Below, piece after piece: positions 1-49,485 of a stretch of DNA of 49,485 nucleotides. The translations under genes and the position numbers were made by a program. How positions within the stretch are numbered: the first letter of the stretch is position 1; every line of letters begins with the position of its first letter. The notes under the pieces are model-generated. The model had not been told where the DNA came from and ran no database searches. It saw only the letters and a program-made list of their open reading frames with translations. Location of the stretch: contig MFQC01000004.1 of NCBI GenBank assembly GCA_001784285.1, positions 1 through 49,485 of the forward strand. Reading direction: 5' to 3'. Source of the DNA: Candidatus Magasanikbacteria bacterium RIFCSPHIGHO2_02_FULL_48_18 (GTDB taxonomy: Bacteria; Patescibacteriota; Patescibacteriia; Magasanikbacterales; UBA922).

Positions 1-93
1 ACCGCATCTCGGAAAACAGATGCATGGACTGACACCCGAAGAAAAATATCTAACTTTTATTGAAAAGTGTCACCCTTGAAGGTGAACCGTACA
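1..93 (+). mobile_element. Right end of IS481-like insertion sequence (transposase C-terminus 2..79 plus terminal inverted repeat 66..93)
   Basis: The frame from nt 2 reads PHLGKQMHGLTPEEKYLTFIEKCHP*, resembling the RPHxxLxGxTPxE tail of IS481/IS3 integrase-core transposases. The stop lies inside a terminal repeat ending in ACA, whose reverse complement matches 49429..49456 at 22/28 nt. Confidence 0.75.
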
Positions 94-100
94 CAGCCTC

Positions 101-129
101 TTGACACCACGAGACCCCCATGATATGAT
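101..129 (+). promoter_or_regulatory. sigma70 promoter of rpmE
   Basis: TTGACA (101-106), 17 nt spacer, TATGAT (124-129) preceded by TG. Confidence 0.6.
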
Positions 130-139
130 TGATCCACTT

Positions 140-493
140 ATGAAACAAGACATTCATCCACAACTCCACCCGGTCGTGTTTGTTGACACCTCATGCAACG
201 CGGAATTTGTCACGACATCCACCATGACCTCTGAAGAAAAACGGGACATCAACGGAATTCCTCACTCGGTGATCCATCTTGAAATTTCTTCCGCGTCTCA
301 TCCATTTTATACCGGAAAACAAATCCTCGTGGATACGGCTCGCCGCGTTGAAAAATTTGAACAGCGCATGAAACAAAAAACAGAAACCGCATCCGTGCGA
401 AAAGGAAAAAAAGCAAAACGCCTGGCAAAACAACAAAAAGCCGACACAGAGGCACAGCCAGATGCAAAAAAAGACGCATCAGACAACGCGTAG
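140..493 (+). CDS. rpmE: 50S ribosomal protein L31 type B with C-terminal extension
   Basis: MKQDIHP...EISSASHPFYTGKQ...RVEKF signature; start at ATG 140. Confidence 0.93.
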   Translation: MKQDIHPQLHPVVFVDTSCNAEFVTTSTMTSEEKRDINGIPHSVIHLEISSASHPFYTGKQILVDTARRVEKFEQRMKQKTETASVRKGKKAKRLAKQQKADTEAQPDAKKDASDNA

Positions 494-509
494 CAGAACT
501 CCAACAGAG

Positions 510-536
510 GCAGACTTTTTTGAAAGTCTGCTTTTT
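510..536 (+). terminator. Intrinsic terminator after rpmE
   Basis: GCAGACTTT-TTTG-AAAGTCTGC followed by T5. Confidence 0.7.
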
Positions 537-577
537 ATTTGCTGTATTCGTATCTGCTATACTCTATCCATATCCCT

Positions 578-1639
578 ATGATCCACTCTCCCGAATTGAT
601 CATACAACGAAAAAACGACATTGAACGCCTTCTCCAGGATCCGGCGACGCTTGGCGACCCTCAAAAAATAAAAGCGCTTTCGCAAGAATTGACCGAGCTT
701 GAACCAAAGCTCGCGCTGATCCGAGAACTCACTTCCATCGAAAAAGAACTCGAAAGCATCAGCACACTTCTTGAAACCGAAGACGATTCTGACGTCCGTG
801 ATCTTGCGCTTGCGGAACAAAACGAACTGCAACAAAAACGAGAAACAACGCAACGCAACCTCTCGACGGCCCTGCGCCCGACCGACCCGATGGACAAAAA
901 AAATGTTATTGTGGAAATCCGCGCAGGCGCCGGCGGCGATGAAGCCAGTTTATTTGCGGGCGATCTGTTGCGCATGTACATGAAATACGCCGAAAAAAAA
1001 GGCTGGAAAAATTCGCTCCTCAGTGAAAGTCGCATTGGCATCGGGGGCTACAAAGAAATTATTTTTTCCATTTCCGGAACCAGCGTGTACAAGGACATGA
1101 AATATGAAATGGGCGTTCACCGCGTGCAACGCATTCCGGAAACTGAAAAATCCGGGCGCATCCACACATCAACCGCCAGTGTCGCGATTTTGCCGGAAAT
1201 TGAAGAACAGGAAATCCAGATCAATCCCAAAGATCTTCGCATTGATACATTTTGCGCCGGCGGCCATGGCGGCCAAAGCGTCAATACCACCTATAGCGCG
1301 GTCCGCATCACCCATATCCCGACCGGCATCGTCGCTCAATGCCAAGATGAAAAATCCCAGACGCAAAACAGGATAAAAGCAATGAACGTGCTCCGCGCGC
1401 GCATTTATGACATGGAACAAGAAAAAAAACGGGCCAATCTTGAAGCGGCGCGCCGGAAACAAATCGGCACCGGAGATCGAAGTGAAAAAATCCGCACGTA
1501 CAATTTTCCGCAAGACCGCATTACGGACCACCGAATCAAAAAAAGTTGGCATAATATCCAAACCATCCTCAATGGAGACCTCGACGACCTCATTGCATCT
1601 CTCCGGCAGGAAGATTATGCGGCGCAAGATGAATTATAA
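578..1639 (+). CDS. prfA: Peptide chain release factor 1
   Basis: GGQ motif (GHGGQSVN), [14 protein letters not shown] tripeptide (RIPETE), [12 protein letters not shown]. Confidence 0.96.
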
Positions 1640-3188
1640 TATCCAATCGCCACAACAAAAATCCACATGGCCCGCGCATACAGACATTCTCTTTTTGGGT
1701 GTCCTCGCTTTTGGTGTTGCCATACGACTCTCTTTTCTTCTTCATCGCGGAACATTCTGGTTTGACGAATTTTTTAGCGTGCATTTTGCCGCGCTTCCTT
1801 GGAACGAATTTATCCGATACGCGATTCTTGAGACCAATCCGCCGCTGTTTGCCTTCCTTTTGCGGGCGTACCTCTCTTTGGCGCCGTCCATGACCGAATT
1901 GTGGGTTCGGCTTCCTTCTCTTTTTTTGAATGTGGGATCAATGGGGCTCTTGTATTGGTACGGCGTTACGTTTTTTTCAAAGCGAACCGCCCAATACAGT
2001 ACGATTTTTTTTGCCCTCTCCGGAATCCAACTCTTTCTCGCGACCGAAGCGCGCGCGTATAGCCTGCTTCTTTTTTTAACGCTGTTTTCCATGGCGCTCT
2101 TTACCCAAGAATTCCTCTCTGGCAAACATAGCCGAAGAACACGAATCGGTTTTGGAATCGTGCAATTTTTACTTCTGTTTTCTCACCTCACCGCCATCCT
2201 TATTCCCCTTATACAATGGATGTGCCTCCGCACGACACAGAATGCCAAACAAAACACCAGGCGCTGGCTTGCAACCCACGCGGTGATCCTTCCCTTGTGG
2301 ATCCTCTGGACAGGCATTTCCTTTTTTACAAAACCAAAATCAAGTGTGCTCCAATCCTGGTATCTTGATTCGCTCAATGACACCTCGCACACGTTCTTTG
2401 ACCTTTTGCTGAGCGCGTTTATGAACATGCCAATCACACCGACCATTGCGACGTTGTTTGTCGCCGCAAGTATCGGCATGGGCATTCTCGGATGGCGTTG
2501 TATCAAAAAACAAACTGAAAAAAAATCTCTTTTTCTGTTCATTGCCCTCTCCGCGCTTCTGCCGCCTTTCATTGCGTCGTTCTTTGGCGTGGGAACAACA
2601 AAATATATCAGTATTGCGATTCCGGCGCTCTATCTTCTTGTCGGCGCCATCTTCGACGATCAGATACCCCGCGCAAAAACCGCTCTTTCTTTTGTTATGA
2701 TTGGAGCGCTCTTGGGTCCTGCGGCGACAACGCTCGCCTCGCAGAAAATTTTCTCTTGGCGCGACTATACGCAATATATTGAAATACATGAAACACCGCA
2801 CAGTGTAACGCTCATTGACCCGTTCCAAGAAACACTGCCCTTCAACGCATATTACACCGGAACGCAACCGGTCGTTGGGGTGTATCTCAGAGACGACACA
2901 CTCTCACTTGAGGAACGCATTGTCCGATATAATTGGAATACCCACCCCGTCGCGAATACAGAACTCAAGTCATGGATCAACGCCGCGATTCCTTCCGACG
3001 CCGATACAATATTTTTAATCCAATACGGAGAAGAACATTCCCGCATCCACGATATTCTTTTTGAAAACGGATGGGCAATTCGCGCCATAGTGCCATCCCA
3101 TGGTATTATAAATATCTCTCTTTTTGAATGGTATGCCTCAAACCGTGAAACAACTGCTGAAGCAGGCAAAAAAACACAATCATACTGA
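1629..3188 (+). CDS. Multi-pass membrane glycosyltransferase (GT-C fold, PMT/GT39-like)
   Basis: FWFDE, NPPLF and EARAYSL motifs with many hydrophobic helices; ATG 1629 overlaps the end of prfA. Confidence 0.8.
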
Positions 3189-4023
3189 CGCGCTCGACGC
3201 AGAATATCTTTTGGCGCACGTTCTTCGCGCGACGAGAGAAGCGGTGCTCGCTCACCCCGAACGGCGCGTCTCGGCTTTTCAGACATGGCAATACCGCCGC
3301 ATGATACAAAAACGCGCCACAGGAATTCCGGTTCATTATCTCGTGAAAAAAGCGGAATTTTATGGCCTTTCTTTTTTCGTTAATGCGCACGTCCTCATCC
3401 CTCGGCCATCGACAGAAACACTGGCCGAAGCCGCAACGGCATTGATAAGCGAGTATGCCGCCCATCCGGATCACATGCTTTTTATGGATATTGGAACCGG
3501 TTCTGGCGCTATTCCCATTGCCGTTCTCCGCTCGTTGCCGCCAAAAATCAGCCATCCCGCTACCATCGCAACCGATATTTCTCGAAACGCTCTTGCGGTC
3601 GCCAAAAAAAATGCAAAGATGCACGGACTTGCAATCACATTCCTTCACGGACACCTGCTAAGGCCGGTGATGCGCGACTGGCACAAAACATACGGCCACA
3701 TACGGCATATTATTCTCACCGCAAATCTCCCCTACCTCACCAAAGAAGAAATCAAAGAATCAAACACGATCCGCCACGAACCCCTCATTTCATTGTGGGG
3801 GCCGGAAAATGGATTGGGGTGGTATCGCGCACTGCTTGAGCAAATGACGGACGTATGGAGCATGCCAATCGAATCTTTCACCGCTTTTTTTGAGATGAAT
3901 CCGCACCAAATGGCGGAAGCGAGCGCCATGGTCCTCGCGCATTTTCCTTCTGCGCATATTGCCATTGAAAAAGATTTGGGCGGTCTCGACCGCATGCTTC
4001 GCGTAGAAATCGCCAAACCGTAA
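3133..4023 (+). CDS. prmC: Release factor glutamine methyltransferase HemK/PrmC
   Basis: VLIPRPSTE, DIGTGSG SAM-binding motif, NLPY catalytic motif. Confidence 0.92.
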   Translation: MPQTVKQLLKQAKKHNHTDALDAEYLLAHVLRATREAVLAHPERRVSAFQTWQYRRMIQKRATGIPVHYLVKKAEFYGLSFFVNAHVLIPRPSTETLAEAATALISEYAAHPDHMLFMDIGTGSGAIPIAVLRSLPPKISHPATIATDISRNALAVAKKNAKMHGLAITFLHGHLLRPVMRDWHKTYGHIRHIILTANLPYLTKEEIKESNTIRHEPLISLWGPENGLGWYRALLEQMTDVWSMPIESFTAFFEMNPHQMAEASAMVLAHFPSAHIAIEKDLGGLDRMLRVEIAKP

Positions 4024-4035
4024 CCGCCGCGTTTT

Positions 4036-5160
4036 CTACTCTTCATTTTTCCCAAAAGAAAGACTCCCGTGCTGATTCAACACTTCAATCCAAATTTTTC
4101 CTGGATTGAGCGGAATGACATCTCCATTCGTGTCTCGCCACTCGGTCCGGTCTGACGCGCTTTGTTTTTTCCATACGCCCTCAATCATGCGCCCATCGCG
4201 AAACACCACGGCACGGCCCTCTCCAACCGTCTCCATGCCGAGCCGCCCGATGGCGTCGAGAACCGTGGTTGTCACAAATTGCACAACGACCGTATCCGCG
4301 AGTATAGGGTTTCCTCCTTCATCGGTCTGTTTTCCTTCGACTTGGTATCGTTCATATTGGTTGGTTGAAGTCGCATATCGCCAGATTGCTTCATACACCG
4401 ACCCGTTGAATGTTGTCGTAAAGACATCCGCGCAAGAAGCGAGTGAATCGGTCAATTCGTCGCACGGACTCATTGCGCCAAACGACCATCCATCAAAGGT
4501 GCTTGTTGCGGCAAATGCGTCATAATCGGCAAATGCGGTATTCCATAGTTTGCTCGAGGTGTACACATTGTGGGGCGCAAAACGGCCGTCATCGCGCCAA
4601 TAATACCACCCGCGATAAAACTCATTGAGGTCATGGACGCCCCACGCTTCGATGCGATCCAAAGCGTCCTGAGAGCCGCCAACATGCATATAGAGCGGTG
4701 TCCCATATTCGCGCAACCAATCCACATAATATGGCCGCGCGCTTCGGACAGGCCCTACCTTTTCGCTCTCCGCATTTGCTGGAAATATGGCGAGAAACCG
4801 AGAAAAATTTGCTTCAACCGGCGCTTCGTAGACAACCGATGCTTCGTGGATGCCGGACAAAGGCCGCGCGTCCCAATGATTTTCAATCATGACTGCCACC
4901 AAAAGCGGGTATGCATCTTCTTGTGAAGAAACGCACACGCCATCGAGCGCGCGGCGAAACGGACAAACCCCCTCGGTATTTTCAAGAACAATATTTTCTG
5001 AGGATACAACCGCCGACTCACGGCTGGTCAGCCCGCGTGCAAAAAACCATACGCTGAGCGCCGCCGCAACACAAACAAAAAATGCCAGGCCGGCAAGGAG
5101 ATATGTATTTTTCTGAAAAAGATGGGAAAGAGAAATGAACAATTTTTTTTTGGACGGCAT
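4036..5160 (-). CDS. DUF3048-family membrane-anchored protein
   Basis: N-terminal TM helix; VMIEN..ARP.SG..A..VYE..VE..SR, GPVRSAR, RFAPHNVY and PGKIWIEV motifs. Confidence 0.8.
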   Translation of the reverse strand: MPSKKKLFISLSHLFQKNTYLLAGLAFFVCVAAALSVWFFARGLTSRESAVVSSENIVLENTEGVCPFRRALDGVCVSSQEDAYPLLVAVMIENHWDARPLSGIHEASVVYEAPVEANFSRFLAIFPANAESEKVGPVRSARPYYVDWLREYGTPLYMHVGGSQDALDRIEAWGVHDLNEFYRGWYYWRDDGRFAPHNVYTSSKLWNTAFADYDAFAATSTFDGWSFGAMSPCDELTDSLASCADVFTTTFNGSVYEAIWRYATSTNQYERYQVEGKQTDEGGNPILADTVVVQFVTTTVLDAIGRLGMETVGEGRAVVFRDGRMIEGVWKKQSASDRTEWRDTNGDVIPLNPGKIWIEVLNQHGSLSFGKNEE

Positions 5161-5198
5161 ACAAAAAATCAAATGTCAAACGTTGTGTCCCCATACTA

Positions 5199-5235
5199 CC
5201 AAAAAAGAAGCCGCGTGAAAAGCGGCTTCTTTGGT
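5199..5235 (-). terminator. Terminator downstream of rplY
   Basis: AAAGAAGCCGC...GCGGCTTCTTT hairpin with a U-run on the minus strand. Confidence 0.6.
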
Positions 5236-5258
5236 AAGATGAAATGACAAGAGAAACG

Positions 5259-5936
5259 CTATTCGTTTGCTTTTTTGGCCTCGGCCTCGGCTTCGCCTGC
5301 CTCTTCTTCCTTCTTCTTTGCTTCCACTTCAACCGTATCAATGCTTCCAATTTGCGATTCCTCCATCGCTTTCAACTGTTCTTCCGAGAGCGGCGCAGAA
5401 ACCTTGACCACCAATTCATCGAGAGAACTGGTAATTTCAATCCCGGGGGGAACGACCAAATCTTTTACATACAGAAAATCAGTAAATGTTTTGAGCACGC
5501 TCACATCAACCACAAGAGACGAGACCAAATCTTTTGGCAAGCATTTGACATCGACGGACGCGACGCCCTTTTGGAGGGTGCCGCCAAGCGCTTTCACAGC
5601 CATGGATTCTCCGACAAATTCCAATTCAATCGTGGCATGCATTTGCTCTCGCATGTTGATTCGGCGAAAATCAACATGAATAATGGATTGCTTCACCGGA
5701 TCGTACTGCACATCCTGGATCAATACTTTGGAGGGCTCCCCTTCCCCTTCCACCGACAAATCAACCAAACTCGATTCGCCCGCTTCATGATACAATTTTT
5801 CAAACGGCACGCGCTCGACCGATAAAACAACCGGCTCTGTTCCCGGCCCGTACAATACGGACGGCACCCGTCCGGAAGCGCGAAGGGCTACCGCGTCTCC
5901 TTTGTTTCTTTTTTTGGTCTGAAGTTCAAACGTCAT
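5259..5936 (-). CDS. rplY: 50S ribosomal protein L25/Ctc
   Basis: LRASGRVPSVLYG, DVQYDPV..IIHVDF, acidic C-terminal tail. Confidence 0.93.
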   Translation of the reverse strand: MTFELQTKKRNKGDAVALRASGRVPSVLYGPGTEPVVLSVERVPFEKLYHEAGESSLVDLSVEGEGEPSKVLIQDVQYDPVKQSIIHVDFRRINMREQMHATIELEFVGESMAVKALGGTLQKGVASVDVKCLPKDLVSSLVVDVSVLKTFTDFLYVKDLVVPPGIEITSSLDELVVKVSAPLSEEQLKAMEESQIGSIDTVEVEAKKKEEEAGEAEAEAKKANE

Positions 5937-5965
5937 AACAATGCGGATAAACGAAAAAGACAAAA

Positions 5966-6355
5966 TTAGTGGGCGCGCGAACGCGCGCGGCATACCGAAT
6001 GGCCAAACTGTTTTCCCTGCTTATGCAATACCGTATGAAAGGACAACACATCATCTTCGGCCAACGATTCGGCGCTGTAAAAGCGCACGACATCTTCTGC
6101 GGTTAAATCGGTGTACAATCCTACCGAACTGACGCCGAGTTCCGAAACGGCCAAAATCGCAAGCACGGCATTGCGGCACTGAGAACAGGTAATATGCACC
6201 AGCTCAATCGGCCGCTCTTCATACAAGACGTGAACCCGCGCTTCGCGTTCGTATTCTTTTTTGCACAACGGACAATGGCGCATAAACAGAAGCTTCTCTT
6301 GCAGTCGGCGCAACAAAGAAGAATCTGGCGGTACTTTCTTTTCATGTGACTTCAT
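5966..6355 (-). CDS. Hypothetical protein with two CxxC pairs (possible Zn ribbon)
   Basis: CPLC...CSQC; co-oriented between rodA and rplY. Confidence 0.65.
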   Translation of the reverse strand: MKSHEKKVPPDSSLLRRLQEKLLFMRHCPLCKKEYEREARVHVLYEERPIELVHITCSQCRNAVLAILAVSELGVSSVGLYTDLTAEDVVRFYSAESLAEDDVLSFHTVLHKQGKQFGHSVCRARSRAH

Positions 6356-6471
6356 ATACCATCAAAAACGTGCCACATGCTCGAAAACTCTCTCGAGAAA
6401 TGTGACGCAAACTATATCAAAAGTATATCAGACTGTCAAGATCACGGCAACCCCTCGCCGATAACGGCGCA

Positions 6472-7575
6472 TTATGCTCTGCCAAACCGAAAGACGCTTT
6501 CCGCAACGCCGATCAAGAGACAATTGATGAGAAGCGACGACCCACCATAACTCAAAAACGGCAACGGAATGCCAGTCACCGGAAACAATCCGATGGCCGC
6601 GCACATATTAATAACCGTCTGAACAAAAAACAGAACGCTCACGCCAAGAACCGTGTACGTGGCAAAATCATCCCTTCCGTGAAGGGCAATCTGAATCAAC
6701 CGAAAAAATAAAACCAAATACAAAAGCAACACAATGCCAACCCCCACAAAACCAAGCTCTTCTCCGATGACAGAAAAAATGAAATCGGTTTGCGCTTCCG
6801 GCAAAAAATGCAACTGGCTCTGCGACCCAAATCCCAACCCCCGGCCAAAAAAATTCCCCGAGCCAATCGCAATGAGCGACTGCATCACATTATATCCCGA
6901 ACCCAAAGGGTCGCGCTCCGGGTGAAGAAACGTAAAAATCCGTTCCTTCTGGTACGGGGCGAAAAAAAAGAACCACGCAAGAATCGCCGCTCCAACGCCA
7001 AGCGCAATCAGCGTGCCGATATAGCGCCATTTTGTCTTGCTTAAGAGAAGCAGACCGAACCAAATGCTTCCAATGATAAGCGCGGACCCGAGATCCGGCT
7101 GAAACAACACAGGAACAATCAAGAGCGCCGTCACCATGCCGGTCGAAACCACGAACTGCCAGGCATAAAACTGGCGTTTAAACCGCGCAATGCGGTAGGC
7201 GAGAAAAAGAATCAATCCCAATTTTGCAAATTCCACCGGCTGAAAAGAAAAACCAGCGACACGAAACCACCCTGTTGTCCCCCGGATCGTCGTGCCAAAA
7301 AACAATACCAACACCAACAGAACGAGTGCTCCGGCATACACGACAGGCGCAAACGACTGATACGCGCGGACATGAATGAGCGATCCGCCAAAAATGCACA
7401 GGAGCCCAAGAAAGAGCGCCACGGCTTGTTTTGGAAAAAATTGTAGCGTTTCGCCACGAGACAAGTCAACGCTATACATTGCGGCAAGACCGATCATGCT
7501 CAATACAAACACCACCAGGACAAGCACCCAATCAAAATGGCGAGACGAAAAACCATCAAGGAAAGAAAAGCGCAT
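6472..7575 (-). CDS. rodA: SEDS peptidoglycan polymerase RodA
   Basis: FQPVEFAK, QPDLG, GYNVMQSLIAIGSG, LPEAQTDFIF, GIPLPFLSYGGSS. Confidence 0.9.
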   Translation of the reverse strand: MRFSFLDGFSSRHFDWVLVLVVFVLSMIGLAAMYSVDLSRGETLQFFPKQAVALFLGLLCIFGGSLIHVRAYQSFAPVVYAGALVLLVLVLFFGTTIRGTTGWFRVAGFSFQPVEFAKLGLILFLAYRIARFKRQFYAWQFVVSTGMVTALLIVPVLFQPDLGSALIIGSIWFGLLLLSKTKWRYIGTLIALGVGAAILAWFFFFAPYQKERIFTFLHPERDPLGSGYNVMQSLIAIGSGNFFGRGLGFGSQSQLHFLPEAQTDFIFSVIGEELGFVGVGIVLLLYLVLFFRLIQIALHGRDDFATYTVLGVSVLFFVQTVINMCAAIGLFPVTGIPLPFLSYGGSSLLINCLLIGVAESVFRFGRA

Positions 7576-7592
7576 GGAACAAAAAATTGCGC

Positions 7593-8507
7593 CTACACGG
7601 ATGGCACCATAAATTCTTCCTCATGGAAGGGATTCATGAGCGGCGTAACGCGCACATCGGTTACCGTAACAGGATCTTGAAAAAGACGCAAGCTCACGGA
7701 CGCAGTGTGTTGGGCGGGAAACGGATTGAGAAACACTGTCGTCACGCCGACAGGAGTATCCTGGTCCAAAAATTCAACTGCAAACACGCCATTCCAATAC
7801 CCATACGCTGTATCATTGGCAATGTCAAAGGAAACAATATGCGCGGGGATATCCGCAACCATGCTCTTCCGCACAAAAGAGACCTGGCTCACGGACACCT
7901 GCAGTCGGTCCTGAATATATCGAGGCACATCCACAATATCATGCGGCGAAACACGGTCCCAATGGATCGAGACGAGAGAAAGGCGAGCCGAAGAAATCGG
8001 CCCTTCAAGCGCATATCCGAGAAAAAAAATAGGTTGTTCTTGCCCGGGGAGAATCGTCGCGGTTTTTGGCTCGGTCGCACCCGAACCAAAGACAAACTGA
8101 TACTCAATCGTTGCAACATGACGCACATTCGGGTTGAACACATGGGCGGAAAAATCAATCTTGCCTTCGGTGCTCGGAAAAGAAGACACGCGAGAAATCT
8201 GAAGGCTCTTTGCCTGGTAAAAGGGCTTGGTTTGTTCAAAATTAGGAAATGACCGAACCCTCGCGAAGACAAGCGACACCTCCTCGCCATACCCCACCAA
8301 CAGATATTCGGCCCAGGCGTATACGCCATAGGCATTCAATCCAATGCCAACAAACAACAAAAACCCAATGAATGCGTTCCTCAACCATACTTTGTGGCGC
8401 ACATACCACTCTGCAAGCCAAAAATCTCGAGGACCCAAATCGGCCAGCGGACTTTGATATCGGAGTATTTTTGATTTTTCTTTTTTGGTATTTCCAAACA
8501 GTCCCAT
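7593..8507 (-). CDS. Hypothetical single-TM protein with beta-rich extracytoplasmic domain
   Basis: Long ORF co-oriented with rodA; TM segment AFIGFLLFVGIGLNAYGV. Confidence 0.65.
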   Translation of the reverse strand: MGLFGNTKKEKSKILRYQSPLADLGPRDFWLAEWYVRHKVWLRNAFIGFLLFVGIGLNAYGVYAWAEYLLVGYGEEVSLVFARVRSFPNFEQTKPFYQAKSLQISRVSSFPSTEGKIDFSAHVFNPNVRHVATIEYQFVFGSGATEPKTATILPGQEQPIFFLGYALEGPISSARLSLVSIHWDRVSPHDIVDVPRYIQDRLQVSVSQVSFVRKSMVADIPAHIVSFDIANDTAYGYWNGVFAVEFLDQDTPVGVTTVFLNPFPAQHTASVSLRLFQDPVTVTDVRVTPLMNPFHEEEFMVPSV

Positions 8508-8654
8508 ACCGCAAAAAAACATTTTTGTTGGAGTATAGTATAGCGCACATCGCCTGCTTTTACCAAAAAAAGACAGCTATTTTTCGCTTGCGATTGTCGC
8601 GTCGGTGTGATACACTCATCCTGTTTTTCATTGCACTCAACGCACCTCTCTCCT

Positions 8655-10766
8655 ATGCCAAAACAGCGAACCACAAAAGGAAGAATTCCCATTGTCAAAA
8701 CGCAAGCGCCAAAACAAACCGGCGAATACAGCGCAAAAAATATTACCGTCCTTGAAGGATTGGATGCCGTTCGAAAACGACCGGGCATGTATATCGGTTC
8801 GACCGGAAGCCGCGGATTGCATCACATGATTTGGGAAGTGGTGGACAATGCCTTCGACGAGGCCATGGCCGGCTATTGCACGCATATTACCCTGCGGCTC
8901 CTTCCCGGCCATTGGATTTCCGTTGCCGATAACGGGCGCGGCATCCCCGTTGATATGCACCCAAAAAAAAAGGTGAGCGCGCTTGAAGTGGTCATGACGC
9001 AACTCCACGCGGGAGGAAAATTTGGCGATGGCGGCTATAAAGTTTCCGGCGGACTCCATGGGGTTGGCGTGTCCGTCGTGAACGCGCTTTCAACCGACGT
9101 GCGCGCGGAAGTGCATCGAGAAGGAAAAATCTGGGTGCAAGAATACAAAAATGGCGGAAAACCAAAAACAAAAATAAAAGCCATCGGCAAAACCAAAACA
9201 ACAGGGACGACGATTTCTTTCCATGCCGATCCTGCCGTATTTGAAAATCTCAATTTTCACTGGAAAACCATTATTGACCACCTCCGACAGCAAGCCTACC
9301 TCACCAAAGGCGTCCATATCGCCATTATTGACGAACGGCCCGAAGAAGAAAAAGCATCCGACGATTCGGCGGTGCCTTTCCCAAACGCGGCCTACCAATT
9401 CTATTTTGAAGGAGGCATCGCAAGCTACGTCAAACACATCAACAAAAATAAAGAAATGAAACATGACACCGTGTTTTACGCGGAAAAAGAAAGCGACGGC
9501 GTTTTGGTGGAAGTGGCGCTCCAGTATACCAATGATTACTCTGAATCCTTATTTGCGTTTGCAAACAACATTATCAATCCGGACGGGGGCATGCATGTGG
9601 CAGGGTTTCGCGCCGCGCTCACGAGAACCCTCAATGCCTATGCCCGAAACAAAAACATTCTCAAAGAAAAAGATGCCAACCTTTCCGGAGAAGACGTCCG
9701 CGAAGGGCTGACCGCCATCATTTCAGTCAAAATTCCAGATCCGCAATTTGAAGGACAAACCAAATCCAAATTGGGAAATCCGGAAGTCAAAACCGCAGTC
9801 GAAGCGGTGTTTGGCGATTCGTTCATGATCTTTCTGGAAGAGCACCCCCGAGACGCGGAAGGCATTATCGGCAAATGTTTGCTGGCGGCAAAAGCGCGCC
9901 AAGCGGCAAAAATCGCGCGAGACACGGTTCTTAGAAAAAGCGCGCTCGAAGGATTTACGCTTCCCGGAAAACTGGCCGATTGCTCCAGTAAAAACACCGA
10001 AGAATGCGAGCTCTATATTGTCGAGGGAGACTCGGCCGGAGGCTCGGCAAAACAAGGACGCGATCGAAACACGCAAGCCATCCTTCCTCTGCGCGGAAAA
10101 GTCCTCAATGTGGAACGCGCGCGGCTTGATAAAATTTTGACAAACAATGAATTGAAATCACTCATCATTGCGCTTGGCACGAACGTGGGAGAAATGTTTG
10201 ACGCAAGCAAGCTCCGGTATGACCGCATCATCATTATGACCGATGCGGACGTTGACGGATCACACATCCGGACCCTGCTTCTCACATTATTTTTCCGCTA
10301 TTTTCCCTCACTGATCTACGAAGGGCACATTTATATTGCTCAGCCGCCCTTGTTTAGCATCAAATCAGGCAAAGACATCGCCTGGCTCTACAATGAAGAA
10401 GCGCTCGACGCGTACAAAAAGAAACACGGGGTGACTGATGAAGATATCATTGTAACCGAACAAGATGCCGAAGAAGAAACAGAGAATGAAAAAAGTCAAA
10501 AGTCAAAGACCAAAGGCCTGCCTGCCGGCAAGGCAAGTCAAAAATTAAAATTGAACATTCAGCGCTACAAAGGTTTGGGAGAAATGAATCCCGAACAATT
10601 GTGGGAAACCACTATGAACCCAAAAACCCGCGTCATGAAAAAAGTGACCATAGAAGACGGAGAAAAAGCAAGCGAAATTTTTGATATCCTCATGGGAAGC
10701 GAAGTTGCGCCGCGAAAAAAATTTATTCAAACTCACGCCAAAAGCGTCAAAAATCTTGATATTTAA
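8655..10766 (+). CDS. gyrB: DNA gyrase subunit B
   Basis: AVRKRPGMYIG, GGLHGVG, EGDSAGG, PLRGK, MTDADVDG, RYKGLGEM. Confidence 0.97.
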   Translation: MPKQRTTKGRIPIVKTQAPKQTGEYSAKNITVLEGLDAVRKRPGMYIGSTGSRGLHHMIWEVVDNAFDEAMAGYCTHITLRLLPGHWISVADNGRGIPVDMHPKKKVSALEVVMTQLHAGGKFGDGGYKVSGGLHGVGVSVVNALSTDVRAEVHREGKIWVQEYKNGGKPKTKIKAIGKTKTTGTTISFHADPAVFENLNFHWKTIIDHLRQQAYLTKGVHIAIIDERPEEEKASDDSAVPFPNAAYQFYFEGGIASYVKHINKNKEMKHDTVFYAEKESDGVLVEVALQYTNDYSESLFAFANNIINPDGGMHVAGFRAALTRTLNAYARNKNILKEKDANLSGEDVREGLTAIISVKIPDPQFEGQTKSKLGNPEVKTAVEAVFGDSFMIFLEEHPRDAEGIIGKCLLAAKARQAAKIARDTVLRKSALEGFTLPGKLADCSSKNTEECELYIVEGDSAGGSAKQGRDRNTQAILPLRGKVLNVERARLDKILTNNELKSLIIALGTNVGEMFDASKLRYDRIIIMTDADVDGSHIRTLLLTLFFRYFPSLIYEGHIYIAQPPLFSIKSGKDIAWLYNEEALDAYKKKHGVTDEDIIVTEQDAEEETENEKSQKSKTKGLPAGKASQKLKLNIQRYKGLGEMNPEQLWETTMNPKTRVMKKVTIEDGEKASEIFDILMGSEVAPRKKFIQTHAKSVKNLDI

Positions 10767-10779
10767 TCGCCCTCTCCGT

Positions 10780-11163
10780 ATGTCCGAAACCGGCCCCCAA
10801 CCACATCGGTACGAATGTTCCGCCGGTGATGCTGTCCAAACCAAATACGACTGGACGCGCGCGCATCTTGAGGCGTGGCTTGAGACACAACAAGGCTGGA
10901 AGAACTCGGACGGAATCACCACCCGGCGCGCATTATTGGAACAGCTCGCAAAAAAAACCAATGGCGACCGGAATCGCCTTTCTCGCAGACAAATGCGGAC
11001 GCTTGAACAATTTCACGATTTGGCAAGAAAAATTCGAGAAACAGAGCAGGCCGCCGGCGTAACCGAAGCCGCGTGCGTAGATTTTGCCGATCTCAATGTG
11101 CTGTTGCCAAGCGACCTCAGAGGCCCGCGCGGCGGACAGGATTATCCACCGAGAGATGCTTGA
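10780..11163 (+). CDS. Hypothetical protein
   Basis: 127-codon ORF starting 13 nt after the gyrB stop; no recognisable motif. Confidence 0.5.
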   Translation: MSETGPQPHRYECSAGDAVQTKYDWTRAHLEAWLETQQGWKNSDGITTRRALLEQLAKKTNGDRNRLSRRQMRTLEQFHDLARKIRETEQAAGVTEAACVDFADLNVLLPSDLRGPRGGQDYPPRDA

Positions 11164-11188
11164 CAAACAGACTCAAAGACCATATACT
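11160..11188 (+). promoter_or_regulatory. sigma70 promoter upstream of secE-nusG-rplK
   Basis: TTGACA (11160-65), 17 nt spacer, TATACT (11183-88). Confidence 0.6.
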
Positions 11189-11299
11189 ATTTTTATTGAA
11201 TCGGCCAAAGGCCGTTTTTAAATACAAAATTTTGTCATCAAACGTCAGATATCCTGTCGGTCCGAACCAAAAAAGCCGCTTATCTGACAGAGCGCCAGT

Positions 11300-11479
11300 A
11301 TGAAAAAATTAATTATCTATATCAAAGAATCTCTTGCGGAACTCAAAAAAGTGACTTGGCCCTCAAAAAAGCAGGTGACCAATTATTCAATCGTTGTCGT
11401 TGCCATGAGCATCGGGGTCGCGCTCTTTTTCGGCATTCTCGACTACTTCCTCAATAAGGGGCTCACCTGGCTTATTTAA
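11300..11479 (+). CDS. secE: Preprotein translocase subunit SecE (59 aa, not in ORF track)
   Basis: Translated by hand: MKKLIIYIKESLAELKKVTWPSKKQVTNYSIVVVAMSIGVALFFGILDYFLNKGLTWLI. Has the ELKKVTWP motif and lies directly upstream of nusG. Confidence 0.93.
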   Translation: MKKLIIYIKESLAELKKVTWPSKKQVTNYSIVVVAMSIGVALFFGILDYFLNKGLTWLI

Positions 11480-11485
11480 TCATCT

Positions 11486-12031
11486 ATGGCAAAACAAACC
11501 CTTGACCTGGGACGGCGGTGGTATGTTCTCCACACCTACAGCGGATACGAAGAAAACGTCAAACGCAATTTGGAACAGCGCATTGACACCTTTGACATGG
11601 GAAACAAAATTTTTTTTGTTTTGGTCCCAAAAGAAAAAAAGATAAAAATAAAAAACGGAAAACGAACCGTTATTGAAGAAAAAATCTTCCCCGGCTATGT
11701 CCTGGTGGAAATGGTGGTGACCGATGATTCCTGGTATGTCGTTCGCAATACGCCAAATGTGACGGGATTTGTCGGCTCCGGGACAACGCCAACGCCCATT
11801 GATCAAAAAGAAATCGAATCCTTGCAAAAACGCATGGGTGTCGAAGAGCCAACCCACAAAATTGATGTCCAAATAGACGATCCGGTGCGCATTATTGACG
11901 GCCCGTTCAAAAATTTTGAAGGAAAAGTAAGCAATGTTGATGAAAATCGAGGAAAAATAAAAATACTGGTCAATATGTTCGGACGAGAAACTCCAATCGA
12001 ACTCGACGCATTGCAGGTGAAAAAATTATAA
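11486..12031 (+). CDS. nusG: Transcription termination/antitermination factor NusG
   Basis: WYVLHTYSGYE, FPGYVLV, VRNTPNVTGFVG, KOW GPFKNFEG, MFGRETP. Confidence 0.97.
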   Translation: MAKQTLDLGRRWYVLHTYSGYEENVKRNLEQRIDTFDMGNKIFFVLVPKEKKIKIKNGKRTVIEEKIFPGYVLVEMVVTDDSWYVVRNTPNVTGFVGSGTTPTPIDQKEIESLQKRMGVEEPTHKIDVQIDDPVRIIDGPFKNFEGKVSNVDENRGKIKILVNMFGRETPIELDALQVKKL

Positions 12032-12051
12032 CCTCGAACTAATCCATTCCT

Positions 12052-12477
12052 ATGGCCAAAAAACTCGTGACACAAATCAAACTCCAAGTAGTTGGCGGCG
12101 CGGCAAATCCTGCCCCTCCCATCGGTCCGGCGCTTGGACAGCATGGACTCAACATCCAGGATTTTTGCATGCAATTCAATAACGCCACCGCGGACAAAAA
12201 GGGAGAAGTGGTTCCGGTTGTTATCAATGTGTATGAAGATCGCACCTTTGACTTTATCACCAAAGTCGCGCCGGCAAGCGAACTCATCAAAAAAGCGGCC
12301 GGCATTCCCAAAGGATCCGGCAATCCGCTCAAAGATAAAGTAGGAAAAATCACCAAAGCGCAGGTGCGAGAAATCGCGGAAAAGAAAATGCCGGACTTGA
12401 ATGCAAACGACATTGACGCGGCAATGAACATCATTGAAGGAACCGCTCGGCAAATGGGCGTCACAGTTGAAGGATAA
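12052..12477 (+). CDS. rplK: 50S ribosomal protein L11
   Basis: [22 protein letters not shown]. Confidence 0.97.
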
Positions 12478-12509
12478 CAGTCGAAGAAAAACCATACGTC
12501 TCACATATC

Positions 12510-12532
12510 ACTCGCCTTTCCGGGCGAGTTTT
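12510..12532 (+). terminator. Terminator after rplK
   Basis: ACTCGCCT-TTCC-GGGCGAGT followed by TTT; a TGGTATACT extended -10 for ldh follows immediately. Confidence 0.5.
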
Positions 12533-12576
12533 GGTATACTGAACTCCATTCCATTCATTCCGTATCAACACCCCTT

Positions 12577-13518
12577 ATGATTGGGCAAAGACCCCCCTCC
12601 TTCTCCCCCCGCGTCGCCATTATCGGCGCAGGATCTGTCGGTTCAACTGCCGCGTATGCTACTGCCATTCGCAACATCGTCTCCGATATTGTGCTCATTG
12701 ATATCAATGAACAAAAAGAAGCGGGCGAAGTCATGGATATCGCGGACGGCCTGTGTTTTATGGAAACCGGCGGCATGAAAGGCGGAGATTTTACCGACGC
12801 ACAAAATGCGGACGTCATTGTCCTCACTGCCGGCGCTCCACAAAAACCAGGAGAAACGCGCCTTGAATTGGTGGATAAAAATGTTGCGATCGTCAAAACA
12901 ATTTTTAAAAAAATCGGCAGGGTGAGCCGGTCTGCCATGGTCTTGGTTGTTGCCAATCCTGTTGACGTCCTTACCGCTCTCGTCCAAAATATCACCGGCC
13001 TCCCCCACGCCCAGGTCTTTGGATCCGGCACGACGCTTGACACGGCGCGGCTCAAAACGCATGTCGCGCGGCTTGCGCGGGTGAGCCCCCACGATGTGCA
13101 CGGCTATGTGCTCGGAGAACACGGAGATACCGAATTTGTCGCATGGAGCACGGTCACGGTTGGCGGCGTCCCCATCCAAAAATTACCATTTTTCTCGGCA
13201 TCGAGAGCAAAAAAAATTGAAGACAGCATCCGGAAAGAAGCCTACGAAATTATTCAGTGCAAAGGCGCGACATTTTTTGGAATTGGCCTCGTGATTGCGG
13301 ATATTCTCGAGGCGATATTTTACAACCAGCACAAAATTCTTCCCCTCTCAACGCAAAGCATGCACTGCGAGACGGCATCGCATGTGTGCCTCGGCACGCC
13401 GGTTGTGCTTGGACGCCGCGGCATTGAACGGCAGTGGCCGCTGTCCTTGACCGCAAAAGAAAAAAAACACATTCGCCAGTCGGCAAAAGTGCTCAGCCAG
13501 TATCTTGCCCGCATATGA
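12577..13518 (+). CDS. ldh: L-lactate dehydrogenase
   Basis: GAGSVG Rossmann motif, GAPQKPGETRLEL (Gln at the specificity position, so LDH not MDH), NPVD, LDTAR, GEHGD. Confidence 0.88.
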   Translation: MIGQRPPSFSPRVAIIGAGSVGSTAAYATAIRNIVSDIVLIDINEQKEAGEVMDIADGLCFMETGGMKGGDFTDAQNADVIVLTAGAPQKPGETRLELVDKNVAIVKTIFKKIGRVSRSAMVLVVANPVDVLTALVQNITGLPHAQVFGSGTTLDTARLKTHVARLARVSPHDVHGYVLGEHGDTEFVAWSTVTVGGVPIQKLPFFSASRAKKIEDSIRKEAYEIIQCKGATFFGIGLVIADILEAIFYNQHKILPLSTQSMHCETASHVCLGTPVVLGRRGIERQWPLSLTAKEKKHIRQSAKVLSQYLARI

Positions 13519-14384
13519 CGCGCCGTCTGACCATTGTCCTCTTTGTCTTTGCTGTGCTTTTGATTGGCGCGGGGTGTAACAATGGCGCGCGTCCTGATGG
13601 CGCCGAGCCGTCGCAAACACAAAATACATCTACCCAAAAAATTGTCAAAAAACCGGCAGAGCCATCTTTCACAGAACAAGCGTACGCGTTCTGCGAACAG
13701 CAAGGAAACACGGTCGTGATTTATTTTGATTCCAAAACGCGGCAAAATAATGTCTTTTGCGTTTTTCCAAACCAGACGGCATGCGATATTTTTGCGTTTG
13801 CCCATGGAGCATGCGCCGAAGAAAACGCGATTGCATTCCAAAAAGAAGACGAACTCCTGCTCCAGCAGATTCGCACGTGCACCATAGACGACCCGCCGGT
13901 GTGCGGGGTGGACGGACACAACTACGCCAATCACTGCATTGCCGAATTGCAACAAATCGGCATTCTTCATGAAGGACTCTGCACGCCAAACGAACAAAGC
14001 ACGCCCGCTCTTGTCCCCAAACCGTCGTCTCCCATAGCGCTTGCGCCAAAAAAATCAATACAAACAAGTACGTCCGGACTCACAGAGGAAGAAGAACAGG
14101 AAATCATCGAAGAACAAAATATCGCATGGCTGTCGTTTGTGATGACGCTCCTTCAATCCGAACCGCCAAAAACGCCGCGAGCATCTCTCGAAGAATGCAC
14201 CTATGCAACCTCGACGGTCTATTACCAATCCGGCGGCTGTGCCACATGTCTCAACACGCTGTATAATGCAAAAGGACAAATTGAGTGCTACCCGAACCAT
14301 GAAATGGGCGGCGCTTGCCCCGCGTTCTTCAGCCTCGCCGCCCGAGGACCGCACTGCTCTCTCTTGTGGAAGGACCCCCGCTGA
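13515..14384 (+). CDS. Cys-rich lipoprotein with DUF333-like and Kazal-type domains
   Basis: Lipobox LIGAGC; AYAFCEQQG...CVFP...CD (DUF333-like); CTIDDPPVCGVDGHNYANHC...HEGLC (Kazal-like). Confidence 0.7.
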   Translation: MTRRLTIVLFVFAVLLIGAGCNNGARPDGAEPSQTQNTSTQKIVKKPAEPSFTEQAYAFCEQQGNTVVIYFDSKTRQNNVFCVFPNQTACDIFAFAHGACAEENAIAFQKEDELLLQQIRTCTIDDPPVCGVDGHNYANHCIAELQQIGILHEGLCTPNEQSTPALVPKPSSPIALAPKKSIQTSTSGLTEEEEQEIIEEQNIAWLSFVMTLLQSEPPKTPRASLEECTYATSTVYYQSGGCATCLNTLYNAKGQIECYPNHEMGGACPAFFSLAARGPHCSLLWKDPR

Positions 14385-14425
14385 GTGAACTCAGCGAACA
14401 GGAAAAACACGAACAGGGAAAAACC

Positions 14426-14454
14426 TTGACAAAACCCAAATAATTTCGTATCCT
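14426..14454 (+). promoter_or_regulatory. sigma70 promoter of rplA
   Basis: TTGACA (14426-31), 17 nt spacer, TATCCT (14449-54). Confidence 0.6.
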
Positions 14455-14475
14455 CGTGTCACATTATTATTCTCT

Positions 14476-14510
14476 GTGGGACCCCGATATCTATCAGGGG
14501 CTTGTACCAC
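14476..14510 (+). promoter_or_regulatory. L1-binding autoregulatory leader
   Basis: GTGG-GA-CCCC...GGGG-CTTGTA-CCAC: two helices with an asymmetric internal loop (GUGGGA...ACCAC), just upstream of rplA. Confidence 0.65.
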
Positions 14511-14524
14511 GTCACCTATTCTCT

Positions 14525-15202
14525 ATGGGAAAACGCATGCAGGAGCTCAAAACCAAAGTAGACAAAAAGAAAATCTACGCCCTTTCCGAAGCAATCCAGC
14601 TCGTCAAAGCAACGAGCACCGTCAAATTTGACGCATCTGTCGAGGTCCACGCGCGCCTTGGTATTGATCCCAAAAAATCGGACCAGCAAATCCGCGCGAC
14701 TGCGGCCTTGCCGCATGGCACCGGAAAAACAAAAACAGTGGCCGCGTTTGTAGGGCCAAATGATGAAAAATCAGCAAAACAAGCCGGCGCTGATTTTATT
14801 TTTGGCGAAGAAGATATTAAAAAAATCAAAGACACGGGAAAAATTGAATTTGACATCGCGGTCGCAACACCGGAAATGATGCCGAAGATGGCGGTTGCCG
14901 CGCGCGTGCTTGGGCCAAAAGGACTTATGCCCAACCCCAAAACCGGGACCGTGGACGCCAATGTGGAAAAAATGATCCGAGAACTGAAAAAAGGGAAAGT
15001 GGCATTTAAAAATGATGATACCAGCAATGTGCATTTGTCTATCGGAAAAGTGAGCTTCAGCGACGCACAACTTGCAGAAAATTTCACCGCGTTTCTTGAT
15101 GTCTTAAAGAAGGCAAAGCCAACGACCGCAAAAGGAACCTATATCAAACACCTTTTCCTCACAACCAGCATGGGGCCAAGCATCCGGGTGGAAATCGCGT
15201 AA
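14525..15202 (+). CDS. rplA: 50S ribosomal protein L1
   Basis: KFDASVEVH..LGIDP, LPHGTGK, LGPKGLMPNPKTGTV, TSMGP. Confidence 0.97.
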   Translation: MGKRMQELKTKVDKKKIYALSEAIQLVKATSTVKFDASVEVHARLGIDPKKSDQQIRATAALPHGTGKTKTVAAFVGPNDEKSAKQAGADFIFGEEDIKKIKDTGKIEFDIAVATPEMMPKMAVAARVLGPKGLMPNPKTGTVDANVEKMIRELKKGKVAFKNDDTSNVHLSIGKVSFSDAQLAENFTAFLDVLKKAKPTTAKGTYIKHLFLTTSMGPSIRVEIA

Positions 15203-15216
15203 AAAATCAATACATC

Positions 15217-15247
15217 AATAATCACCGGCTTCATACCGGTGATTATT
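15217..15247. terminator. Bidirectional terminator between rplA and the DNPH1-like gene
   Basis: AATAATCACCGG-7nt-CCGGTGATTATT, a perfect 12-bp inverted repeat between convergent genes. Confidence 0.7.
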
Positions 15248-15656
15248 TTGTTATGAAATATTCTTCCAATACCGCCGCAAGACTTGCGTCATCATGATAC
15301 ATCCGCAAAGTCAGATTGGTATTGCCCGAAATCATGCCGGACACTCGATAATCATCATCGCCATAGTGAAGACAAAGAATCTTTTTTCCCAGCCGCGATG
15401 CTTGGCCCACAAGATACCCGACGCCCAAGCTGGGCGTTGTCACGTCGGCCACGATAACGTCGCTCTTTTCCATTCGCTCCAATTCACGAGCATGAACCTC
15501 TTCAACGGAAATGGCTGTCTCCCCATGCCGAGGCATATCGTTTGCGACGTGGTCTGAAAACACCGTGCCATGGGTTTTCAGAAGCGATACAATCGTCTGG
15601 TAATTCCGCTGATGTTCTCGCCCCCCTCGAATCGCGGCGGTAAAAAAAATATTCAT
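15243..15656 (-). CDS. DNPH1/Rcl-like nucleoside 2-deoxyribosyltransferase-fold protein
   Basis: FTAAIRGGRE, GTVFSDHV, DVIVADVTTPSLGVGY and SGMISG motifs; start at ATG 15656. Confidence 0.82.
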   Translation of the reverse strand: MNIFFTAAIRGGREHQRNYQTIVSLLKTHGTVFSDHVANDMPRHGETAISVEEVHARELERMEKSDVIVADVTTPSLGVGYLVGQASRLGKKILCLHYGDDDYRVSGMISGNTNLTLRMYHDDASLAAVLEEYFITK

Positions 15657-15664
15657 AATATATG

Positions 15665-15775
15665 TGCGAACATACGAAAGGTACGAAAATACGAAATATC
15701 TGCTACCCTTTTCGTACTTTCGTATATTTCGTATTTTCGTACATATCTTTTTTCGTACTGTTCGTCGTTTCGTAC
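15665..15775. repeat. Inverted array of TACGAAA/TTTCGTA units
   Basis: About 4 TACGAAA-like units (15665-15698) face about 7 TTTCGTA-like units (15710-15775), with 8/9-nt spacing. Confidence 0.8.
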
Positions 15776-16539
15776 ATAACAGTAAATAATGCTTTTTGCG
15801 CTTCGTAGAACGTTTGGTTTTCAATAATCGTGACAATCGGCTGGTGCTCGTCACCTGACGTATGAAAGACTTTTCCATTATACAATCGCATCTCCATATC
15901 AGGAAAAGACAGCGTGTCCGGAAGGATGCGCACCGTGGTCACATGTGCCGCTTTTTTTTCGGATGACGCATATATCTCAGCGCCTGCCGTGTCGTGCGCC
16001 AAAATCTGCATGGAAATACCGCGTTCAATACGCCGCTCATTCCACGCCCGGCGATCATCGAGTCCGGGATAATGATATGTTCCGGATGGTACATACAGAT
16101 ACATCATATCTGCTCCTGTGGAAAACACATCATCAAGAGCAGACCGGTAATGACGCAGTCCTTCAAACATCCGAATGGTCGGACGAATGTTGGACAGCCG
16201 ATAGGTTTCGCGAAGCTCCGGAATGAGCGAGCGGACTTCCTGTTTTTTTGCGTCAAATTCTTGTTGGCGCGCTTCCAAGATATCATACAACCGTTCCGGG
16301 TCTTCAGCAATATAAACGGTCCGCCACTTTTCTTTGACCGACGTGACGAGGCCTGCCGCGATCAAATTCTTCAATACATAATACAGCATGGTCCGGGGAA
16401 ACGGGCTTCTTTCTTGAAGCTCCTGGACCGTTGCCTTCGGATGTTCCAGCATAAGTGTATACAGCATCGCCTCATTGTCCCCAAGTCCCAAATGCGATAA
16501 CGCCACAAGAGTGGTTTTTTTTGTTTTGGTCCGTGCCAT
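15703..16539 (-). CDS. TrmB-family transcriptional regulator
   Basis: LGLGDNEAMLY..L..P.AT..EL....FPRT.LY..LK.L...GLV winged-HTH, then YIAEDPE and a PLD-like sensor domain. Confidence 0.82.
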   Translation of the reverse strand: MARTKTKKTTLVALSHLGLGDNEAMLYTLMLEHPKATVQELQERSPFPRTMLYYVLKNLIAAGLVTSVKEKWRTVYIAEDPERLYDILEARQQEFDAKKQEVRSLIPELRETYRLSNIRPTIRMFEGLRHYRSALDDVFSTGADMMYLYVPSGTYHYPGLDDRRAWNERRIERGISMQILAHDTAGAEIYASSEKKAAHVTTVRILPDTLSFPDMEMRLYNGKVFHTSGDEHQPIVTIIENQTFYEAQKALFTVMYETTNSTKKDMYENTKYTKVRKG

Positions 16540-16572
16540 AAAAATATCGCTATAGAGAGAAAAAACAGTATG

Positions 16573-16682
16573 TGTCAGTAGTTTATTGACAATCTGGACA
16601 TATTTCTCTTGACAAAGCATAGAAAAATTGCTTTATTATGTCAATATCCTTGTTGTGGATAATTGTAAATTATATATTGACA
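16573..16682. promoter_or_regulatory. Two 19-bp palindromic operators TGTCAAT-N5-ATTGACA in the divergent TrmB/HD intergenic region
   Basis: TGTCAGTAGTTTATTGACA (16573-91) and TGTAAATTATATATTGACA (16664-82), each one mismatch from consensus; half-site TGTCAAT at 16639. Confidence 0.55.
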
Positions 16683-16694
16683 TTTGTATCTGCT

Positions 16695-17318
16695 GTGATT
16701 CCTACCCCCCAAACACACGACTTTCTTACTTTTTTTGAGCGGGCAAACCAGCTCAAATCAGTCCCCCGTTTTAGCGCGTCGCTCCTCAAAGAGGCGGACA
16801 CGGTCCCGGAACACTCGTGGCGACTCGCGCTTATGACGTCTCTTATCGGAAACGAATTCAAACATAAAATGGACATTCAGCACGCGGTCGCGATTGCTCT
16901 TGTCCATGACCTTGCCGAGTCCTTGACCGGGGACATTGATGTGTACGATGCGATTACAAAAAAATTATCCCGAGAAGAAAAAAAAGAAAGTGAAGAGCAC
17001 GCAATGGCACAAATAACCAGTGGCATTTCATTTGGCAAAACCATTTATGATTTGTGGCAAGAATACGAAGAACAAAAAACCCTTGAAGCAAAGTTTGTGA
17101 AAGCGCTTGATAAAATTGAAGCATTCCTCCACCTCTCCCAATGCGCGCCAGGCGCATACGGTCCAAAAGAATTCCACGCCAACTATGGCGACAAAGCGGT
17201 CCGGGCGTTTGACGACGCGATGGGAGAACATCCCAAACTGTTTGCCATGCTTGAGAGCGTGAAGCACACATTGCGGGAGCGGTTTGAAAAAGAAGGAGTG
17301 GCGTGGGTGGAGGATTGA
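16695..17318 (+). CDS. HD-domain 5'-deoxynucleotidase-like phosphohydrolase (copy 1)
   Basis: LKSVPR...DTVPEHSWR...LVHDLAE..TGD...EAKFVKALDKIE (HDDC2/YfbR-like); GTG start inferred. Confidence 0.85.
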   Translation: MIPTPQTHDFLTFFERANQLKSVPRFSASLLKEADTVPEHSWRLALMTSLIGNEFKHKMDIQHAVAIALVHDLAESLTGDIDVYDAITKKLSREEKKESEEHAMAQITSGISFGKTIYDLWQEYEEQKTLEAKFVKALDKIEAFLHLSQCAPGAYGPKEFHANYGDKAVRAFDDAMGEHPKLFAMLESVKHTLRERFEKEGVAWVED

Positions 17319-17493
17319 CCGCTCTTTTAAAAATATCACCTGTCATCGCGAGGCCTGCTCTTTTGGCACGTCTGCATTTTCTTTTTTTTGCATAACATCC
17401 GCCTCTGGCGGAAAAGAAAGAAGAACGGACGTGCCAAAAATTATTCCCGCAGGTGCGGGGGTGGTTTGAGGCCGATGTTGGAGGAACAAAAAA

Positions 17494-18849
17494 GTGGAAC
17501 AGAGAAAAATCAAAATCGAAGACGGTTCTCTTCTGGCCATGATCATGGCCATTTATGAACTCTGGAAACACTACACCGGCAACAGGGACCCCGACGCCGT
17601 GATCGCCGAGGCGATCCGGGCTGGGGCAGAACTTGAGGAGATGATCACGAGGAATGATTCCGGTTTCCACCAGGTCGTGGATGCGTTCACGCCGGGGATC
17701 GACGACCTGGTCGCGATCTTCCGCGAGTGCGCCCCTCACATGCCGGAGTTCGACGCGGACAGTCGCTTTTGGAAGATCGTCGAGGACTACCACCACGCCG
17801 TGGACCTGGCGACGAGCGCCGTGCCCAGCGTCAGCCAGACGGCCTTCATCCGGCGCGAGGCCATCAGCCGTGCGGCCGGGTGCATGGCCGACCTGATGCT
17901 CAGCGTGTTGACCGACGAGGACACGCCCGAACACCTGCGCACGGCGCAGATCAACGTCCAGGTGTTCATGCGCCGGGTGACGCGCTGGGGCGACCCGACG
18001 ACGGTCAACCAGGAAGTCCTCGATCAGATGAACGTTCTGTTTGGGCAGGTCTACCTGCTCAAACTCTTTGCGATCTTCGCAGTCAACGAGAGCCTACCCC
18101 AGACGCAGCGGGTCCCGTTGCACATTCTGGTCCTCTGCGGCTCGTTTAAGTACGGGCCGTATGCCGAGATCGTCGAGGCGTACGACGAGCAGATCATGCT
18201 GTTCGTCTGCCTCTACTGCATGTTCGGTCCCTGCGGATGTGCGAATCGGCCTCCGGTCGCTGGCGTGACCAAGATGAAGCAGCGTCAGCTCAAGTACCCG
18301 GAAGACGTCGGCGCCCAGATGGCCGCGGCGTCGGAGTTGACCACGGACCAGTTGGACTGGTTCATGTCGGTCGTGTATCTCATCCGCAACCTGAGCCAGG
18401 GGCTCACCCGCAGCGTCGACCGCGCCCGCTGGGAGTTTGACTCCGAGTTCCTGACCGGCGTCCGCATCGCGCGGACCGGCAGCATCGGTGCGGCCGCCCG
18501 CGCCGAGGGCCAGTTCGCGACGATTCGTCGCCGTCGCTGGGGCAAGGCCTTCATGCACGCCTGGCCGGGCGGTGCGAAGGATCCGCAGCGGCCCACTGCG
18601 GACGAGCACATCCAGGAGCTGCTCTACGCCGAGGACAGCCCCTACGATCAGCCCTTGTCGGACGCGGCGATCCAGCAGATCTTCCGCCACGCCGCGGCCG
18701 ACCCGATCGTCTGGGGGCCCTTGCCCCCAATCAACTACGGACTGCGGTTTTTGGACACGACGGTCGCGGCAATGGAGCAGTTCGTCTGCATGACGAACCG
18801 CAACCCGAACCGTACAGTCGATCTCGTTCTCGAGCTGCCCGCCGACTAA
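17494..18849 (+). CDS. High-GC orphan protein (451 aa)
   Basis: Long ORF with strong G/C third-codon bias; GGAGG at 17480-84 before the GTG start; no recognised family. Confidence 0.75.
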   Translation: MEQRKIKIEDGSLLAMIMAIYELWKHYTGNRDPDAVIAEAIRAGAELEEMITRNDSGFHQVVDAFTPGIDDLVAIFRECAPHMPEFDADSRFWKIVEDYHHAVDLATSAVPSVSQTAFIRREAISRAAGCMADLMLSVLTDEDTPEHLRTAQINVQVFMRRVTRWGDPTTVNQEVLDQMNVLFGQVYLLKLFAIFAVNESLPQTQRVPLHILVLCGSFKYGPYAEIVEAYDEQIMLFVCLYCMFGPCGCANRPPVAGVTKMKQRQLKYPEDVGAQMAAASELTTDQLDWFMSVVYLIRNLSQGLTRSVDRARWEFDSEFLTGVRIARTGSIGAAARAEGQFATIRRRRWGKAFMHAWPGGAKDPQRPTADEHIQELLYAEDSPYDQPLSDAAIQQIFRHAAADPIVWGPLPPINYGLRFLDTTVAAMEQFVCMTNRNPNRTVDLVLELPAD

Positions 18850-18992
18850 CCCCACCCCACCCGGCAGGTGTGGCCAAAGGCGCAATCCGCGCCGCCAACT
18901 CAATATCAAGGAGACGGTCCACCATGTAGGAGGCATGCGTGGACCGAACAAATGAGGTCATAAAATTTGTGCATTCATTTGTTCTCAAAACG

Positions 18993-19018
18993 AAAATCCT
19001 AACCAAAGTCAGGATTTT
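18993..19018 (-). terminator. Terminator downstream of the tRNA-like gene
   Basis: Minus strand AAAATCCTGAC-TTTG-GTTAGGATTTT then CGTTTT; fully paired only on the minus strand (G:U). Confidence 0.6.
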
Positions 19019-19021
19019 AGG

Positions 19022-19095
19022 TGGTGGACCGAGGGGGGATCGAACCCCAAAAACTGAGATAGCAAGCCCAGTCGTGGACCAACCACTCTCGGCCC
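19022..19095 (-). tRNA. Non-canonical tRNA-Ala(UGC)-like RNA, 74 nt, CCA encoded
   Basis: GGGCCGA GA GTGG-TTGGT-CCAC GA CTGGG-CTTGCTAT-CTCAG TTTT TGGGG-TTCGATC-CCCCC TCGGTCC A CCA. Cloverleaf with G3:U70, A73 and a TTCGA T-loop. Confidence 0.75.
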
Positions 19096-19111
19096 TTAGT
19101 CCACCAATAAA

Positions 19112-19140
19112 AGTATACTATATAGTTGACCTTTTGGCAC
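19112..19140 (-). promoter_or_regulatory. Putative promoter of the tRNA-like gene
   Basis: Minus strand GTGCCA, 17 nt spacer, TATACT (19117-12); predicted start near 19105. Confidence 0.45.
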
Positions 19141-19143
19141 TAG

Positions 19144-19214
19144 AAAAACCAAAAACCCCCTTGCGGGAGTTCTGGAATACGGAGTGGAACAGGTTCCACA
19201 CTGGAGCTTGCTAT
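19144..19214 (-). ncRNA. Putative small antisense RNA complementary to the tRNA-like RNA
   Basis: Consensus promoter upstream, no ORF, GUGGAA/UUCCAC hairpin, and a GCAA-capped terminator with U-tract. The 5' 33 nt align to the antisense of the tRNA D and anticodon arms. Confidence 0.65.
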
Positions 19215-19221
19215 AAAAATA

Positions 19222-19249
19222 ATTATATCACACAAAAATAGGATGTCAA
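19222..19249 (-). promoter_or_regulatory. Consensus sigma70 promoter of the small RNA
   Basis: Minus strand TTGACA (19249-44), 16 nt spacer, TATAAT (19227-22) with extended -10 TG. Confidence 0.75.
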
Positions 19250-19312
19250 ACGGTGGCGGCTCAAATTGTAAACAAACCAAATTCACAGTATACTGAATCC
19301 ACTCTTAATAAT

Positions 19313-19942
19313 ATGTCCGCTATGTCCTCCATCCCCAACATCCTCACCTTTCTCCACCGCGCCAACCAGCTCAAAACCATTATCCGGTACAAATCATCGC
19401 TGTCCAAAAACGGAGACACGGTTGCCGACCACTCCTGGCGCTTGGCGCTCATGGTTTTTGTAATCGGTGGTGAGCTACAAATCCCGGTCAACATTTCTCA
19501 TGCGATGAAATTGGCACTGCTACATGATTTGGCAGAGTTGGAAACAGACGATGTTGACGCCGTTGATGTTATAAAAAAGAAAGTGAAACTGGAAGACAAA
19601 CAAAAAAACGAAGCGGCAGCGATGAAACATATTGTAAAAGACATTTCCTTTGGGGGTGAAATTTTTGCCCTTTGGAACGAATACGAAAAACAACAAACCC
19701 TTGAAGCAAAGTTTGTGAAAGCGCTTGATAAAATTGAAGCGTTTCTTCACCTCGACGAAACCGGCACGAGCGTCTATATCCCAAAAGAATTTTATGCCGA
19801 CTACGCGGACGCCGCGGTCAATAGTTTTGATATTGCCTCAAAACATTTCCCGCCGCTCAAAGGCATCCTTGATCCAATCAAAACAGAGTTAAAACGAAAA
19901 TTTGAAGAAAATGGTGTGATGTGGGTGGAAAAAACGGCCTAA
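19313..19942 (+). CDS. HD-domain 5'-deoxynucleotidase-like phosphohydrolase (copy 2)
   Basis: LKTIIR...DTVADHSWR...LLHDLAE...EAKFVKALDKIE; paralogue of 16695..17318. Confidence 0.85.
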   Translation: MSAMSSIPNILTFLHRANQLKTIIRYKSSLSKNGDTVADHSWRLALMVFVIGGELQIPVNISHAMKLALLHDLAELETDDVDAVDVIKKKVKLEDKQKNEAAAMKHIVKDISFGGEIFALWNEYEKQQTLEAKFVKALDKIEAFLHLDETGTSVYIPKEFYADYADAAVNSFDIASKHFPPLKGILDPIKTELKRKFEENGVMWVEKTA

Positions 19943-20020
19943 ACCAATTTTTTTTACTATAGCAAAAGAACGGCGTCGGCCGTTTTTTGTTTTTTCCCCT
20001 TTATCTATGGAAAAGCAACC

Positions 20021-20049
20021 TTGTGCCCCCTCCAGGATTTTGGTACACT
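20021..20049 (+). promoter_or_regulatory. Promoter of the dTTP-synthesis operon
   Basis: TTGTGC, 17 nt spacer, TACACT with extended TG. Confidence 0.5.
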
Positions 20050-20077
20050 GCCCAAAGAATCCTAACCTCTTTGTTGT

Positions 20078-20554
20078 ATGCTCAAACCTCGCGACAACGC
20101 CATTTCTTGGGATGAGTGCTTTATGCGCATGTCCTATGTCATTGCCGACCGATCCAAAGACCCGAATACCCAGGTTGGCGCCGTGATTACGACACAAAAC
20201 AACGTTGCTGTTGGGATGGGATACAATGGCTTTCCAAAAAACGTGGACAACGACAAATTTCCCTGGGATCGCGACGGTGAATCGCTCAACACCAAATACC
20301 CCTATATAGTGCACGCCGAAGCAAACGCGATTTATAACGCAAACGCCAACACCGAAGGATGCAGACTGTATGTGAAACTCTTTCCTTGCAATGAGTGCGC
20401 AAAAGCGATTATCCAAAACGGCATCGTGGAAGTGGTGTACGAAAGCGACAAATACCGCGAACAGCCAAACTTTATCGCCGCGCGGCGCATGTTTGAAGCG
20501 GCCGGTGTCGAGTGCCGGCAATATATTTCCGAGTGGAGCAAAGAGAACGTATGA
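20078..20554 (+). CDS. dCMP deaminase
   Basis: SWDECFM, RSKDPNTQVGA, GYNG, HAEANA and PCNEC Zn motifs. Confidence 0.92.
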   Translation: MLKPRDNAISWDECFMRMSYVIADRSKDPNTQVGAVITTQNNVAVGMGYNGFPKNVDNDKFPWDRDGESLNTKYPYIVHAEANAIYNANANTEGCRLYVKLFPCNECAKAIIQNGIVEVVYESDKYREQPNFIAARRMFEAAGVECRQYISEWSKENV

Positions 20555-21102
20555 AAAAAATAATCTTTGGGTTTGCGGGACAAATGGCGAGCGGCAAAGG
20601 TACCGCTACGGCATATTTCAACACACGTCATGGCGCGAGTACCTATCGATTTTCCACCATGCTCCGCGACCTGTTGGATCGGCTTTACCTCCCCCAAAGC
20701 AGAGAAAACATGCAAGATATTTCGCGCATTATCCGAGAACAGTTTGGCGAAGAAACCTTGGCGCGCGTGATGGCCAAAGACGTTACAAACGACCCCGGTA
20801 ATCTCATTGTCATTGACGGCATCCGCAGGTCGGACGATGTGGCGCATCTTGTGGCACTTCCCGAATTTGTATTGGTTCACATTGTTGCGGATATTAAAAC
20901 ACGATACGAGCGGATTACCCATCGCGGTGAAAACAGCGATGATCAACAAAAAACCTTCGACGCATTCAAACACGATCACGAACAGGAAGCAGAACTCAAA
21001 ATTGCGAACGTGGCCCGTAGCGCACGGGAGACGGTTGACAATAACGGCACGTTTGAAGAGCTTTATGCGCAACTCGACCTGTTGCTTGAAAAATATTCAT
21101 AA
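20551..21102 (+). CDS. P-loop nucleotide monophosphate kinase-like protein
   Basis: GQMASGKGT Walker A, VIDGIR, RYER...RG; sits inside the deoxynucleotide operon. Confidence 0.75.
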   Translation: MKKIIFGFAGQMASGKGTATAYFNTRHGASTYRFSTMLRDLLDRLYLPQSRENMQDISRIIREQFGEETLARVMAKDVTNDPGNLIVIDGIRRSDDVAHLVALPEFVLVHIVADIKTRYERITHRGENSDDQQKTFDAFKHDHEQEAELKIANVARSARETVDNNGTFEELYAQLDLLLEKYS

Positions 21103-21107
21103 GCTCC

Positions 21108-21566
21108 ATGCGCATACACATAAAAAAACTGAAATCCGACGCCATTATCCCCTCCTATGGCCACCCGGGCGACATCGGCCTTGATTTGTATTCTTTGGAA
21201 GATTACACCCTCCAACCCGGAGAACGCCATGTGTTTTTTCATGGATTTGCCATGGAATTCCCGGAAGGATACGGCGCGATTGTCAAAGACAAAGGCGGCC
21301 CATCCGGAAAATTTGGCGTTGCCACGATTGGCGGCGTCTTTGACGCCGGTTACCGCGGCGAATACAACTCGTGTCTTATCAATCTTGGAGACGAACCGTT
21401 CCCTGTCAAAAAAGGACAAAAAATCGCCCAACTCATCGTGATCCCCGTCGTTATTGCGACGTTTGAAGAAGTGGACGAATTATCCGACAGCGCGCGCGGC
21501 GACGGCAAATACGGCAGTACCGGCATTTTCCACAATTCCTCTGTAGGGTATGAAGCACTGTCGTAA
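21108..21566 (+). CDS. dut: Trimeric dUTPase
   Basis: GLDL, GVFDAGYRGE, IAQL, RGDGKYGSTG; motif II is atypical. Confidence 0.87.
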   Translation: MRIHIKKLKSDAIIPSYGHPGDIGLDLYSLEDYTLQPGERHVFFHGFAMEFPEGYGAIVKDKGGPSGKFGVATIGGVFDAGYRGEYNSCLINLGDEPFPVKKGQKIAQLIVIPVVIATFEEVDELSDSARGDGKYGSTGIFHNSSVGYEALS

Positions 21567-21586
21567 AAAAATCCTGTCAAGCCTCT

Positions 21587-22459
21587 ATGCAATCATATTT
21601 ACAGATCGTCAAAAAAATTCTTGATGAAGGAGAACAAAAATCCGACCGTACCGGCACGGGAACGCGGAGCATTTCCGGCGTTCTGTTTGAGCATGACATG
21701 AAAAACGGCTTCCCGCTTCTTATCACAAAAAAAATGCCATTCAAATTGATCGCGACAGAATTGGAATTTTTTCTGAAAGGCAAAACCGACAAACAGTGGC
21801 TCCAGGAGCGGAACAACCATATTTGGGACGAATGGTGCAACCCAAAAAAAGTGCCATACGCCCATGATGAAGAGACAAAACAACGCATGGCCAAAGAGAG
21901 AGATCTCGGCGCGGTCTATGGATTTCAATGGCGGCACTTTAACGCTCCCTACGATAGTTTTGATACGGATTATGCCGACAAAGGCGTTGACCAATTAAAA
22001 AGACTCGTGGATACCCTCAAAACCAACCCATCCGATCGTCGCATGCTGGTCTCCGCGTGGAATCCGTGTATGCTGAACCAAATGGCACTGCCGCCGTGCC
22101 ATTATTGCTTCCAGGTGACCGTGACGAATAACCGGCTCAATCTTCTATGGAATCAGCGTTCGGTTGACGTCATGCTTGGATTGCCGTTTAATATCGCAAG
22201 TTACGCGCTACTCCTGCACCTTCTTGCAAAAAAATCCGGATTTGAGGAAGGCCGTCTGGTAGGTTTTTTGGGCGACACGCATATATACGATAACCACATT
22301 AATGGCGCCAAAGAGCAGCTCACGCGCAATCCTCATACCTATCCGTTGCCAAAAATTCAAACCGAACCGTTTACCTCAATCTTTGATTGGGAAGCCCCCC
22401 AAAGCACCATTATAAACTACCAAAGCTACCCGCGCATTGTGTTGCCCATTGCGGTATAA
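21587..22459 (+). CDS. thyA: Thymidylate synthase
   Basis: DRTGTGT, IWDEW, YGFQWR, LPPCH, QRSVD, GLPFNIASY, DTHIY. Confidence 0.96.
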   Translation: MQSYLQIVKKILDEGEQKSDRTGTGTRSISGVLFEHDMKNGFPLLITKKMPFKLIATELEFFLKGKTDKQWLQERNNHIWDEWCNPKKVPYAHDEETKQRMAKERDLGAVYGFQWRHFNAPYDSFDTDYADKGVDQLKRLVDTLKTNPSDRRMLVSAWNPCMLNQMALPPCHYCFQVTVTNNRLNLLWNQRSVDVMLGLPFNIASYALLLHLLAKKSGFEEGRLVGFLGDTHIYDNHINGAKEQLTRNPHTYPLPKIQTEPFTSIFDWEAPQSTIINYQSYPRIVLPIAV

Positions 22460-22473
22460 AAATAAAAACGCGT

Positions 22474-22944
22474 ATGATTACTCTCGTCGCCGCCATCGCT
22501 CAAAATAATTGCATTGGCAAAAATGGAGAAATCCCCTGGCATATTCCGGAGGATTTTAAACGCATGCAAGAAATAACAAAAGGGAAAGTTCTTATTATGG
22601 GCAGAAAAACGTGGGAGTCAATACCGGAAAAACGCCGGCCACTTCCGGAACGAAAAAATATCGTCATTACTCGGGACGTCAATTATCCACTTCCACCCAA
22701 CGTGGAACACTATGCCACGATTGAAAAAGCGCTGGAGGCGCACCCCGGTGAAGATATTGTCGGCTTTGGCGGACAAAAAATTTATGAAGAGATGATGCCG
22801 ATGGCTGATGTATTAGACATCACTCATGTCAACCAAACTATTGAAAACGGCGCCGCATTTTTTCCTGCTATTGATCCTGCTGTCTGGAAAGAATCCTGGC
22901 GAGAGGACCACGAGGGATTTTCTTTTGTACGCTATGCACGGTAA
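22474..22944 (+). CDS. folA: Dihydrofolate reductase
   Basis: IGKNGEIPWHIPED, MGRKTWESI, RPLPERKNIVITR, GG. Confidence 0.94.
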   Translation: MITLVAAIAQNNCIGKNGEIPWHIPEDFKRMQEITKGKVLIMGRKTWESIPEKRRPLPERKNIVITRDVNYPLPPNVEHYATIEKALEAHPGEDIVGFGGQKIYEEMMPMADVLDITHVNQTIENGAAFFPAIDPAVWKESWREDHEGFSFVRYAR

Positions 22945-23548
22945 ACTCATTGTCATCTACGGCATCAACAACCTCGGCAAAAGCACCCAGGCGAGACTAT
23001 TGGTCGAGCGTTTACAGCGAGAAGGGCACAAAACCCAATATCTGAAATACCCCATTTACGATCTCGCGCCGTCCGGCCACATGCTCAATCAATATCTGCG
23101 CGAAGATAATCCGTTTGGGCTCTCGGCACGCGAAGCCCAACTTTTGTATGTGCTCAATCGGACACAGGCAGAGCCGGCAATCAAAAAGAAACTCAAAGAA
23201 GGAATCCATATTGTCGCGGAAGACTATATCGGCACCGGACTCGCGTGGGGAATCGGCGCGGGCGTTGACGAAGCATTCATGAAAGACATCAATAGCCATC
23301 TTCTCAAAGAAGACCTAGTCTTTTTATTTAAGGGAGAACGATTTGTAAGCGCAACCGAAACGAATCATAAACACGAAAGCGATCAAGCGCTTCTTGAATG
23401 TGTTGCCGGTGTGCACGAGAGGCTTGGCAAAGAATATGGATGGATCGAAATAGCGGCCAATGACCCGATTGAAACCATCGCAGAAACGCTATGGGCGACC
23501 GTACGCAAAACATTGGAACAGGCCGTTCACGGACAGGTAATGTTGTAA
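22934..23548 (+). CDS. tmk: Thymidylate kinase-like protein
   Basis: N-terminal P-loop GKSTQ, KYP, LLYVLNR; follows thyA-folA; motifs are divergent. Confidence 0.7.
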   Translation: MHGKLIVIYGINNLGKSTQARLLVERLQREGHKTQYLKYPIYDLAPSGHMLNQYLREDNPFGLSAREAQLLYVLNRTQAEPAIKKKLKEGIHIVAEDYIGTGLAWGIGAGVDEAFMKDINSHLLKEDLVFLFKGERFVSATETNHKHESDQALLECVAGVHERLGKEYGWIEIAANDPIETIAETLWATVRKTLEQAVHGQVML

Positions 23549-23614
23549 CAAACGTGTTTTATTGCTATACTTTCCGTGCAATAAGCTATTATTTCATCTT
23601 TAATAAATATCCGT

Positions 23615-24370
23615 ATGCTCATCTCCACCAAAGATATCATCGTGCAAAGCATCCATCTCTACCAAAAAAATTATAAACTCTTTTTTCGATACTTGGGCCT
23701 TTTGGCCATACCCACGGTGTTTCTCACGCTTCTTGGTTTTCTGTTCAAATTGAGTTCTCCAGAACGATTTTGGACCAACATCATTATTTTTCTTGCACTT
23801 TCGATCGCCGTCTATATCGTGAGCTTATGGTTGAGCTTGGCCTTAACCCGGGTTATTGCGCTTCGACAAGAGCAAAAACAGCCGCAAGATATTCCTTCCG
23901 AACTGAAATTTGCATCCTCCATTTTGGGAACCGCGATTGCGGTGTCGCTGTTGATTGGTATTATTGTTCTTGGCGGCATTATCCTCTTTCTTATTCCGGG
24001 TATTATTTTTGCCATTTGGTTTGCCTTTTCTCTCTACGCAGTTATCCTCGACAACCAAAAAGCAATCCCCGCGCTCAAAACCAGCAAACATCTGGTTTCA
24101 GGACGGTTGGGAGCGGTGTTTGTCCGTCTGCTTGTCCCCAACCTTCTTTTTGGCATTGTGCTTCTCGCTTTTCAATATATTATCCAGCTTCCGCTCACAT
24201 CTCTCTCAGAAGCAATATTTTCTTCCCAAACCGGCATCTTCGCAGGGACATTGGCCGCGGCCGCTCTTGGGTCAGTCGCTGGCTTGTTTCTTACCCCGCT
24301 CAGCATTGCGGCGCCCGTCATACTGTATATGAATCTTCAAAAAAATCCTATCGAAAAAACCAATGCATAA
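23615..24370 (+). CDS. Integral membrane protein (GDPD membrane-domain-like)
   Basis: About 5-6 TM helices; LFLIPGIIFAIWF...ALKTSKHLVSGR pattern. Confidence 0.7.
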   Translation: MLISTKDIIVQSIHLYQKNYKLFFRYLGLLAIPTVFLTLLGFLFKLSSPERFWTNIIIFLALSIAVYIVSLWLSLALTRVIALRQEQKQPQDIPSELKFASSILGTAIAVSLLIGIIVLGGIILFLIPGIIFAIWFAFSLYAVILDNQKAIPALKTSKHLVSGRLGAVFVRLLVPNLLFGIVLLAFQYIIQLPLTSLSEAIFSSQTGIFAGTLAAAALGSVAGLFLTPLSIAAPVILYMNLQKNPIEKTNA

Positions 24371-25925
24371 TGTCTATACCCCTATCATCGGCATGGAAGT
24401 ACATGTTGAGCTCAAAACCAAGAGCAAAATGTTTTGTTCGTGCGTCAACGACCCCGAAGCCAAAGAGCCAAATACAACCATATGCCCCATATGTCTTGCA
24501 CATCCCGGGACGCTCCCCGTTCCCAATCGCGACGCGATTGTCCGGACGGTATTGATTGGCAAAGCGCTTTCATGCGATATCCGATCGCTGTCAAAATTTG
24601 ACCGCAAGCATTATTTTTATCCCGACCTTCCGAAGGCGTACCAAATTTCACAATACGACGAACCCATTGCCGAGCACGGAACCATCCTCCTCAAATTTCC
24701 TTTGGAAGACAACGCGCGGGATGAGGCGAAGATTGGAATATGCCGCGTTCATCTCGAAGAAGACACGGCAAAACTGCTTCACGGGACAGATGGCATGACA
24801 CTGGTTGATTTCAATCGCGCCGGCGTCCCGCTCGTGGAAATTGTCACGGATCCTGATTTTCAATCCGCAACAGAAGCCAAAATCTATTGTCAGGAACTGC
24901 GTCTCCTTTTCCGTGCGCTTGGCGTGAGCGACGCGGATATGGAAAAAGGACACATGCGATGCGAAGCCAATGTCTCTGTCCAAAAGGCAGGAACGTTTGA
25001 CATAGTGGATGGAGCAGTCAAACCCCGACGGGCATGCATCCTCAACAACAAAGTCGAACTCAAAAATCTGAATTCTTTCCGCGCGGTTGAAAAAGCCATT
25101 CTCTATGAAATAGAACGCCAAACCGCGCTCGCTGAATCCGGAGAAACATGGGAACAGCAAACGCGCGGCTGGGACGACGCGAAAGGAGAAACCGTGCTCC
25201 AGCGGCTGAAAGAAAATGCGAATGATTACCGATATTTCCCCGAACCAGACATTCCCCCGTTTGAACCGCTTCAGATCGCAGGACACTGCAATCTCCCCGA
25301 ATTACCCCAGGCAAAACGGGAACGCTTTCATGAGGAATACGGCTTTTCCTATGCAGACGCGATGATATTGACCCAAGACGCTGTCTGGGCCGATTTTACA
25401 GAAGCCGTTATGAGTGAACTCGTTGATTGGCTTCATAGCCTTCCGGGAGATACGCAAGAAATGGACAGTATTCAAGAACAAAAGAAAAACAAAATTGCGC
25501 GCCTCGCGGCCGGATGGCTCACGACCAAACTGATGGGATTTTTGAACGAACAGGGAAAAACCATTTCTGATGTCCGCTGCAGTCCTGAAAATTTTGCCGA
25601 ACTGATTGCGCTCCTCTATTCCGGGCGAGTCAACGCAACCAATGGATACAAAATTCTTGTGATCATGGCCTCGTCCGGCACTGATAAAGACCCAACGCAC
25701 ATTATGGAAGAAAAAGGATACGGACAAATTTCTGATATAGAAGCGCTGGGCTCGGTCATCGATGAAGTCATCCAAAATCATCCAGTCCAGGTTCAGCAAT
25801 GGAAGGACGGAAAAGAGCCGATCCTGAAATTTTTGATTGGGATGGTGATGAAAGCGACCGAGGGCGGCGCGGATCCAACAGCGGTGGAAAAAATATTGAG
25901 AGAAACATTGTCTGAAAAGCCATAG
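24363..25925 (+). CDS. gatB: Asp/Glu-tRNA amidotransferase subunit B
   Basis: IGMEVHVEL, FDRKHYFYPDLPK, HLEED, DFNRAGVPLVEIVT, DYRYFPEPD. Confidence 0.96.
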   Translation: MHNVYTPIIGMEVHVELKTKSKMFCSCVNDPEAKEPNTTICPICLAHPGTLPVPNRDAIVRTVLIGKALSCDIRSLSKFDRKHYFYPDLPKAYQISQYDEPIAEHGTILLKFPLEDNARDEAKIGICRVHLEEDTAKLLHGTDGMTLVDFNRAGVPLVEIVTDPDFQSATEAKIYCQELRLLFRALGVSDADMEKGHMRCEANVSVQKAGTFDIVDGAVKPRRACILNNKVELKNLNSFRAVEKAILYEIERQTALAESGETWEQQTRGWDDAKGETVLQRLKENANDYRYFPEPDIPPFEPLQIAGHCNLPELPQAKRERFHEEYGFSYADAMILTQDAVWADFTEAVMSELVDWLHSLPGDTQEMDSIQEQKKNKIARLAAGWLTTKLMGFLNEQGKTISDVRCSPENFAELIALLYSGRVNATNGYKILVIMASSGTDKDPTHIMEEKGYGQISDIEALGSVIDEVIQNHPVQVQQWKDGKEPILKFLIGMVMKATEGGADPTAVEKILRETLSEKP

Positions 25926-25959
25926 AGAAGTTTGTCCACAGCCTGCCAAAAAATACGAT

Positions 25960-25988
25960 TTGCGGGCCAATGATATGTATGGTACACT
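25960..25988 (+). promoter_or_regulatory. Promoter of the pyr operon
   Basis: TTGCGG (25960-65), 17 nt spacer, TACACT (25983-88) with extended TG. Confidence 0.55.
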
Positions 25989-25998
25989 CCCACACAAT

Positions 25999-26074
25999 AT
26001 GCGTGTTGCAAAACCAAAAACAATCACACCATTTTGTATACAACGGCCACTCCGATGAGGAGTGGTGTTTTTTT
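25999..26074 (+). promoter_or_regulatory. pyrL-like attenuator: 19-aa leader ORF (25999..26058) plus terminator
   Basis: MRVAKPKTITPFCIQRPLR* ends in the loop of CCACTCC-GATGA-GGAGTGG, followed by T7 ending 2 nt before the pyrB ATG. Confidence 0.6.
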
Positions 26075-26076
26075 CT

Positions 26077-27000
26077 ATGTCAAATTTTAAAAACCGTGAC
26101 ATTATTTCAATCAAAGAGTTAGATGAAACCGACATACTTCACGTGCTCAAACACGCTGAATCGCTGAAAAAAAATCCCAAACATGATCTCTTGGGTGGGC
26201 AGGTGATGGGCAGTTGTTTTTTTGAACCTTCGACGCGCACACGATTGTCATTTGAAACCGCCATGCAACGTCTCGGCGGCAGGGTCGTAGGATTTGCCGA
26301 CCCAAATATGACTTCAACATCCAAAGGAGAGACCGTCTATGATAGTATAAAAATCATTGGCCAATACGTGGATGTGATCGCCATGCGCCATCCGCTCGAA
26401 GGCGCGGCCCGACGCGCGGCTGAAGCCACGGACAAACCTATTTTGAATGGCGGCGACGGCGCCAATCAGCATCCTACTCAAACCTTGCTTGATCTGTTTA
26501 CGATTAAAGAATGTCAAAAAAAACTGAACAATCTCACCATTGCCATGGTCGGTGATCTGAAATATGGCCGCACGGTCCACTCTCTTGCGCAGGCCATGGT
26601 TCACTTCAGCCCCACCTTTTATTTTGTCGCCCCTGATTTCCTTCAAATGCCTCCCTCTATTTTAGATGAACTCCGAGACGCTGGCATAAAATTTTTTCTT
26701 AAAAACACTCTTCAAGAAGTGATCAGCAAAGTTGACGTCCTTTATATGACTCGCATTCAAAAAGAGCGTTTTTCAGACATTTCCGAATACGAAAAAGCAA
26801 AAAATCTCTATATCCTTGATACGCCGCTTTTAAAAAAAGTAAAGCCGAACATGCGTATTCTTCACCCTCTGCCCCGCGTCAATGAAATCGCTCCATGCGT
26901 TGATGACACTCCTTATGCGTATTATTTTCAGCAGGCCAAAAATGGGCTCTATGTGCGCCAAGCGCTCCTCGGCCTGGTGTTAGGAAAATTAGCCAGTTAA
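26077..27000 (+). CDS. pyrB: Aspartate carbamoyltransferase catalytic subunit
   Basis: FFEPSTRTRLSF, HPTQTLLD, GDLKYGRTVHSL, TRIQKER, HPLPR. Confidence 0.96.
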   Translation: MSNFKNRDIISIKELDETDILHVLKHAESLKKNPKHDLLGGQVMGSCFFEPSTRTRLSFETAMQRLGGRVVGFADPNMTSTSKGETVYDSIKIIGQYVDVIAMRHPLEGAARRAAEATDKPILNGGDGANQHPTQTLLDLFTIKECQKKLNNLTIAMVGDLKYGRTVHSLAQAMVHFSPTFYFVAPDFLQMPPSILDELRDAGIKFFLKNTLQEVISKVDVLYMTRIQKERFSDISEYEKAKNLYILDTPLLKKVKPNMRILHPLPRVNEIAPCVDDTPYAYYFQQAKNGLYVRQALLGLVLGKLAS

Positions 27001-27011
27001 CTCTTGTTTCT

Positions 27012-27461
27012 ATGCGTGCGTACAAAGTATTCGCAATCAAAGACGGTACGGTCATTGACCATATTCCAAGCGGGAAAGCATTTGCGTTAATCGAACTTCT
27101 TGGATTGCATAAGAGTGACAGCATTGTCACCATGGGTACTCATTTCAGGAGCAAAAAAATAGGAAAAAAAGACATCGTCAAAATCGAACATAAGGAACTC
27201 AGTCCAGAAGAAGTCAATCAAGTATCGTTGATTGCACCTTCGGCTTCCATCAACATCATTCGAAATTTTAAAGTAGCAAAAAAATTTATTATTACCATTC
27301 CTCCCGTGTTTAAAGATATCATCACCTGCCCCAATCCCAAATGTATTACCAATAGCGAATCTGCGCCATCCAAATTTTATTCCAAAATGAAAAATGGGCA
27401 TCTCGCTCTCCGGTGTCACTATTGTGAAAAAATATATATGCAAGAAGAACTCCACCGTTAG
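27012..27461 (+). CDS. pyrI: Aspartate carbamoyltransferase regulatory subunit
   Basis: AIKDGTVIDHI, KDIVKIE, CPNPKCI...CHYCE Zn site. Confidence 0.95.
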   Translation: MRAYKVFAIKDGTVIDHIPSGKAFALIELLGLHKSDSIVTMGTHFRSKKIGKKDIVKIEHKELSPEEVNQVSLIAPSASINIIRNFKVAKKFIITIPPVFKDIITCPNPKCITNSESAPSKFYSKMKNGHLALRCHYCEKIYMQEELHR

Positions 27462-27466
27462 CCACT

Positions 27467-28582
27467 ATGCCTCGTTTTGTCACGATTCCAGCGCTCATTG
27501 ATCCACATGTCCATTTTCGCACGCCTGGTTTTGAACACAAAGAAGACTGGGGAACTGCGGGCCACGCGGCACTTATGGGCGGCGTCACGATGGTGTTTGA
27601 CATGCCGAATACCACCCCCGCGACAACAACTCTAGAACTGGTGCAACAAAAAAAATCCATTATTAACCAAACGCTTGAGAAATATAAACGCACTCTGCGC
27701 TACCATGTCTACTTAGGAGCGAGTACGGATAATATCCAAGAAATCAGCCGCGCCAAAAAAGAGATTGTTGGAGTGAAATTATTCATGGGGGCAAGCACGG
27801 GTAGCCTGCTCGTAGACGATGAGAATAATCAGGCAGAAATTTTTCAGGAATGCGCACGCCTCAAAATCCCCTTGGCCGTTCACGCCGAAGACGAAGCCAC
27901 ACTGCAAAAAGCCAAAACCGCGTTTACGGGCGCTCCAACGATCTTTAATCATGGAACACTTCGGCCGCGCGATGCCGCGATCGTTGCAACCGAACGAGCA
28001 ATCCGAATGGCGGAAAAATACGGAACCACGCTCTACGTACTGCACGTGAGCACAAAAGAAGAAATAGAATTGGTTCGCTCGGCCAAAAAACAAGGCATTG
28101 CCGTGTATGCCGAAGTGACGCCTCACCATTTGTTTTTAACTGAAGATGATCTCCATAACCTAGGCAATCTTGGAAAGATGAACCCGCCACTCCGAACAGG
28201 GGCCGACCAAACGGCTCTCTGGGCAGGAATCCATGACGGCACTGTAGACACCATCGGCACCGACCACGCGCCACACACGCTCGAAGAAAAAGCCCTGCCC
28301 TATACCGAAGCGCCCTCAGGTGTGCCAGGCATTGAAACGTATTTGGCACTACTCCTTGACGCGCATAATAAACGGCAGATTTCTTTAGAGCAAATTACCC
28401 GTCTCTGCCGAACGAACATCCAAAAGATATTCAAGATTCTCGATAACAATGATACGGTAACCATAGATGTCGATGCAGTAAAAACCATACGAAACGAAGA
28501 CATGACGACCAAATGCACATGGTCTCCCTTTGCCGGCACAACACTCAAGGGCTGGCCTATTATTACTCAGATTAAAAATTAA
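27467..28582 (+). CDS. pyrC: Dihydroorotase
   Basis: DPHVHFR, DMPNT, VHAE, EVTPHHL, KMNPPLR, TDHAPH. Confidence 0.9.
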   Translation: MPRFVTIPALIDPHVHFRTPGFEHKEDWGTAGHAALMGGVTMVFDMPNTTPATTTLELVQQKKSIINQTLEKYKRTLRYHVYLGASTDNIQEISRAKKEIVGVKLFMGASTGSLLVDDENNQAEIFQECARLKIPLAVHAEDEATLQKAKTAFTGAPTIFNHGTLRPRDAAIVATERAIRMAEKYGTTLYVLHVSTKEEIELVRSAKKQGIAVYAEVTPHHLFLTEDDLHNLGNLGKMNPPLRTGADQTALWAGIHDGTVDTIGTDHAPHTLEEKALPYTEAPSGVPGIETYLALLLDAHNKRQISLEQITRLCRTNIQKIFKILDNNDTVTIDVDAVKTIRNEDMTTKCTWSPFAGTTLKGWPIITQIKN

Positions 28583-28590
28583 AAAGTTTT

Positions 28591-29550
28591 ATGCGCCACA
28601 TAATCTCTCTCAAAGAACAAAGCCGGGAAGATATTCTCGATATGATTCGTTTGGCACAAGATATCAAAGCCAAACGACAGACAGGAGAACTGACCAATTA
28701 CCTCCCGAACAAAACACTCATCATGCTGTTTCAAAAAACATCCACACGCACCCGTCTTTCCTTTGAAGCGGCGATGACGGAGCTCGGCGGACATGCAATT
28801 TTTCTTGATGCGCGCACAACCCAGTTCGCGCTCACCGATTTTCGAGATGAAATCCAGGCCGTGATGCGGTTTGGCCATGTCCTCATGTTTCGCGCGCAAA
28901 AAGCAGAAGACGTCATTGCCTCCGCTTCATTCAGCCGCATTCCCGTCATTGACGCGTGCAGTGAAAAATATCATCCGGCCCAGGCCTTGAGCGATCTCTT
29001 GACCATGGCCGAACATGCTGGCGGCATTGAAAAAGTCAAAAAAATCGCGTGGCTTGGAATTGAAAACAATGTGTCAAACACGCTCATGCTTGCCGCGGTG
29101 AAACTCGGCATTACAGTTGCAATCGCCGCTCCGGAAAAAGATCCGGGCAGTATTGACGAAGAACTCTTGGCGCAGGCCGACGCCACAGGGCTTGTGACGC
29201 GAACCCGTGATGTGGCCGAAGCTGTGCGCGATGCCGATTTTGTTCATACCGATACATGGATGAACATGGAATTCTTCGACAATGGAAACGTAAAACCGGC
29301 GTTTCAAGAAGAGTATGAACGAAGAAAAACTCTTTTTCTTCCCTACCAGCTCAACGCGAATATCATCAACACCTACGCGCCCCAAGCAAAAATTATGCAC
29401 TGCATGCCGTGTCATATTGGTTATGAAATCAGCCGAGACGCGGTTGACCATCCCAACAGCATTATTTTTGACCAAGCGGAAAACCGAATGCACATGCAAA
29501 AAGCGATACTGCTCTGGCTCTTGGGAAAAGAACATGCCATGAGTGCCTAA
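28591..29550 (+). CDS. argF: Ornithine carbamoyltransferase-like transcarbamylase
   Basis: FQKTSTRTRLSFE, HPAQ, HCMP, FDQAENRMH; SMG loop is altered. Confidence 0.75.
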   Translation: MRHIISLKEQSREDILDMIRLAQDIKAKRQTGELTNYLPNKTLIMLFQKTSTRTRLSFEAAMTELGGHAIFLDARTTQFALTDFRDEIQAVMRFGHVLMFRAQKAEDVIASASFSRIPVIDACSEKYHPAQALSDLLTMAEHAGGIEKVKKIAWLGIENNVSNTLMLAAVKLGITVAIAAPEKDPGSIDEELLAQADATGLVTRTRDVAEAVRDADFVHTDTWMNMEFFDNGNVKPAFQEEYERRKTLFLPYQLNANIINTYAPQAKIMHCMPCHIGYEISRDAVDHPNSIIFDQAENRMHMQKAILLWLLGKEHAMSA

Positions 29551-29552
29551 AT

Positions 29553-30491
29553 ATGCTCGACGTCACATTGTGTGGAGTACAATTTCAAAATCCGCTTGTT
29601 CTTGCGTCCGGTATTTTGGGGCTAACCGGCGCCGGCATGTATCGCGTCATTGAAAGCGGCGCGGGCGCCGTTACCATGAAATCCGTCTCCGAACAAGAAA
29701 GGCCGGGCCATCCAAACCCAACCATGGTTGGAAACCAAACCTATTTTCTCAATGCGGTTGGTCTTTCCAATCCAGGAATTGAAGAAGCGAAAAAAGAAAT
29801 AGAGCATTTTAAACAGCTCTCTCACGCGCCGCTCATTGGCAGTATTTTTGCCGGCACGCGTGATGGATTTGTGCGTCTGGCAGAACACATTGACGAAATG
29901 CCAATTGATCTGTTGGAAGTGAACCTGTCATGTCCAAACGTAGGACAAGAATTTGCCGAACCATTTGCATATTCAAAAGAAGCCGTCAAACAAATTACAA
30001 AAGACATAAAAGAAAAAACCAAAAAACCTATATCAATAAAATTGTCGCCCAATGTTTGGAATATCGCGGAATTGGCAAAAGCGGCAGAAGCGGCCGGCGC
30101 CGACGCCATCACAGCGGTCAATACGGTGAGCGGCATGGCGATTGACGTCCGCGCGCGCCGCCCCATTCTCCACAATACGCACGGCGGCGTCTCCGGACCG
30201 GCCCTTTTCCCCATTGCCTTGAAATGCGTCTATGATATGTACGAAGCGGTAAAAATTCCAATTATTGGCACCGGCGGCGTTACAACCGGAGAAGACGCGC
30301 TTGCCATGATTATGGCCGGGGCAACCTTGGTCGGCGTGGGGTCGGCTGTATATTATCGAGGAGAGGATTGTTTCCAAAAAATAACCAATGAAATAAAAGA
30401 CACCATGAATAGCGAAGGAATAAAAAATCTCGATGAAATTCGCGGTATTGCCCATGAAACAATGAACAATAAACAAATAACAATTCGCTAG
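29553..30491 (+). CDS. pyrD: Dihydroorotate dehydrogenase class 1B catalytic subunit
   Basis: LASG, NAVGLSNPG, NLSCPN, KLSPN, NT, GGVSGP. Confidence 0.93.
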   Translation: MLDVTLCGVQFQNPLVLASGILGLTGAGMYRVIESGAGAVTMKSVSEQERPGHPNPTMVGNQTYFLNAVGLSNPGIEEAKKEIEHFKQLSHAPLIGSIFAGTRDGFVRLAEHIDEMPIDLLEVNLSCPNVGQEFAEPFAYSKEAVKQITKDIKEKTKKPISIKLSPNVWNIAELAKAAEAAGADAITAVNTVSGMAIDVRARRPILHNTHGGVSGPALFPIALKCVYDMYEAVKIPIIGTGGVTTGEDALAMIMAGATLVGVGSAVYYRGEDCFQKITNEIKDTMNSEGIKNLDEIRGIAHETMNNKQITIR

Positions 30492-30534
30492 GAAATTTTT
30501 TGTTAATTGTTAATTGTTCGTTGTTAATTGATCT
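30458..30534. repeat. Inverted heptamer arrays at the pyrD/pyrK junction
   Basis: AACAATG AACAATA AACAAAT AACAATT (30458-85) face TTGTTAA TTGTTAA TTGTTCG TTGTTAA TTGATCT (30500-34). Confidence 0.8.
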
Positions 30535-31347
30535 ATGCGCCACGACTCACCGCTAATGCTTCCCATTGCCAAGGTGACACAGGAAAATTCCTCCGTCAAA
30601 ACATTTTGGTTTGATTTTGCTCTGCAGAGTCATCCTGGCCAATTTGTGATGCTCTGGATTCCAGGAGTTGACCAAAAACCATTTTCCATTGCCTACGACG
30701 ACGGAAGGCGATTTGGCCTGAGCATTTTTGCCGTTGGACCTCATTCCAAAAAACTTTTTGATCATGCTGTGGGCGAACGCGTGGGCGTTACCGGGCCATA
30801 TGGAAATCCATTTTCCGTCCAAAAAAATCGCCACTATATCACCGTGGCCGGCGGATATGGCGCGGGGCCTCTTGGCTTTCTTGCCGAACGCCTTGAAGAG
30901 ACCTGCTCAACTGTGGATTTTTGCATCGGGGCGCGCACGAGCGATCTTTTACTCTTTGAAAAACTGGCAAAAAAACTCTCACATGTTACGGTCCATGTGG
31001 CTACTGATGACGGTAGCCGAGGGCATCACGGATATGTCACGGACATCGTGCGAGAACTGCTTGAAAAAAAGAACAAACAAAAAAAAGATACTATTCTCTC
31101 TGCCTGCGGGCCAGAACTCATGGAAAAAGCCGTGCTCAATCTTGCAAATGAATTCAATGTGGACTGTGACATCAGTATTGAACGGTATATGAAGTGCGGC
31201 GTCGGCATCTGCGGCCAATGCTGTGTCGACGATTCCGGCATCCGCCTTTGCACAGAGGGGCCGGTGGTCAATCGGAAAACCGCAAATACCATTGTTGAAT
31301 TTGGAAAATACCACCGCGATAAAACCGGAAAAAAAATTGACTATTAA
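30535..31347 (+). CDS. pyrK: Dihydroorotate dehydrogenase electron transfer subunit
   Basis: PGQFVM, KPFSI, GPYGN, AGGYG, CGPE.M, MKCGVGICGQC...C.EGPV [2Fe-2S] motif. Confidence 0.92.
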   Translation: MRHDSPLMLPIAKVTQENSSVKTFWFDFALQSHPGQFVMLWIPGVDQKPFSIAYDDGRRFGLSIFAVGPHSKKLFDHAVGERVGVTGPYGNPFSVQKNRHYITVAGGYGAGPLGFLAERLEETCSTVDFCIGARTSDLLLFEKLAKKLSHVTVHVATDDGSRGHHGYVTDIVRELLEKKNKQKKDTILSACGPELMEKAVLNLANEFNVDCDISIERYMKCGVGICGQCCVDDSGIRLCTEGPVVNRKTANTIVEFGKYHRDKTGKKIDY

Positions 31348-31356
31348 ATATACCCT

Positions 31357-32004
31357 ATGTCCCAGGAAGTTATATCCCTTTTGCAAACCGTCGATGCCAT
31401 TTTTCTCAACGACCATTTTGTCGGCACATCTGGCCGTCATCTTGAAGGATATATCAACAAAGATGCCCTTTTCCCTCACACAAAAGCCACGTCTCGAATT
31501 GGCGAAATTTTTGCTGAGACGTTCAAAGCGTACGATATTGATACCGTGGCCGCGCCAGCCATGGGCGGGATTATTTTATCCCAATGGACCGCATATCATT
31601 TATCCAAAATAAAAGGCAAAGAGATTTATGGCGTTTATGCGGAAAAAAAAGATGATACGCTTCTGTTTACCCGAGGGTATGATGCGTTTATCAAAGACAA
31701 AAATGTTCTCGTCATTGAAGACCTCACCACCACCGGCGGATCGCTGAAAAAAGTGGTTGACGCGGTACGGACAGCCGGAGGAAATGTTGCGGCAGTCAGT
31801 GTTATGGTCAATCGAGACCCGGAATTGGTAACAGAATCACTTTTTGGCGCGCCGTTCATTCCTCTGGCCGAACTTCGCATCCGCTCATTTGAGGAACAAG
31901 AATGTCCATTGTGCAAAAATAATGTTCCGATTAACACGATGGTCGGGCATGGGAAACAATATTTAGAGGAGAAAGAGAAAAAATATCTAATATCTAATTC
32001 CTAA
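31357..32004 (+). CDS. pyrE: Orotate phosphoribosyltransferase
   Basis: HFVGTSGRH, PRPP motif VIEDLTTTGGS, C-terminal CPLC. Confidence 0.88.
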   Translation: MSQEVISLLQTVDAIFLNDHFVGTSGRHLEGYINKDALFPHTKATSRIGEIFAETFKAYDIDTVAAPAMGGIILSQWTAYHLSKIKGKEIYGVYAEKKDDTLLFTRGYDAFIKDKNVLVIEDLTTTGGSLKKVVDAVRTAGGNVAAVSVMVNRDPELVTESLFGAPFIPLAELRIRSFEEQECPLCKNNVPINTMVGHGKQYLEEKEKKYLISNS

Positions 32005-32056
32005 TTTCTAAATTTTTTGACATTTGAATTTTGGACTTTGTTTAGATATTAGAAAT
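31983..32056. repeat. Inverted heptamer arrays at the pyrE/pyrF junction
   Basis: ATATCTA ATATCTA ATTCCTA ATTTCTA (31983-32010) face TTGACAT TTGAATT TTGGACT ... TAGATAT TAGAAAT (to 32056). Confidence 0.75.
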
Positions 32057-32064
32057 TTCAACCT

Positions 32065-32838
32065 ATGCTTCCTTACACCGATCGCATCTCCTACACCACC
32101 AACCCCACCACCCAAAGGCTGTTTGCTCTCATGGATGAAAAGCAGACTAACCTGTGCGTGGCGGCAGATGTTACCACTCGCGCTGAGTTACTCCTTCTCG
32201 CTGACATTCTTGGGCCGGAAATATGCGTACTAAAAACCCACATCGATATTATCGAAGATTTTGATGATGATTTGATCATTCAATTGCAACGGCTATCCGA
32301 AGAACACAACTTTCTTATTTTTGAAGACCGCAAATTTGCGGACATTGGCAATACGGTTAAATACCAGTACCAAAATGGCATCTACCACATTGCCGACTGG
32401 GCGCATATCACCAATGCGCATACGGTCCCGGGTCCGGGTATTATTGAAGGATTGAAAAAAATTGGCCTGCCAAAAGGACGCGGACTGCTTCTCCTTGCCG
32501 AAATGAGTTCAAAAGGAACGCTGGCAAAAGATTCCTACACGCAAGAAACATTGGAAATGGCAAAACAACACCGTGATTTTGTTATCGGATTTATTACCAC
32601 AAAAAAATTATTGGATGACCCCATGTTTATCAACTTCACACCAGGAGTCCAGCTCACTGAGGGAGAAGACACCCTCGGACAGCAATACCTCACGCCAAAA
32701 AAAGTGATCGGCGAATATCATTCCGATATTATTATTGTCGGACGAGGCATTTACGGATCCTCAAACCCTCTCGAGGAAGCAAAAAAGTATCGCGAGAGAG
32801 GCTGGAGCGCGTATCAAAAAACGATTGCCTCCGCGTAA
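32065..32838 (+). CDS. pyrF: Orotidine-5'-phosphate decarboxylase
   Basis: [41 protein letters not shown]. Confidence 0.95.
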
Positions 32839-32956
32839 CTTCTTCAATAAATATCAGACCAGTTGGCAAATTAAGACCAATATGGTATGCTACATTCAGC
32901 ATATTTTAGCAAAATTTTTTCTTTTTCATCACAAAAAGACAGAAAAATCGTTTTGT

Positions 32957-33535
32957 ATGATAGAACATCAGGCACAAGAAAACATGGACCACATGAGAGA
33001 ACGCATTGAAAAAGCGAAACAGGGCGATTCGGAGGCTTTTGCGTATCTCTACAATACCTACCTCACCCCCTTATATCGATTTATTTATTTTCGGGTCAAA
33101 AACACGCAGGACGCGGAAGATTTGACCCAAACGGTTTTCATCAAAGCATGGGAGGCTATTGGATCATACGAAGATAAAGGATATTCCTTTTCTTCCTGGC
33201 TCTACACCATTGCGAGAAACACCGTTACCGACTATTGGAAAAAGAAAAAACCGATCCTTGTCGCTGACCCCAAAGAAACGTTTGGGCATATTGCCGACAC
33301 AAAAGAAAACTCACATGAAAAGATGGCCAATCGCGAACTTCAAGAAGAAATCATTCACCATATCCAAACGTTAAGCGAGGAACAGCAAACCATTCTCATC
33401 CTCAAATTTATGAGCGAGCGCACCAATGAAGAAATTGAGGAAATAACCGGAAAACGCCAGGACGCGATCCGCGCCCTGCAATATCGCGCGCTCAAAACGC
33501 TCAAAAAACGTATGAAAGGCTTACCAACTGTATGA
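32957..33535 (+). CDS. ECF RNA polymerase sigma factor (true start may be 32984)
   Basis: GD.EAF..LY, DAEDLTQTVF.KAW, F.SWLYTIARN, region 4 L.EEQ...L. Confidence 0.9.
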   Translation: MIEHQAQENMDHMRERIEKAKQGDSEAFAYLYNTYLTPLYRFIYFRVKNTQDAEDLTQTVFIKAWEAIGSYEDKGYSFSSWLYTIARNTVTDYWKKKKPILVADPKETFGHIADTKENSHEKMANRELQEEIIHHIQTLSEEQQTILILKFMSERTNEEIEEITGKRQDAIRALQYRALKTLKKRMKGLPTV

Positions 33536-34296
33536 CACAACACGCTCACACCACAAATCCAGAAACACCGGAAAAAATGAACGACGTTCTTTTGGCGTTG
33601 CGCCAAGAAGGATATACGGAAGAAGAAATGCAATCGCTGTTTCGGATTGCGGAGACATTGAAAAAAAATGCGGCAGAGATTGTCCCGAGGAAAGACCTTC
33701 TCACCGCCATTCTTCACCACATTGATACCGCGCAACCCGTCACAAAGTCGGATCAGTCTCGTTTTCTATTTATAGAAAAAGGTCGATCCTTTGTACAATC
33801 CATCTTTACATTTAATCATACCGAGCGTATGCATACGTATTTCAAAGTACTCGTCCCCATTGGCGCCGCGGCGTTCATTGTGGTCGTTGGAGCATTTCTC
33901 TTGTCTTCGCCAAAAAGCCCCTTGCAAAACAATATCCCATTCATGGCGCAAAACGAAACCATATCCAAAGAAGAAGCGCTGTCTTCCAAAAGTATTGATG
34001 CCGATCTTGACGCCCTTCTCGCTTTCGACACAAACACCGAAGAAGACGTATCTCTGGAATTGGCGCTTGCAGAAATCGATATCGCGCTCGATCTCTTGCT
34101 CCAAAATAATGCGGAAACCGCCCTTGGCGAGAACACAGCAACGACCGGCAAGCCTGCCAACACCCAAAAAAATCTTGATGCGAACGCGATTGACGCCGAA
34201 TATCAAGATATTGAAAACGCGAATGATTTTGATTCATTTATGGAAGAGTCCAATAATCTCGAAGAAGTAGACCAAACACTCAATGCCATGTCCTAA
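33532..34296 (+). CDS. Putative single-TM anti-sigma factor
   Basis: ATGA overlap with the ECF gene; TM segment VLVPIGAAAFIVVVGAFLL after about 100 cytoplasmic residues; acidic C-terminus. Confidence 0.6.
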   Translation: MTQHAHTTNPETPEKMNDVLLALRQEGYTEEEMQSLFRIAETLKKNAAEIVPRKDLLTAILHHIDTAQPVTKSDQSRFLFIEKGRSFVQSIFTFNHTERMHTYFKVLVPIGAAAFIVVVGAFLLSSPKSPLQNNIPFMAQNETISKEEALSSKSIDADLDALLAFDTNTEEDVSLELALAEIDIALDLLLQNNAETALGENTATTGKPANTQKNLDANAIDAEYQDIENANDFDSFMEESNNLEEVDQTLNAMS

Positions 34297-34329
34297 TTAA
34301 CAGTATCTCTTAAAATCTTATAAAGTCCT

Positions 34330-35247
34330 ATGAAAAAAACAACCCTTTCTCTTATCTCTCTTGCCATGCTGGGCTCCCTCATTGCTCCTTTTGCGACAAG
34401 CGCGGCCACAGAGCCGGAAATATCGGATGCCCGACGCGCATACAACGCAGAGTTGAAAGCCCGCGCCGACAAACTCAAAGACATGCGTCATGAATTTCTA
34501 CTGCAACAGCAGGAGCGCTATAAACAAATGCAGCTTGATCGCCGCGAGGATGCGGCGGAAAAACAAGAACGACAGGAAAATATGATACAAGAACGCCGTG
34601 AAACGGCAGTGGAAAAACAGGCGAGAGAAGAAAAATACGTGACAACTCAAAAAACGCTCCTTCTCCAAACCGTTGACACGCTGGTGTCGTATCTTGAACA
34701 AATGACCGCGCGCGCAAACGAATTGGACAATGGCGAAATCAAAACCAGAATACTGAATAAAATTCAATCTCATACCAGCACTCTCGCCGCCATTCGTTTG
34801 AGAATTGCAAACGCGAGTTCCTTGGAAGACATTCGAGCAATCGCATTGGAATTAAAAAATTTCCGCGCAGAAATGCAACGGGTAAGCGTGGAAGAGACCG
34901 CGTCTCTCCGGCAATTGACCGTTCTTGGGTACATTGACCGATTCGAACAAAAATTCATTGGAAAGGCCGATGTGCGAGCCGACCTCATCGCCGATGCCCT
35001 TGCCGATTTGAAACAAAACGGAAAAAATGTTGACGTCGCCCAAGAACTGTTGGCGGCCGGACAGGAACGCCTCAGCGTGGCGCGAGCCAAAGTCGCCGAT
35101 CTCCGAAATCGGGTGAACGGAATGGATAATCTCGAGGGTGCAAACATTGTCTCCATCCGCGCATCGCTCAGCGACATCCACAATGAATTAAAAAATGTCT
35201 ATGACATTTTCCGGCAGATTGCCGAACATGTGAATGCGCTTGAGTAA
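34330..35247 (+). CDS. Secreted coiled-coil protein
   Basis: Signal peptide MKKTTLSLISLAMLGSLIAPFATSA followed by a charged helical body. Confidence 0.75.
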   Translation: MKKTTLSLISLAMLGSLIAPFATSAATEPEISDARRAYNAELKARADKLKDMRHEFLLQQQERYKQMQLDRREDAAEKQERQENMIQERRETAVEKQAREEKYVTTQKTLLLQTVDTLVSYLEQMTARANELDNGEIKTRILNKIQSHTSTLAAIRLRIANASSLEDIRAIALELKNFRAEMQRVSVEETASLRQLTVLGYIDRFEQKFIGKADVRADLIADALADLKQNGKNVDVAQELLAAGQERLSVARAKVADLRNRVNGMDNLEGANIVSIRASLSDIHNELKNVYDIFRQIAEHVNALE

Positions 35248-35266
35248 AACAAAAACAGTCATTCTC

Positions 35267-35305
35267 AAAAATCATCCCGACCGTTTTGTCGGGGTGATTT
35301 TTTTT
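35267..35305. terminator. Bidirectional terminator
   Basis: AAAAATCATCCCGAC...GTCGGGGTGATTTTTTTT between convergent genes. Confidence 0.75.
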
Positions 35306-35309
35306 ATCC

Positions 35310-36020
35310 TCACATCTGATCAATCAATTTTTTAAAATCCCGCGCGTCTTCATAGCTAATCTCTCCTTTTCGCCGCGCGCGCTCCACGTCCATCCGCATG
35401 GCCATGCGATTGATGCGAGACATGCCGTGGCCGACGCTTTTATTTTTTGCATATCGCTCCACGAGTCCAATGAAAAAATTCCTATCTTTCATCGAAATAT
35501 TCTTATACTGCGCCCGTTTATCCAAAAACATCTTGCGCACAGCCTTGGTATAGAGCATTTTTCGAAATCCGGCGCCTGTTTTGACCGTCGTCACTCGTTG
35601 CTGTATTTTGGATACGCCCCCGGGAACATGCGAAACGGCACCGCGTTCTCCTGCAATACCATGACCAGAGCGCCGCTCGGCCTCCTTTTCATTTGCTTGC
35701 CGTTCTTTGATGAGACGGCGAATATAGGTATATCGCCGTTCATCAGCAGTATCTTCTCCTCTTCTTCGGCTAGGATCTGTTTGTTCATAGACGGAGTGCA
35801 ACCTGCCGTTTGACGCGTCATTGACATGGTGAATGGACGAAAGCGCCTTGTCGTTGCTTTTGCGGAAAATGCTGGTAGACGGGCCCATACTAGCTGTCTC
35901 CTCGACGGATTGCCCGGCCTGCGCATTGGCGGAATGAAGCATGTCGGATTGCCCGAGAGACGACGGCGTATTGGGACGAAGTGCCGGAGGCAAACTGTTT
36001 CCTTGGGTGGTGGGGAGCAT
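35310..36020 (-). CDS. Hypothetical basic protein
   Basis: 236-aa ORF starting just downstream of miaA and ending at the terminator. Confidence 0.6.
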   Translation of the reverse strand: MLPTTQGNSLPPALRPNTPSSLGQSDMLHSANAQAGQSVEETASMGPSTSIFRKSNDKALSSIHHVNDASNGRLHSVYEQTDPSRRRGEDTADERRYTYIRRLIKERQANEKEAERRSGHGIAGERGAVSHVPGGVSKIQQRVTTVKTGAGFRKMLYTKAVRKMFLDKRAQYKNISMKDRNFFIGLVERYAKNKSVGHGMSRINRMAMRMDVERARRKGEISYEDARDFKKLIDQM

Positions 36021-36029
36021 AAAAAAAAA

Positions 36030-36989
36030 TTACGAAGACAAAAATTCTTGTACTTTTTTTTCGGCGTCCTCATACGACGCGCACCATGCAATGCGTTTGT
36101 CTCTCCGAAACCAGGTCAATTGCCGTCTGGCATAATGTTTGGTGTCGCTTTTTAATATATGAATCACGTCGTCGAGCGAACATTGTTTTTCAAAATACGG
36201 ACGAAACTGGCGATACCCGATGCCGTTCATGCTGGGCAAATTCCATCCATATCGCTGTCGTGTCAACGCCTCGACTTCTTTGAAGAGCCCCAATTTCATC
36301 ATCATATCAATGCGATCATCAATGCGCGCGTACAGCTCGTGCCGATCCACCTGAATGCCAATTTGGATGGTGTGAAACAGCGCCTCTCCCCGTTTTTTTT
36401 GCGCTGAAAATGGCTCACCCGTAAAAATACATACTTCAAGAGCCCGAATAACCCGCCGCTTATTCTGCTGATCAATGGAAAATCCGGTGACCGGATCAAG
36501 GCGTCTCAATAATTCAAGCAATTCTTCGTTTTTTTTTCCTTCGAGACTTTTGCGCAATTTGGGATTTGCCGGCACGCGGGGAATATTGAGATTGTCCACA
36601 ATGGAAGAAATATACAGTCCGGTGCCGCCCACGATGAAAGGCACTTTTCCATCCATATGCGCGAGCTTGGCATATTTCAATGCTTTGTCGCGAAACTCCG
36701 CCACGCTGAACGATTTTCCCGGATCCAAAAAATCAATCAAATGATGCGGAACATCTTCCACAAAAAATGTTCTCCTCAGGCCATTGCGCCTCCATTCTCC
36801 GTGCGGCTTTGCAGTGCCAATATCCATTTTTTTATAAATCTGCCGCGAGTCCGCGGAGATCACTTCCCCGCGTATCTTTTTTGCCAAAGGAATGCTCCAC
36901 TCGGTTTTGCCGCACGCGGTCGGGCCGAGCAACACAACCAATTTCGGGAGACGTTTGGTTTCTTCGTGACTGCCAAAAAAATGAATCAC
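36030..36989 (-). CDS. miaA: tRNA dimethylallyltransferase
   Basis: GPTACGKT, SADSRQIY, DIGTAKP, VGGTGLY, YARRQLTWF. Confidence 0.96.
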   Translation of the reverse strand: MIHFFGSHEETKRLPKLVVLLGPTACGKTEWSIPLAKKIRGEVISADSRQIYKKMDIGTAKPHGEWRRNGLRRTFFVEDVPHHLIDFLDPGKSFSVAEFRDKALKYAKLAHMDGKVPFIVGGTGLYISSIVDNLNIPRVPANPKLRKSLEGKKNEELLELLRRLDPVTGFSIDQQNKRRVIRALEVCIFTGEPFSAQKKRGEALFHTIQIGIQVDRHELYARIDDRIDMMMKLGLFKEVEALTRQRYGWNLPSMNGIGYRQFRPYFEKQCSLDDVIHILKSDTKHYARRQLTWFRRDKRIAWCASYEDAEKKVQEFLSS

Positions 36990-37007
36990 ACAATGGAAAT
37001 AAAAAAA

Positions 37008-38366
37008 TTATTTCTTTTGCCTTCCATGGAGAATCCACTCCTCGGCCTGAAAAATTTCAACCGGCTGGATCGTGCCAACCTGCGATGCCTCTCCGTGAAA
37101 ACGGACACGCTTCATTTCGCTTGAATTGCCAAGACAAAATCCATGCGCGTGTTGGTCCACAAGGACAGAGACAGTCTGCCCAACGTATGCCTGATTTTTC
37201 TTCAAGACGGTCTGTTCCATCATTGTCTGGAGCGTCTCCCACCGCCGTTTTTTTTCTTCTTTCGAAACCGAATCCGAAAACGCTTTTGCCGCAACGGTAT
37301 GGCTTCTTTCGGAATACTGGGCCGTATAAGAAATATCGAAATCACAGGCCCTATACAGGGTCACTGTATCATAAAATTGGGCGTCTGTCTCCCCGCTAAA
37401 TCCCACGATGATGTCGGTGCCAATCGCGATTCTTGGGTAAGCGATACGAATGTTGTTGATTGTGTCAAGATAGAACGCGCGGGTATGGCGGCGATTCATC
37501 CGTTTCAATATCTCATCGTTGCCGGACTGAACCGGAAGATGAAGATACTGCACCTGATTTGGCAAACCAAGCGCGTCAATCACCTCCTCATCCATATACA
37601 ACGGATGCGGAGCTGTCCAATGGACTCGTTGTATTCCTGAAATACGCCCCACTTCCCACAACAATTTTGCAAAATCATTATGATGATACGGATTATTGGA
37701 CGAAAAATAGTGCGGATCCGGCGCCCGATAATGATTGACAATCTGGCCAAGAAGCGTGATCTCGATACACCCGCGGGTAGAGAGGGCCTCGACCTCATGA
37801 ATAATATCTTTGAGCGGCCTGTTCACTTCCATGCCTCTTGAAAACGGCACGACGCAGTACGTGCAAAAATGATTACAGCCGGTTTGAATGGTGACAAACG
37901 CTTGAAATGTTTTTTGATAACTGGGCCGAAGCGCCAAATAATCAGCCGCCATATTGTCCATGGGGCGAAACGCAGGATTCAATTCCGAGAGCCTCTGCGG
38001 AAGCAAAATCATGTCTTTGGTGGAAAAAAACAAATCAACGTGGGGTAATTTTTTTCGCAATGACCCGTCTCGATCTCGGCCGGGCATACAGCCGGTGACA
38101 CAAATAAGAAGTTCCGGTTTTGTTTTTTTAAGCCGCGCAAACTCCCGAGAAAGCCCAAAAATGCGATCCTCAGCGGATTTTCTGACCGAACAGCTGTTCA
38201 AAACAATGACATCTGCGTCTTTTGGATCCTCCGTACCAGAAAATCCCATGCCTTTCAGCACGGATTCGAGCCGTTCGGAGTCGTTTTTGTTCATTTGGCA
38301 CCCCAAAGTAACAACACAATAGCGATACGCCGACAAAGACTGAGATGGCAAAAAGGAAGAGTGCAT
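37008..38366 (-). CDS. miaB: tRNA-2-methylthio-N6-dimethylallyladenosine synthase (radical SAM)
   Basis: GCQMN..DSE, NSCSVR..AE, CNHFCTYC, HLPVQSG, DIIVGF.GET, TRAM tail; adjacent to miaA. Confidence 0.92.
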   Translation of the reverse strand: MHSSFLPSQSLSAYRYCVVTLGCQMNKNDSERLESVLKGMGFSGTEDPKDADVIVLNSCSVRKSAEDRIFGLSREFARLKKTKPELLICVTGCMPGRDRDGSLRKKLPHVDLFFSTKDMILLPQRLSELNPAFRPMDNMAADYLALRPSYQKTFQAFVTIQTGCNHFCTYCVVPFSRGMEVNRPLKDIIHEVEALSTRGCIEITLLGQIVNHYRAPDPHYFSSNNPYHHNDFAKLLWEVGRISGIQRVHWTAPHPLYMDEEVIDALGLPNQVQYLHLPVQSGNDEILKRMNRRHTRAFYLDTINNIRIAYPRIAIGTDIIVGFSGETDAQFYDTVTLYRACDFDISYTAQYSERSHTVAAKAFSDSVSKEEKKRRWETLQTMMEQTVLKKNQAYVGQTVSVLVDQHAHGFCLGNSSEMKRVRFHGEASQVGTIQPVEIFQAEEWILHGRQKK

Positions 38367-38472
38367 ATAGGGAAGGGTAGTATACAAAAAAAATGAAAAA
38401 AAACAACTCTTATCCGCTTCATGTGCTTTTTTATATTTTGCTAAGAAAAAAACTCTATTTTTAGTGAAAAAA

Positions 38473-38501
38473 TTGACAAAAGGCATAAAAAATGCTATAA
38501 T
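38473..38501 (+). promoter_or_regulatory. Consensus sigma70 promoter
   Basis: TTGACA (38473-78), 17 nt spacer, TATAAT (38496-501) with extended TG. Confidence 0.75.
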
Positions 38502-38538
38502 ATTATTATTTAGTATTCATTTATTGATTATCGCATAT

Positions 38539-39738
38539 ATGCGAGGTGAACCTACTCGCCGTGGAATATTTTTCCGAAGAGGAGAACCAACAGATACCCA
38601 CCTAGACGAATGGGCGGAAAGAAGTCCGCATTCCGGCGATCATCCAACGAAACAAGACCCTGATACCATTCCGGACGTTTTGATGCGCGGTGCGCCTCCG
38701 GCAATGGAATACCCATGGGAAAATGATAGCCGACAAAATTTTCAAAATCCGAAATATTTCCCTGCGAAATATTCGGACACTCGCCCTGAGCTTGCTCCCA
38801 TAGCCAATGACCTCAATTTTTTTGCTCAGCTTCAAAAAAAATCAAATGACATATTTCCTCTATGGAGTGAATTTGAGTACCTGGCCGGTGCTGTGCATGG
38901 AAAAGATGCACCCTCGATCCTTTACCCGGCAAAAGCAGAGATTGGACATCTATACGGAGGAGATGAAAAAAATATTCCCGCAGTTATCGAGGCATTAAAA
39001 GAAAAAATCCGCAATACCAAAAAAGAACAAAAACAGCAAAGAGAAGAGACAAAAATACCCTTGTACATCAATCATTTAATACAAAGCGCCGACCAATATA
39101 TTGCGACCAAACGCACAGGCGGAGCGGAGAGCGCATCCACGCTCGATCAGGCAATCGCCGGCCTTACCAATAACCCGGAAACGAGACAAAAAGCGCACGC
39201 ATGGCTGAATGAGCATGAAGATAAAAAAACACAGCTAGATAACATTGCCCGTCGCACGAGAGCGCTCATGAGAACGTCTGATGGAGACATTGAACTCCAA
39301 ACACTGATCGAAGGAACCATGCTCCTTTTGCAAGGCGACTCAAAACAGATAGACTCCCCCGCGTCAGAGCAAACGATGCCACCTCAGACTGCGGAAGACA
39401 AAAAAACACCTTTGGCAATAAAAAAAGAACAAATTCAAACCGCGTATACCCAATATAAAGCGGAAAAAAATCCGGAACAGCGCGCGGCGCGTATTGCTCA
39501 ATTGCCAAAAAGCCTCCAGCCGCTTGCCAGCCAACTGGAAAAATATCTTCATGAGATTGCGGAAGCCGAGGCAGATGCTGACGCGTCGTTTTTCTCCATG
39601 AGAAAACTCAAATCATTTTTCAAACCCAGAAAAAATCCGGAAATGCTCACTCTTGCGGCCAACAACGTGCGCCAAGAGTTGCGACAAAAAATGCAAGCCA
39701 TTCTGTCTGCAAAAACCACCGAGGAACTGGAAAAATAA
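38539..39738 (+). CDS. Hypothetical helical protein
   Basis: 399-codon ORF downstream of a consensus promoter; no recognised motif. Confidence 0.7.
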   Translation: MRGEPTRRGIFFRRGEPTDTHLDEWAERSPHSGDHPTKQDPDTIPDVLMRGAPPAMEYPWENDSRQNFQNPKYFPAKYSDTRPELAPIANDLNFFAQLQKKSNDIFPLWSEFEYLAGAVHGKDAPSILYPAKAEIGHLYGGDEKNIPAVIEALKEKIRNTKKEQKQQREETKIPLYINHLIQSADQYIATKRTGGAESASTLDQAIAGLTNNPETRQKAHAWLNEHEDKKTQLDNIARRTRALMRTSDGDIELQTLIEGTMLLLQGDSKQIDSPASEQTMPPQTAEDKKTPLAIKKEQIQTAYTQYKAEKNPEQRAARIAQLPKSLQPLASQLEKYLHEIAEAEADADASFFSMRKLKSFFKPRKNPEMLTLAANNVRQELRQKMQAILSAKTTEELEK

Positions 39739-39778
39739 TTTTCGCAACCGTTCAATTTATTCTTAATCTGTATATGCT

Positions 39779-40348
39779 ATGGGAATTTTTGACGTATTTC
39801 GCAATTCTGAGGCGCGGCGAGCCGCGGCATTGGCAACAGGGATAAAAGCCGCGACAGGAGCCCCTTCCGAAAGCGAAGCAAAAGAACCGCCAACCATTAT
39901 TGCCGAAGCCTCAAAGGAAGACGCTTCTCCATCGCGGGAACGCCTGTCTTCGCAAGAAGAACAACAACAATTGATGGACCGGTACGAAGCAATTAACCAA
40001 GAACTAGGAACACTCCAAGACCAAAGCACGCCCGAGGCGCGCACATTGATTGAGGAAAGACAAACGATTCTCGAGATGCCAGGCATGGTTGAAGCGCTGG
40101 CCGCAAGAACGCAGGAAAGAGTAACAAAACCAAAGGGAGATGCCCCCAGCCAACCATTTGAACTCAAATACCGCGGAGACCGCCCGCTGGTTGAACACCC
40201 GCTCAATGCTCTTATACGCCAAGATGATCCGAATCTGAACCCATCGAGACGGAGAGAACAGCCAAGAGAATCACATCCAGGTCTGTCCCGAGAAAAACCG
40301 GATAGCACCGCGGGCGGCGTACCACAGACGACAAAAGGCGGGAAATGA
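39779..40348 (+). CDS. Hypothetical low-complexity protein
   Basis: 189-aa hydrophilic ORF, convergent with thrS. Confidence 0.6.
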   Translation: MGIFDVFRNSEARRAAALATGIKAATGAPSESEAKEPPTIIAEASKEDASPSRERLSSQEEQQQLMDRYEAINQELGTLQDQSTPEARTLIEERQTILEMPGMVEALAARTQERVTKPKGDAPSQPFELKYRGDRPLVEHPLNALIRQDDPNLNPSRRREQPRESHPGLSREKPDSTAGGVPQTTKGGK

Positions 40349-42112
40349 TTAGAATATTCGTTTTGTCGCGATGTCATGAAGAACGCGCGCAATAAAGGCT
40401 TCTTTTTGTATCACTTCTTGTTTCTCTTGTCCGCGAATCCGAATGACCCAATCTTCCCCGGCCGCTTCTTTGTCGCCAAAAACGACAATGTAGGGAATTT
40501 TTTGACTTACGGATTTACGAATTTTATTGCCAACGGTTTCATCCGTTTCATCGACAACGACGCGGATGCCGTTTGCATGAAAATCAACGGCCTGCGTTTT
40601 GACCGCCTCGCGATGCTTTTCCGAGACCGGTACGAATTGAACCTGGACCGGAGCAAGCCAAAGAGGAAACGCACCCGCATAGTGTTCAATCAAAAATGCA
40701 AATGTTCTTTCGATCGCGCCAATTGACGAACGATGAATCACAATCGGCTGTTTTTCGGTCCCGTCTTTATCAATATATCGCAAATCAAACCGCTCTGGCA
40801 TGCAAAAATCATATTGGACAGTAAACGCGGTGTCTTCTTTGCCAAGCACATTTCGCATCTGAATATCAATCTTCGGACCATAAAATGCGGCTTCATTTTG
40901 CGCCTCTGCGAATGGCGCGCCGCGTTCCTGCAAGATGGCGCGGAGCGTCTCTTCTCCCTCATCCCAGGCCGCATCATTCTTATAATATTTTTCTGTATTC
41001 TCTCTGTCCCCCAAAGAAAGCCGATAGGAAAAATCCTTTCCTTTCACCAGTCCAAACACACTGCACATATATTCCACGAGGTCCAACACGTCCGTCAGTT
41101 CGCCCTTCACCTGTTCGGGCATGCAAATAATATGCGCGTCGGCCAAACAAAAACTTCGGACACGCATCATCCCAGTCAGTTCTCCTGATTTTTCATACCG
41201 AAAAAGCCTGGCAAGTTCCGCAATGCGCATTGGTAATTCTCGATACGATCGCTTCTTGTCCTGATACAGCATAAAGTGATGCGGGCAGGTCATGGGACGT
41301 AATATGAGTTCTTCTTCATCAATCTGCATGGGCGGATACATGGTATTTTTGTAATACGGAAAATGACCGGACTTGCGATATAAATCCACTTTAGCAAGTT
41401 CTGGGGTGATAACATGCAAGTATCCACGACGGAGTTCTTCTGCAACAACAAAATTTTCAAGCTCGCGACGAATGGTTGCGCCGCGATGCGTCCAAAGCGG
41501 CAACCCTTTTCCAATAAGATCTGAAAACGTGAAAAGATCAAGCTCTTTCCCAAGTTTTCTGTGGTCGCGCTTTTTTGCTTCTTCAAGCATGACAAGATAG
41601 TTGTCTAATTCTTTTTGCGCAGGAAAACAGGTTCCATAGATGCGCGTGAGCATCTGCCGTTTTTCGTCGCCACGCCAATACGCGCCGGCAATTTTCAAAA
41701 GTTTAAAATGTTGTAATTCTTTTTGTGGGTCATCTGAATGTCCGCCTTTGCACAAATCTAAAAAATTTCCCGGATTATTTTCCGTGATGGTTTTTCCTTC
41801 TTTTCCAAAATCCTGAATCAGTTCTAATTTGTAGGGATTATCGGCAAAATCTTTTTGTGCTTGCTCAAGCGACACTTCTTTCACTTCAAACTGACCCCAA
41901 GTCTTCAGGATCTCTCGCATCTTTTTTTCTATTTGTTCAAAATCACTTTCAGAAATTTTGACCTCTCCCATATCAAAATCCTGATAAAATCCGTCCTCAA
42001 TAGCCGGCCCAATCGCATTTTTTGCGCCTGGCCAAAGCTGTTTCACTGCCGCGGCCAAAAGATGGGCGCAGGAATGGCGCGCCTGACTCAATTGTTCTTT
42101 TTGTTCATGCAT
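40349..42112 (-). CDS. thrS: Threonyl-tRNA synthetase (no N-terminal TGS domain)
   Basis: RHSCAHLLA, DLCKGGH, GAYWRG, RDHRKLG, RPMTCPHH, FYGPKID, IHRSSIG. Confidence 0.97.
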   Translation of the reverse strand: MHEQKEQLSQARHSCAHLLAAAVKQLWPGAKNAIGPAIEDGFYQDFDMGEVKISESDFEQIEKKMREILKTWGQFEVKEVSLEQAQKDFADNPYKLELIQDFGKEGKTITENNPGNFLDLCKGGHSDDPQKELQHFKLLKIAGAYWRGDEKRQMLTRIYGTCFPAQKELDNYLVMLEEAKKRDHRKLGKELDLFTFSDLIGKGLPLWTHRGATIRRELENFVVAEELRRGYLHVITPELAKVDLYRKSGHFPYYKNTMYPPMQIDEEELILRPMTCPHHFMLYQDKKRSYRELPMRIAELARLFRYEKSGELTGMMRVRSFCLADAHIICMPEQVKGELTDVLDLVEYMCSVFGLVKGKDFSYRLSLGDRENTEKYYKNDAAWDEGEETLRAILQERGAPFAEAQNEAAFYGPKIDIQMRNVLGKEDTAFTVQYDFCMPERFDLRYIDKDGTEKQPIVIHRSSIGAIERTFAFLIEHYAGAFPLWLAPVQVQFVPVSEKHREAVKTQAVDFHANGIRVVVDETDETVGNKIRKSVSQKIPYIVVFGDKEAAGEDWVIRIRGQEKQEVIQKEAFIARVLHDIATKRIF

Positions 42113-42120
42113 AAAAAAAA

Positions 42121-43287
42121 TCAAGAGTTTGCCTCCTCATTCAGCACTTTTTTGATCAGCACATTGACATGCTCAGGCACAAACGGAATGGTGCGCACCC
42201 AGAGCGGAGAAAATTCCACGTCCACACGATAAACATGATCAAGAGAAAGCAAATAACGGCGAACTTCATCTCTATTTTTTCCGAAAAACATGGTCTTGGC
42301 CAATTGCGGACTTTCCGGATTCAGAGAAATAAGACCGTTTTGCGATGCCTCAAGGGTGGCTGTTTTCTTTTCAGGGTCATAGTCAGTCAATATCACAGAC
42401 AATTCTCCTTCGGAGGACCGAAACATTTCATTTTCACTCATCAATCGTTTGAGAAATTCCTTGCGCATGATCGCCTCCATGTCGTCGGCGGAATACAATA
42501 TCCCCACCACTTCCGCGGCGCCGAACATGGTAAAGGCTTTGCTCTCAGTTCCAATTGGGACGGTTGTTGACGCGGTTTGATTCATAGCAGAAAATACCAC
42601 GCCCTTTGCCGCGTCCGGATATTGCGCCCGCAATTGCGCCTGTCCTTCTTCTTTCATAAGAAGCGCCAATTGTTTTTCCGCCTTTTCAATATCATCTTTG
42701 CCAACAACGCCAACGAGTTGCACCCCTCCGGAAATAGGACTGTCGCTCGTCCCATAAATCACTTTTTGCTTTTCTTCGCTCAAGCCTGGAATGGTAAACC
42801 GATTGACCGGCCCGATATTGCCCTGCGCGCCCTCCTGGTCCGCATACACAGCCGCCTCAATCGTTCCATTGGCGGGAACGGTGACACGATTTTTGAGCCG
42901 GTACAGCGCCTGATTGGGAGCCAAAAGCCTGGTTGTTGCAATCAATGGCTGGGGTGCTGACGATTCATTGTGCAGAACGACCATGCCGGTTGCAACCGCA
43001 ATTTCTTCTTTGGTGGCGCCCGGCGTAAATTCCTTTGACAGAGAAACCGTAACGCTTGCAATCTGCCCCGGTATTGTCGCTTGGATGCCCTCCGGCGCAA
43101 TCGTCACTGTTGTTTTTGCCTCAATAGGATCATCCTTGGTAATAATGGTAATGGTTGCCCGCTTGCTTGACATAAATATGATCACGCCAAGGAGGACAAC
43201 CGTCAAAAAAAGAAATGATAATGCAACAAATTTGTACAACCGAACCGGTTGATTGGAGATTGCGGAAGAAGATTGACGAGGACTCAT
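42121..43287 (-). CDS. Membrane-anchored protein with baseplate-J-like beta domain (common CPR family)
   Basis: N-terminal TM; ATG.V...N.S..PQPL..TTRL, V.ADQEG..GNIGP..FTIPGL. Confidence 0.6.
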   Translation of the reverse strand: MSPRQSSSAISNQPVRLYKFVALSFLFLTVVLLGVIIFMSSKRATITIITKDDPIEAKTTVTIAPEGIQATIPGQIASVTVSLSKEFTPGATKEEIAVATGMVVLHNESSAPQPLIATTRLLAPNQALYRLKNRVTVPANGTIEAAVYADQEGAQGNIGPVNRFTIPGLSEEKQKVIYGTSDSPISGGVQLVGVVGKDDIEKAEKQLALLMKEEGQAQLRAQYPDAAKGVVFSAMNQTASTTVPIGTESKAFTMFGAAEVVGILYSADDMEAIMRKEFLKRLMSENEMFRSSEGELSVILTDYDPEKKTATLEASQNGLISLNPESPQLAKTMFFGKNRDEVRRYLLSLDHVYRVDVEFSPLWVRTIPFVPEHVNVLIKKVLNEEANS

Positions 43288-43317
43288 AGAAAAAAAAGAA
43301 AATAGTCATGCCACTAT

Positions 43318-45054
43318 TTATTCTATCACGCGAAATACTTCATGAATAGAGGTGGTGCCATCAATCGCTTTTACAATGCCATCCTGGGCCATAGTCACCA
43401 TGCCCTGCTCTCGAAGAAGGGCGGCCATATCGTGTTCGGAAAATGAACCCTCATGAATCATGTCGGCAACTTCCGCGGTAATGGGAAAAATTTCATACAC
43501 GCCAATGCGTCCTTTATACCCAATATTGTTGCATTGAGTGCATCCTTTTGGCTCAGGGAAAACCAATGGTTTGCCGGCAATTTCTTTTTTTGCATCTTCC
43601 GGCATGGCATCAATAAGCTCATGAATCTGGTCTTGGATGCTTTGCTGATACGCGTCAATCGGTTGCATGGTGTGACATGCGACGCAGATGCGGCGAACCA
43701 AGCGCTGACCCAAAACTGCATTCAGCGCATGATCAAGCAAAAACGATTTTACTCCCATCGATAAAAAACGAGAGACAGCCCCAATCGCATTGTTGGTATG
43801 AAGCGTCGAAAGCATCATATGCCCGGTCAAGGCGGCGTCAATAGCGATATTTGCCGTTTCCAAATCGCGAATTTCCCCAACCATAACAATGTCCGGGTCC
43901 TGACGCAAGAGAGACCTCAGGCCTTTGGCAAACGTATAGTCTTTTGAGTGCTCAATCTGGCTCTGGTTCACTCCCTCAATACGGTACTCAACAGGATCCT
44001 CAAGCGTAATGATTTTGACCCCTGGTTTGTTGAGAATTTTTAAAATGGCATACAGCGTGGTTGTCTTTCCGCTTCCGGTTGGACCGGTGGTAATAATCAT
44101 GCCATTTGGCCGGCGAATTTCTCGAGCAAGAATGTCGTACGCCCGCTCGCGAAGCCCCAAGCCCTCAAGCGTGATCCCCTCTTGGTTTTGACGCAACAGG
44201 CGCAAAACGACGGATTCGCCATACACGGTCGGCATAGTGGACACGCGGACATCCACGTCTCCGTTCGAGAGACGAATGGTGAATCGCCCGTCTTGGGGCT
44301 TGTCGGTAATATTGATTTTTAATCCCGAAACCAGCTTGATTCTTGAGACCAATCGCTGAAATATCTCTTTTGGCAGGCGCGCCGCGTCATGCAAAATACC
44401 ATCGAGCCGGAGACGGACCACAATGCCATTTTCTTCCGTTTCAATATGGACGTCAGACGCATCCAATTTGAGACCCGCTCCCAATAAGACCGTCACCAAA
44501 TCCGACATTCCCTTATCTTGCACCAATTCCTGAAACGATGCAAAATCGTTCACAGTTGCCTGAACATTCGCCAAATCGCTCTCATGAATTTCGACATCTT
44601 TGGTAATGGGCTTAATTATGGGAAGCGTGTTGTACAAATCAAGCACGCGTTCCAGACTTTTTTCTGAAATGGTGTATAATTTGCCGTTCACATGGTCGCG
44701 CTTTTCCAGTGTGGCAAGAAGCGCCGCGACTTCTGCATTGGTGGGGTCGAGCGCGCCGATTCTGATTTCATCCTGATCCACAAAAAAACAGACAGCACCG
44801 AGCCGCGTGGCGTCGTCTCTCGGAATTTGTTTGAGCGCCAATTGACTCACCGGAAATTTGTCCAAATCAATATGCGGCACTCCTGCTTTATCCGCAAACC
44901 GCATGGCTTTCACTTCAAATTCTTTCTTTTCAACCTCTCCCATTTTTTTTGCGAACTGTTTGGCGACATTGGAAGAAAAGAGAGACAAACTCGGATGGCG
45001 TCCGGGATCTTGAGATCCTTTGGTGTTGTCGTCACCGTGCGGCGTATCGTGCAT
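43318..45054 (-). CDS. PilB/GspE-family type IV pilus assembly ATPase
   Basis: ASDVHIE, RLDG, PQDGR, GPTGSGKTTT, EDPVE, LRQDPD, TGH...STLHTN, CxxC...CxxC, GYKGR. Confidence 0.92.
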   Translation of the reverse strand: MHDTPHGDDNTKGSQDPGRHPSLSLFSSNVAKQFAKKMGEVEKKEFEVKAMRFADKAGVPHIDLDKFPVSQLALKQIPRDDATRLGAVCFFVDQDEIRIGALDPTNAEVAALLATLEKRDHVNGKLYTISEKSLERVLDLYNTLPIIKPITKDVEIHESDLANVQATVNDFASFQELVQDKGMSDLVTVLLGAGLKLDASDVHIETEENGIVVRLRLDGILHDAARLPKEIFQRLVSRIKLVSGLKINITDKPQDGRFTIRLSNGDVDVRVSTMPTVYGESVVLRLLRQNQEGITLEGLGLRERAYDILAREIRRPNGMIITTGPTGSGKTTTLYAILKILNKPGVKIITLEDPVEYRIEGVNQSQIEHSKDYTFAKGLRSLLRQDPDIVMVGEIRDLETANIAIDAALTGHMMLSTLHTNNAIGAVSRFLSMGVKSFLLDHALNAVLGQRLVRRICVACHTMQPIDAYQQSIQDQIHELIDAMPEDAKKEIAGKPLVFPEPKGCTQCNNIGYKGRIGVYEIFPITAEVADMIHEGSFSEHDMAALLREQGMVTMAQDGIVKAIDGTTSIHEVFRVIE

Positions 45055-45063
45055 ACCGGTCGT

Positions 45064-46053
45064 TTATCCTTTTTTTAAAAATTGGAAAAAACCAATGACA
45101 CGGCTCCGCACGCCCTCTTTATGCATTTTCATGAAAAGATACGTCCAAACCGAAACGGTGAACACTTGAAAAAAGGACCAGAGCAAAAAGACAAAAAGAA
45201 GAAAAAACGCCCCGCCAATTACCATTCCGAGCGTAAAGAGAACCGCCTTGCCAGTCAGAACCGCAATGAACCATAAAAGCAGGGTGGGGAAAAAGAACAC
45301 CACAAGCCCCACAAAAGAAACGAGCCCGGTCAAAAGTGTCGCAAAAAACAAGAGCAATCCAATTTCCAAAGACACCAGCCAGTGGTCAACAAACAATCGC
45401 CACCCTGCGGCAATCGCCTTTCCCAATGGATATTCTTCGACAACGATATAGCATGCGGCATAAATAACCAAAAATGAGACAACCATGCCAAGCATCATAA
45501 CCACAAAAAAGAATACAGAGAACAAAAGAGAATCAGCGGTGTTCATCCCGGTTGCCATATATGATGCGACAACCGCCATAAGAAGAACCAAAAAAGCAAA
45601 GATGGTTTTTTTCGCCAAAAAAATAAAAAAGAGCCGCCAAAAGTGTTTGACCCCCGTATGCCATGCTTTGCCCATATGCACGGACGCGGTTTTCTTTTTC
45701 ACGGATGAGGCAACCACAGCAATCATGGCGCCGTATGATACCACCGCTATAAAGGTCCCAATCACCAAAAAACTTGTAACGAAAACAAACGACCACAAAA
45801 GCCACACCCAGATATCGAATGACAGGCTGTTGATACCCGTCAAAAGGAGAGAACCGATGAGGCCTGGCAAACCAATCCACAGCCCAAATTGACTCGTGAC
45901 CGATACATCCGAAAGCCCTGCGCTCGCAAAAAATTCAAACATGCCCATCTGCCCAAGAAGGGCGGAAAAAAAACCAAAGACCCACAAGAGTTTATATTTC
46001 CATGCAAGGCCGAGCCCGTGTTGAAGTGCATCCCGATACAGTGGTGTTTTCAT
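45064..46053 (-). CDS. Multi-pass membrane protein
   Basis: Multiple TM helices; AWKYKLLWVFGFF N-terminal pattern. Confidence 0.7.
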   Translation of the reverse strand: MKTPLYRDALQHGLGLAWKYKLLWVFGFFSALLGQMGMFEFFASAGLSDVSVTSQFGLWIGLPGLIGSLLLTGINSLSFDIWVWLLWSFVFVTSFLVIGTFIAVVSYGAMIAVVASSVKKKTASVHMGKAWHTGVKHFWRLFFIFLAKKTIFAFLVLLMAVVASYMATGMNTADSLLFSVFFFVVMMLGMVVSFLVIYAACYIVVEEYPLGKAIAAGWRLFVDHWLVSLEIGLLLFFATLLTGLVSFVGLVVFFFPTLLLWFIAVLTGKAVLFTLGMVIGGAFFLLFVFLLWSFFQVFTVSVWTYLFMKMHKEGVRSRVIGFFQFLKKG

Positions 46054-46160
46054 AAAAAATAAATCAAAAGTCAAATACCATGTACATTTTGAATGTGAAT
46101 TTTAAATCTTGAATTATAGTATTATAGAGTATACCACAATTCAGCGAGAAGCAGGAATAC

Positions 46161-46186
46161 AAAAACCCTGTGTTCTTTGCACAGGG
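46161..46186 (-). terminator. Terminator after ftsH
   Basis: Minus strand CCCTGTG-CAAAGAA-CACAGGG followed by T5. Confidence 0.7.
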
Positions 46187-46210
46187 CATGTATTCGTCTC
46201 AACTATTCAT

Positions 46211-48100
46211 TTATACGGTTATGGTTCCAGTGACCGTTTCTTCTTTGATTTTTTCTTCCTTTTGGGCGCCAGGCGTTCCCATGACGACGAGAAATTCCTC
46301 TTGCTCGACGGTTTCTTTTTCCAACAGCACACTGACGAGAGCGTCAACCTCTTTGCGATGATCATGAAAAATTTTTTCCGCGCGCTTTTTTGCGGTACTC
46401 AGCACGCGGTCAATTTCTTCGTCAATAAGTTCAGCGGTTTTTTCACTGTAATTTTTCTTCGCGTGAATCTCCTGCGCCAAAAAGATAAGCTCCTCATTGT
46501 CTCCATACTGGCGCGGCCCGAGTTTTTCACTCATGCCATGCCGCATAATCATGGCCGTCGCCATATGCGTGGCTTGTTTCAAATCGCTTGCGGGGCCGGT
46601 GGTCATATTCTCGTGGCCATACACCGTCTCTTCGGCGACCAAGCCGCCCATTGCCATAGCCAGTTCGTCTTGAAATTTGCCAAGGGTTTTATAATGGATA
46701 TCTTGCTCCGGCATGGACAGCGTGTACCCGCCGGCCATGCCGCGGCCGATAATGGATACTTTGCGCACAGGATCGCAATTGGGAAGAAAGTGGGCGACGA
46801 CCGCATGCCCGGCCTCATGGTAGGCAGTCATTTTTCTGTCTTTTTCTGTCATAACGCGAGACTTGCGTTGCGGGCCAAGCATGACTTTTTCAATGCTTTC
46901 CAAAATTTCTTCTTCCGTAATAGTTTTTTTATTTCGCCGAACGGTCAAAATGGCCGCCTCATTCAGCAAATTCTCAAGGTCAGCGCCGGAAAACCCGGGC
47001 GTGCGTTCGGCCAGCTTTTTTAAAGATACGTCTTCCGAGAGCGGCTTTCCTTTTGCGTGAACGAGCAAAATTTCCTCTCGTTCTTTAATGTCCGGCATAG
47101 AAATAACCACGCGGCGATCAAATCGCCCGGGACGCAACAAGGCCTGGTCCAGAACATCCGGACGGTTGGTTGCGGCAATGACAATCACGCCAAGATGCGG
47201 ATCAAACCCATCCATTTCAACCAAAATTTGATTGAGCGTTTGCTCTCGTTCATCATGCGATCCGCCAAGACCGGCCCCTCGTTTTCGGCCCACTGCGTCG
47301 ATTTCGTCAATAAAGACAATGGCCGGAGCCGCTTTTTTTGCTTTTTGAAACAAATCACGAACACGGCTGGCGCCCACGCCTACAAACATTTCGACAAATT
47401 CCGAACCGGAAATATGAAAAAATGGCACGTTTGCTTCTCCCGCGACCGCTTTGGCGAGAAGCGTTTTTCCGGTTCCCGGAGAACCCATAAGCAAAACCCC
47501 TTTCGGAATTTTTGCTCCCATGTCCGTAAAGCGTTTCGGATTTTTCAAAAAATCAACCACTTCTTCCAGCTCTTCCTTGGCTTCATGCGCGCCGGCAACG
47601 TCTTGAAACGTTTTTTTGTCCTTATCGTCCTGTTTTGCCTGGCGGGCCGCGCTCTGGCCAAACCCCATGGCGCGATTATTGACGCCCTGCACCTGGCGAC
47701 TCATGAAAAAAATAATCAATCCAATCAAAAGAAATGGAAAAAGATACGGCGCAATAACGCGAAGGGCCACCTTCCATCCTTCTTCTTCTTTGACCTGTAT
47801 CTGTCCAATGGCAAGCCGCTTTTCTTGGGACACTCCATATTCGTCCAAAAGTTCGGAAAGCGTTTGACCGATTTCTTTTTTTACTTCCTGCTGTTTTTTG
47901 TCTTGATCCCGCAATACCACCTGAATGGTGTCGCCTTCAATGGAAAGACTCTCCACTTGGCCATTATTGATTTGCTCTATCAATGTCGATATGCCGATCT
48001 TCTCAGGCTTGTCTTCCGGAGAACGAAACGTGCTAAAGACGAGCGCAATCAAAAGAAGCGTGAGGATGACAATGCCAAAATTTTTCAAAAGATTTTTCAT
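46211..48100 (-). CDS. ftsH: ATP-dependent zinc metalloprotease FtsH
   Basis: Two N-terminal TMs, [26 protein letters not shown]. Confidence 0.97.
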
Positions 48101-49314
48101 ACAACCTGTTCATCTTTTGATTCCAATTCTTGAGAAACATCTTGCGCCGGCGCGCTGTCTTCTTTGGCGGCGGCCTCGGATTCGGCGGCCTTCTGCTTTT
48201 TGGGAGAAGACCCATCTCCCAATTTCAGACCCAACCGATGTTCCGCAGGTTCGATGGTAATAATTTCAAAGCGATGGGTGTCGCCGACAACAAACTTTTC
48301 TTTAATATCTTTTTCTGTCATGGGTTTGGGAGACAATTCTGAGATATGAGCCAAACCGTGGATGTCTTCATCGAGACGGATCATAAGGCCAAACGGCTCC
48401 ACTTTGTGAATCTGTCCCTCAACCACTGTGCCAACCGCATATTTTTCTTTGACTCGCTTCCACGGATCTTCCATGAGCCGTTTGATGGAAAGATAAATTT
48501 TTGATTTGTTCAAGTCGATAATCTGCGCCTCAACGCTTTGGCCGATTTTCAATACATCGCGCGGGTGGTCAATGCGTTGCCACGCAATTTCGGAAATATG
48601 AATCAGGCCTTCCAGGCCTTCGCCAAATTTCATGAACGCGCCAAACGATGTCAAGGCGCTAATTTCACCTTTGACAACATCCCCAATTTTATAAGATTCC
48701 AAAACACTCTTTTGGTCGTCTTCCCACACCGCTTTTTCTGAGACGATCAGCTTCTCCTCTTTTTGATTCACGTCGATTATTTGGACATCAATTTCCTTAC
48801 CAATCATAATTTTGAGATGTTCCAAAATTTTATTTTTGTCCCCTCCGGGAACCCGGGGATAATTCTCGGGACTCAATTGCGACACCGGCATAAATCCGGT
48901 CAGGGCGTCCACCTTCATCATAAGTCCTCCCTTATTGGCTTGAATAATTTTCCCTTTAAGAGTGATATGATCCGTCATATATTGACGCATCCTGTCCCAT
49001 ACGCGCTCATGGCCGGCAATGCGAAACGAAAGCTCCATTTCTCCATCTTCATTTTCCTGGTCAATAACGGTCGCTTCCACCTCGTCTCCAAGAGCAATGT
49101 CGCTGAATTCTTTGGATTCGCTAAAAAGTTCCGGACCGCGGATAACACCGGTCGTCAGCCCTTCAACATCAATGCGTATTTCTCCATTTTCGACAGCAAT
49201 AACTTTCCCGACCACCGTGTCCCCGATGTTTGGAACTTTGGTAAAAAATTTTTTTATGAGATCGCCAAATGGCGAACCGTTTTTTCCCTCTATAGTGTCA
49301 TGTTCGTTTGACAT
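48097..49314 (-). CDS. rpsA: 30S ribosomal protein S1 (four S1 domains)
   Basis: Repeated S1 domains: NKGGL, FGAF...EGLIHISEI, FGL...GLAHISEL. Confidence 0.88.
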   Translation of the reverse strand: MSNEHDTIEGKNGSPFGDLIKKFFTKVPNIGDTVVGKVIAVENGEIRIDVEGLTTGVIRGPELFSESKEFSDIALGDEVEATVIDQENEDGEMELSFRIAGHERVWDRMRQYMTDHITLKGKIIQANKGGLMMKVDALTGFMPVSQLSPENYPRVPGGDKNKILEHLKIMIGKEIDVQIIDVNQKEEKLIVSEKAVWEDDQKSVLESYKIGDVVKGEISALTSFGAFMKFGEGLEGLIHISEIAWQRIDHPRDVLKIGQSVEAQIIDLNKSKIYLSIKRLMEDPWKRVKEKYAVGTVVEGQIHKVEPFGLMIRLDEDIHGLAHISELSPKPMTEKDIKEKFVVGDTHRFEIITIEPAEHRLGLKLGDGSSPKKQKAAESEAAAKEDSAPAQDVSQELESKDEQVV

Positions 49315-49428
49315 AAAAACTTCCTCCTGATTAACGTGCCACCATAATAAAGCGGACACGCTCCGGACGTTCCGGATACGTTAAAGCGAAAGCCATCATA
49401 CCATACATTTTTTTCTTTTGCAAGAGGA

Positions 49429-49485
49429 TGTACAGTTCACCATATGAGGTGACACTCTGCTAAACTAGAGGTGACAAAGGTAAAC
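49429..49485 (+). mobile_element. Left end of IS481-like element
   Basis: TGTACAGTTCACCATATGAGGTGACACT is 22/28 identical to the reverse complement of 66..93; GAGGTGACA is repeated at 49446 and 49468. Confidence 0.7.

What the first reader, a model, noticed from the sequence alone, without database searches (positions are those of the whole stretch)
18993..19249. Candidate RNA-only module: small antisense RNA paired with a non-canonical tRNA-Ala-like RNA (toxin-antitoxin-like)
Seen in sequence (minus strand): a perfect TTGACA-16-TATAAT promoter predicts +1 at about A19214. The ORF-free transcript begins AUAGCAAGCUCCAGUGUGGAACCUGUUCCACUCC and ends at a GCAA-capped terminator with U-tract (19175-19144). 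A weaker promoter, a 74-nt tRNA-like gene (19095-19022) and a second terminator (19018-18993) follow directly. The first 8 nt of the sRNA (AUAGCAAG) are the exact complement of the whole 8-nt anticodon loop (CUUGCUAU). Pairing continues through the anticodon and D arms: 27 of the 30 nt of 19059-19088 align with small gaps. The seed starts at the predicted +1 and lies outside the sRNA hairpin. Inference: a strongly expressed antisense RNA that neutralises an aberrant, alanylatable tRNA, like an RNA-RNA toxin-antitoxin pair or a tRNA switch. A T-box-like reading (GCA specifier plus UGGU anti-ACCA) is a weaker alternative. I know of no described system with this layout.
Basis: partly seen in the sequence, partly recalled or inferred. 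Interest (0 to 1): 0.92.

Follow-up and report, generated by a model that had tools for sequence, protein, structure and literature searches.

The report
Paired anti-anticodon sRNA and alanine tRNA-like RNA
This stretch holds two small RNA genes, an odd alanine-type tRNA look-alike and a short RNA built to base-pair with that look-alike's own anticodon arm, and the same matched pair recurs in dozens of small-genome bacteria, which points to an undescribed RNA-against-RNA control module.

Summary
On the minus strand lie a 12/12 sigma-70 promoter, a ~70-nt ORF-free sRNA with an intrinsic terminator, a second promoter, a 74-nt tRNA-like gene and a second terminator.

The tRNA-like RNA fails ARAGORN and the Rfam tRNA threshold. 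It has a covariation-supported 8/4 cloverleaf with G3:U70, A73 and an 8-nt anticodon loop.

I found 63 such modules in 36 genomes. There are two classes: 49 with the 8/4 fold and 14 with a near-canonical 7/5 fold.

Every one of the 63 has a same-strand sRNA gene within about 430 nt. Its predicted 5' end begins the complement of its own partner's anticodon loop. Seeds differ between copies (42 distinct 9-mers of 49) and co-vary with the partner. Predicted duplexes average -44.2 kcal/mol for cognate pairs and -25.6 for non-cognate pairs. The neighbour is the best partner within a genome in 41 of 42 cases.

Thirty-five members were found with a covariance model that did not use the sRNA or the leader. 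All 35 have the sRNA. None of 7 ordinary tRNA-Ala genes has one.

No conserved protein partner was found. Best reading: the sRNA sequesters a mis-decoding alanine tRNA-like RNA, in a toxin-antitoxin-like way. Expression, charging and toxicity are untested.

The parts
19222..19249 (-). sRNA promoter: TTGACA (19249-19244), 16-nt spacer, TG-extended TATAAT (19227-19222)
   Evidence: One search gives 12 of 12 matches with TG before the -10. One search finds only 7 perfect TTGACA/16-18/TATAAT sites in the 1.1-Mb genome, and 2 of them drive module sRNAs (this one and C8 167097). An exact TTGACA precedes 58 of 63 module sRNAs.
19144..19214 (-). sRNA of about 70 nt, with predicted +1 at A19214. It has an unpaired 5' seed, a hairpin at 19199-19184 and an intrinsic terminator (stem 19173-19152 plus U tract).
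   Evidence: Sequence and terminator. The MFE fold leaves nt 1-15 single-stranded. There is no Rfam match. The 5' and 3' ends are predicted, not mapped.
19181..19214 (-). Segment of the sRNA complementary to the partner's anticodon loop, the 5' strand of the anticodon stem and the D hairpin. The seed 19214-19206 is a 9-nt perfect run.
   Evidence: One search gives the alignment score of 33. Searches give the 9-nt run that starts opposite tRNA-like nt 37. One search gives the cofold gain of -11.8 kcal/mol.
19112..19117 (-). -10 box TATACT of the tRNA-like gene's own promoter, with a weak -35 (GTGCCA at 19140-19135)
   Evidence: One search gives 9 of 12 matches. By eye in the sequences printed, the five paralogs in this genome have TGn-extended -10 boxes at the same distance before the leader. 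This promoter is predicted only.
19096..19106 (-). 5' leader UGGUGGACUAA, complementary to the RNA's own 3' end GUCCACCA
   Evidence: One search reports inverted repeat I5. In one search the MFE of leader plus tRNA-like pairs the leader with the CCA end (-40.7 kcal/mol, against -29.5 for the 8/4 cloverleaf). Relatives found without using the leader show matching changes, namely G174, G180b and G173c (read by eye). The same leader also precedes ordinary tRNA-Ala genes of other Patescibacteria.
19022..19095 (-). 74-nt tRNA-like RNA. It has an 8-bp acceptor stem with G3:U70, a compact D hairpin, a 5-bp anticodon stem, an 8-nt loop CUUGCUAU (19066-19059), a 4-bp T stem, A73 and an encoded CCA.
   Evidence: One search gives RF00005 at 21.9 bits (below the gathering score of 29) and one search gives no ARAGORN call. 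One search supports the 8/4 structure: 97% of cells paired and 13 of 22 pairs with changes on both sides, in 14 sequences. One search scores it at 83.8 bits with model R1; it is one of the sequences the model was built from.
18987..19018 (-). Intrinsic terminator of the tRNA-like gene (hairpin 19018-18993, then CGUUUU)
   Evidence: One search reports inverted repeat I10 (11-nt arms, 91% complementary, 4-nt loop). Sequence. One search's terminator scan did not list this site.

Best explanation
This is one copy of a self-contained, RNA-only, two-gene module.

Gene 1 makes an alanine-identity tRNA-like RNA. It has G3:U70, A73 and a normal T loop. Its anticodon arm is non-standard: an 8-10-nt loop on an 8/4 fold (class 1, as here), or a near-canonical 7/5 tRNA with a non-alanine anticodon or a 9-nt loop (class 2).

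Gene 2 has a near-consensus promoter and makes a ~70-nt sRNA. A single-stranded segment of the sRNA is the exact complement of its own partner's anticodon loop.

Proposed mechanism:
1. The sRNA docks on the pre-formed anticodon loop.
2. The helix spreads into the anticodon stem and towards the D hairpin.
3. The tRNA-like RNA is held in an inactive duplex, possibly a substrate for a double-strand RNase.
4. It is thereby kept off the ribosome.

When the sRNA falls, the freed alanyl-tRNA-like RNA would mis-decode or frameshift. That makes the pair behave like an RNA toxin with an RNA antitoxin, or like a switchable mistranslator.

Shown here: the two genes, their linkage, the conserved folds, the alanine identity set, and selection for cognate pairing.

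Inferred: transcription from the predicted starts, charging by AlaRS, ribosome entry, harm to the cell, and which RNA is the regulator.
For: Linkage. All 63 of 63 tRNA-likes examined, in 36 genomes, have a cognate sRNA gene on the same strand within about 430 nt (54 upstream, 9 downstream). Model R1 contains neither the leader nor the sRNA. It gave 46 hits of 58 bits or more in 25 of 107 genomes of the family. Eleven were already known. The other 35 were all examined, and all 35 have the sRNA. None of 7 ordinary tRNA-Ala genes carrying the same leader has one (L043; L052, L108, L121, L124; L041, L042).

Co-variation.
- 42 distinct 9-nt seeds among 49 class-1 sRNAs, and 14 of 14 distinct in class 2.
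- Median 5' Watson-Crick run of 12 nt in class 1.
- Cognate duplex -44.2 +/- 9.0 kcal/mol against non-cognate -25.6 +/- 6.4.
- The neighbour is the best of 63 partners for 48 sRNAs and in the top 3 for 58.
- Within genomes that hold 2-7 modules, the neighbour is best in 41 of 42 cases.
- At seed offsets 7-14 in 14 class-1 modules, departures from Watson-Crick are G:U in 13 cells and unpaired in 9. That bias is expected for RNA pairing and not for DNA homology.

Placement. The unconstrained alignments end at the same place, read by eye. The seed is unpaired in the sRNA's own fold.

Structured partner. The 8/4 cloverleaf has 97% of cells paired and 13 of 22 pairs with compensatory change. Slid-partner controls give 54-60%. 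G3:U70 is present in 14 of 14 of these.

Class 2. The sRNA 5' run pairs nt ~23-35. A second segment (perfect run 6-14 nt, mean 11.1; non-cognate mean 5.0, maximum 9) pairs nt ~32-46. The two abut in the anticodon loop.

Precedent. [quoted passage not shown]

Accessory pattern. Distribution is patchy (25 of 107 genomes), with 1-7 copies per genome. One copy is decayed (C9b, acceptor 5 of 7 paired). One extra sRNA has no partner beside it (L112).
Against: - No expression data. No RNA run holding the stretch was listed, so the transcription starts, RNA ends and relative levels are predictions.
- Nothing shows that the tRNA-like RNA is charged, reaches the ribosome or harms the cell.
- Many class-1 relatives do not encode CCA (ends such as CCACCG, CCACAA).
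- Position 8 is G and the D loop has only 4 nt, so ribosomal use is uncertain.
- The decoding register of the 8-10-nt loops is ambiguous.
- For class 2, full pairing of both sRNA segments at once looks sterically strained, because the linker is only 2-6 nt (my inference).
- Complementarity could in principle be kept by gene conversion between the inverted copies. The perfect tracts are only about 9-18 nt inside otherwise diverged, indel-rich arms, which argues against this.
- Several counts depend on my own promoter-anchored detection rule. That rule failed for one module (L030), whose -10 box is AATAAT. I had placed that sRNA by hand.
Confidence: 0.5

Rival explanations
1. Sponge or decoy. 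The sRNA is the working regulator, with mRNA or tRNA targets elsewhere. The tRNA-like RNA is a stable decoy that titrates it, as tRNA-precursor spacers do for some enterobacterial sRNAs (recalled).
For: The pairing evidence does not say which RNA controls which. tRNA-like folds are stable, which suits a sponge. One sRNA has no partner beside it (L112).
Against: Seeds are hypervariable: 42 distinct of 49 in class 1, and all six differ within this genome. They track only the neighbour's loop. An sRNA with a conserved outside target should keep its seed. An invariant G3:U70 and A73 are not needed for a sponge. No other perfect site for the first 11-14 nt of the window sRNA exists in the genome, but that search was limited to perfect matches.
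Confidence: 0.1
2. Non-ribosomal alanine donor. The tRNA-like RNA is charged with Ala but serves cell-wall cross-bridge or lipid aminoacylation rather than translation. The sRNA sets how much is available.
For: Only the acceptor and T half, which is what AlaRS and tRNA-dependent transferases read (established knowledge, recalled), is strongly conserved (one search lists the invariant columns). The anticodon arm is free to vary.
Against: This gives no reason for up to seven mutually orthogonal pairs in one genome, or for the loop to co-vary with a dedicated sRNA. Distribution is patchy (25 of 107 genomes), which does not fit a cell-wall need. I did not search for Fem-type or MprF-type genes.
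Confidence: 0.1
3. Processing guide. The sRNA directs cleavage (for example by RNase III) or maturation of the tRNA-like precursor, to make fragments or to time its release. The leader-to-3'-end helix would be part of that pathway.
For: There is long but interrupted complementarity beyond the seed. The precursor is predicted to fold with the leader paired to the CCA end. In class 2 the sRNA ends abut inside the anticodon loop.
Against: The same leader occurs on ordinary tRNA-Ala genes that have no sRNA, so the leader does not need the sRNA. Nothing indicates that fragments are made.
Confidence: 0.1
4. T-box-like or attenuator reading. The upstream RNA is a cis leader that senses the tRNA-like RNA and controls read-through into the tRNA-like gene.
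For: The leader-like RNA precedes the tRNA-like gene in 54 of 63 modules. In class 1, a short stretch in the 5' half of the terminator stem tends to complement the partner's variable region (cognate -7.1 against -4.3 +/- 2.6 kcal/mol; best of 14 in only 5 cases).
Against: The sRNA gene lies downstream of the tRNA-like gene in 9 of 63 modules. The tRNA-like gene has its own -10 box (by eye). Rfam's T-box family is not among the 6 matches listed at E up to 10. The terminator-overlap signal is weak.
Confidence: 0.05
5. Neutral relic: an inverted partial duplication of a decaying tRNA-Ala gene with no function of its own.
For: The sRNA is recognisably derived from the antisense of the tRNA-like 5' part. 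One copy (C9b) is a chimera with a damaged acceptor.
Against: All 63 of 63 modules keep the pair across 36 genomes of at least two classes. Many seeds have changed and are still perfectly matched. Consensus promoters and terminators are kept. Compensatory changes maintain the tRNA-like fold.
Confidence: 0.02

Closest known systems
(8/4) and (9/3) allo-tRNAs carrying G3:U70 (Mukai et al. 2017, PMC5389517; abstract and passages read; review PMC7609411, passages read)
   Same: The 12-bp acceptor branch is split 8/4, the alanine identity pair G3:U70 is present, and the anticodons are non-alanine. In that work such RNAs inserted Ala in E. coli. Some inactive variants were toxic, and the genes lay near toxin-antitoxin loci.
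   Different: From recall, typical allo-tRNAs have a long serine-type variable arm; I did not see this in the passages read. Here the variable region is 4-5 nt and the loop is 8-10 nt. The paper's text contains the word 'antisense' zero times, so no partner sRNA is described there. Those examples come from Acidobacteria and soil metagenomes, and these come from Patescibacteria. Supplements could not be seen.
RNA-antitoxin systems: type I (antisense RNA against a toxin mRNA) and type VIII (RNA toxin with RNA antitoxin, such as SdsR/RyeA or CreT/CreA). Names are recalled; only type I and type III reviews were seen as listings.
   Same: An adjacent pair of small genes, a strongly promoted antisense RNA with a dedicated target, many mutually specific paralogs per genome, patchy distribution, and decayed copies.
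   Different: No toxin ORF was noted. The candidate toxin would be an aminoacylatable tRNA-like RNA. The two genes do not overlap and lie on the same strand, so the complementarity is trans-encoded. Toxicity is untested.
Frameshift-suppressor tRNAs with an extra anticodon-loop nucleotide (for example SufB2; abstract seen in the listing)
   Same: An 8-nt anticodon loop on an otherwise chargeable tRNA body.
   Different: Those are point mutants of normal tRNAs found in genetic screens. These are conserved genes with their own promoter, a rebuilt fold and a dedicated antisense partner.
T-box riboswitch (review PMC4919913, seen as a listing; the mechanism is recalled)
   Same: One RNA reads a tRNA's anticodon by base pairing, and a UGG-type element pairs with an NCCA end.
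   Different: Here the anti-CCA element sits in the tRNA-like RNA's own leader. The anticodon reader is a separate terminated sRNA that can lie on either side. Pairing covers the whole loop plus the stem. There is no T-box hit.
Loop-targeted antisense control such as CopA/CopT or Sok/hok, where U-turn loops speed up pairing (recalled, no paper read)
   Same: A single-stranded antisense end attacks a pre-structured hairpin loop that begins with UU, and the helix then spreads.
   Different: The target is not an mRNA or a replication primer. It is a tRNA-like RNA, whose anticodon loop is itself the archetype of the U-turn.
Bacillus cereus tRNA-Other, a pseudo-tRNA with a non-translational role (PMC3399842, abstract seen in the listing)
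   Same: A chromosomally encoded tRNA-like RNA that may not serve ordinary decoding.
   Different: A single gene with no antisense partner and no alanine identity.

Membership tests
tRNA (Rfam RF00005 / ARAGORN) | Reaches the family's gathering score or is called by a tRNA finder | tested here: not met
   The window copy scores 21.9 bits against a gathering score of 29, and ARAGORN finds 0 genes in the window. Eight class-2 relatives do pass, at 40-63.6 bits.
8/4 allo-tRNA-type fold | 12-bp acceptor branch made of an 8-bp acceptor stem and a 4-bp T stem | tested here: met
   In one search, pair 8:64 is G:C in 14 of 14. The acceptor helix and the 4-bp T helix are 100% paired. Over the whole structure 97% of cells are paired, against 54-60% for slid controls.
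8/4 allo-tRNA-type fold | Long variable arm and serine identity of the typical allo-tRNA-Ser (feature recalled, not seen in the passages read) | tested here: not met
   The variable region is 4-5 nt in all 14 aligned members.
Alanine-accepting tRNA (AlaRS substrate) | G3:U70 wobble pair with A73 and a 3' CCA | tested here: met
   One search finds G3:U70 and A73 in 28 of 28 members. The search patterns allowed C or U at position 70 for the 22 members from other genomes. Several class-1 relatives found later lack an encoded CCA.
Alanine-accepting tRNA (AlaRS substrate) | Actually charged with alanine | not testable with these tools
   This needs acid-gel northern blots or an in vitro charging assay.
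Type I toxin-antitoxin | The toxin is a small protein encoded by the target RNA | tested here: not met
   The target is a 74-nt structured RNA whose fold, not a reading frame, is conserved. The only ORF over the area (48 aa, 19140-19286) spans the promoter and the sRNA. I did not test its conservation.
RNA-RNA (type VIII-like) toxin-antitoxin | An antitoxin RNA pairs specifically with a toxin RNA | tested here: met
   Met in silico only. Cognate pairing is conserved and specific.
RNA-RNA (type VIII-like) toxin-antitoxin | The target RNA is toxic when unopposed, and the antitoxin is less stable | not testable with these tools
   No expression or growth data. No RNA holder was listed.
T-box riboswitch | A cis leader with specifier loop, T-box sequence and terminator/antiterminator switch upstream of the regulated gene | tested here: not met
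   The T-box family is not among the 6 Rfam matches listed at E up to 10. The sRNA lies downstream of the partner in 9 of 63 modules.

The most novel reading that the evidence does not exclude
This is an RNA-only addiction or abortive-infection module. The toxin is a mis-decoding alanyl-tRNA that causes proteome-wide Ala substitution or +1 frameshifting. The antitoxin is an anti-anticodon sRNA. Each genome holds up to seven mutually orthogonal pairs, whose specificity is written in the anticodon loop. This would be the first case in which the anticodon of a tRNA serves as an address for a dedicated antisense RNA rather than for a codon.
Probability: 0.35. Interest if true: 0.93.

Novelty: categorically new. 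Interest (0 to 1): 0.88.

Why it matters
If the pair works as read, it adds a new kind of genetic module: a tRNA-derived effector RNA held in check by its own anti-anticodon sRNA, with no protein component.

- It would show that bacteria with about 1 Mb of genome keep several copies of a deliberately mis-decoding, alanine-accepting tRNA. It would also show that they have evolved a programmable, loop-addressed way to silence each copy.
- It explains a class of tRNA mis-annotations. Two 76-nt 'tRNA-Ser(tga)' calls in this genome are module members with alanine identity.
- It identifies candidate sRNAs in a lineage for which a 2022 preprint states that there are 'no currently validated small RNAs' in strain TM7x (passage read).
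- The 63 natural, mutually orthogonal sRNA/tRNA-loop pairs are a ready-made data set for studying how RNA-RNA specificity evolves.
- The hypothesis is directly testable with two ~70-nt RNAs in a laboratory strain.

Tried and rejected
Protein partner. I clustered all ORFs of 70 aa or more in 21 loci. No family recurs. The only shared genes reflect synteny between L001 and L004.

Link to neighbouring genes. In this genome all four module loci touch high-GC (60-75%) orphan ORFs. The 451-aa ORF and three of the five others have no Pfam match; the other two have only marginal ones. The atlas search gave nothing usable (best score 0.89, its own model pLDDT 0.33). Only about 4-5 of 20 loci in other genomes show such islands. 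I therefore treat this as co-location in variable regions and not as a functional link.

Second contact in class 1. The 5' half of the sRNA terminator against the partner's variable region gives only a weak cognate preference. I make no claim from it.

Expression. No RNA holder was listed. Three metatranscriptome-labelled runs of the same study laid 0 contigs on 18000-20500.

Flanking motif. A TGTAAAGAAC-like motif after terminators was seen at several module flanks. GTAAAGAAC occurs 10 times in the genome against about 8 expected. I did not pursue it.

Other checks that led nowhere:
- The resemblance of some loops to the anti-Shine-Dalgarno tail holds for one subgroup only. Dropped.
- A promoter followed by GGATTATCAC at C9 40790 is a CIRCE-like operator before a GroES-like ORF (named by eye), so it is unrelated.
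- The flank-antisense score of 36 at tRNA-Thr(ggt) is a long, gappy, GC-rich alignment and not a module.
- The off-target search for the window seed used perfect matches only, and it also finds the gene's own opposite strand.
It returned mostly ordinary tRNAs or chance hits. It added two class-2-type modules (L088 in a Gracilibacteria MAG and L112) and one duplicate (L107), and it gives no overall distribution.

Literature. Searches found no paper describing a tRNA-like gene paired with an anti-anticodon sRNA. Only the held library was searched. Supplements are closed, so Mukai et al.'s supplementary figures of allo-tRNA loci could not be checked for flanking antisense copies.

I did not use complex prediction, structure prediction, the search for homologous proteins or the search of protein representatives, because the finding is RNA.
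Full report
WHAT IS IN THE WINDOW.

Read on the minus strand, the stretch holds the following features in order.
- A -35 TTGACA at 19249-19244, a 16-nt spacer and a TG-extended -10 TATAAT at 19227-19222. The match is 12 of 12. That scan found 6 promoter-like sites in 18500-19700, against 1.0 +/- 1.0 in shuffles.
- A transcript predicted to start at A19214 with AUAGCAAG.
- A hairpin at 19199-19184, then an intrinsic terminator (stem 19173-19152 plus T tract).
- A second -10 box, TATACT, at 19117-19112.
- An 11-nt leader, UGGUGGACUAA, at 19106-19096.
- A 74-nt tRNA-like sequence at 19095-19022.
- A second terminator hairpin at 19018-18993 (inverted repeat I10).

ARAGORN finds no tRNA in the window. 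Rfam finds nothing at gathering scores. With relaxed thresholds the tRNA model gives 21.9 bits, against a gathering score of 29.

The first 9 nt of the predicted sRNA are a perfect complement of tRNA-like nt 29-37, which covers the whole 8-nt loop CUUGCUAU. With small gaps, 27 of the 30 nt of 19059-19088 are matched.

IT IS A FAMILY.

The window is contig C4 of a 1.10-Mb, 47% G+C genome in 12 contigs. ARAGORN tRNAs in it, including ordinary tRNA-Ala with anticodons GGC, CGC and UGC.

BLAST and a T-loop/CCACCA pattern found five more copies of the tRNA-like gene:
- C8 166964-166889
- C9 13674-13599
- C9 13336-13264
- C11 2164-2237
- C11 4494-4568

Two of these are the 76-nt 'tRNA-Ser(tga)' calls of ARAGORN. 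Their acceptor stems carry G3:U70 and A73, which is alanine identity and not serine identity.

Each of the six has the same layout: a TTGACA/16-18/TAnnnT promoter, a ~70-nt ORF-free RNA, a terminator, a -10 box, a leader, the tRNA-like gene and a terminator.

I aligned each upstream region against the reverse complement of each tRNA-like gene. The six own-partner scores are 29-40 and the thirty cross scores are 14-30. As a control, the same flank-antisense score for the genome's ordinary tRNAs is 17-29, with one long GC-rich alignment at 36 that is not a module.

RELATIVES.

A leader-plus-acceptor pattern found members in other genera, families and orders of the same class. It also found one in a Gracilibacteria MAG (L088) and one in another MAG (L112).

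To remove the bias of requiring the leader, I did the following.
1. I aligned 14 members of the window's type.
2. I verified their structure.
3. I built covariance model R1 from the tRNA-like body alone.
4. I searched the 107 genomes of the window's family with R1.

The scores are bimodal. There are 46 hits at 58.3-92.9 bits in 25 genomes. Then there is a gap to 50 bits and below, where ordinary tRNAs and class-2 members lie. A further 153 weaker matches were not listed.

Eleven of the 46 were already known. I examined all 35 others (18 and 17).

TWO CLASSES OF PARTNER RNA.

Class 1 has 49 members and includes the window copy. It has:
- an 8-bp acceptor stem in which G8 pairs with position 65;
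- one linker base;
- a 5-bp D stem with a 4-nt loop;
- a 5-8-bp anticodon stem with an 8-10-nt loop that keeps a UU...CA framework;
- a 4-5-nt variable region;
- a 4-bp T stem and a normal T loop.

On the 14-sequence alignment, 97% of cells are paired and 13 of 22 pairs show changes on both sides. The covariation score is 0.497, against 0.176 +/- 0.020 in shuffles. Partners slid by 1-3 columns give 54-60% paired. G1:C72, G2:C71 and G3:U70 never vary, while positions 4 and 5 swap with their partners.

This is the 8/4 architecture described for allo-tRNAs, some of which carry G3:U70 and insert Ala in E. coli (PMC5389517, passages read; PMC7609411). It lacks the long variable arm that I recall as typical of allo-tRNAs.

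Class 2 has 14 members. It is a near-canonical 7/5 cloverleaf with U8. Eight members pass Rfam's tRNA threshold at 40-63.6 bits. The loops read CUGCGAA, CUGCAAA or NNUUGAYAN.

Across the 28 members checked, G3:U70 and A73 are present in 28 of 28. For the 22 from other genomes, the search pattern would have accepted C at position 70.

THE sRNA AND ITS CO-VARIATION.

I examined 63 modules in 36 genomes with one automated rule. The rule requires a -35 within one mismatch of TTGACA, a spacer of 16-18 nt, a -10 of the form TAnnnT, and a seed start 4-12 nt later, on the same strand within about 430 nt.

Results:

| Measure | Class 1 (n = 49) | Class 2 (n = 14) |
|---|---|---|
| Modules with a cognate sRNA | 49 | 14 |
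| sRNA upstream / downstream | 43 / 6 | 11 / 3 |
| Exact TTGACA | 44 | 14 |
| Median 5' Watson-Crick run (range) | 12 nt (4-18) | 8 nt (4-11) |
| Distinct 9-nt seeds | 42 | 14 |

- In class 1 the run starts opposite tRNA-like nt 35-43, at the 3' edge of the loop. It begins 4-9 nt after the -10 box, most often 6-7.
- Predicted duplex energy between the sRNA (first 60 nt) and the tRNA-like RNA (first 52 nt) is -44.2 +/- 9.0 kcal/mol for neighbours and -25.6 +/- 6.4 for the 3906 non-neighbour combinations.
- The neighbour is the best of all 63 partners for 48 sRNAs and among the best three for 58. Most of the rest are orthologous modules in different genomes that share a loop.
- Inside the 15 genomes that hold 2-7 modules, the neighbour is best in 41 of 42 cases.
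- The one miss (L030) is a failure of my rule, because its -10 box is AATAAT. The sRNA I placed by hand there has an 11-nt seed.

In the 14 aligned class-1 modules, offsets 7-14 from the seed start are 86-100% paired. That stretch is not guaranteed by the way the anchor was chosen. Its departures from Watson-Crick are 13 G:U cells against 9 unpaired cells. This bias is expected for selection on RNA pairing.

Orthologous modules show matched double changes:
- loop AUUAUCAC with seed GGUGAUAAU;
- loop AUUACCAU with seed GAUGGUAAU;
- loop AUUGUCAA with seed GUUGACAAU.

Beyond the seed, the two arms are diverged and full of indels. This argues against homogenisation by gene conversion and for selection on the seed.

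In the sRNA's own predicted fold, the class-1 seed is single-stranded. It is followed by a hairpin and the terminator.

For the window pair, cofolding gains -11.8 kcal/mol over the separately folded RNAs. The gain is -1.7 +/- 0.95 (minimum -6.9) for 200 shuffles of the first 34 nt.

A PERMUTED ANTISENSE IN CLASS 2.

In all 14 class-2 modules the sRNA consists of two parts.
- The first is the complement of the 5' part of the partner. Its 5' run pairs nt ~23-35.
- The second, after a short linker, is the complement of the anticodon and the 3' strand of the anticodon stem. It pairs nt ~32-46.

The perfect run of the second segment is 6-14 nt, mean 11.1. Non-cognate runs have mean 5.0 and maximum 9.

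The two segments abut inside the anticodon loop. In the free sRNA they pair with each other to form a stem whose open end displays the anti-loop bases.

This order is the reverse of a plain antisense copy. It is conserved from Saccharibacteria-type genomes to a Gracilibacteria MAG. I read it as a docking platform for the loop. Why the order is permuted remains unexplained.

THE LEADER.

The 5' leader is complementary to the last 7-9 nt of the RNA (inverted repeat I5). With the leader attached, the predicted MFE pairs it with the CCA end and abolishes the cloverleaf. The energy is -40.7 kcal/mol, against -29.5 for the imposed 8/4 cloverleaf and -33.2 for the mature MFE.

Relatives found without using the leader show matching changes, read by eye:
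- 3' ...CACUG with leader AGUGGAC in G174;
- 3' ...CCACAC with leader UGUGGA in G180b;
- 3' ...CCACGC with leader UGUGGAC in G173c.

The same leader also precedes ordinary tRNA-Ala genes (anticodons GGC or UGC) in other Patescibacteria, and none of the 7 examined has an antisense sRNA. The leader is therefore inherited from the tRNA-Ala ancestor. It is not specific to the module.

CONTEXT.

No protein family recurs next to the modules.

In the window, the module sits between two paralogous HD_3/YfbR-like genes (16638-17318 and 19313-19942). It is next to a 451-aa orphan ORF (17494-18849) with 57-69% G+C and GC3 of 0.86.

All four module loci of this genome touch such high-GC orphan ORFs. Only about 4-5 of 20 loci elsewhere do.

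Distribution is patchy (25 of 107 genomes with class-1 hits), with 1-7 copies per genome. There is a chimeric, mismatched copy (C9b) and an extra sRNA without a partner beside it (L112). All of this is typical of accessory or selfish modules.

HOW IT MOST LIKELY WORKS.

Shown:
- two linked genes;
- a conserved fold and alanine identity set in one of them;
- a seed in the other that is kept complementary to the neighbour's anticodon loop through many independent sequence changes.

Inferred:
- The sRNA is made from a near-consensus promoter and binds the loop. A loop that begins with UU is the classic U-turn target for fast antisense pairing (recalled).
- The sRNA invades the stem and locks the tRNA-like RNA in a duplex.
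- Unopposed, the RNA would be alanylated and would mis-decode or frameshift.

I give about 0.85 to 'the two RNAs pair in vivo and this pairing is their selected function'. I give about 0.5 to the full statement with the sRNA as antagonist of a harmful or switchable mis-decoder. I give about 0.35 to a true toxin-antitoxin or abortive-infection role.

Rivals are a sponge, a non-ribosomal Ala donor, a processing guide, a cis attenuator and a neutral relic. They are listed with their evidence in the Rival explanations section.

COMPARISON AND NOVELTY.

The partner RNA resembles G3:U70 allo-tRNAs. The logic resembles RNA-antitoxin systems and loop-targeted antisense control.

Seven full-text searches and the passages read turned up no description of a tRNA-like gene genetically paired with an anti-anticodon sRNA. 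Supplements could not be seen. I therefore rate the module as categorically new, with the caveat that its function is inferred.

Noticed in passing
window 17494-18849 (+): A 451-aa ORF of 57-69% G+C (GC1/2/3 = 0.63/0.42/0.86) in a 47% G+C genome. It has no Pfam family and a low-confidence atlas model. It converges on the tRNA-like terminator. The genome has 40 such islands of 60% G+C or more, and all four module loci touch one.
   Followed up: partly
window 16638-17318 (+) and 19313-19942 (+): Two paralogous HD_3/YfbR-like genes (Pfam E 3e-34 and 3e-33) bracket the high-GC ORF and the RNA module. This looks as if an insertion split a tandem pair.
   Followed up: partly
window 20078-23548 (+): A run of ORFs that by eye look like nucleotide-metabolism genes: dCMP deaminase, dUTPase, thymidylate synthase, DHFR and thymidylate kinase. 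The names are from my reading of the translations and not from a family search.
   Followed up: no
G000 C8 166889-166964 and C9 13599-13674: ARAGORN labels these 76-nt genes tRNA-Ser(tga). Their acceptor stems carry G3:U70 and A73 and they have no long variable arm. They are class-2 module members and would be mis-annotated by standard pipelines.
   Followed up: yes
G000 C9 13599-13674 (locus L005): Copy C9b is a chimera. Its 3' 71 nt are 97% identical to the neighbouring copy C9c, leaving 2 acceptor mismatches and, by eye, T-stem mismatches. It is probably an inactive partner whose sRNA is still intact.
   Followed up: partly
L112, about 300 nt upstream of the tRNA-like gene: Two tandem sRNA genes share a terminator. 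The one farther from the tRNA-like gene matches it. The nearer one has a second segment that fits a different loop, and no such partner lies beside it, so it is a possible orphan sRNA.
   Followed up: no
L043 (G314), downstream of an ordinary tRNA-Ala(UGC): A second copy of the tRNA's 3' part with about 26 extra nt inside the T loop, ending in the same GGGTCCACCA. It could be a duplicated attachment site or an interrupted gene.
   Followed up: no
L041, L042, L043, L052, L108, L121, L124: Ordinary tRNA-Ala genes of several Patescibacteria carry a 5' leader UGGUGGA that is complementary to their own 3' CCA end, without any antisense sRNA. This may be a lineage-specific precursor feature.
   Followed up: partly
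G000 C9 about 40700-40790 (-): A strong promoter is followed by the inverted repeat TTATCACTC-N9-GAGTGATAA in front of an ORF that by eye looks like GroES. It looks like a variant CIRCE/HrcA operator (the operator and gene names are recalled).
   Followed up: no
G000 C8 162300-167130 and C11 4247-4600, among others: A motif TGTAAAGAAC/TGTAAAGAGC follows several terminators and flanks modules on both sides. Its meaning is unknown.
   Followed up: partly
G000 C11 about 1920-1990 and 4290-4360: By eye, a conserved hairpin-forming element (AGACAATG...CATTGTCT) lies just upstream of both C11 sRNA promoters. One search reports matching repeats in that area. It may be a further small RNA or an operator.
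   Followed up: no

Follow-up and report, generated by a model that had tools for sequence, protein, structure and literature searches.

The source genome, that of the ultra-small groundwater organism Candidatus Magasanikbacteria bacterium RIFCSPHIGHO2_02_FULL_48_18, has a complete pyrimidine operon and has lost carAB. We propose that the ornithine carbamoyltransferase (OTC)-like enzyme encoded inside this operon supplies carbamoyl phosphate (CP) by splitting citrulline, and we give this reading a probability of roughly 0.55. The enzyme would be a reversible OTC of a clade specific to CPR bacteria and DPANN archaea, running here in the catabolic direction (citrulline + Pi to ornithine + CP). 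The CP would be pulled away by aspartate carbamoyltransferase (ATCase), predicted to be co-transcribed, and by the irreversible reactions that follow on the way to UMP; a NodU-type carbamoyltransferase with its gene in another part of the genome would probably consume CP as well. In this scheme CP would cost no ATP, and the citrulline would presumably be taken up. What the enzyme acts on, in which direction it runs and where its citrulline originates are our reading of the genomes, which themselves show the gene content, the loss of carAB, conservation, gene neighbourhoods and selection.

In the window (the whole 49,485-nt stretch of DNA analysed), gatB (24363..25925, + strand; NF004012, 560 bits) is followed by eight co-directional ORFs, all on the + strand and all matching named families, in the order pyrB-pyrI-pyrC-OTC-like-pyrD-pyrK-pyrE-pyrF. 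They form a tight operon with intergenic gaps of 2–60 bp, as a preliminary description of this DNA had stated. The catalytic and regulatory chains of ATCase are encoded by pyrB (26077..27000; TIGR00670, 367.3 bits, cut-off 236.95) and pyrI (27012..27461; TIGR00240, 168.9 bits, cut-off 148.55); the pyrB ORF is open from a GTG at 26062, an alternative to the listed start at 26077. Dihydroorotase is encoded by pyrC (27467..28582; TIGR00857, 297.8 bits, cut-off 279), in which the HxH, Lys and DHAPH motifs could be read. Next is the gene of the OTC-like carbamoyltransferase (28591..29550; protein P0001, with both OTCace Pfam domains), followed by pyrD, for the class 1B catalytic subunit of dihydroorotate dehydrogenase (29553..30491; NF005574, 340 bits, cut-off 269), and pyrK, for its electron-transfer subunit (30535..31347; NF000796, 268.6 bits, cut-off 224). 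The last two are pyrE, orotate phosphoribosyltransferase (31357..32004; Pfam Pribosyltran; TIGR01367, 121.4 bits, under the cut-off of 150.25), and pyrF, OMP decarboxylase (32065..32838; TIGR01740, 198.9 bits, cut-off 92.3). All six steps from CP to UMP are encoded, with pyrB/I, pyrC, pyrD/K and pyrF over their cut-offs and pyrE under; pyrG and pyrH are also present in the genome.

The source genome comprises 1.10 Mb in 12 contigs and is 99.16% complete. None of the 48 ORFs scanned in the window (51 ORFs of at least 70 aa were called) has a CPSase domain, which bears out the absence of carA and carB noted in the preliminary description. The genome-wide search for carAB, arcA and arcC suggested there likewise came back empty: models of carB, carA, carbamate kinase (arcC) and arginine deiminase (ADI, arcA) had no match over cut-off in the whole genome, and CarA and CarB of a relative gave no tblastn match at E ≤ 1e-3. 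The ATP-grasp proteins on contig C8 were considered as an undetected CPS and rejected; they resemble RimK, Ddl and amino-acid ligases, and match a CPS model with 30 bits at best. The sole AA-kinase-fold genes are pyrH and proB, and the latter, considered as a carbamate kinase, lies in a proB-proC-proA operon. A third transcarbamylase-like ORF (C3:282476-283420), considered as a substitute, has degenerate CP motifs (SIRTM, no HPxQ) and was set aside. Another CP consumer, a carbamoyltransferase of NodU/CmcH type, is encoded at C7:194-2008. Having a complete pyr operon and this carbamoyltransferase and none of carA, carB and arcC, the organism needs a CP source.

In relatives, carA and carB lie between gatB and pyrB (gatB-carA-carB-pyrB order in genome G024, locus L028, and genome G023, locus L027). 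In the source genome, the gatB–pyrB gap is 136 bp and carAB is absent at the junction, which independent contigs from four runs of three studies bridged without differences. Among 80 loci carrying an ortholog of the OTC-like gene, gatB adjoins pyrB in 9 and carB adjoins pyrB in 6, and in the latter the OTC-like gene is in its usual slot. The preliminary description had placed the OTC-like gene where CPS would be expected, and this was wrong: carAB belongs at the gatB–pyrB junction, and the OTC-like gene keeps its own slot with or without carAB. Having this gene is therefore no adaptation to the loss of CPS.

On the tree of OTC-like proteins, the eight carAB-bearing operons need seven changes, at least two of which are forced by well-supported branches. 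In a phylum-wide sample only 5 of 400 other genomes had an ortholog of at least 62% identity, too few for statistics, and co-occurrence was therefore counted in genomes reached through ortholog loci, the completeness of the 50 so reached not being reported. Twenty-four had both the ortholog and pyrB over cut-off; of these, 7 had carB, 3 had arcC only and 14 had neither. In terms of the survey of this synteny against carAB absence proposed at the outset, the 14 genomes speak for the citrulline reading and the identical slot in carAB-keeping operons speaks against it.

Three kinds of CP consumers are encoded next to orthologs of the OTC-like gene: ATCase, NodU-type carbamoyltransferases, and carbamate kinase, the last often accompanied by an arginine-synthetase-like gene. 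Among the 80 loci, 36 have pyr genes, 6 have a NodU-type carbamoyltransferase and 12 have a genuine carbamate kinase gene (413 bits), which in 9 of them immediately precedes the ortholog in the same orientation; an ArcE-like gene is also present in 5, in the order ArcE-like, arcC, OTC-like. Most of these ortholog-bearing genomes have no carB. In the closed genome G230, which has no carB, arcC or pyrB, the ortholog lies beside a NodU-type carbamoyltransferase. These neighbourhoods suggest that the clade behaves as a CP generator. Counting against the citrulline reading, none of carB, arcC and pyrB is present in 15 of the 50 ortholog-bearing genomes (of unreported completeness), and the complete 4-contig genome G121, of this type, has no evident partner near its ortholog. 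We also count against it that only gatB-pyrB-pyrI-OTC-like is kept in several genomes or loci (G357, L049, L117 and L126), that pyrC and pyrF were not found by tblastn in the closed genome G344, and that G040, which has neither carB nor an OTC-like ortholog, has pyrB and a pyrF-like match.

The source genome has argG and argH, adjacent to each other (C3:240332-243045), and an anabolic use of the OTC-like enzyme is therefore conceivable. As an ArgF, it would use CP to carbamoylate ornithine to citrulline, which ArgG and ArgH would convert to arginine; the CP, for it and for ATCase, would be imported or made by an enzyme that has escaped recognition. This would agree with the carA-carB of the ancestral-looking operon, with argG or argH in the same operon in 4 of the 80 loci, and with proBAC genes that could feed the ornithine route. 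We consider it unlikely, however. No CP source was found in the genome, and CP is labile, so that its uptake is improbable. No argB-type kinase was found either, and the arginine pathway is incomplete because of this. Of carAB and a complete arginine pathway, either of which the preliminary description took to speak against citrulline use, only argG and argH were found in the genome, which counts in part against that use. Furthermore, argG is absent from 36 of the 39 ortholog-bearing genomes tested, including all 7 of those with carB. Judged by this distribution, arginine synthesis is not the role of the OTC-like gene.

P0001 belongs to a tight CPR/DPANN clade (64–79% identity) on a long stem apart from canonical OTC representatives, to which P0001 is ∼40% identical; its best solved match is the Pyrococcus furiosus OTC (E 1e-60). 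It shares with the anabolic OTCs (ArgF/ArgI; TIGR00658, NF001986) the fold, both Pfam domains and the STRTR, HPxQ and HCxP motifs. However, it falls narrowly under both OTC cut-offs (NF001986, 292.9 against 306; TIGR00658, 276.9 against 280.85), these models still being its best. STRTR and HPxQ, which we take to be the CP-binding motifs of OTC, are present as S51-T-R-T-R55 and H128-P-A-Q131, with R53, T54, H128, P129 and Q131 invariant in a 19-sequence alignment. The HCLP motif, presumably carrying the catalytic-site Cys of OTC, reads H270-C-M-P273, in which Leu is replaced by Met and the Cys is kept in 6/6 clade members aligned. The DxxxSMG motif seen in the aligned P. furiosus OTC, presumably the ornithine-binding loop, is replaced by D221-T-W-M-N-M-E with 5 extra residues relative to that structure (1a1s), and this N-M-E form is conserved across the clade.

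The altered loop could mean that the amine is not ornithine and that the enzyme makes or uses CP with another ureido donor. The replaced SMG, the insertion, the scores under the OTC cut-offs, the long stem and the lack of an argG link in most ortholog genomes are all compatible with this, and we nevertheless regard it as quite unlikely. P0001 retains Asp221, Asn160, Met226 and Cys271, which we take to be the ornithine-binding positions of OTC. Genome G058 encodes a fusion of an ArcE-like protein (57% identical over 432 aa) with an OTC domain that shares the N-M-E loop (50% identical) and passes the OTC cut-offs; the fusion adjoins arcC, pyrB, pyrF, pyrC and pyrE. The five loci with ArcE-like, arcC and OTC-like genes in this order also argue against a different amine. 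We use the label ArcE-like because the proteins are named 'cyclic 2,3-diphosphoglycerate synthase' or 'GTPase' in their sources, weakly match the structure of a cDPG synthetase and fit what PMC11032458 describes; the likeness to TK2200 (ArcE) is thus one of description. The fusion and the match to the P. furiosus OTC suggest that the substrate of the clade is probably citrulline.

We calculated dN/dS for two close pairs of loci lacking both carB and arcC. For L065/L066 the values were 0.043 (pyrB), 0.124 (pyrC), 0.044 (OTC-like) and 0.147 (pyrF), with 0.069 for gatB; for L059/L061, six genes gave 0.06–0.16. Purifying selection on the pyr genes of lineages lacking carB and arcC is strong, and the carAB-less state is stable and not decaying. 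That the genes left after carAB loss are useless and heading to decay might be read from the many partial operons (gatB-OTC-like; pyrB-pyrI-OTC-like; broken copies in G007 and G034), but it is very unlikely given the eight intact ORFs with the catalytic motifs read in place, dN/dS values (0.04–0.16) similar to that of gatB, and a carAB-less state that recurs across the tree and in the 14 pyrB-positive genomes.

Supply of CP by a citrulline-splitting OTC is not a new mechanism. According to Michimori et al. 2026 (PMC13260591), there is genetic proof of it in Thermococcus kodakarensis, which lacks CPS: arcB or arcE knockouts are pyrimidine auxotrophs and the arcC knockout is not, and the catabolic OTC thus supplies CP for pyrimidines. 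The arginine synthetase pathway of the Thermococcales consists of ArcE-ArcB-ArcC (that paper and Michimori et al. 2024, PMC11032458). The source genome is similar in having no CPS, a complete pyrimidine pathway and an OTC as the only candidate CP producer, and carbamate kinase, which it does not have, is dispensable for the CP role in both. Orthologs in ArcE-like/arcC/OTC clusters, and the sister form fused to an ArcE-like protein, are further likenesses. Unlike the Thermococcales, it has no ArcE-like gene, ADI or arcC; its OTC gene is embedded in the pyr operon, and the predicted enzyme falls in a clade of its own in which the SMG loop is changed. None of the literature matches listed, judged by titles and abstract starts, concerned this arrangement in CPR/DPANN; the ArcE distribution tables of Michimori et al. 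may include CPR.

The proposed reaction and its direction are those of ArcB in the arginine deiminase pathway, and the arcC adjacency in 12 of the 80 loci is, per a review, a signature of catabolic transcarbamylases. In contrast to that pathway, arcA was found by model in 0/23 similar genomes, and the source genome has no arcC. Citrulline phosphorolysis is thermodynamically unfavourable and is said in a review to need carbamate kinase coupling (PMC6022934), and this counts against kinase-less citrulline splitting in the source genome. It also counts against the citrulline reading that neither ADI (by model) nor an ArcE-like gene (by tblastn) is present there as a citrulline source; for this reason we presume import, and no APC-type permease was found as a carrier. 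An ArcE-like protein was found in 0/23 similar genomes, in a search that had no positive control. As for an ornithine sink, one query detected no class-III aminotransferase in the source genome, and the only possible candidate is a distant PLP-decarboxylase homolog (C1:101295-102386). The earlier suggestion that UMP is made from citrulline by a reverse OTC is therefore favoured by the comparative evidence as regards the CP source, and a citrulline source or transporter was not found. In genomes like this one, having argG-argH and no ADI or ArcE, citrulline might even come from arginine by reversed ArgH and ArgG, which would yield both substrates of ATCase.

More tentatively, with odds somewhat below even, the whole N-M-E-loop clade may be a portable CP generator, transferred horizontally among CPR bacteria and DPANN archaea and splitting scavenged citrulline for whichever consumer was kept: ATCase where pyrimidines are made, carbamate kinase where ATP is gained, or NodU-type enzymes where glycans are carbamoylated. 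This would explain the repeated loss of CPS in these symbionts. If the OTC-like enzyme does split citrulline, the minority of ultra-small bacteria with de novo pyrimidine synthesis would begin it from a ureido amino acid of the host or community and not from bicarbonate, ammonia and 2 ATP. Citrulline or arginine would be a key exchanged metabolite for CPR/DPANN symbionts, CPS loss without pathway loss would be explained, and the CP source proven in Thermococcales would extend to two large uncultured radiations. Missing carAB alone should then not make pyrimidine synthesis 'incomplete' in scoring of pathway completeness, and the automatic label 'ornithine carbamoyltransferase, arginine biosynthesis' would be misleading for the OTC-like gene.

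A GC-rich hairpin with a T7 run (26046..26076, + strand) ends 1 nt before the pyrB ATG. Similar hairpins with T-runs precede pyrB in 21 of 32 loci and are absent from all 7 loci in which carB is the gene immediately before pyrB. The element is either the terminator of gatB or an attenuator in the pyr leader.

We observed eight co-directional ORFs at 26062–32838 of the window, separated by gaps of 2–60 bp, in the order pyrB, pyrI, pyrC, OTC-like, pyrD, pyrK, pyrE and pyrF, which bears out the tightly packed operon of the preliminary description. The window makes up contig C4 in full, one of 12 contigs in a genome (G000; 1.10 Mb) with a completeness rating of 99.16%, whose proteins have relatives named as Candidatus Magasanikbacteria and other CPR groups. 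All eight ORFs passed the curated cut-offs save pyrE (score 121, cut-off 150) and the ornithine carbamoyltransferase (OTC)-like gene (28591–29550, + strand); PyrC retains the HxH, Lys and DHAPH motifs. Two YfbR-like HD nucleotidases, dut, thyA, tmk, a membrane protein and gatB lie 5′ of the operon, and an ECF sigma factor, unknown ORFs, miaA and miaB lie 3′. The operon is therefore part of an island of pyrimidine-nucleotide genes. The paralogous pair of YfbR-like HD 5′-deoxynucleotidases, the dUTPase, thymidylate synthase and thymidylate kinase occupy 16638–23548, just upstream of gatB/pyr, and these families reappear near the operon at other loci.

The OTC-like protein scored below both OTC cut-offs (292.9 against 306, and 276.9 against 280.85) and has the motifs STRTR, HPAQ and HCMP. 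Its best solved match is the P. furiosus OTC (E 1e-60), where the loop reads DVWASMG; in the OTC-like protein it is DTWMNME with five extra residues. Close relatives (72–80% identity) come from CPR and DPANN genomes; when the library is clustered at 50% identity, the next full-length relatives stand at 47% and then ∼40%. In the tree a long stem leads to the clade, which is monophyletic. No other protein of the operon is as conserved as the OTC-like one (75% identity against locus L061, compared to 42–69% for the pyr proteins). Orthologs labelled Woesearchaeota or Nanoarchaeota (L050, L055, L064, L075, L092, L093 and others) share 68–78% identity with the bacterial protein and fall among CPR sequences in the tree. 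This points to transfer of the gene between domains.

The absence of carA-carB, encoding carbamoyl-phosphate synthetase (CPS), was found to extend from the window to the whole genome. The carB model matched only ATP-grasp ligases (≤30 bits), the carA model gave only unrelated weak matches (≤27.8 bits, far below the cut-off), and tblastn with CarA and CarB of the relative G024 yielded none at E ≤ 1e-3. Models for carbamate kinase (arcC) and arginine deiminase (ADI, arcA) had no match in G000, whose AA-kinase-fold genes are pyrH and proB only, the latter within a proB-proC-proA operon. Among the genes that the preliminary description had proposed to look for genome-wide, carAB, arcA and arcC were not found; argG and argH are present, adjacent at C3:240332–243045, and count in part against it. 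G000 also encodes pyrG and a NodU/CmcH-type carbamoyltransferase, a further consumer of carbamoyl phosphate (CP), at C7:194–2008; an APC-family amino-acid permease was not found in this genome.

A third, divergent transcarbamylase-like ORF with degenerate CP motifs (SIRTM for STRTR, no HPxQ) was observed at C3:282476–283420, flanked within C3:278000–289000 (L036, 2696–8403) by two PEP-utilizer His-swivel-domain proteins and an M20D amidohydrolase; the paralog is also present in G024. At C8:5278–8979 (L001, 112–2631), the gene for an 839-aa protein with two ATP-grasp modules, the N-terminal half amino-acid-ligase-like and the C-terminal half D-Ala-D-Ala-ligase-like (208 bits, cut-off 243), adjoins a leucyl-aminopeptidase-like gene.

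The OTC-like gene had been taken to stand where CPS would be expected, and this proved wrong. The order in G024 is gatB, a small ORF, carA, carB, pyrB, pyrI, pyrC, OTC-like, pyrD, pyrK, pyrE and pyrF; G023 has the same order from carA to pyrF, with RuvC and unknown ORFs upstream instead of gatB. As the OTC-like gene lies between pyrC and pyrD in these carAB-bearing relatives too, it therefore has its own slot, with or without CPS. G000 is without carAB at the gatB|pyrB junction (136 bp); four runs, drawn from three studies and none of them flagged as a possible source, gave contigs that cross this junction with zero differences.

Among 40 relatives, the ortholog is intact in G020–G025 and G030 and broken in G007 and G034. 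With G000 included (41 genomes), carB and pyrB above their cut-offs were found in 5 and 8, respectively, and argG in 4. An even sample of the phylum had the ortholog (at least 62% identity) in only 5 of 400 other genomes. Close pairs without carB and arcC showed dN/dS of 0.04–0.16 at dS ∼0.6–1.1, the operon genes of such pairs matching gatB (0.07). On the OTC-like tree, operons that have carAB intermingle with those that lack it, also within well-supported groups (e.g. L103 with L110 and L116). From the low dN/dS and the interleaved tree, we therefore concluded that carAB loss with pyr and the OTC-like gene kept is recurrent and long-lived.

That the OTC-like enzyme splits citrulline and so feeds CP to pyrimidine synthesis is the best available reading, which we hold at slightly better than even odds (∼0.55). 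Such a supply would be one variant of an already established mechanism. A 2018 review (PMC6022934) gives catabolic transcarbamylases as the third class of CP source, with carbamate kinase coupling required. Michimori et al. (2024, PMC11032458) described arginine synthetase (ArcE) and stated that OTC-derived CP can serve pyrimidine synthesis. Michimori et al. (2026, PMC13260591) showed that CPS-less T. kodakarensis becomes auxotrophic for pyrimidines when arcE or arcB is knocked out but not when arcC is, and that a foreign CPS partially rescues the defect. Judged from literature listings, no description of the OTC-like/pyr arrangement in CPR or DPANN was found.

A fusion in genome G058 bears on this reading. 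At L184 (G058:C40, 3808–13408), a carbamate kinase gene (404 bits) precedes the gene for a 778-aa protein, whose N-terminal 432 residues share 57% identity with the ArcE-like protein and whose last 310 form an OTC domain with 50% identity to the window's OTC-like protein. This domain scores above both OTC cut-offs and has a loop of the same kind (DTWVNME), which argues that the altered loop would still serve ornithine and citrulline. An ATCase-MGS fusion lies 3′, followed by pyrF, pyrC and pyrE; in the CPS large subunit, an MGS-like domain is the allosteric one. The fusion argues for a tie of this enzyme type to arginine breakdown and pyrimidine genes. Long ORFs resembling it are present in G134 and G156.

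Any pyr gene was present at 36 of 80 ortholog loci and at least three at 32, the operons following two gene orders in which the OTC-like gene separates pyrC from pyrD or lies 3′ of pyrF. At these 80 loci we also found carB (9; directly 5′ of pyrB in 6), gatB directly 5′ of pyrB (9), carbamate kinase (12), an ArcE-like 440-aa gene (5), a NodU-type carbamoyltransferase (6) and argG or argH (4); 25 were without pyr, arcC, NodU-type and carB alike. The carbamate kinase is genuine (representative 413 bits, cut-off 358) and lies directly upstream of the OTC-like gene, on the same strand, in nine loci. In its source records the ArcE-like protein goes by 'cyclic 2,3-diphosphoglycerate synthase' or 'GTPase', and PMC11032458 reports arginine synthetase homologs annotated under such names. 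L183 (G357), L049, L117 and L126 have gatB-pyrB-pyrI-OTC-like and then miaA, other pyr genes being absent from the stretch examined. Carbamate kinase adjoins an ATCase-like ORF (490–507 aa, scoring near the pyrB cut-off) in G443, G452, G456 and G477 (L054, L063, L067, L088), which may be a kinase-fed ATCase.

Whole-genome checks covered the first 50 ortholog-bearing genomes, including the relatives G020 and G022–G024 (4/50). Of these 50, for which completeness was not reported, 8 have carB, 13 have arcC and 24 have pyrB above the cut-off, and 15 lack all three. The 24 pyrB-bearing genomes comprise 7 with carB, 3 with arcC only and 14 with neither. Of 39 genomes tested for argG, 3 have it, and the 7 with carB and pyrB all lack it. 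Neither ADI nor the ArcE-like protein was found in any of 23 genomes, the ArcE-like search having been run without a positive control.

The complete or closed genomes examined were G230, G344, G357 and G121, the first two single-contig. Closed G230 has no carB, arcC or pyrB; at L181 (G230:C1, 7839–10817) its OTC-like gene lies beside a NodU/CmcH-type carbamoyltransferase inside a glycan gene cluster, a neighbourhood that suggests glycan carbamoylation fed by the OTC-like enzyme. A carbamoyltransferase of this type also adjoins the OTC-like gene, or lies close to it, in L051, L086, L092, L096, L108 and L120. G344 reads gatB, pyrB, pyrI, OTC-like, a DHODH variant and a PRTase fusion, with no carAB or arcC, and pyrC and pyrF not found by tblastn; in G121 the OTC-like gene stands alone.

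Two features border the operon. A GC-rich hairpin, GCCACTCC-GATGA-GGAGTGGT, with a T7 run (26046–26076) stops 1 nt short of the ATG of pyrB and could either terminate gatB or act as a pyr attenuator that senses UTP; a comparable hairpin and T-run precede pyrB in 21 of 32 loci, and in 0 of 7 where carB directly precedes pyrB. The ECF-type sigma factor ORF (32735–33535) overlaps the final 100 nt of pyrF from the TTG start called, and its real start is probably later.
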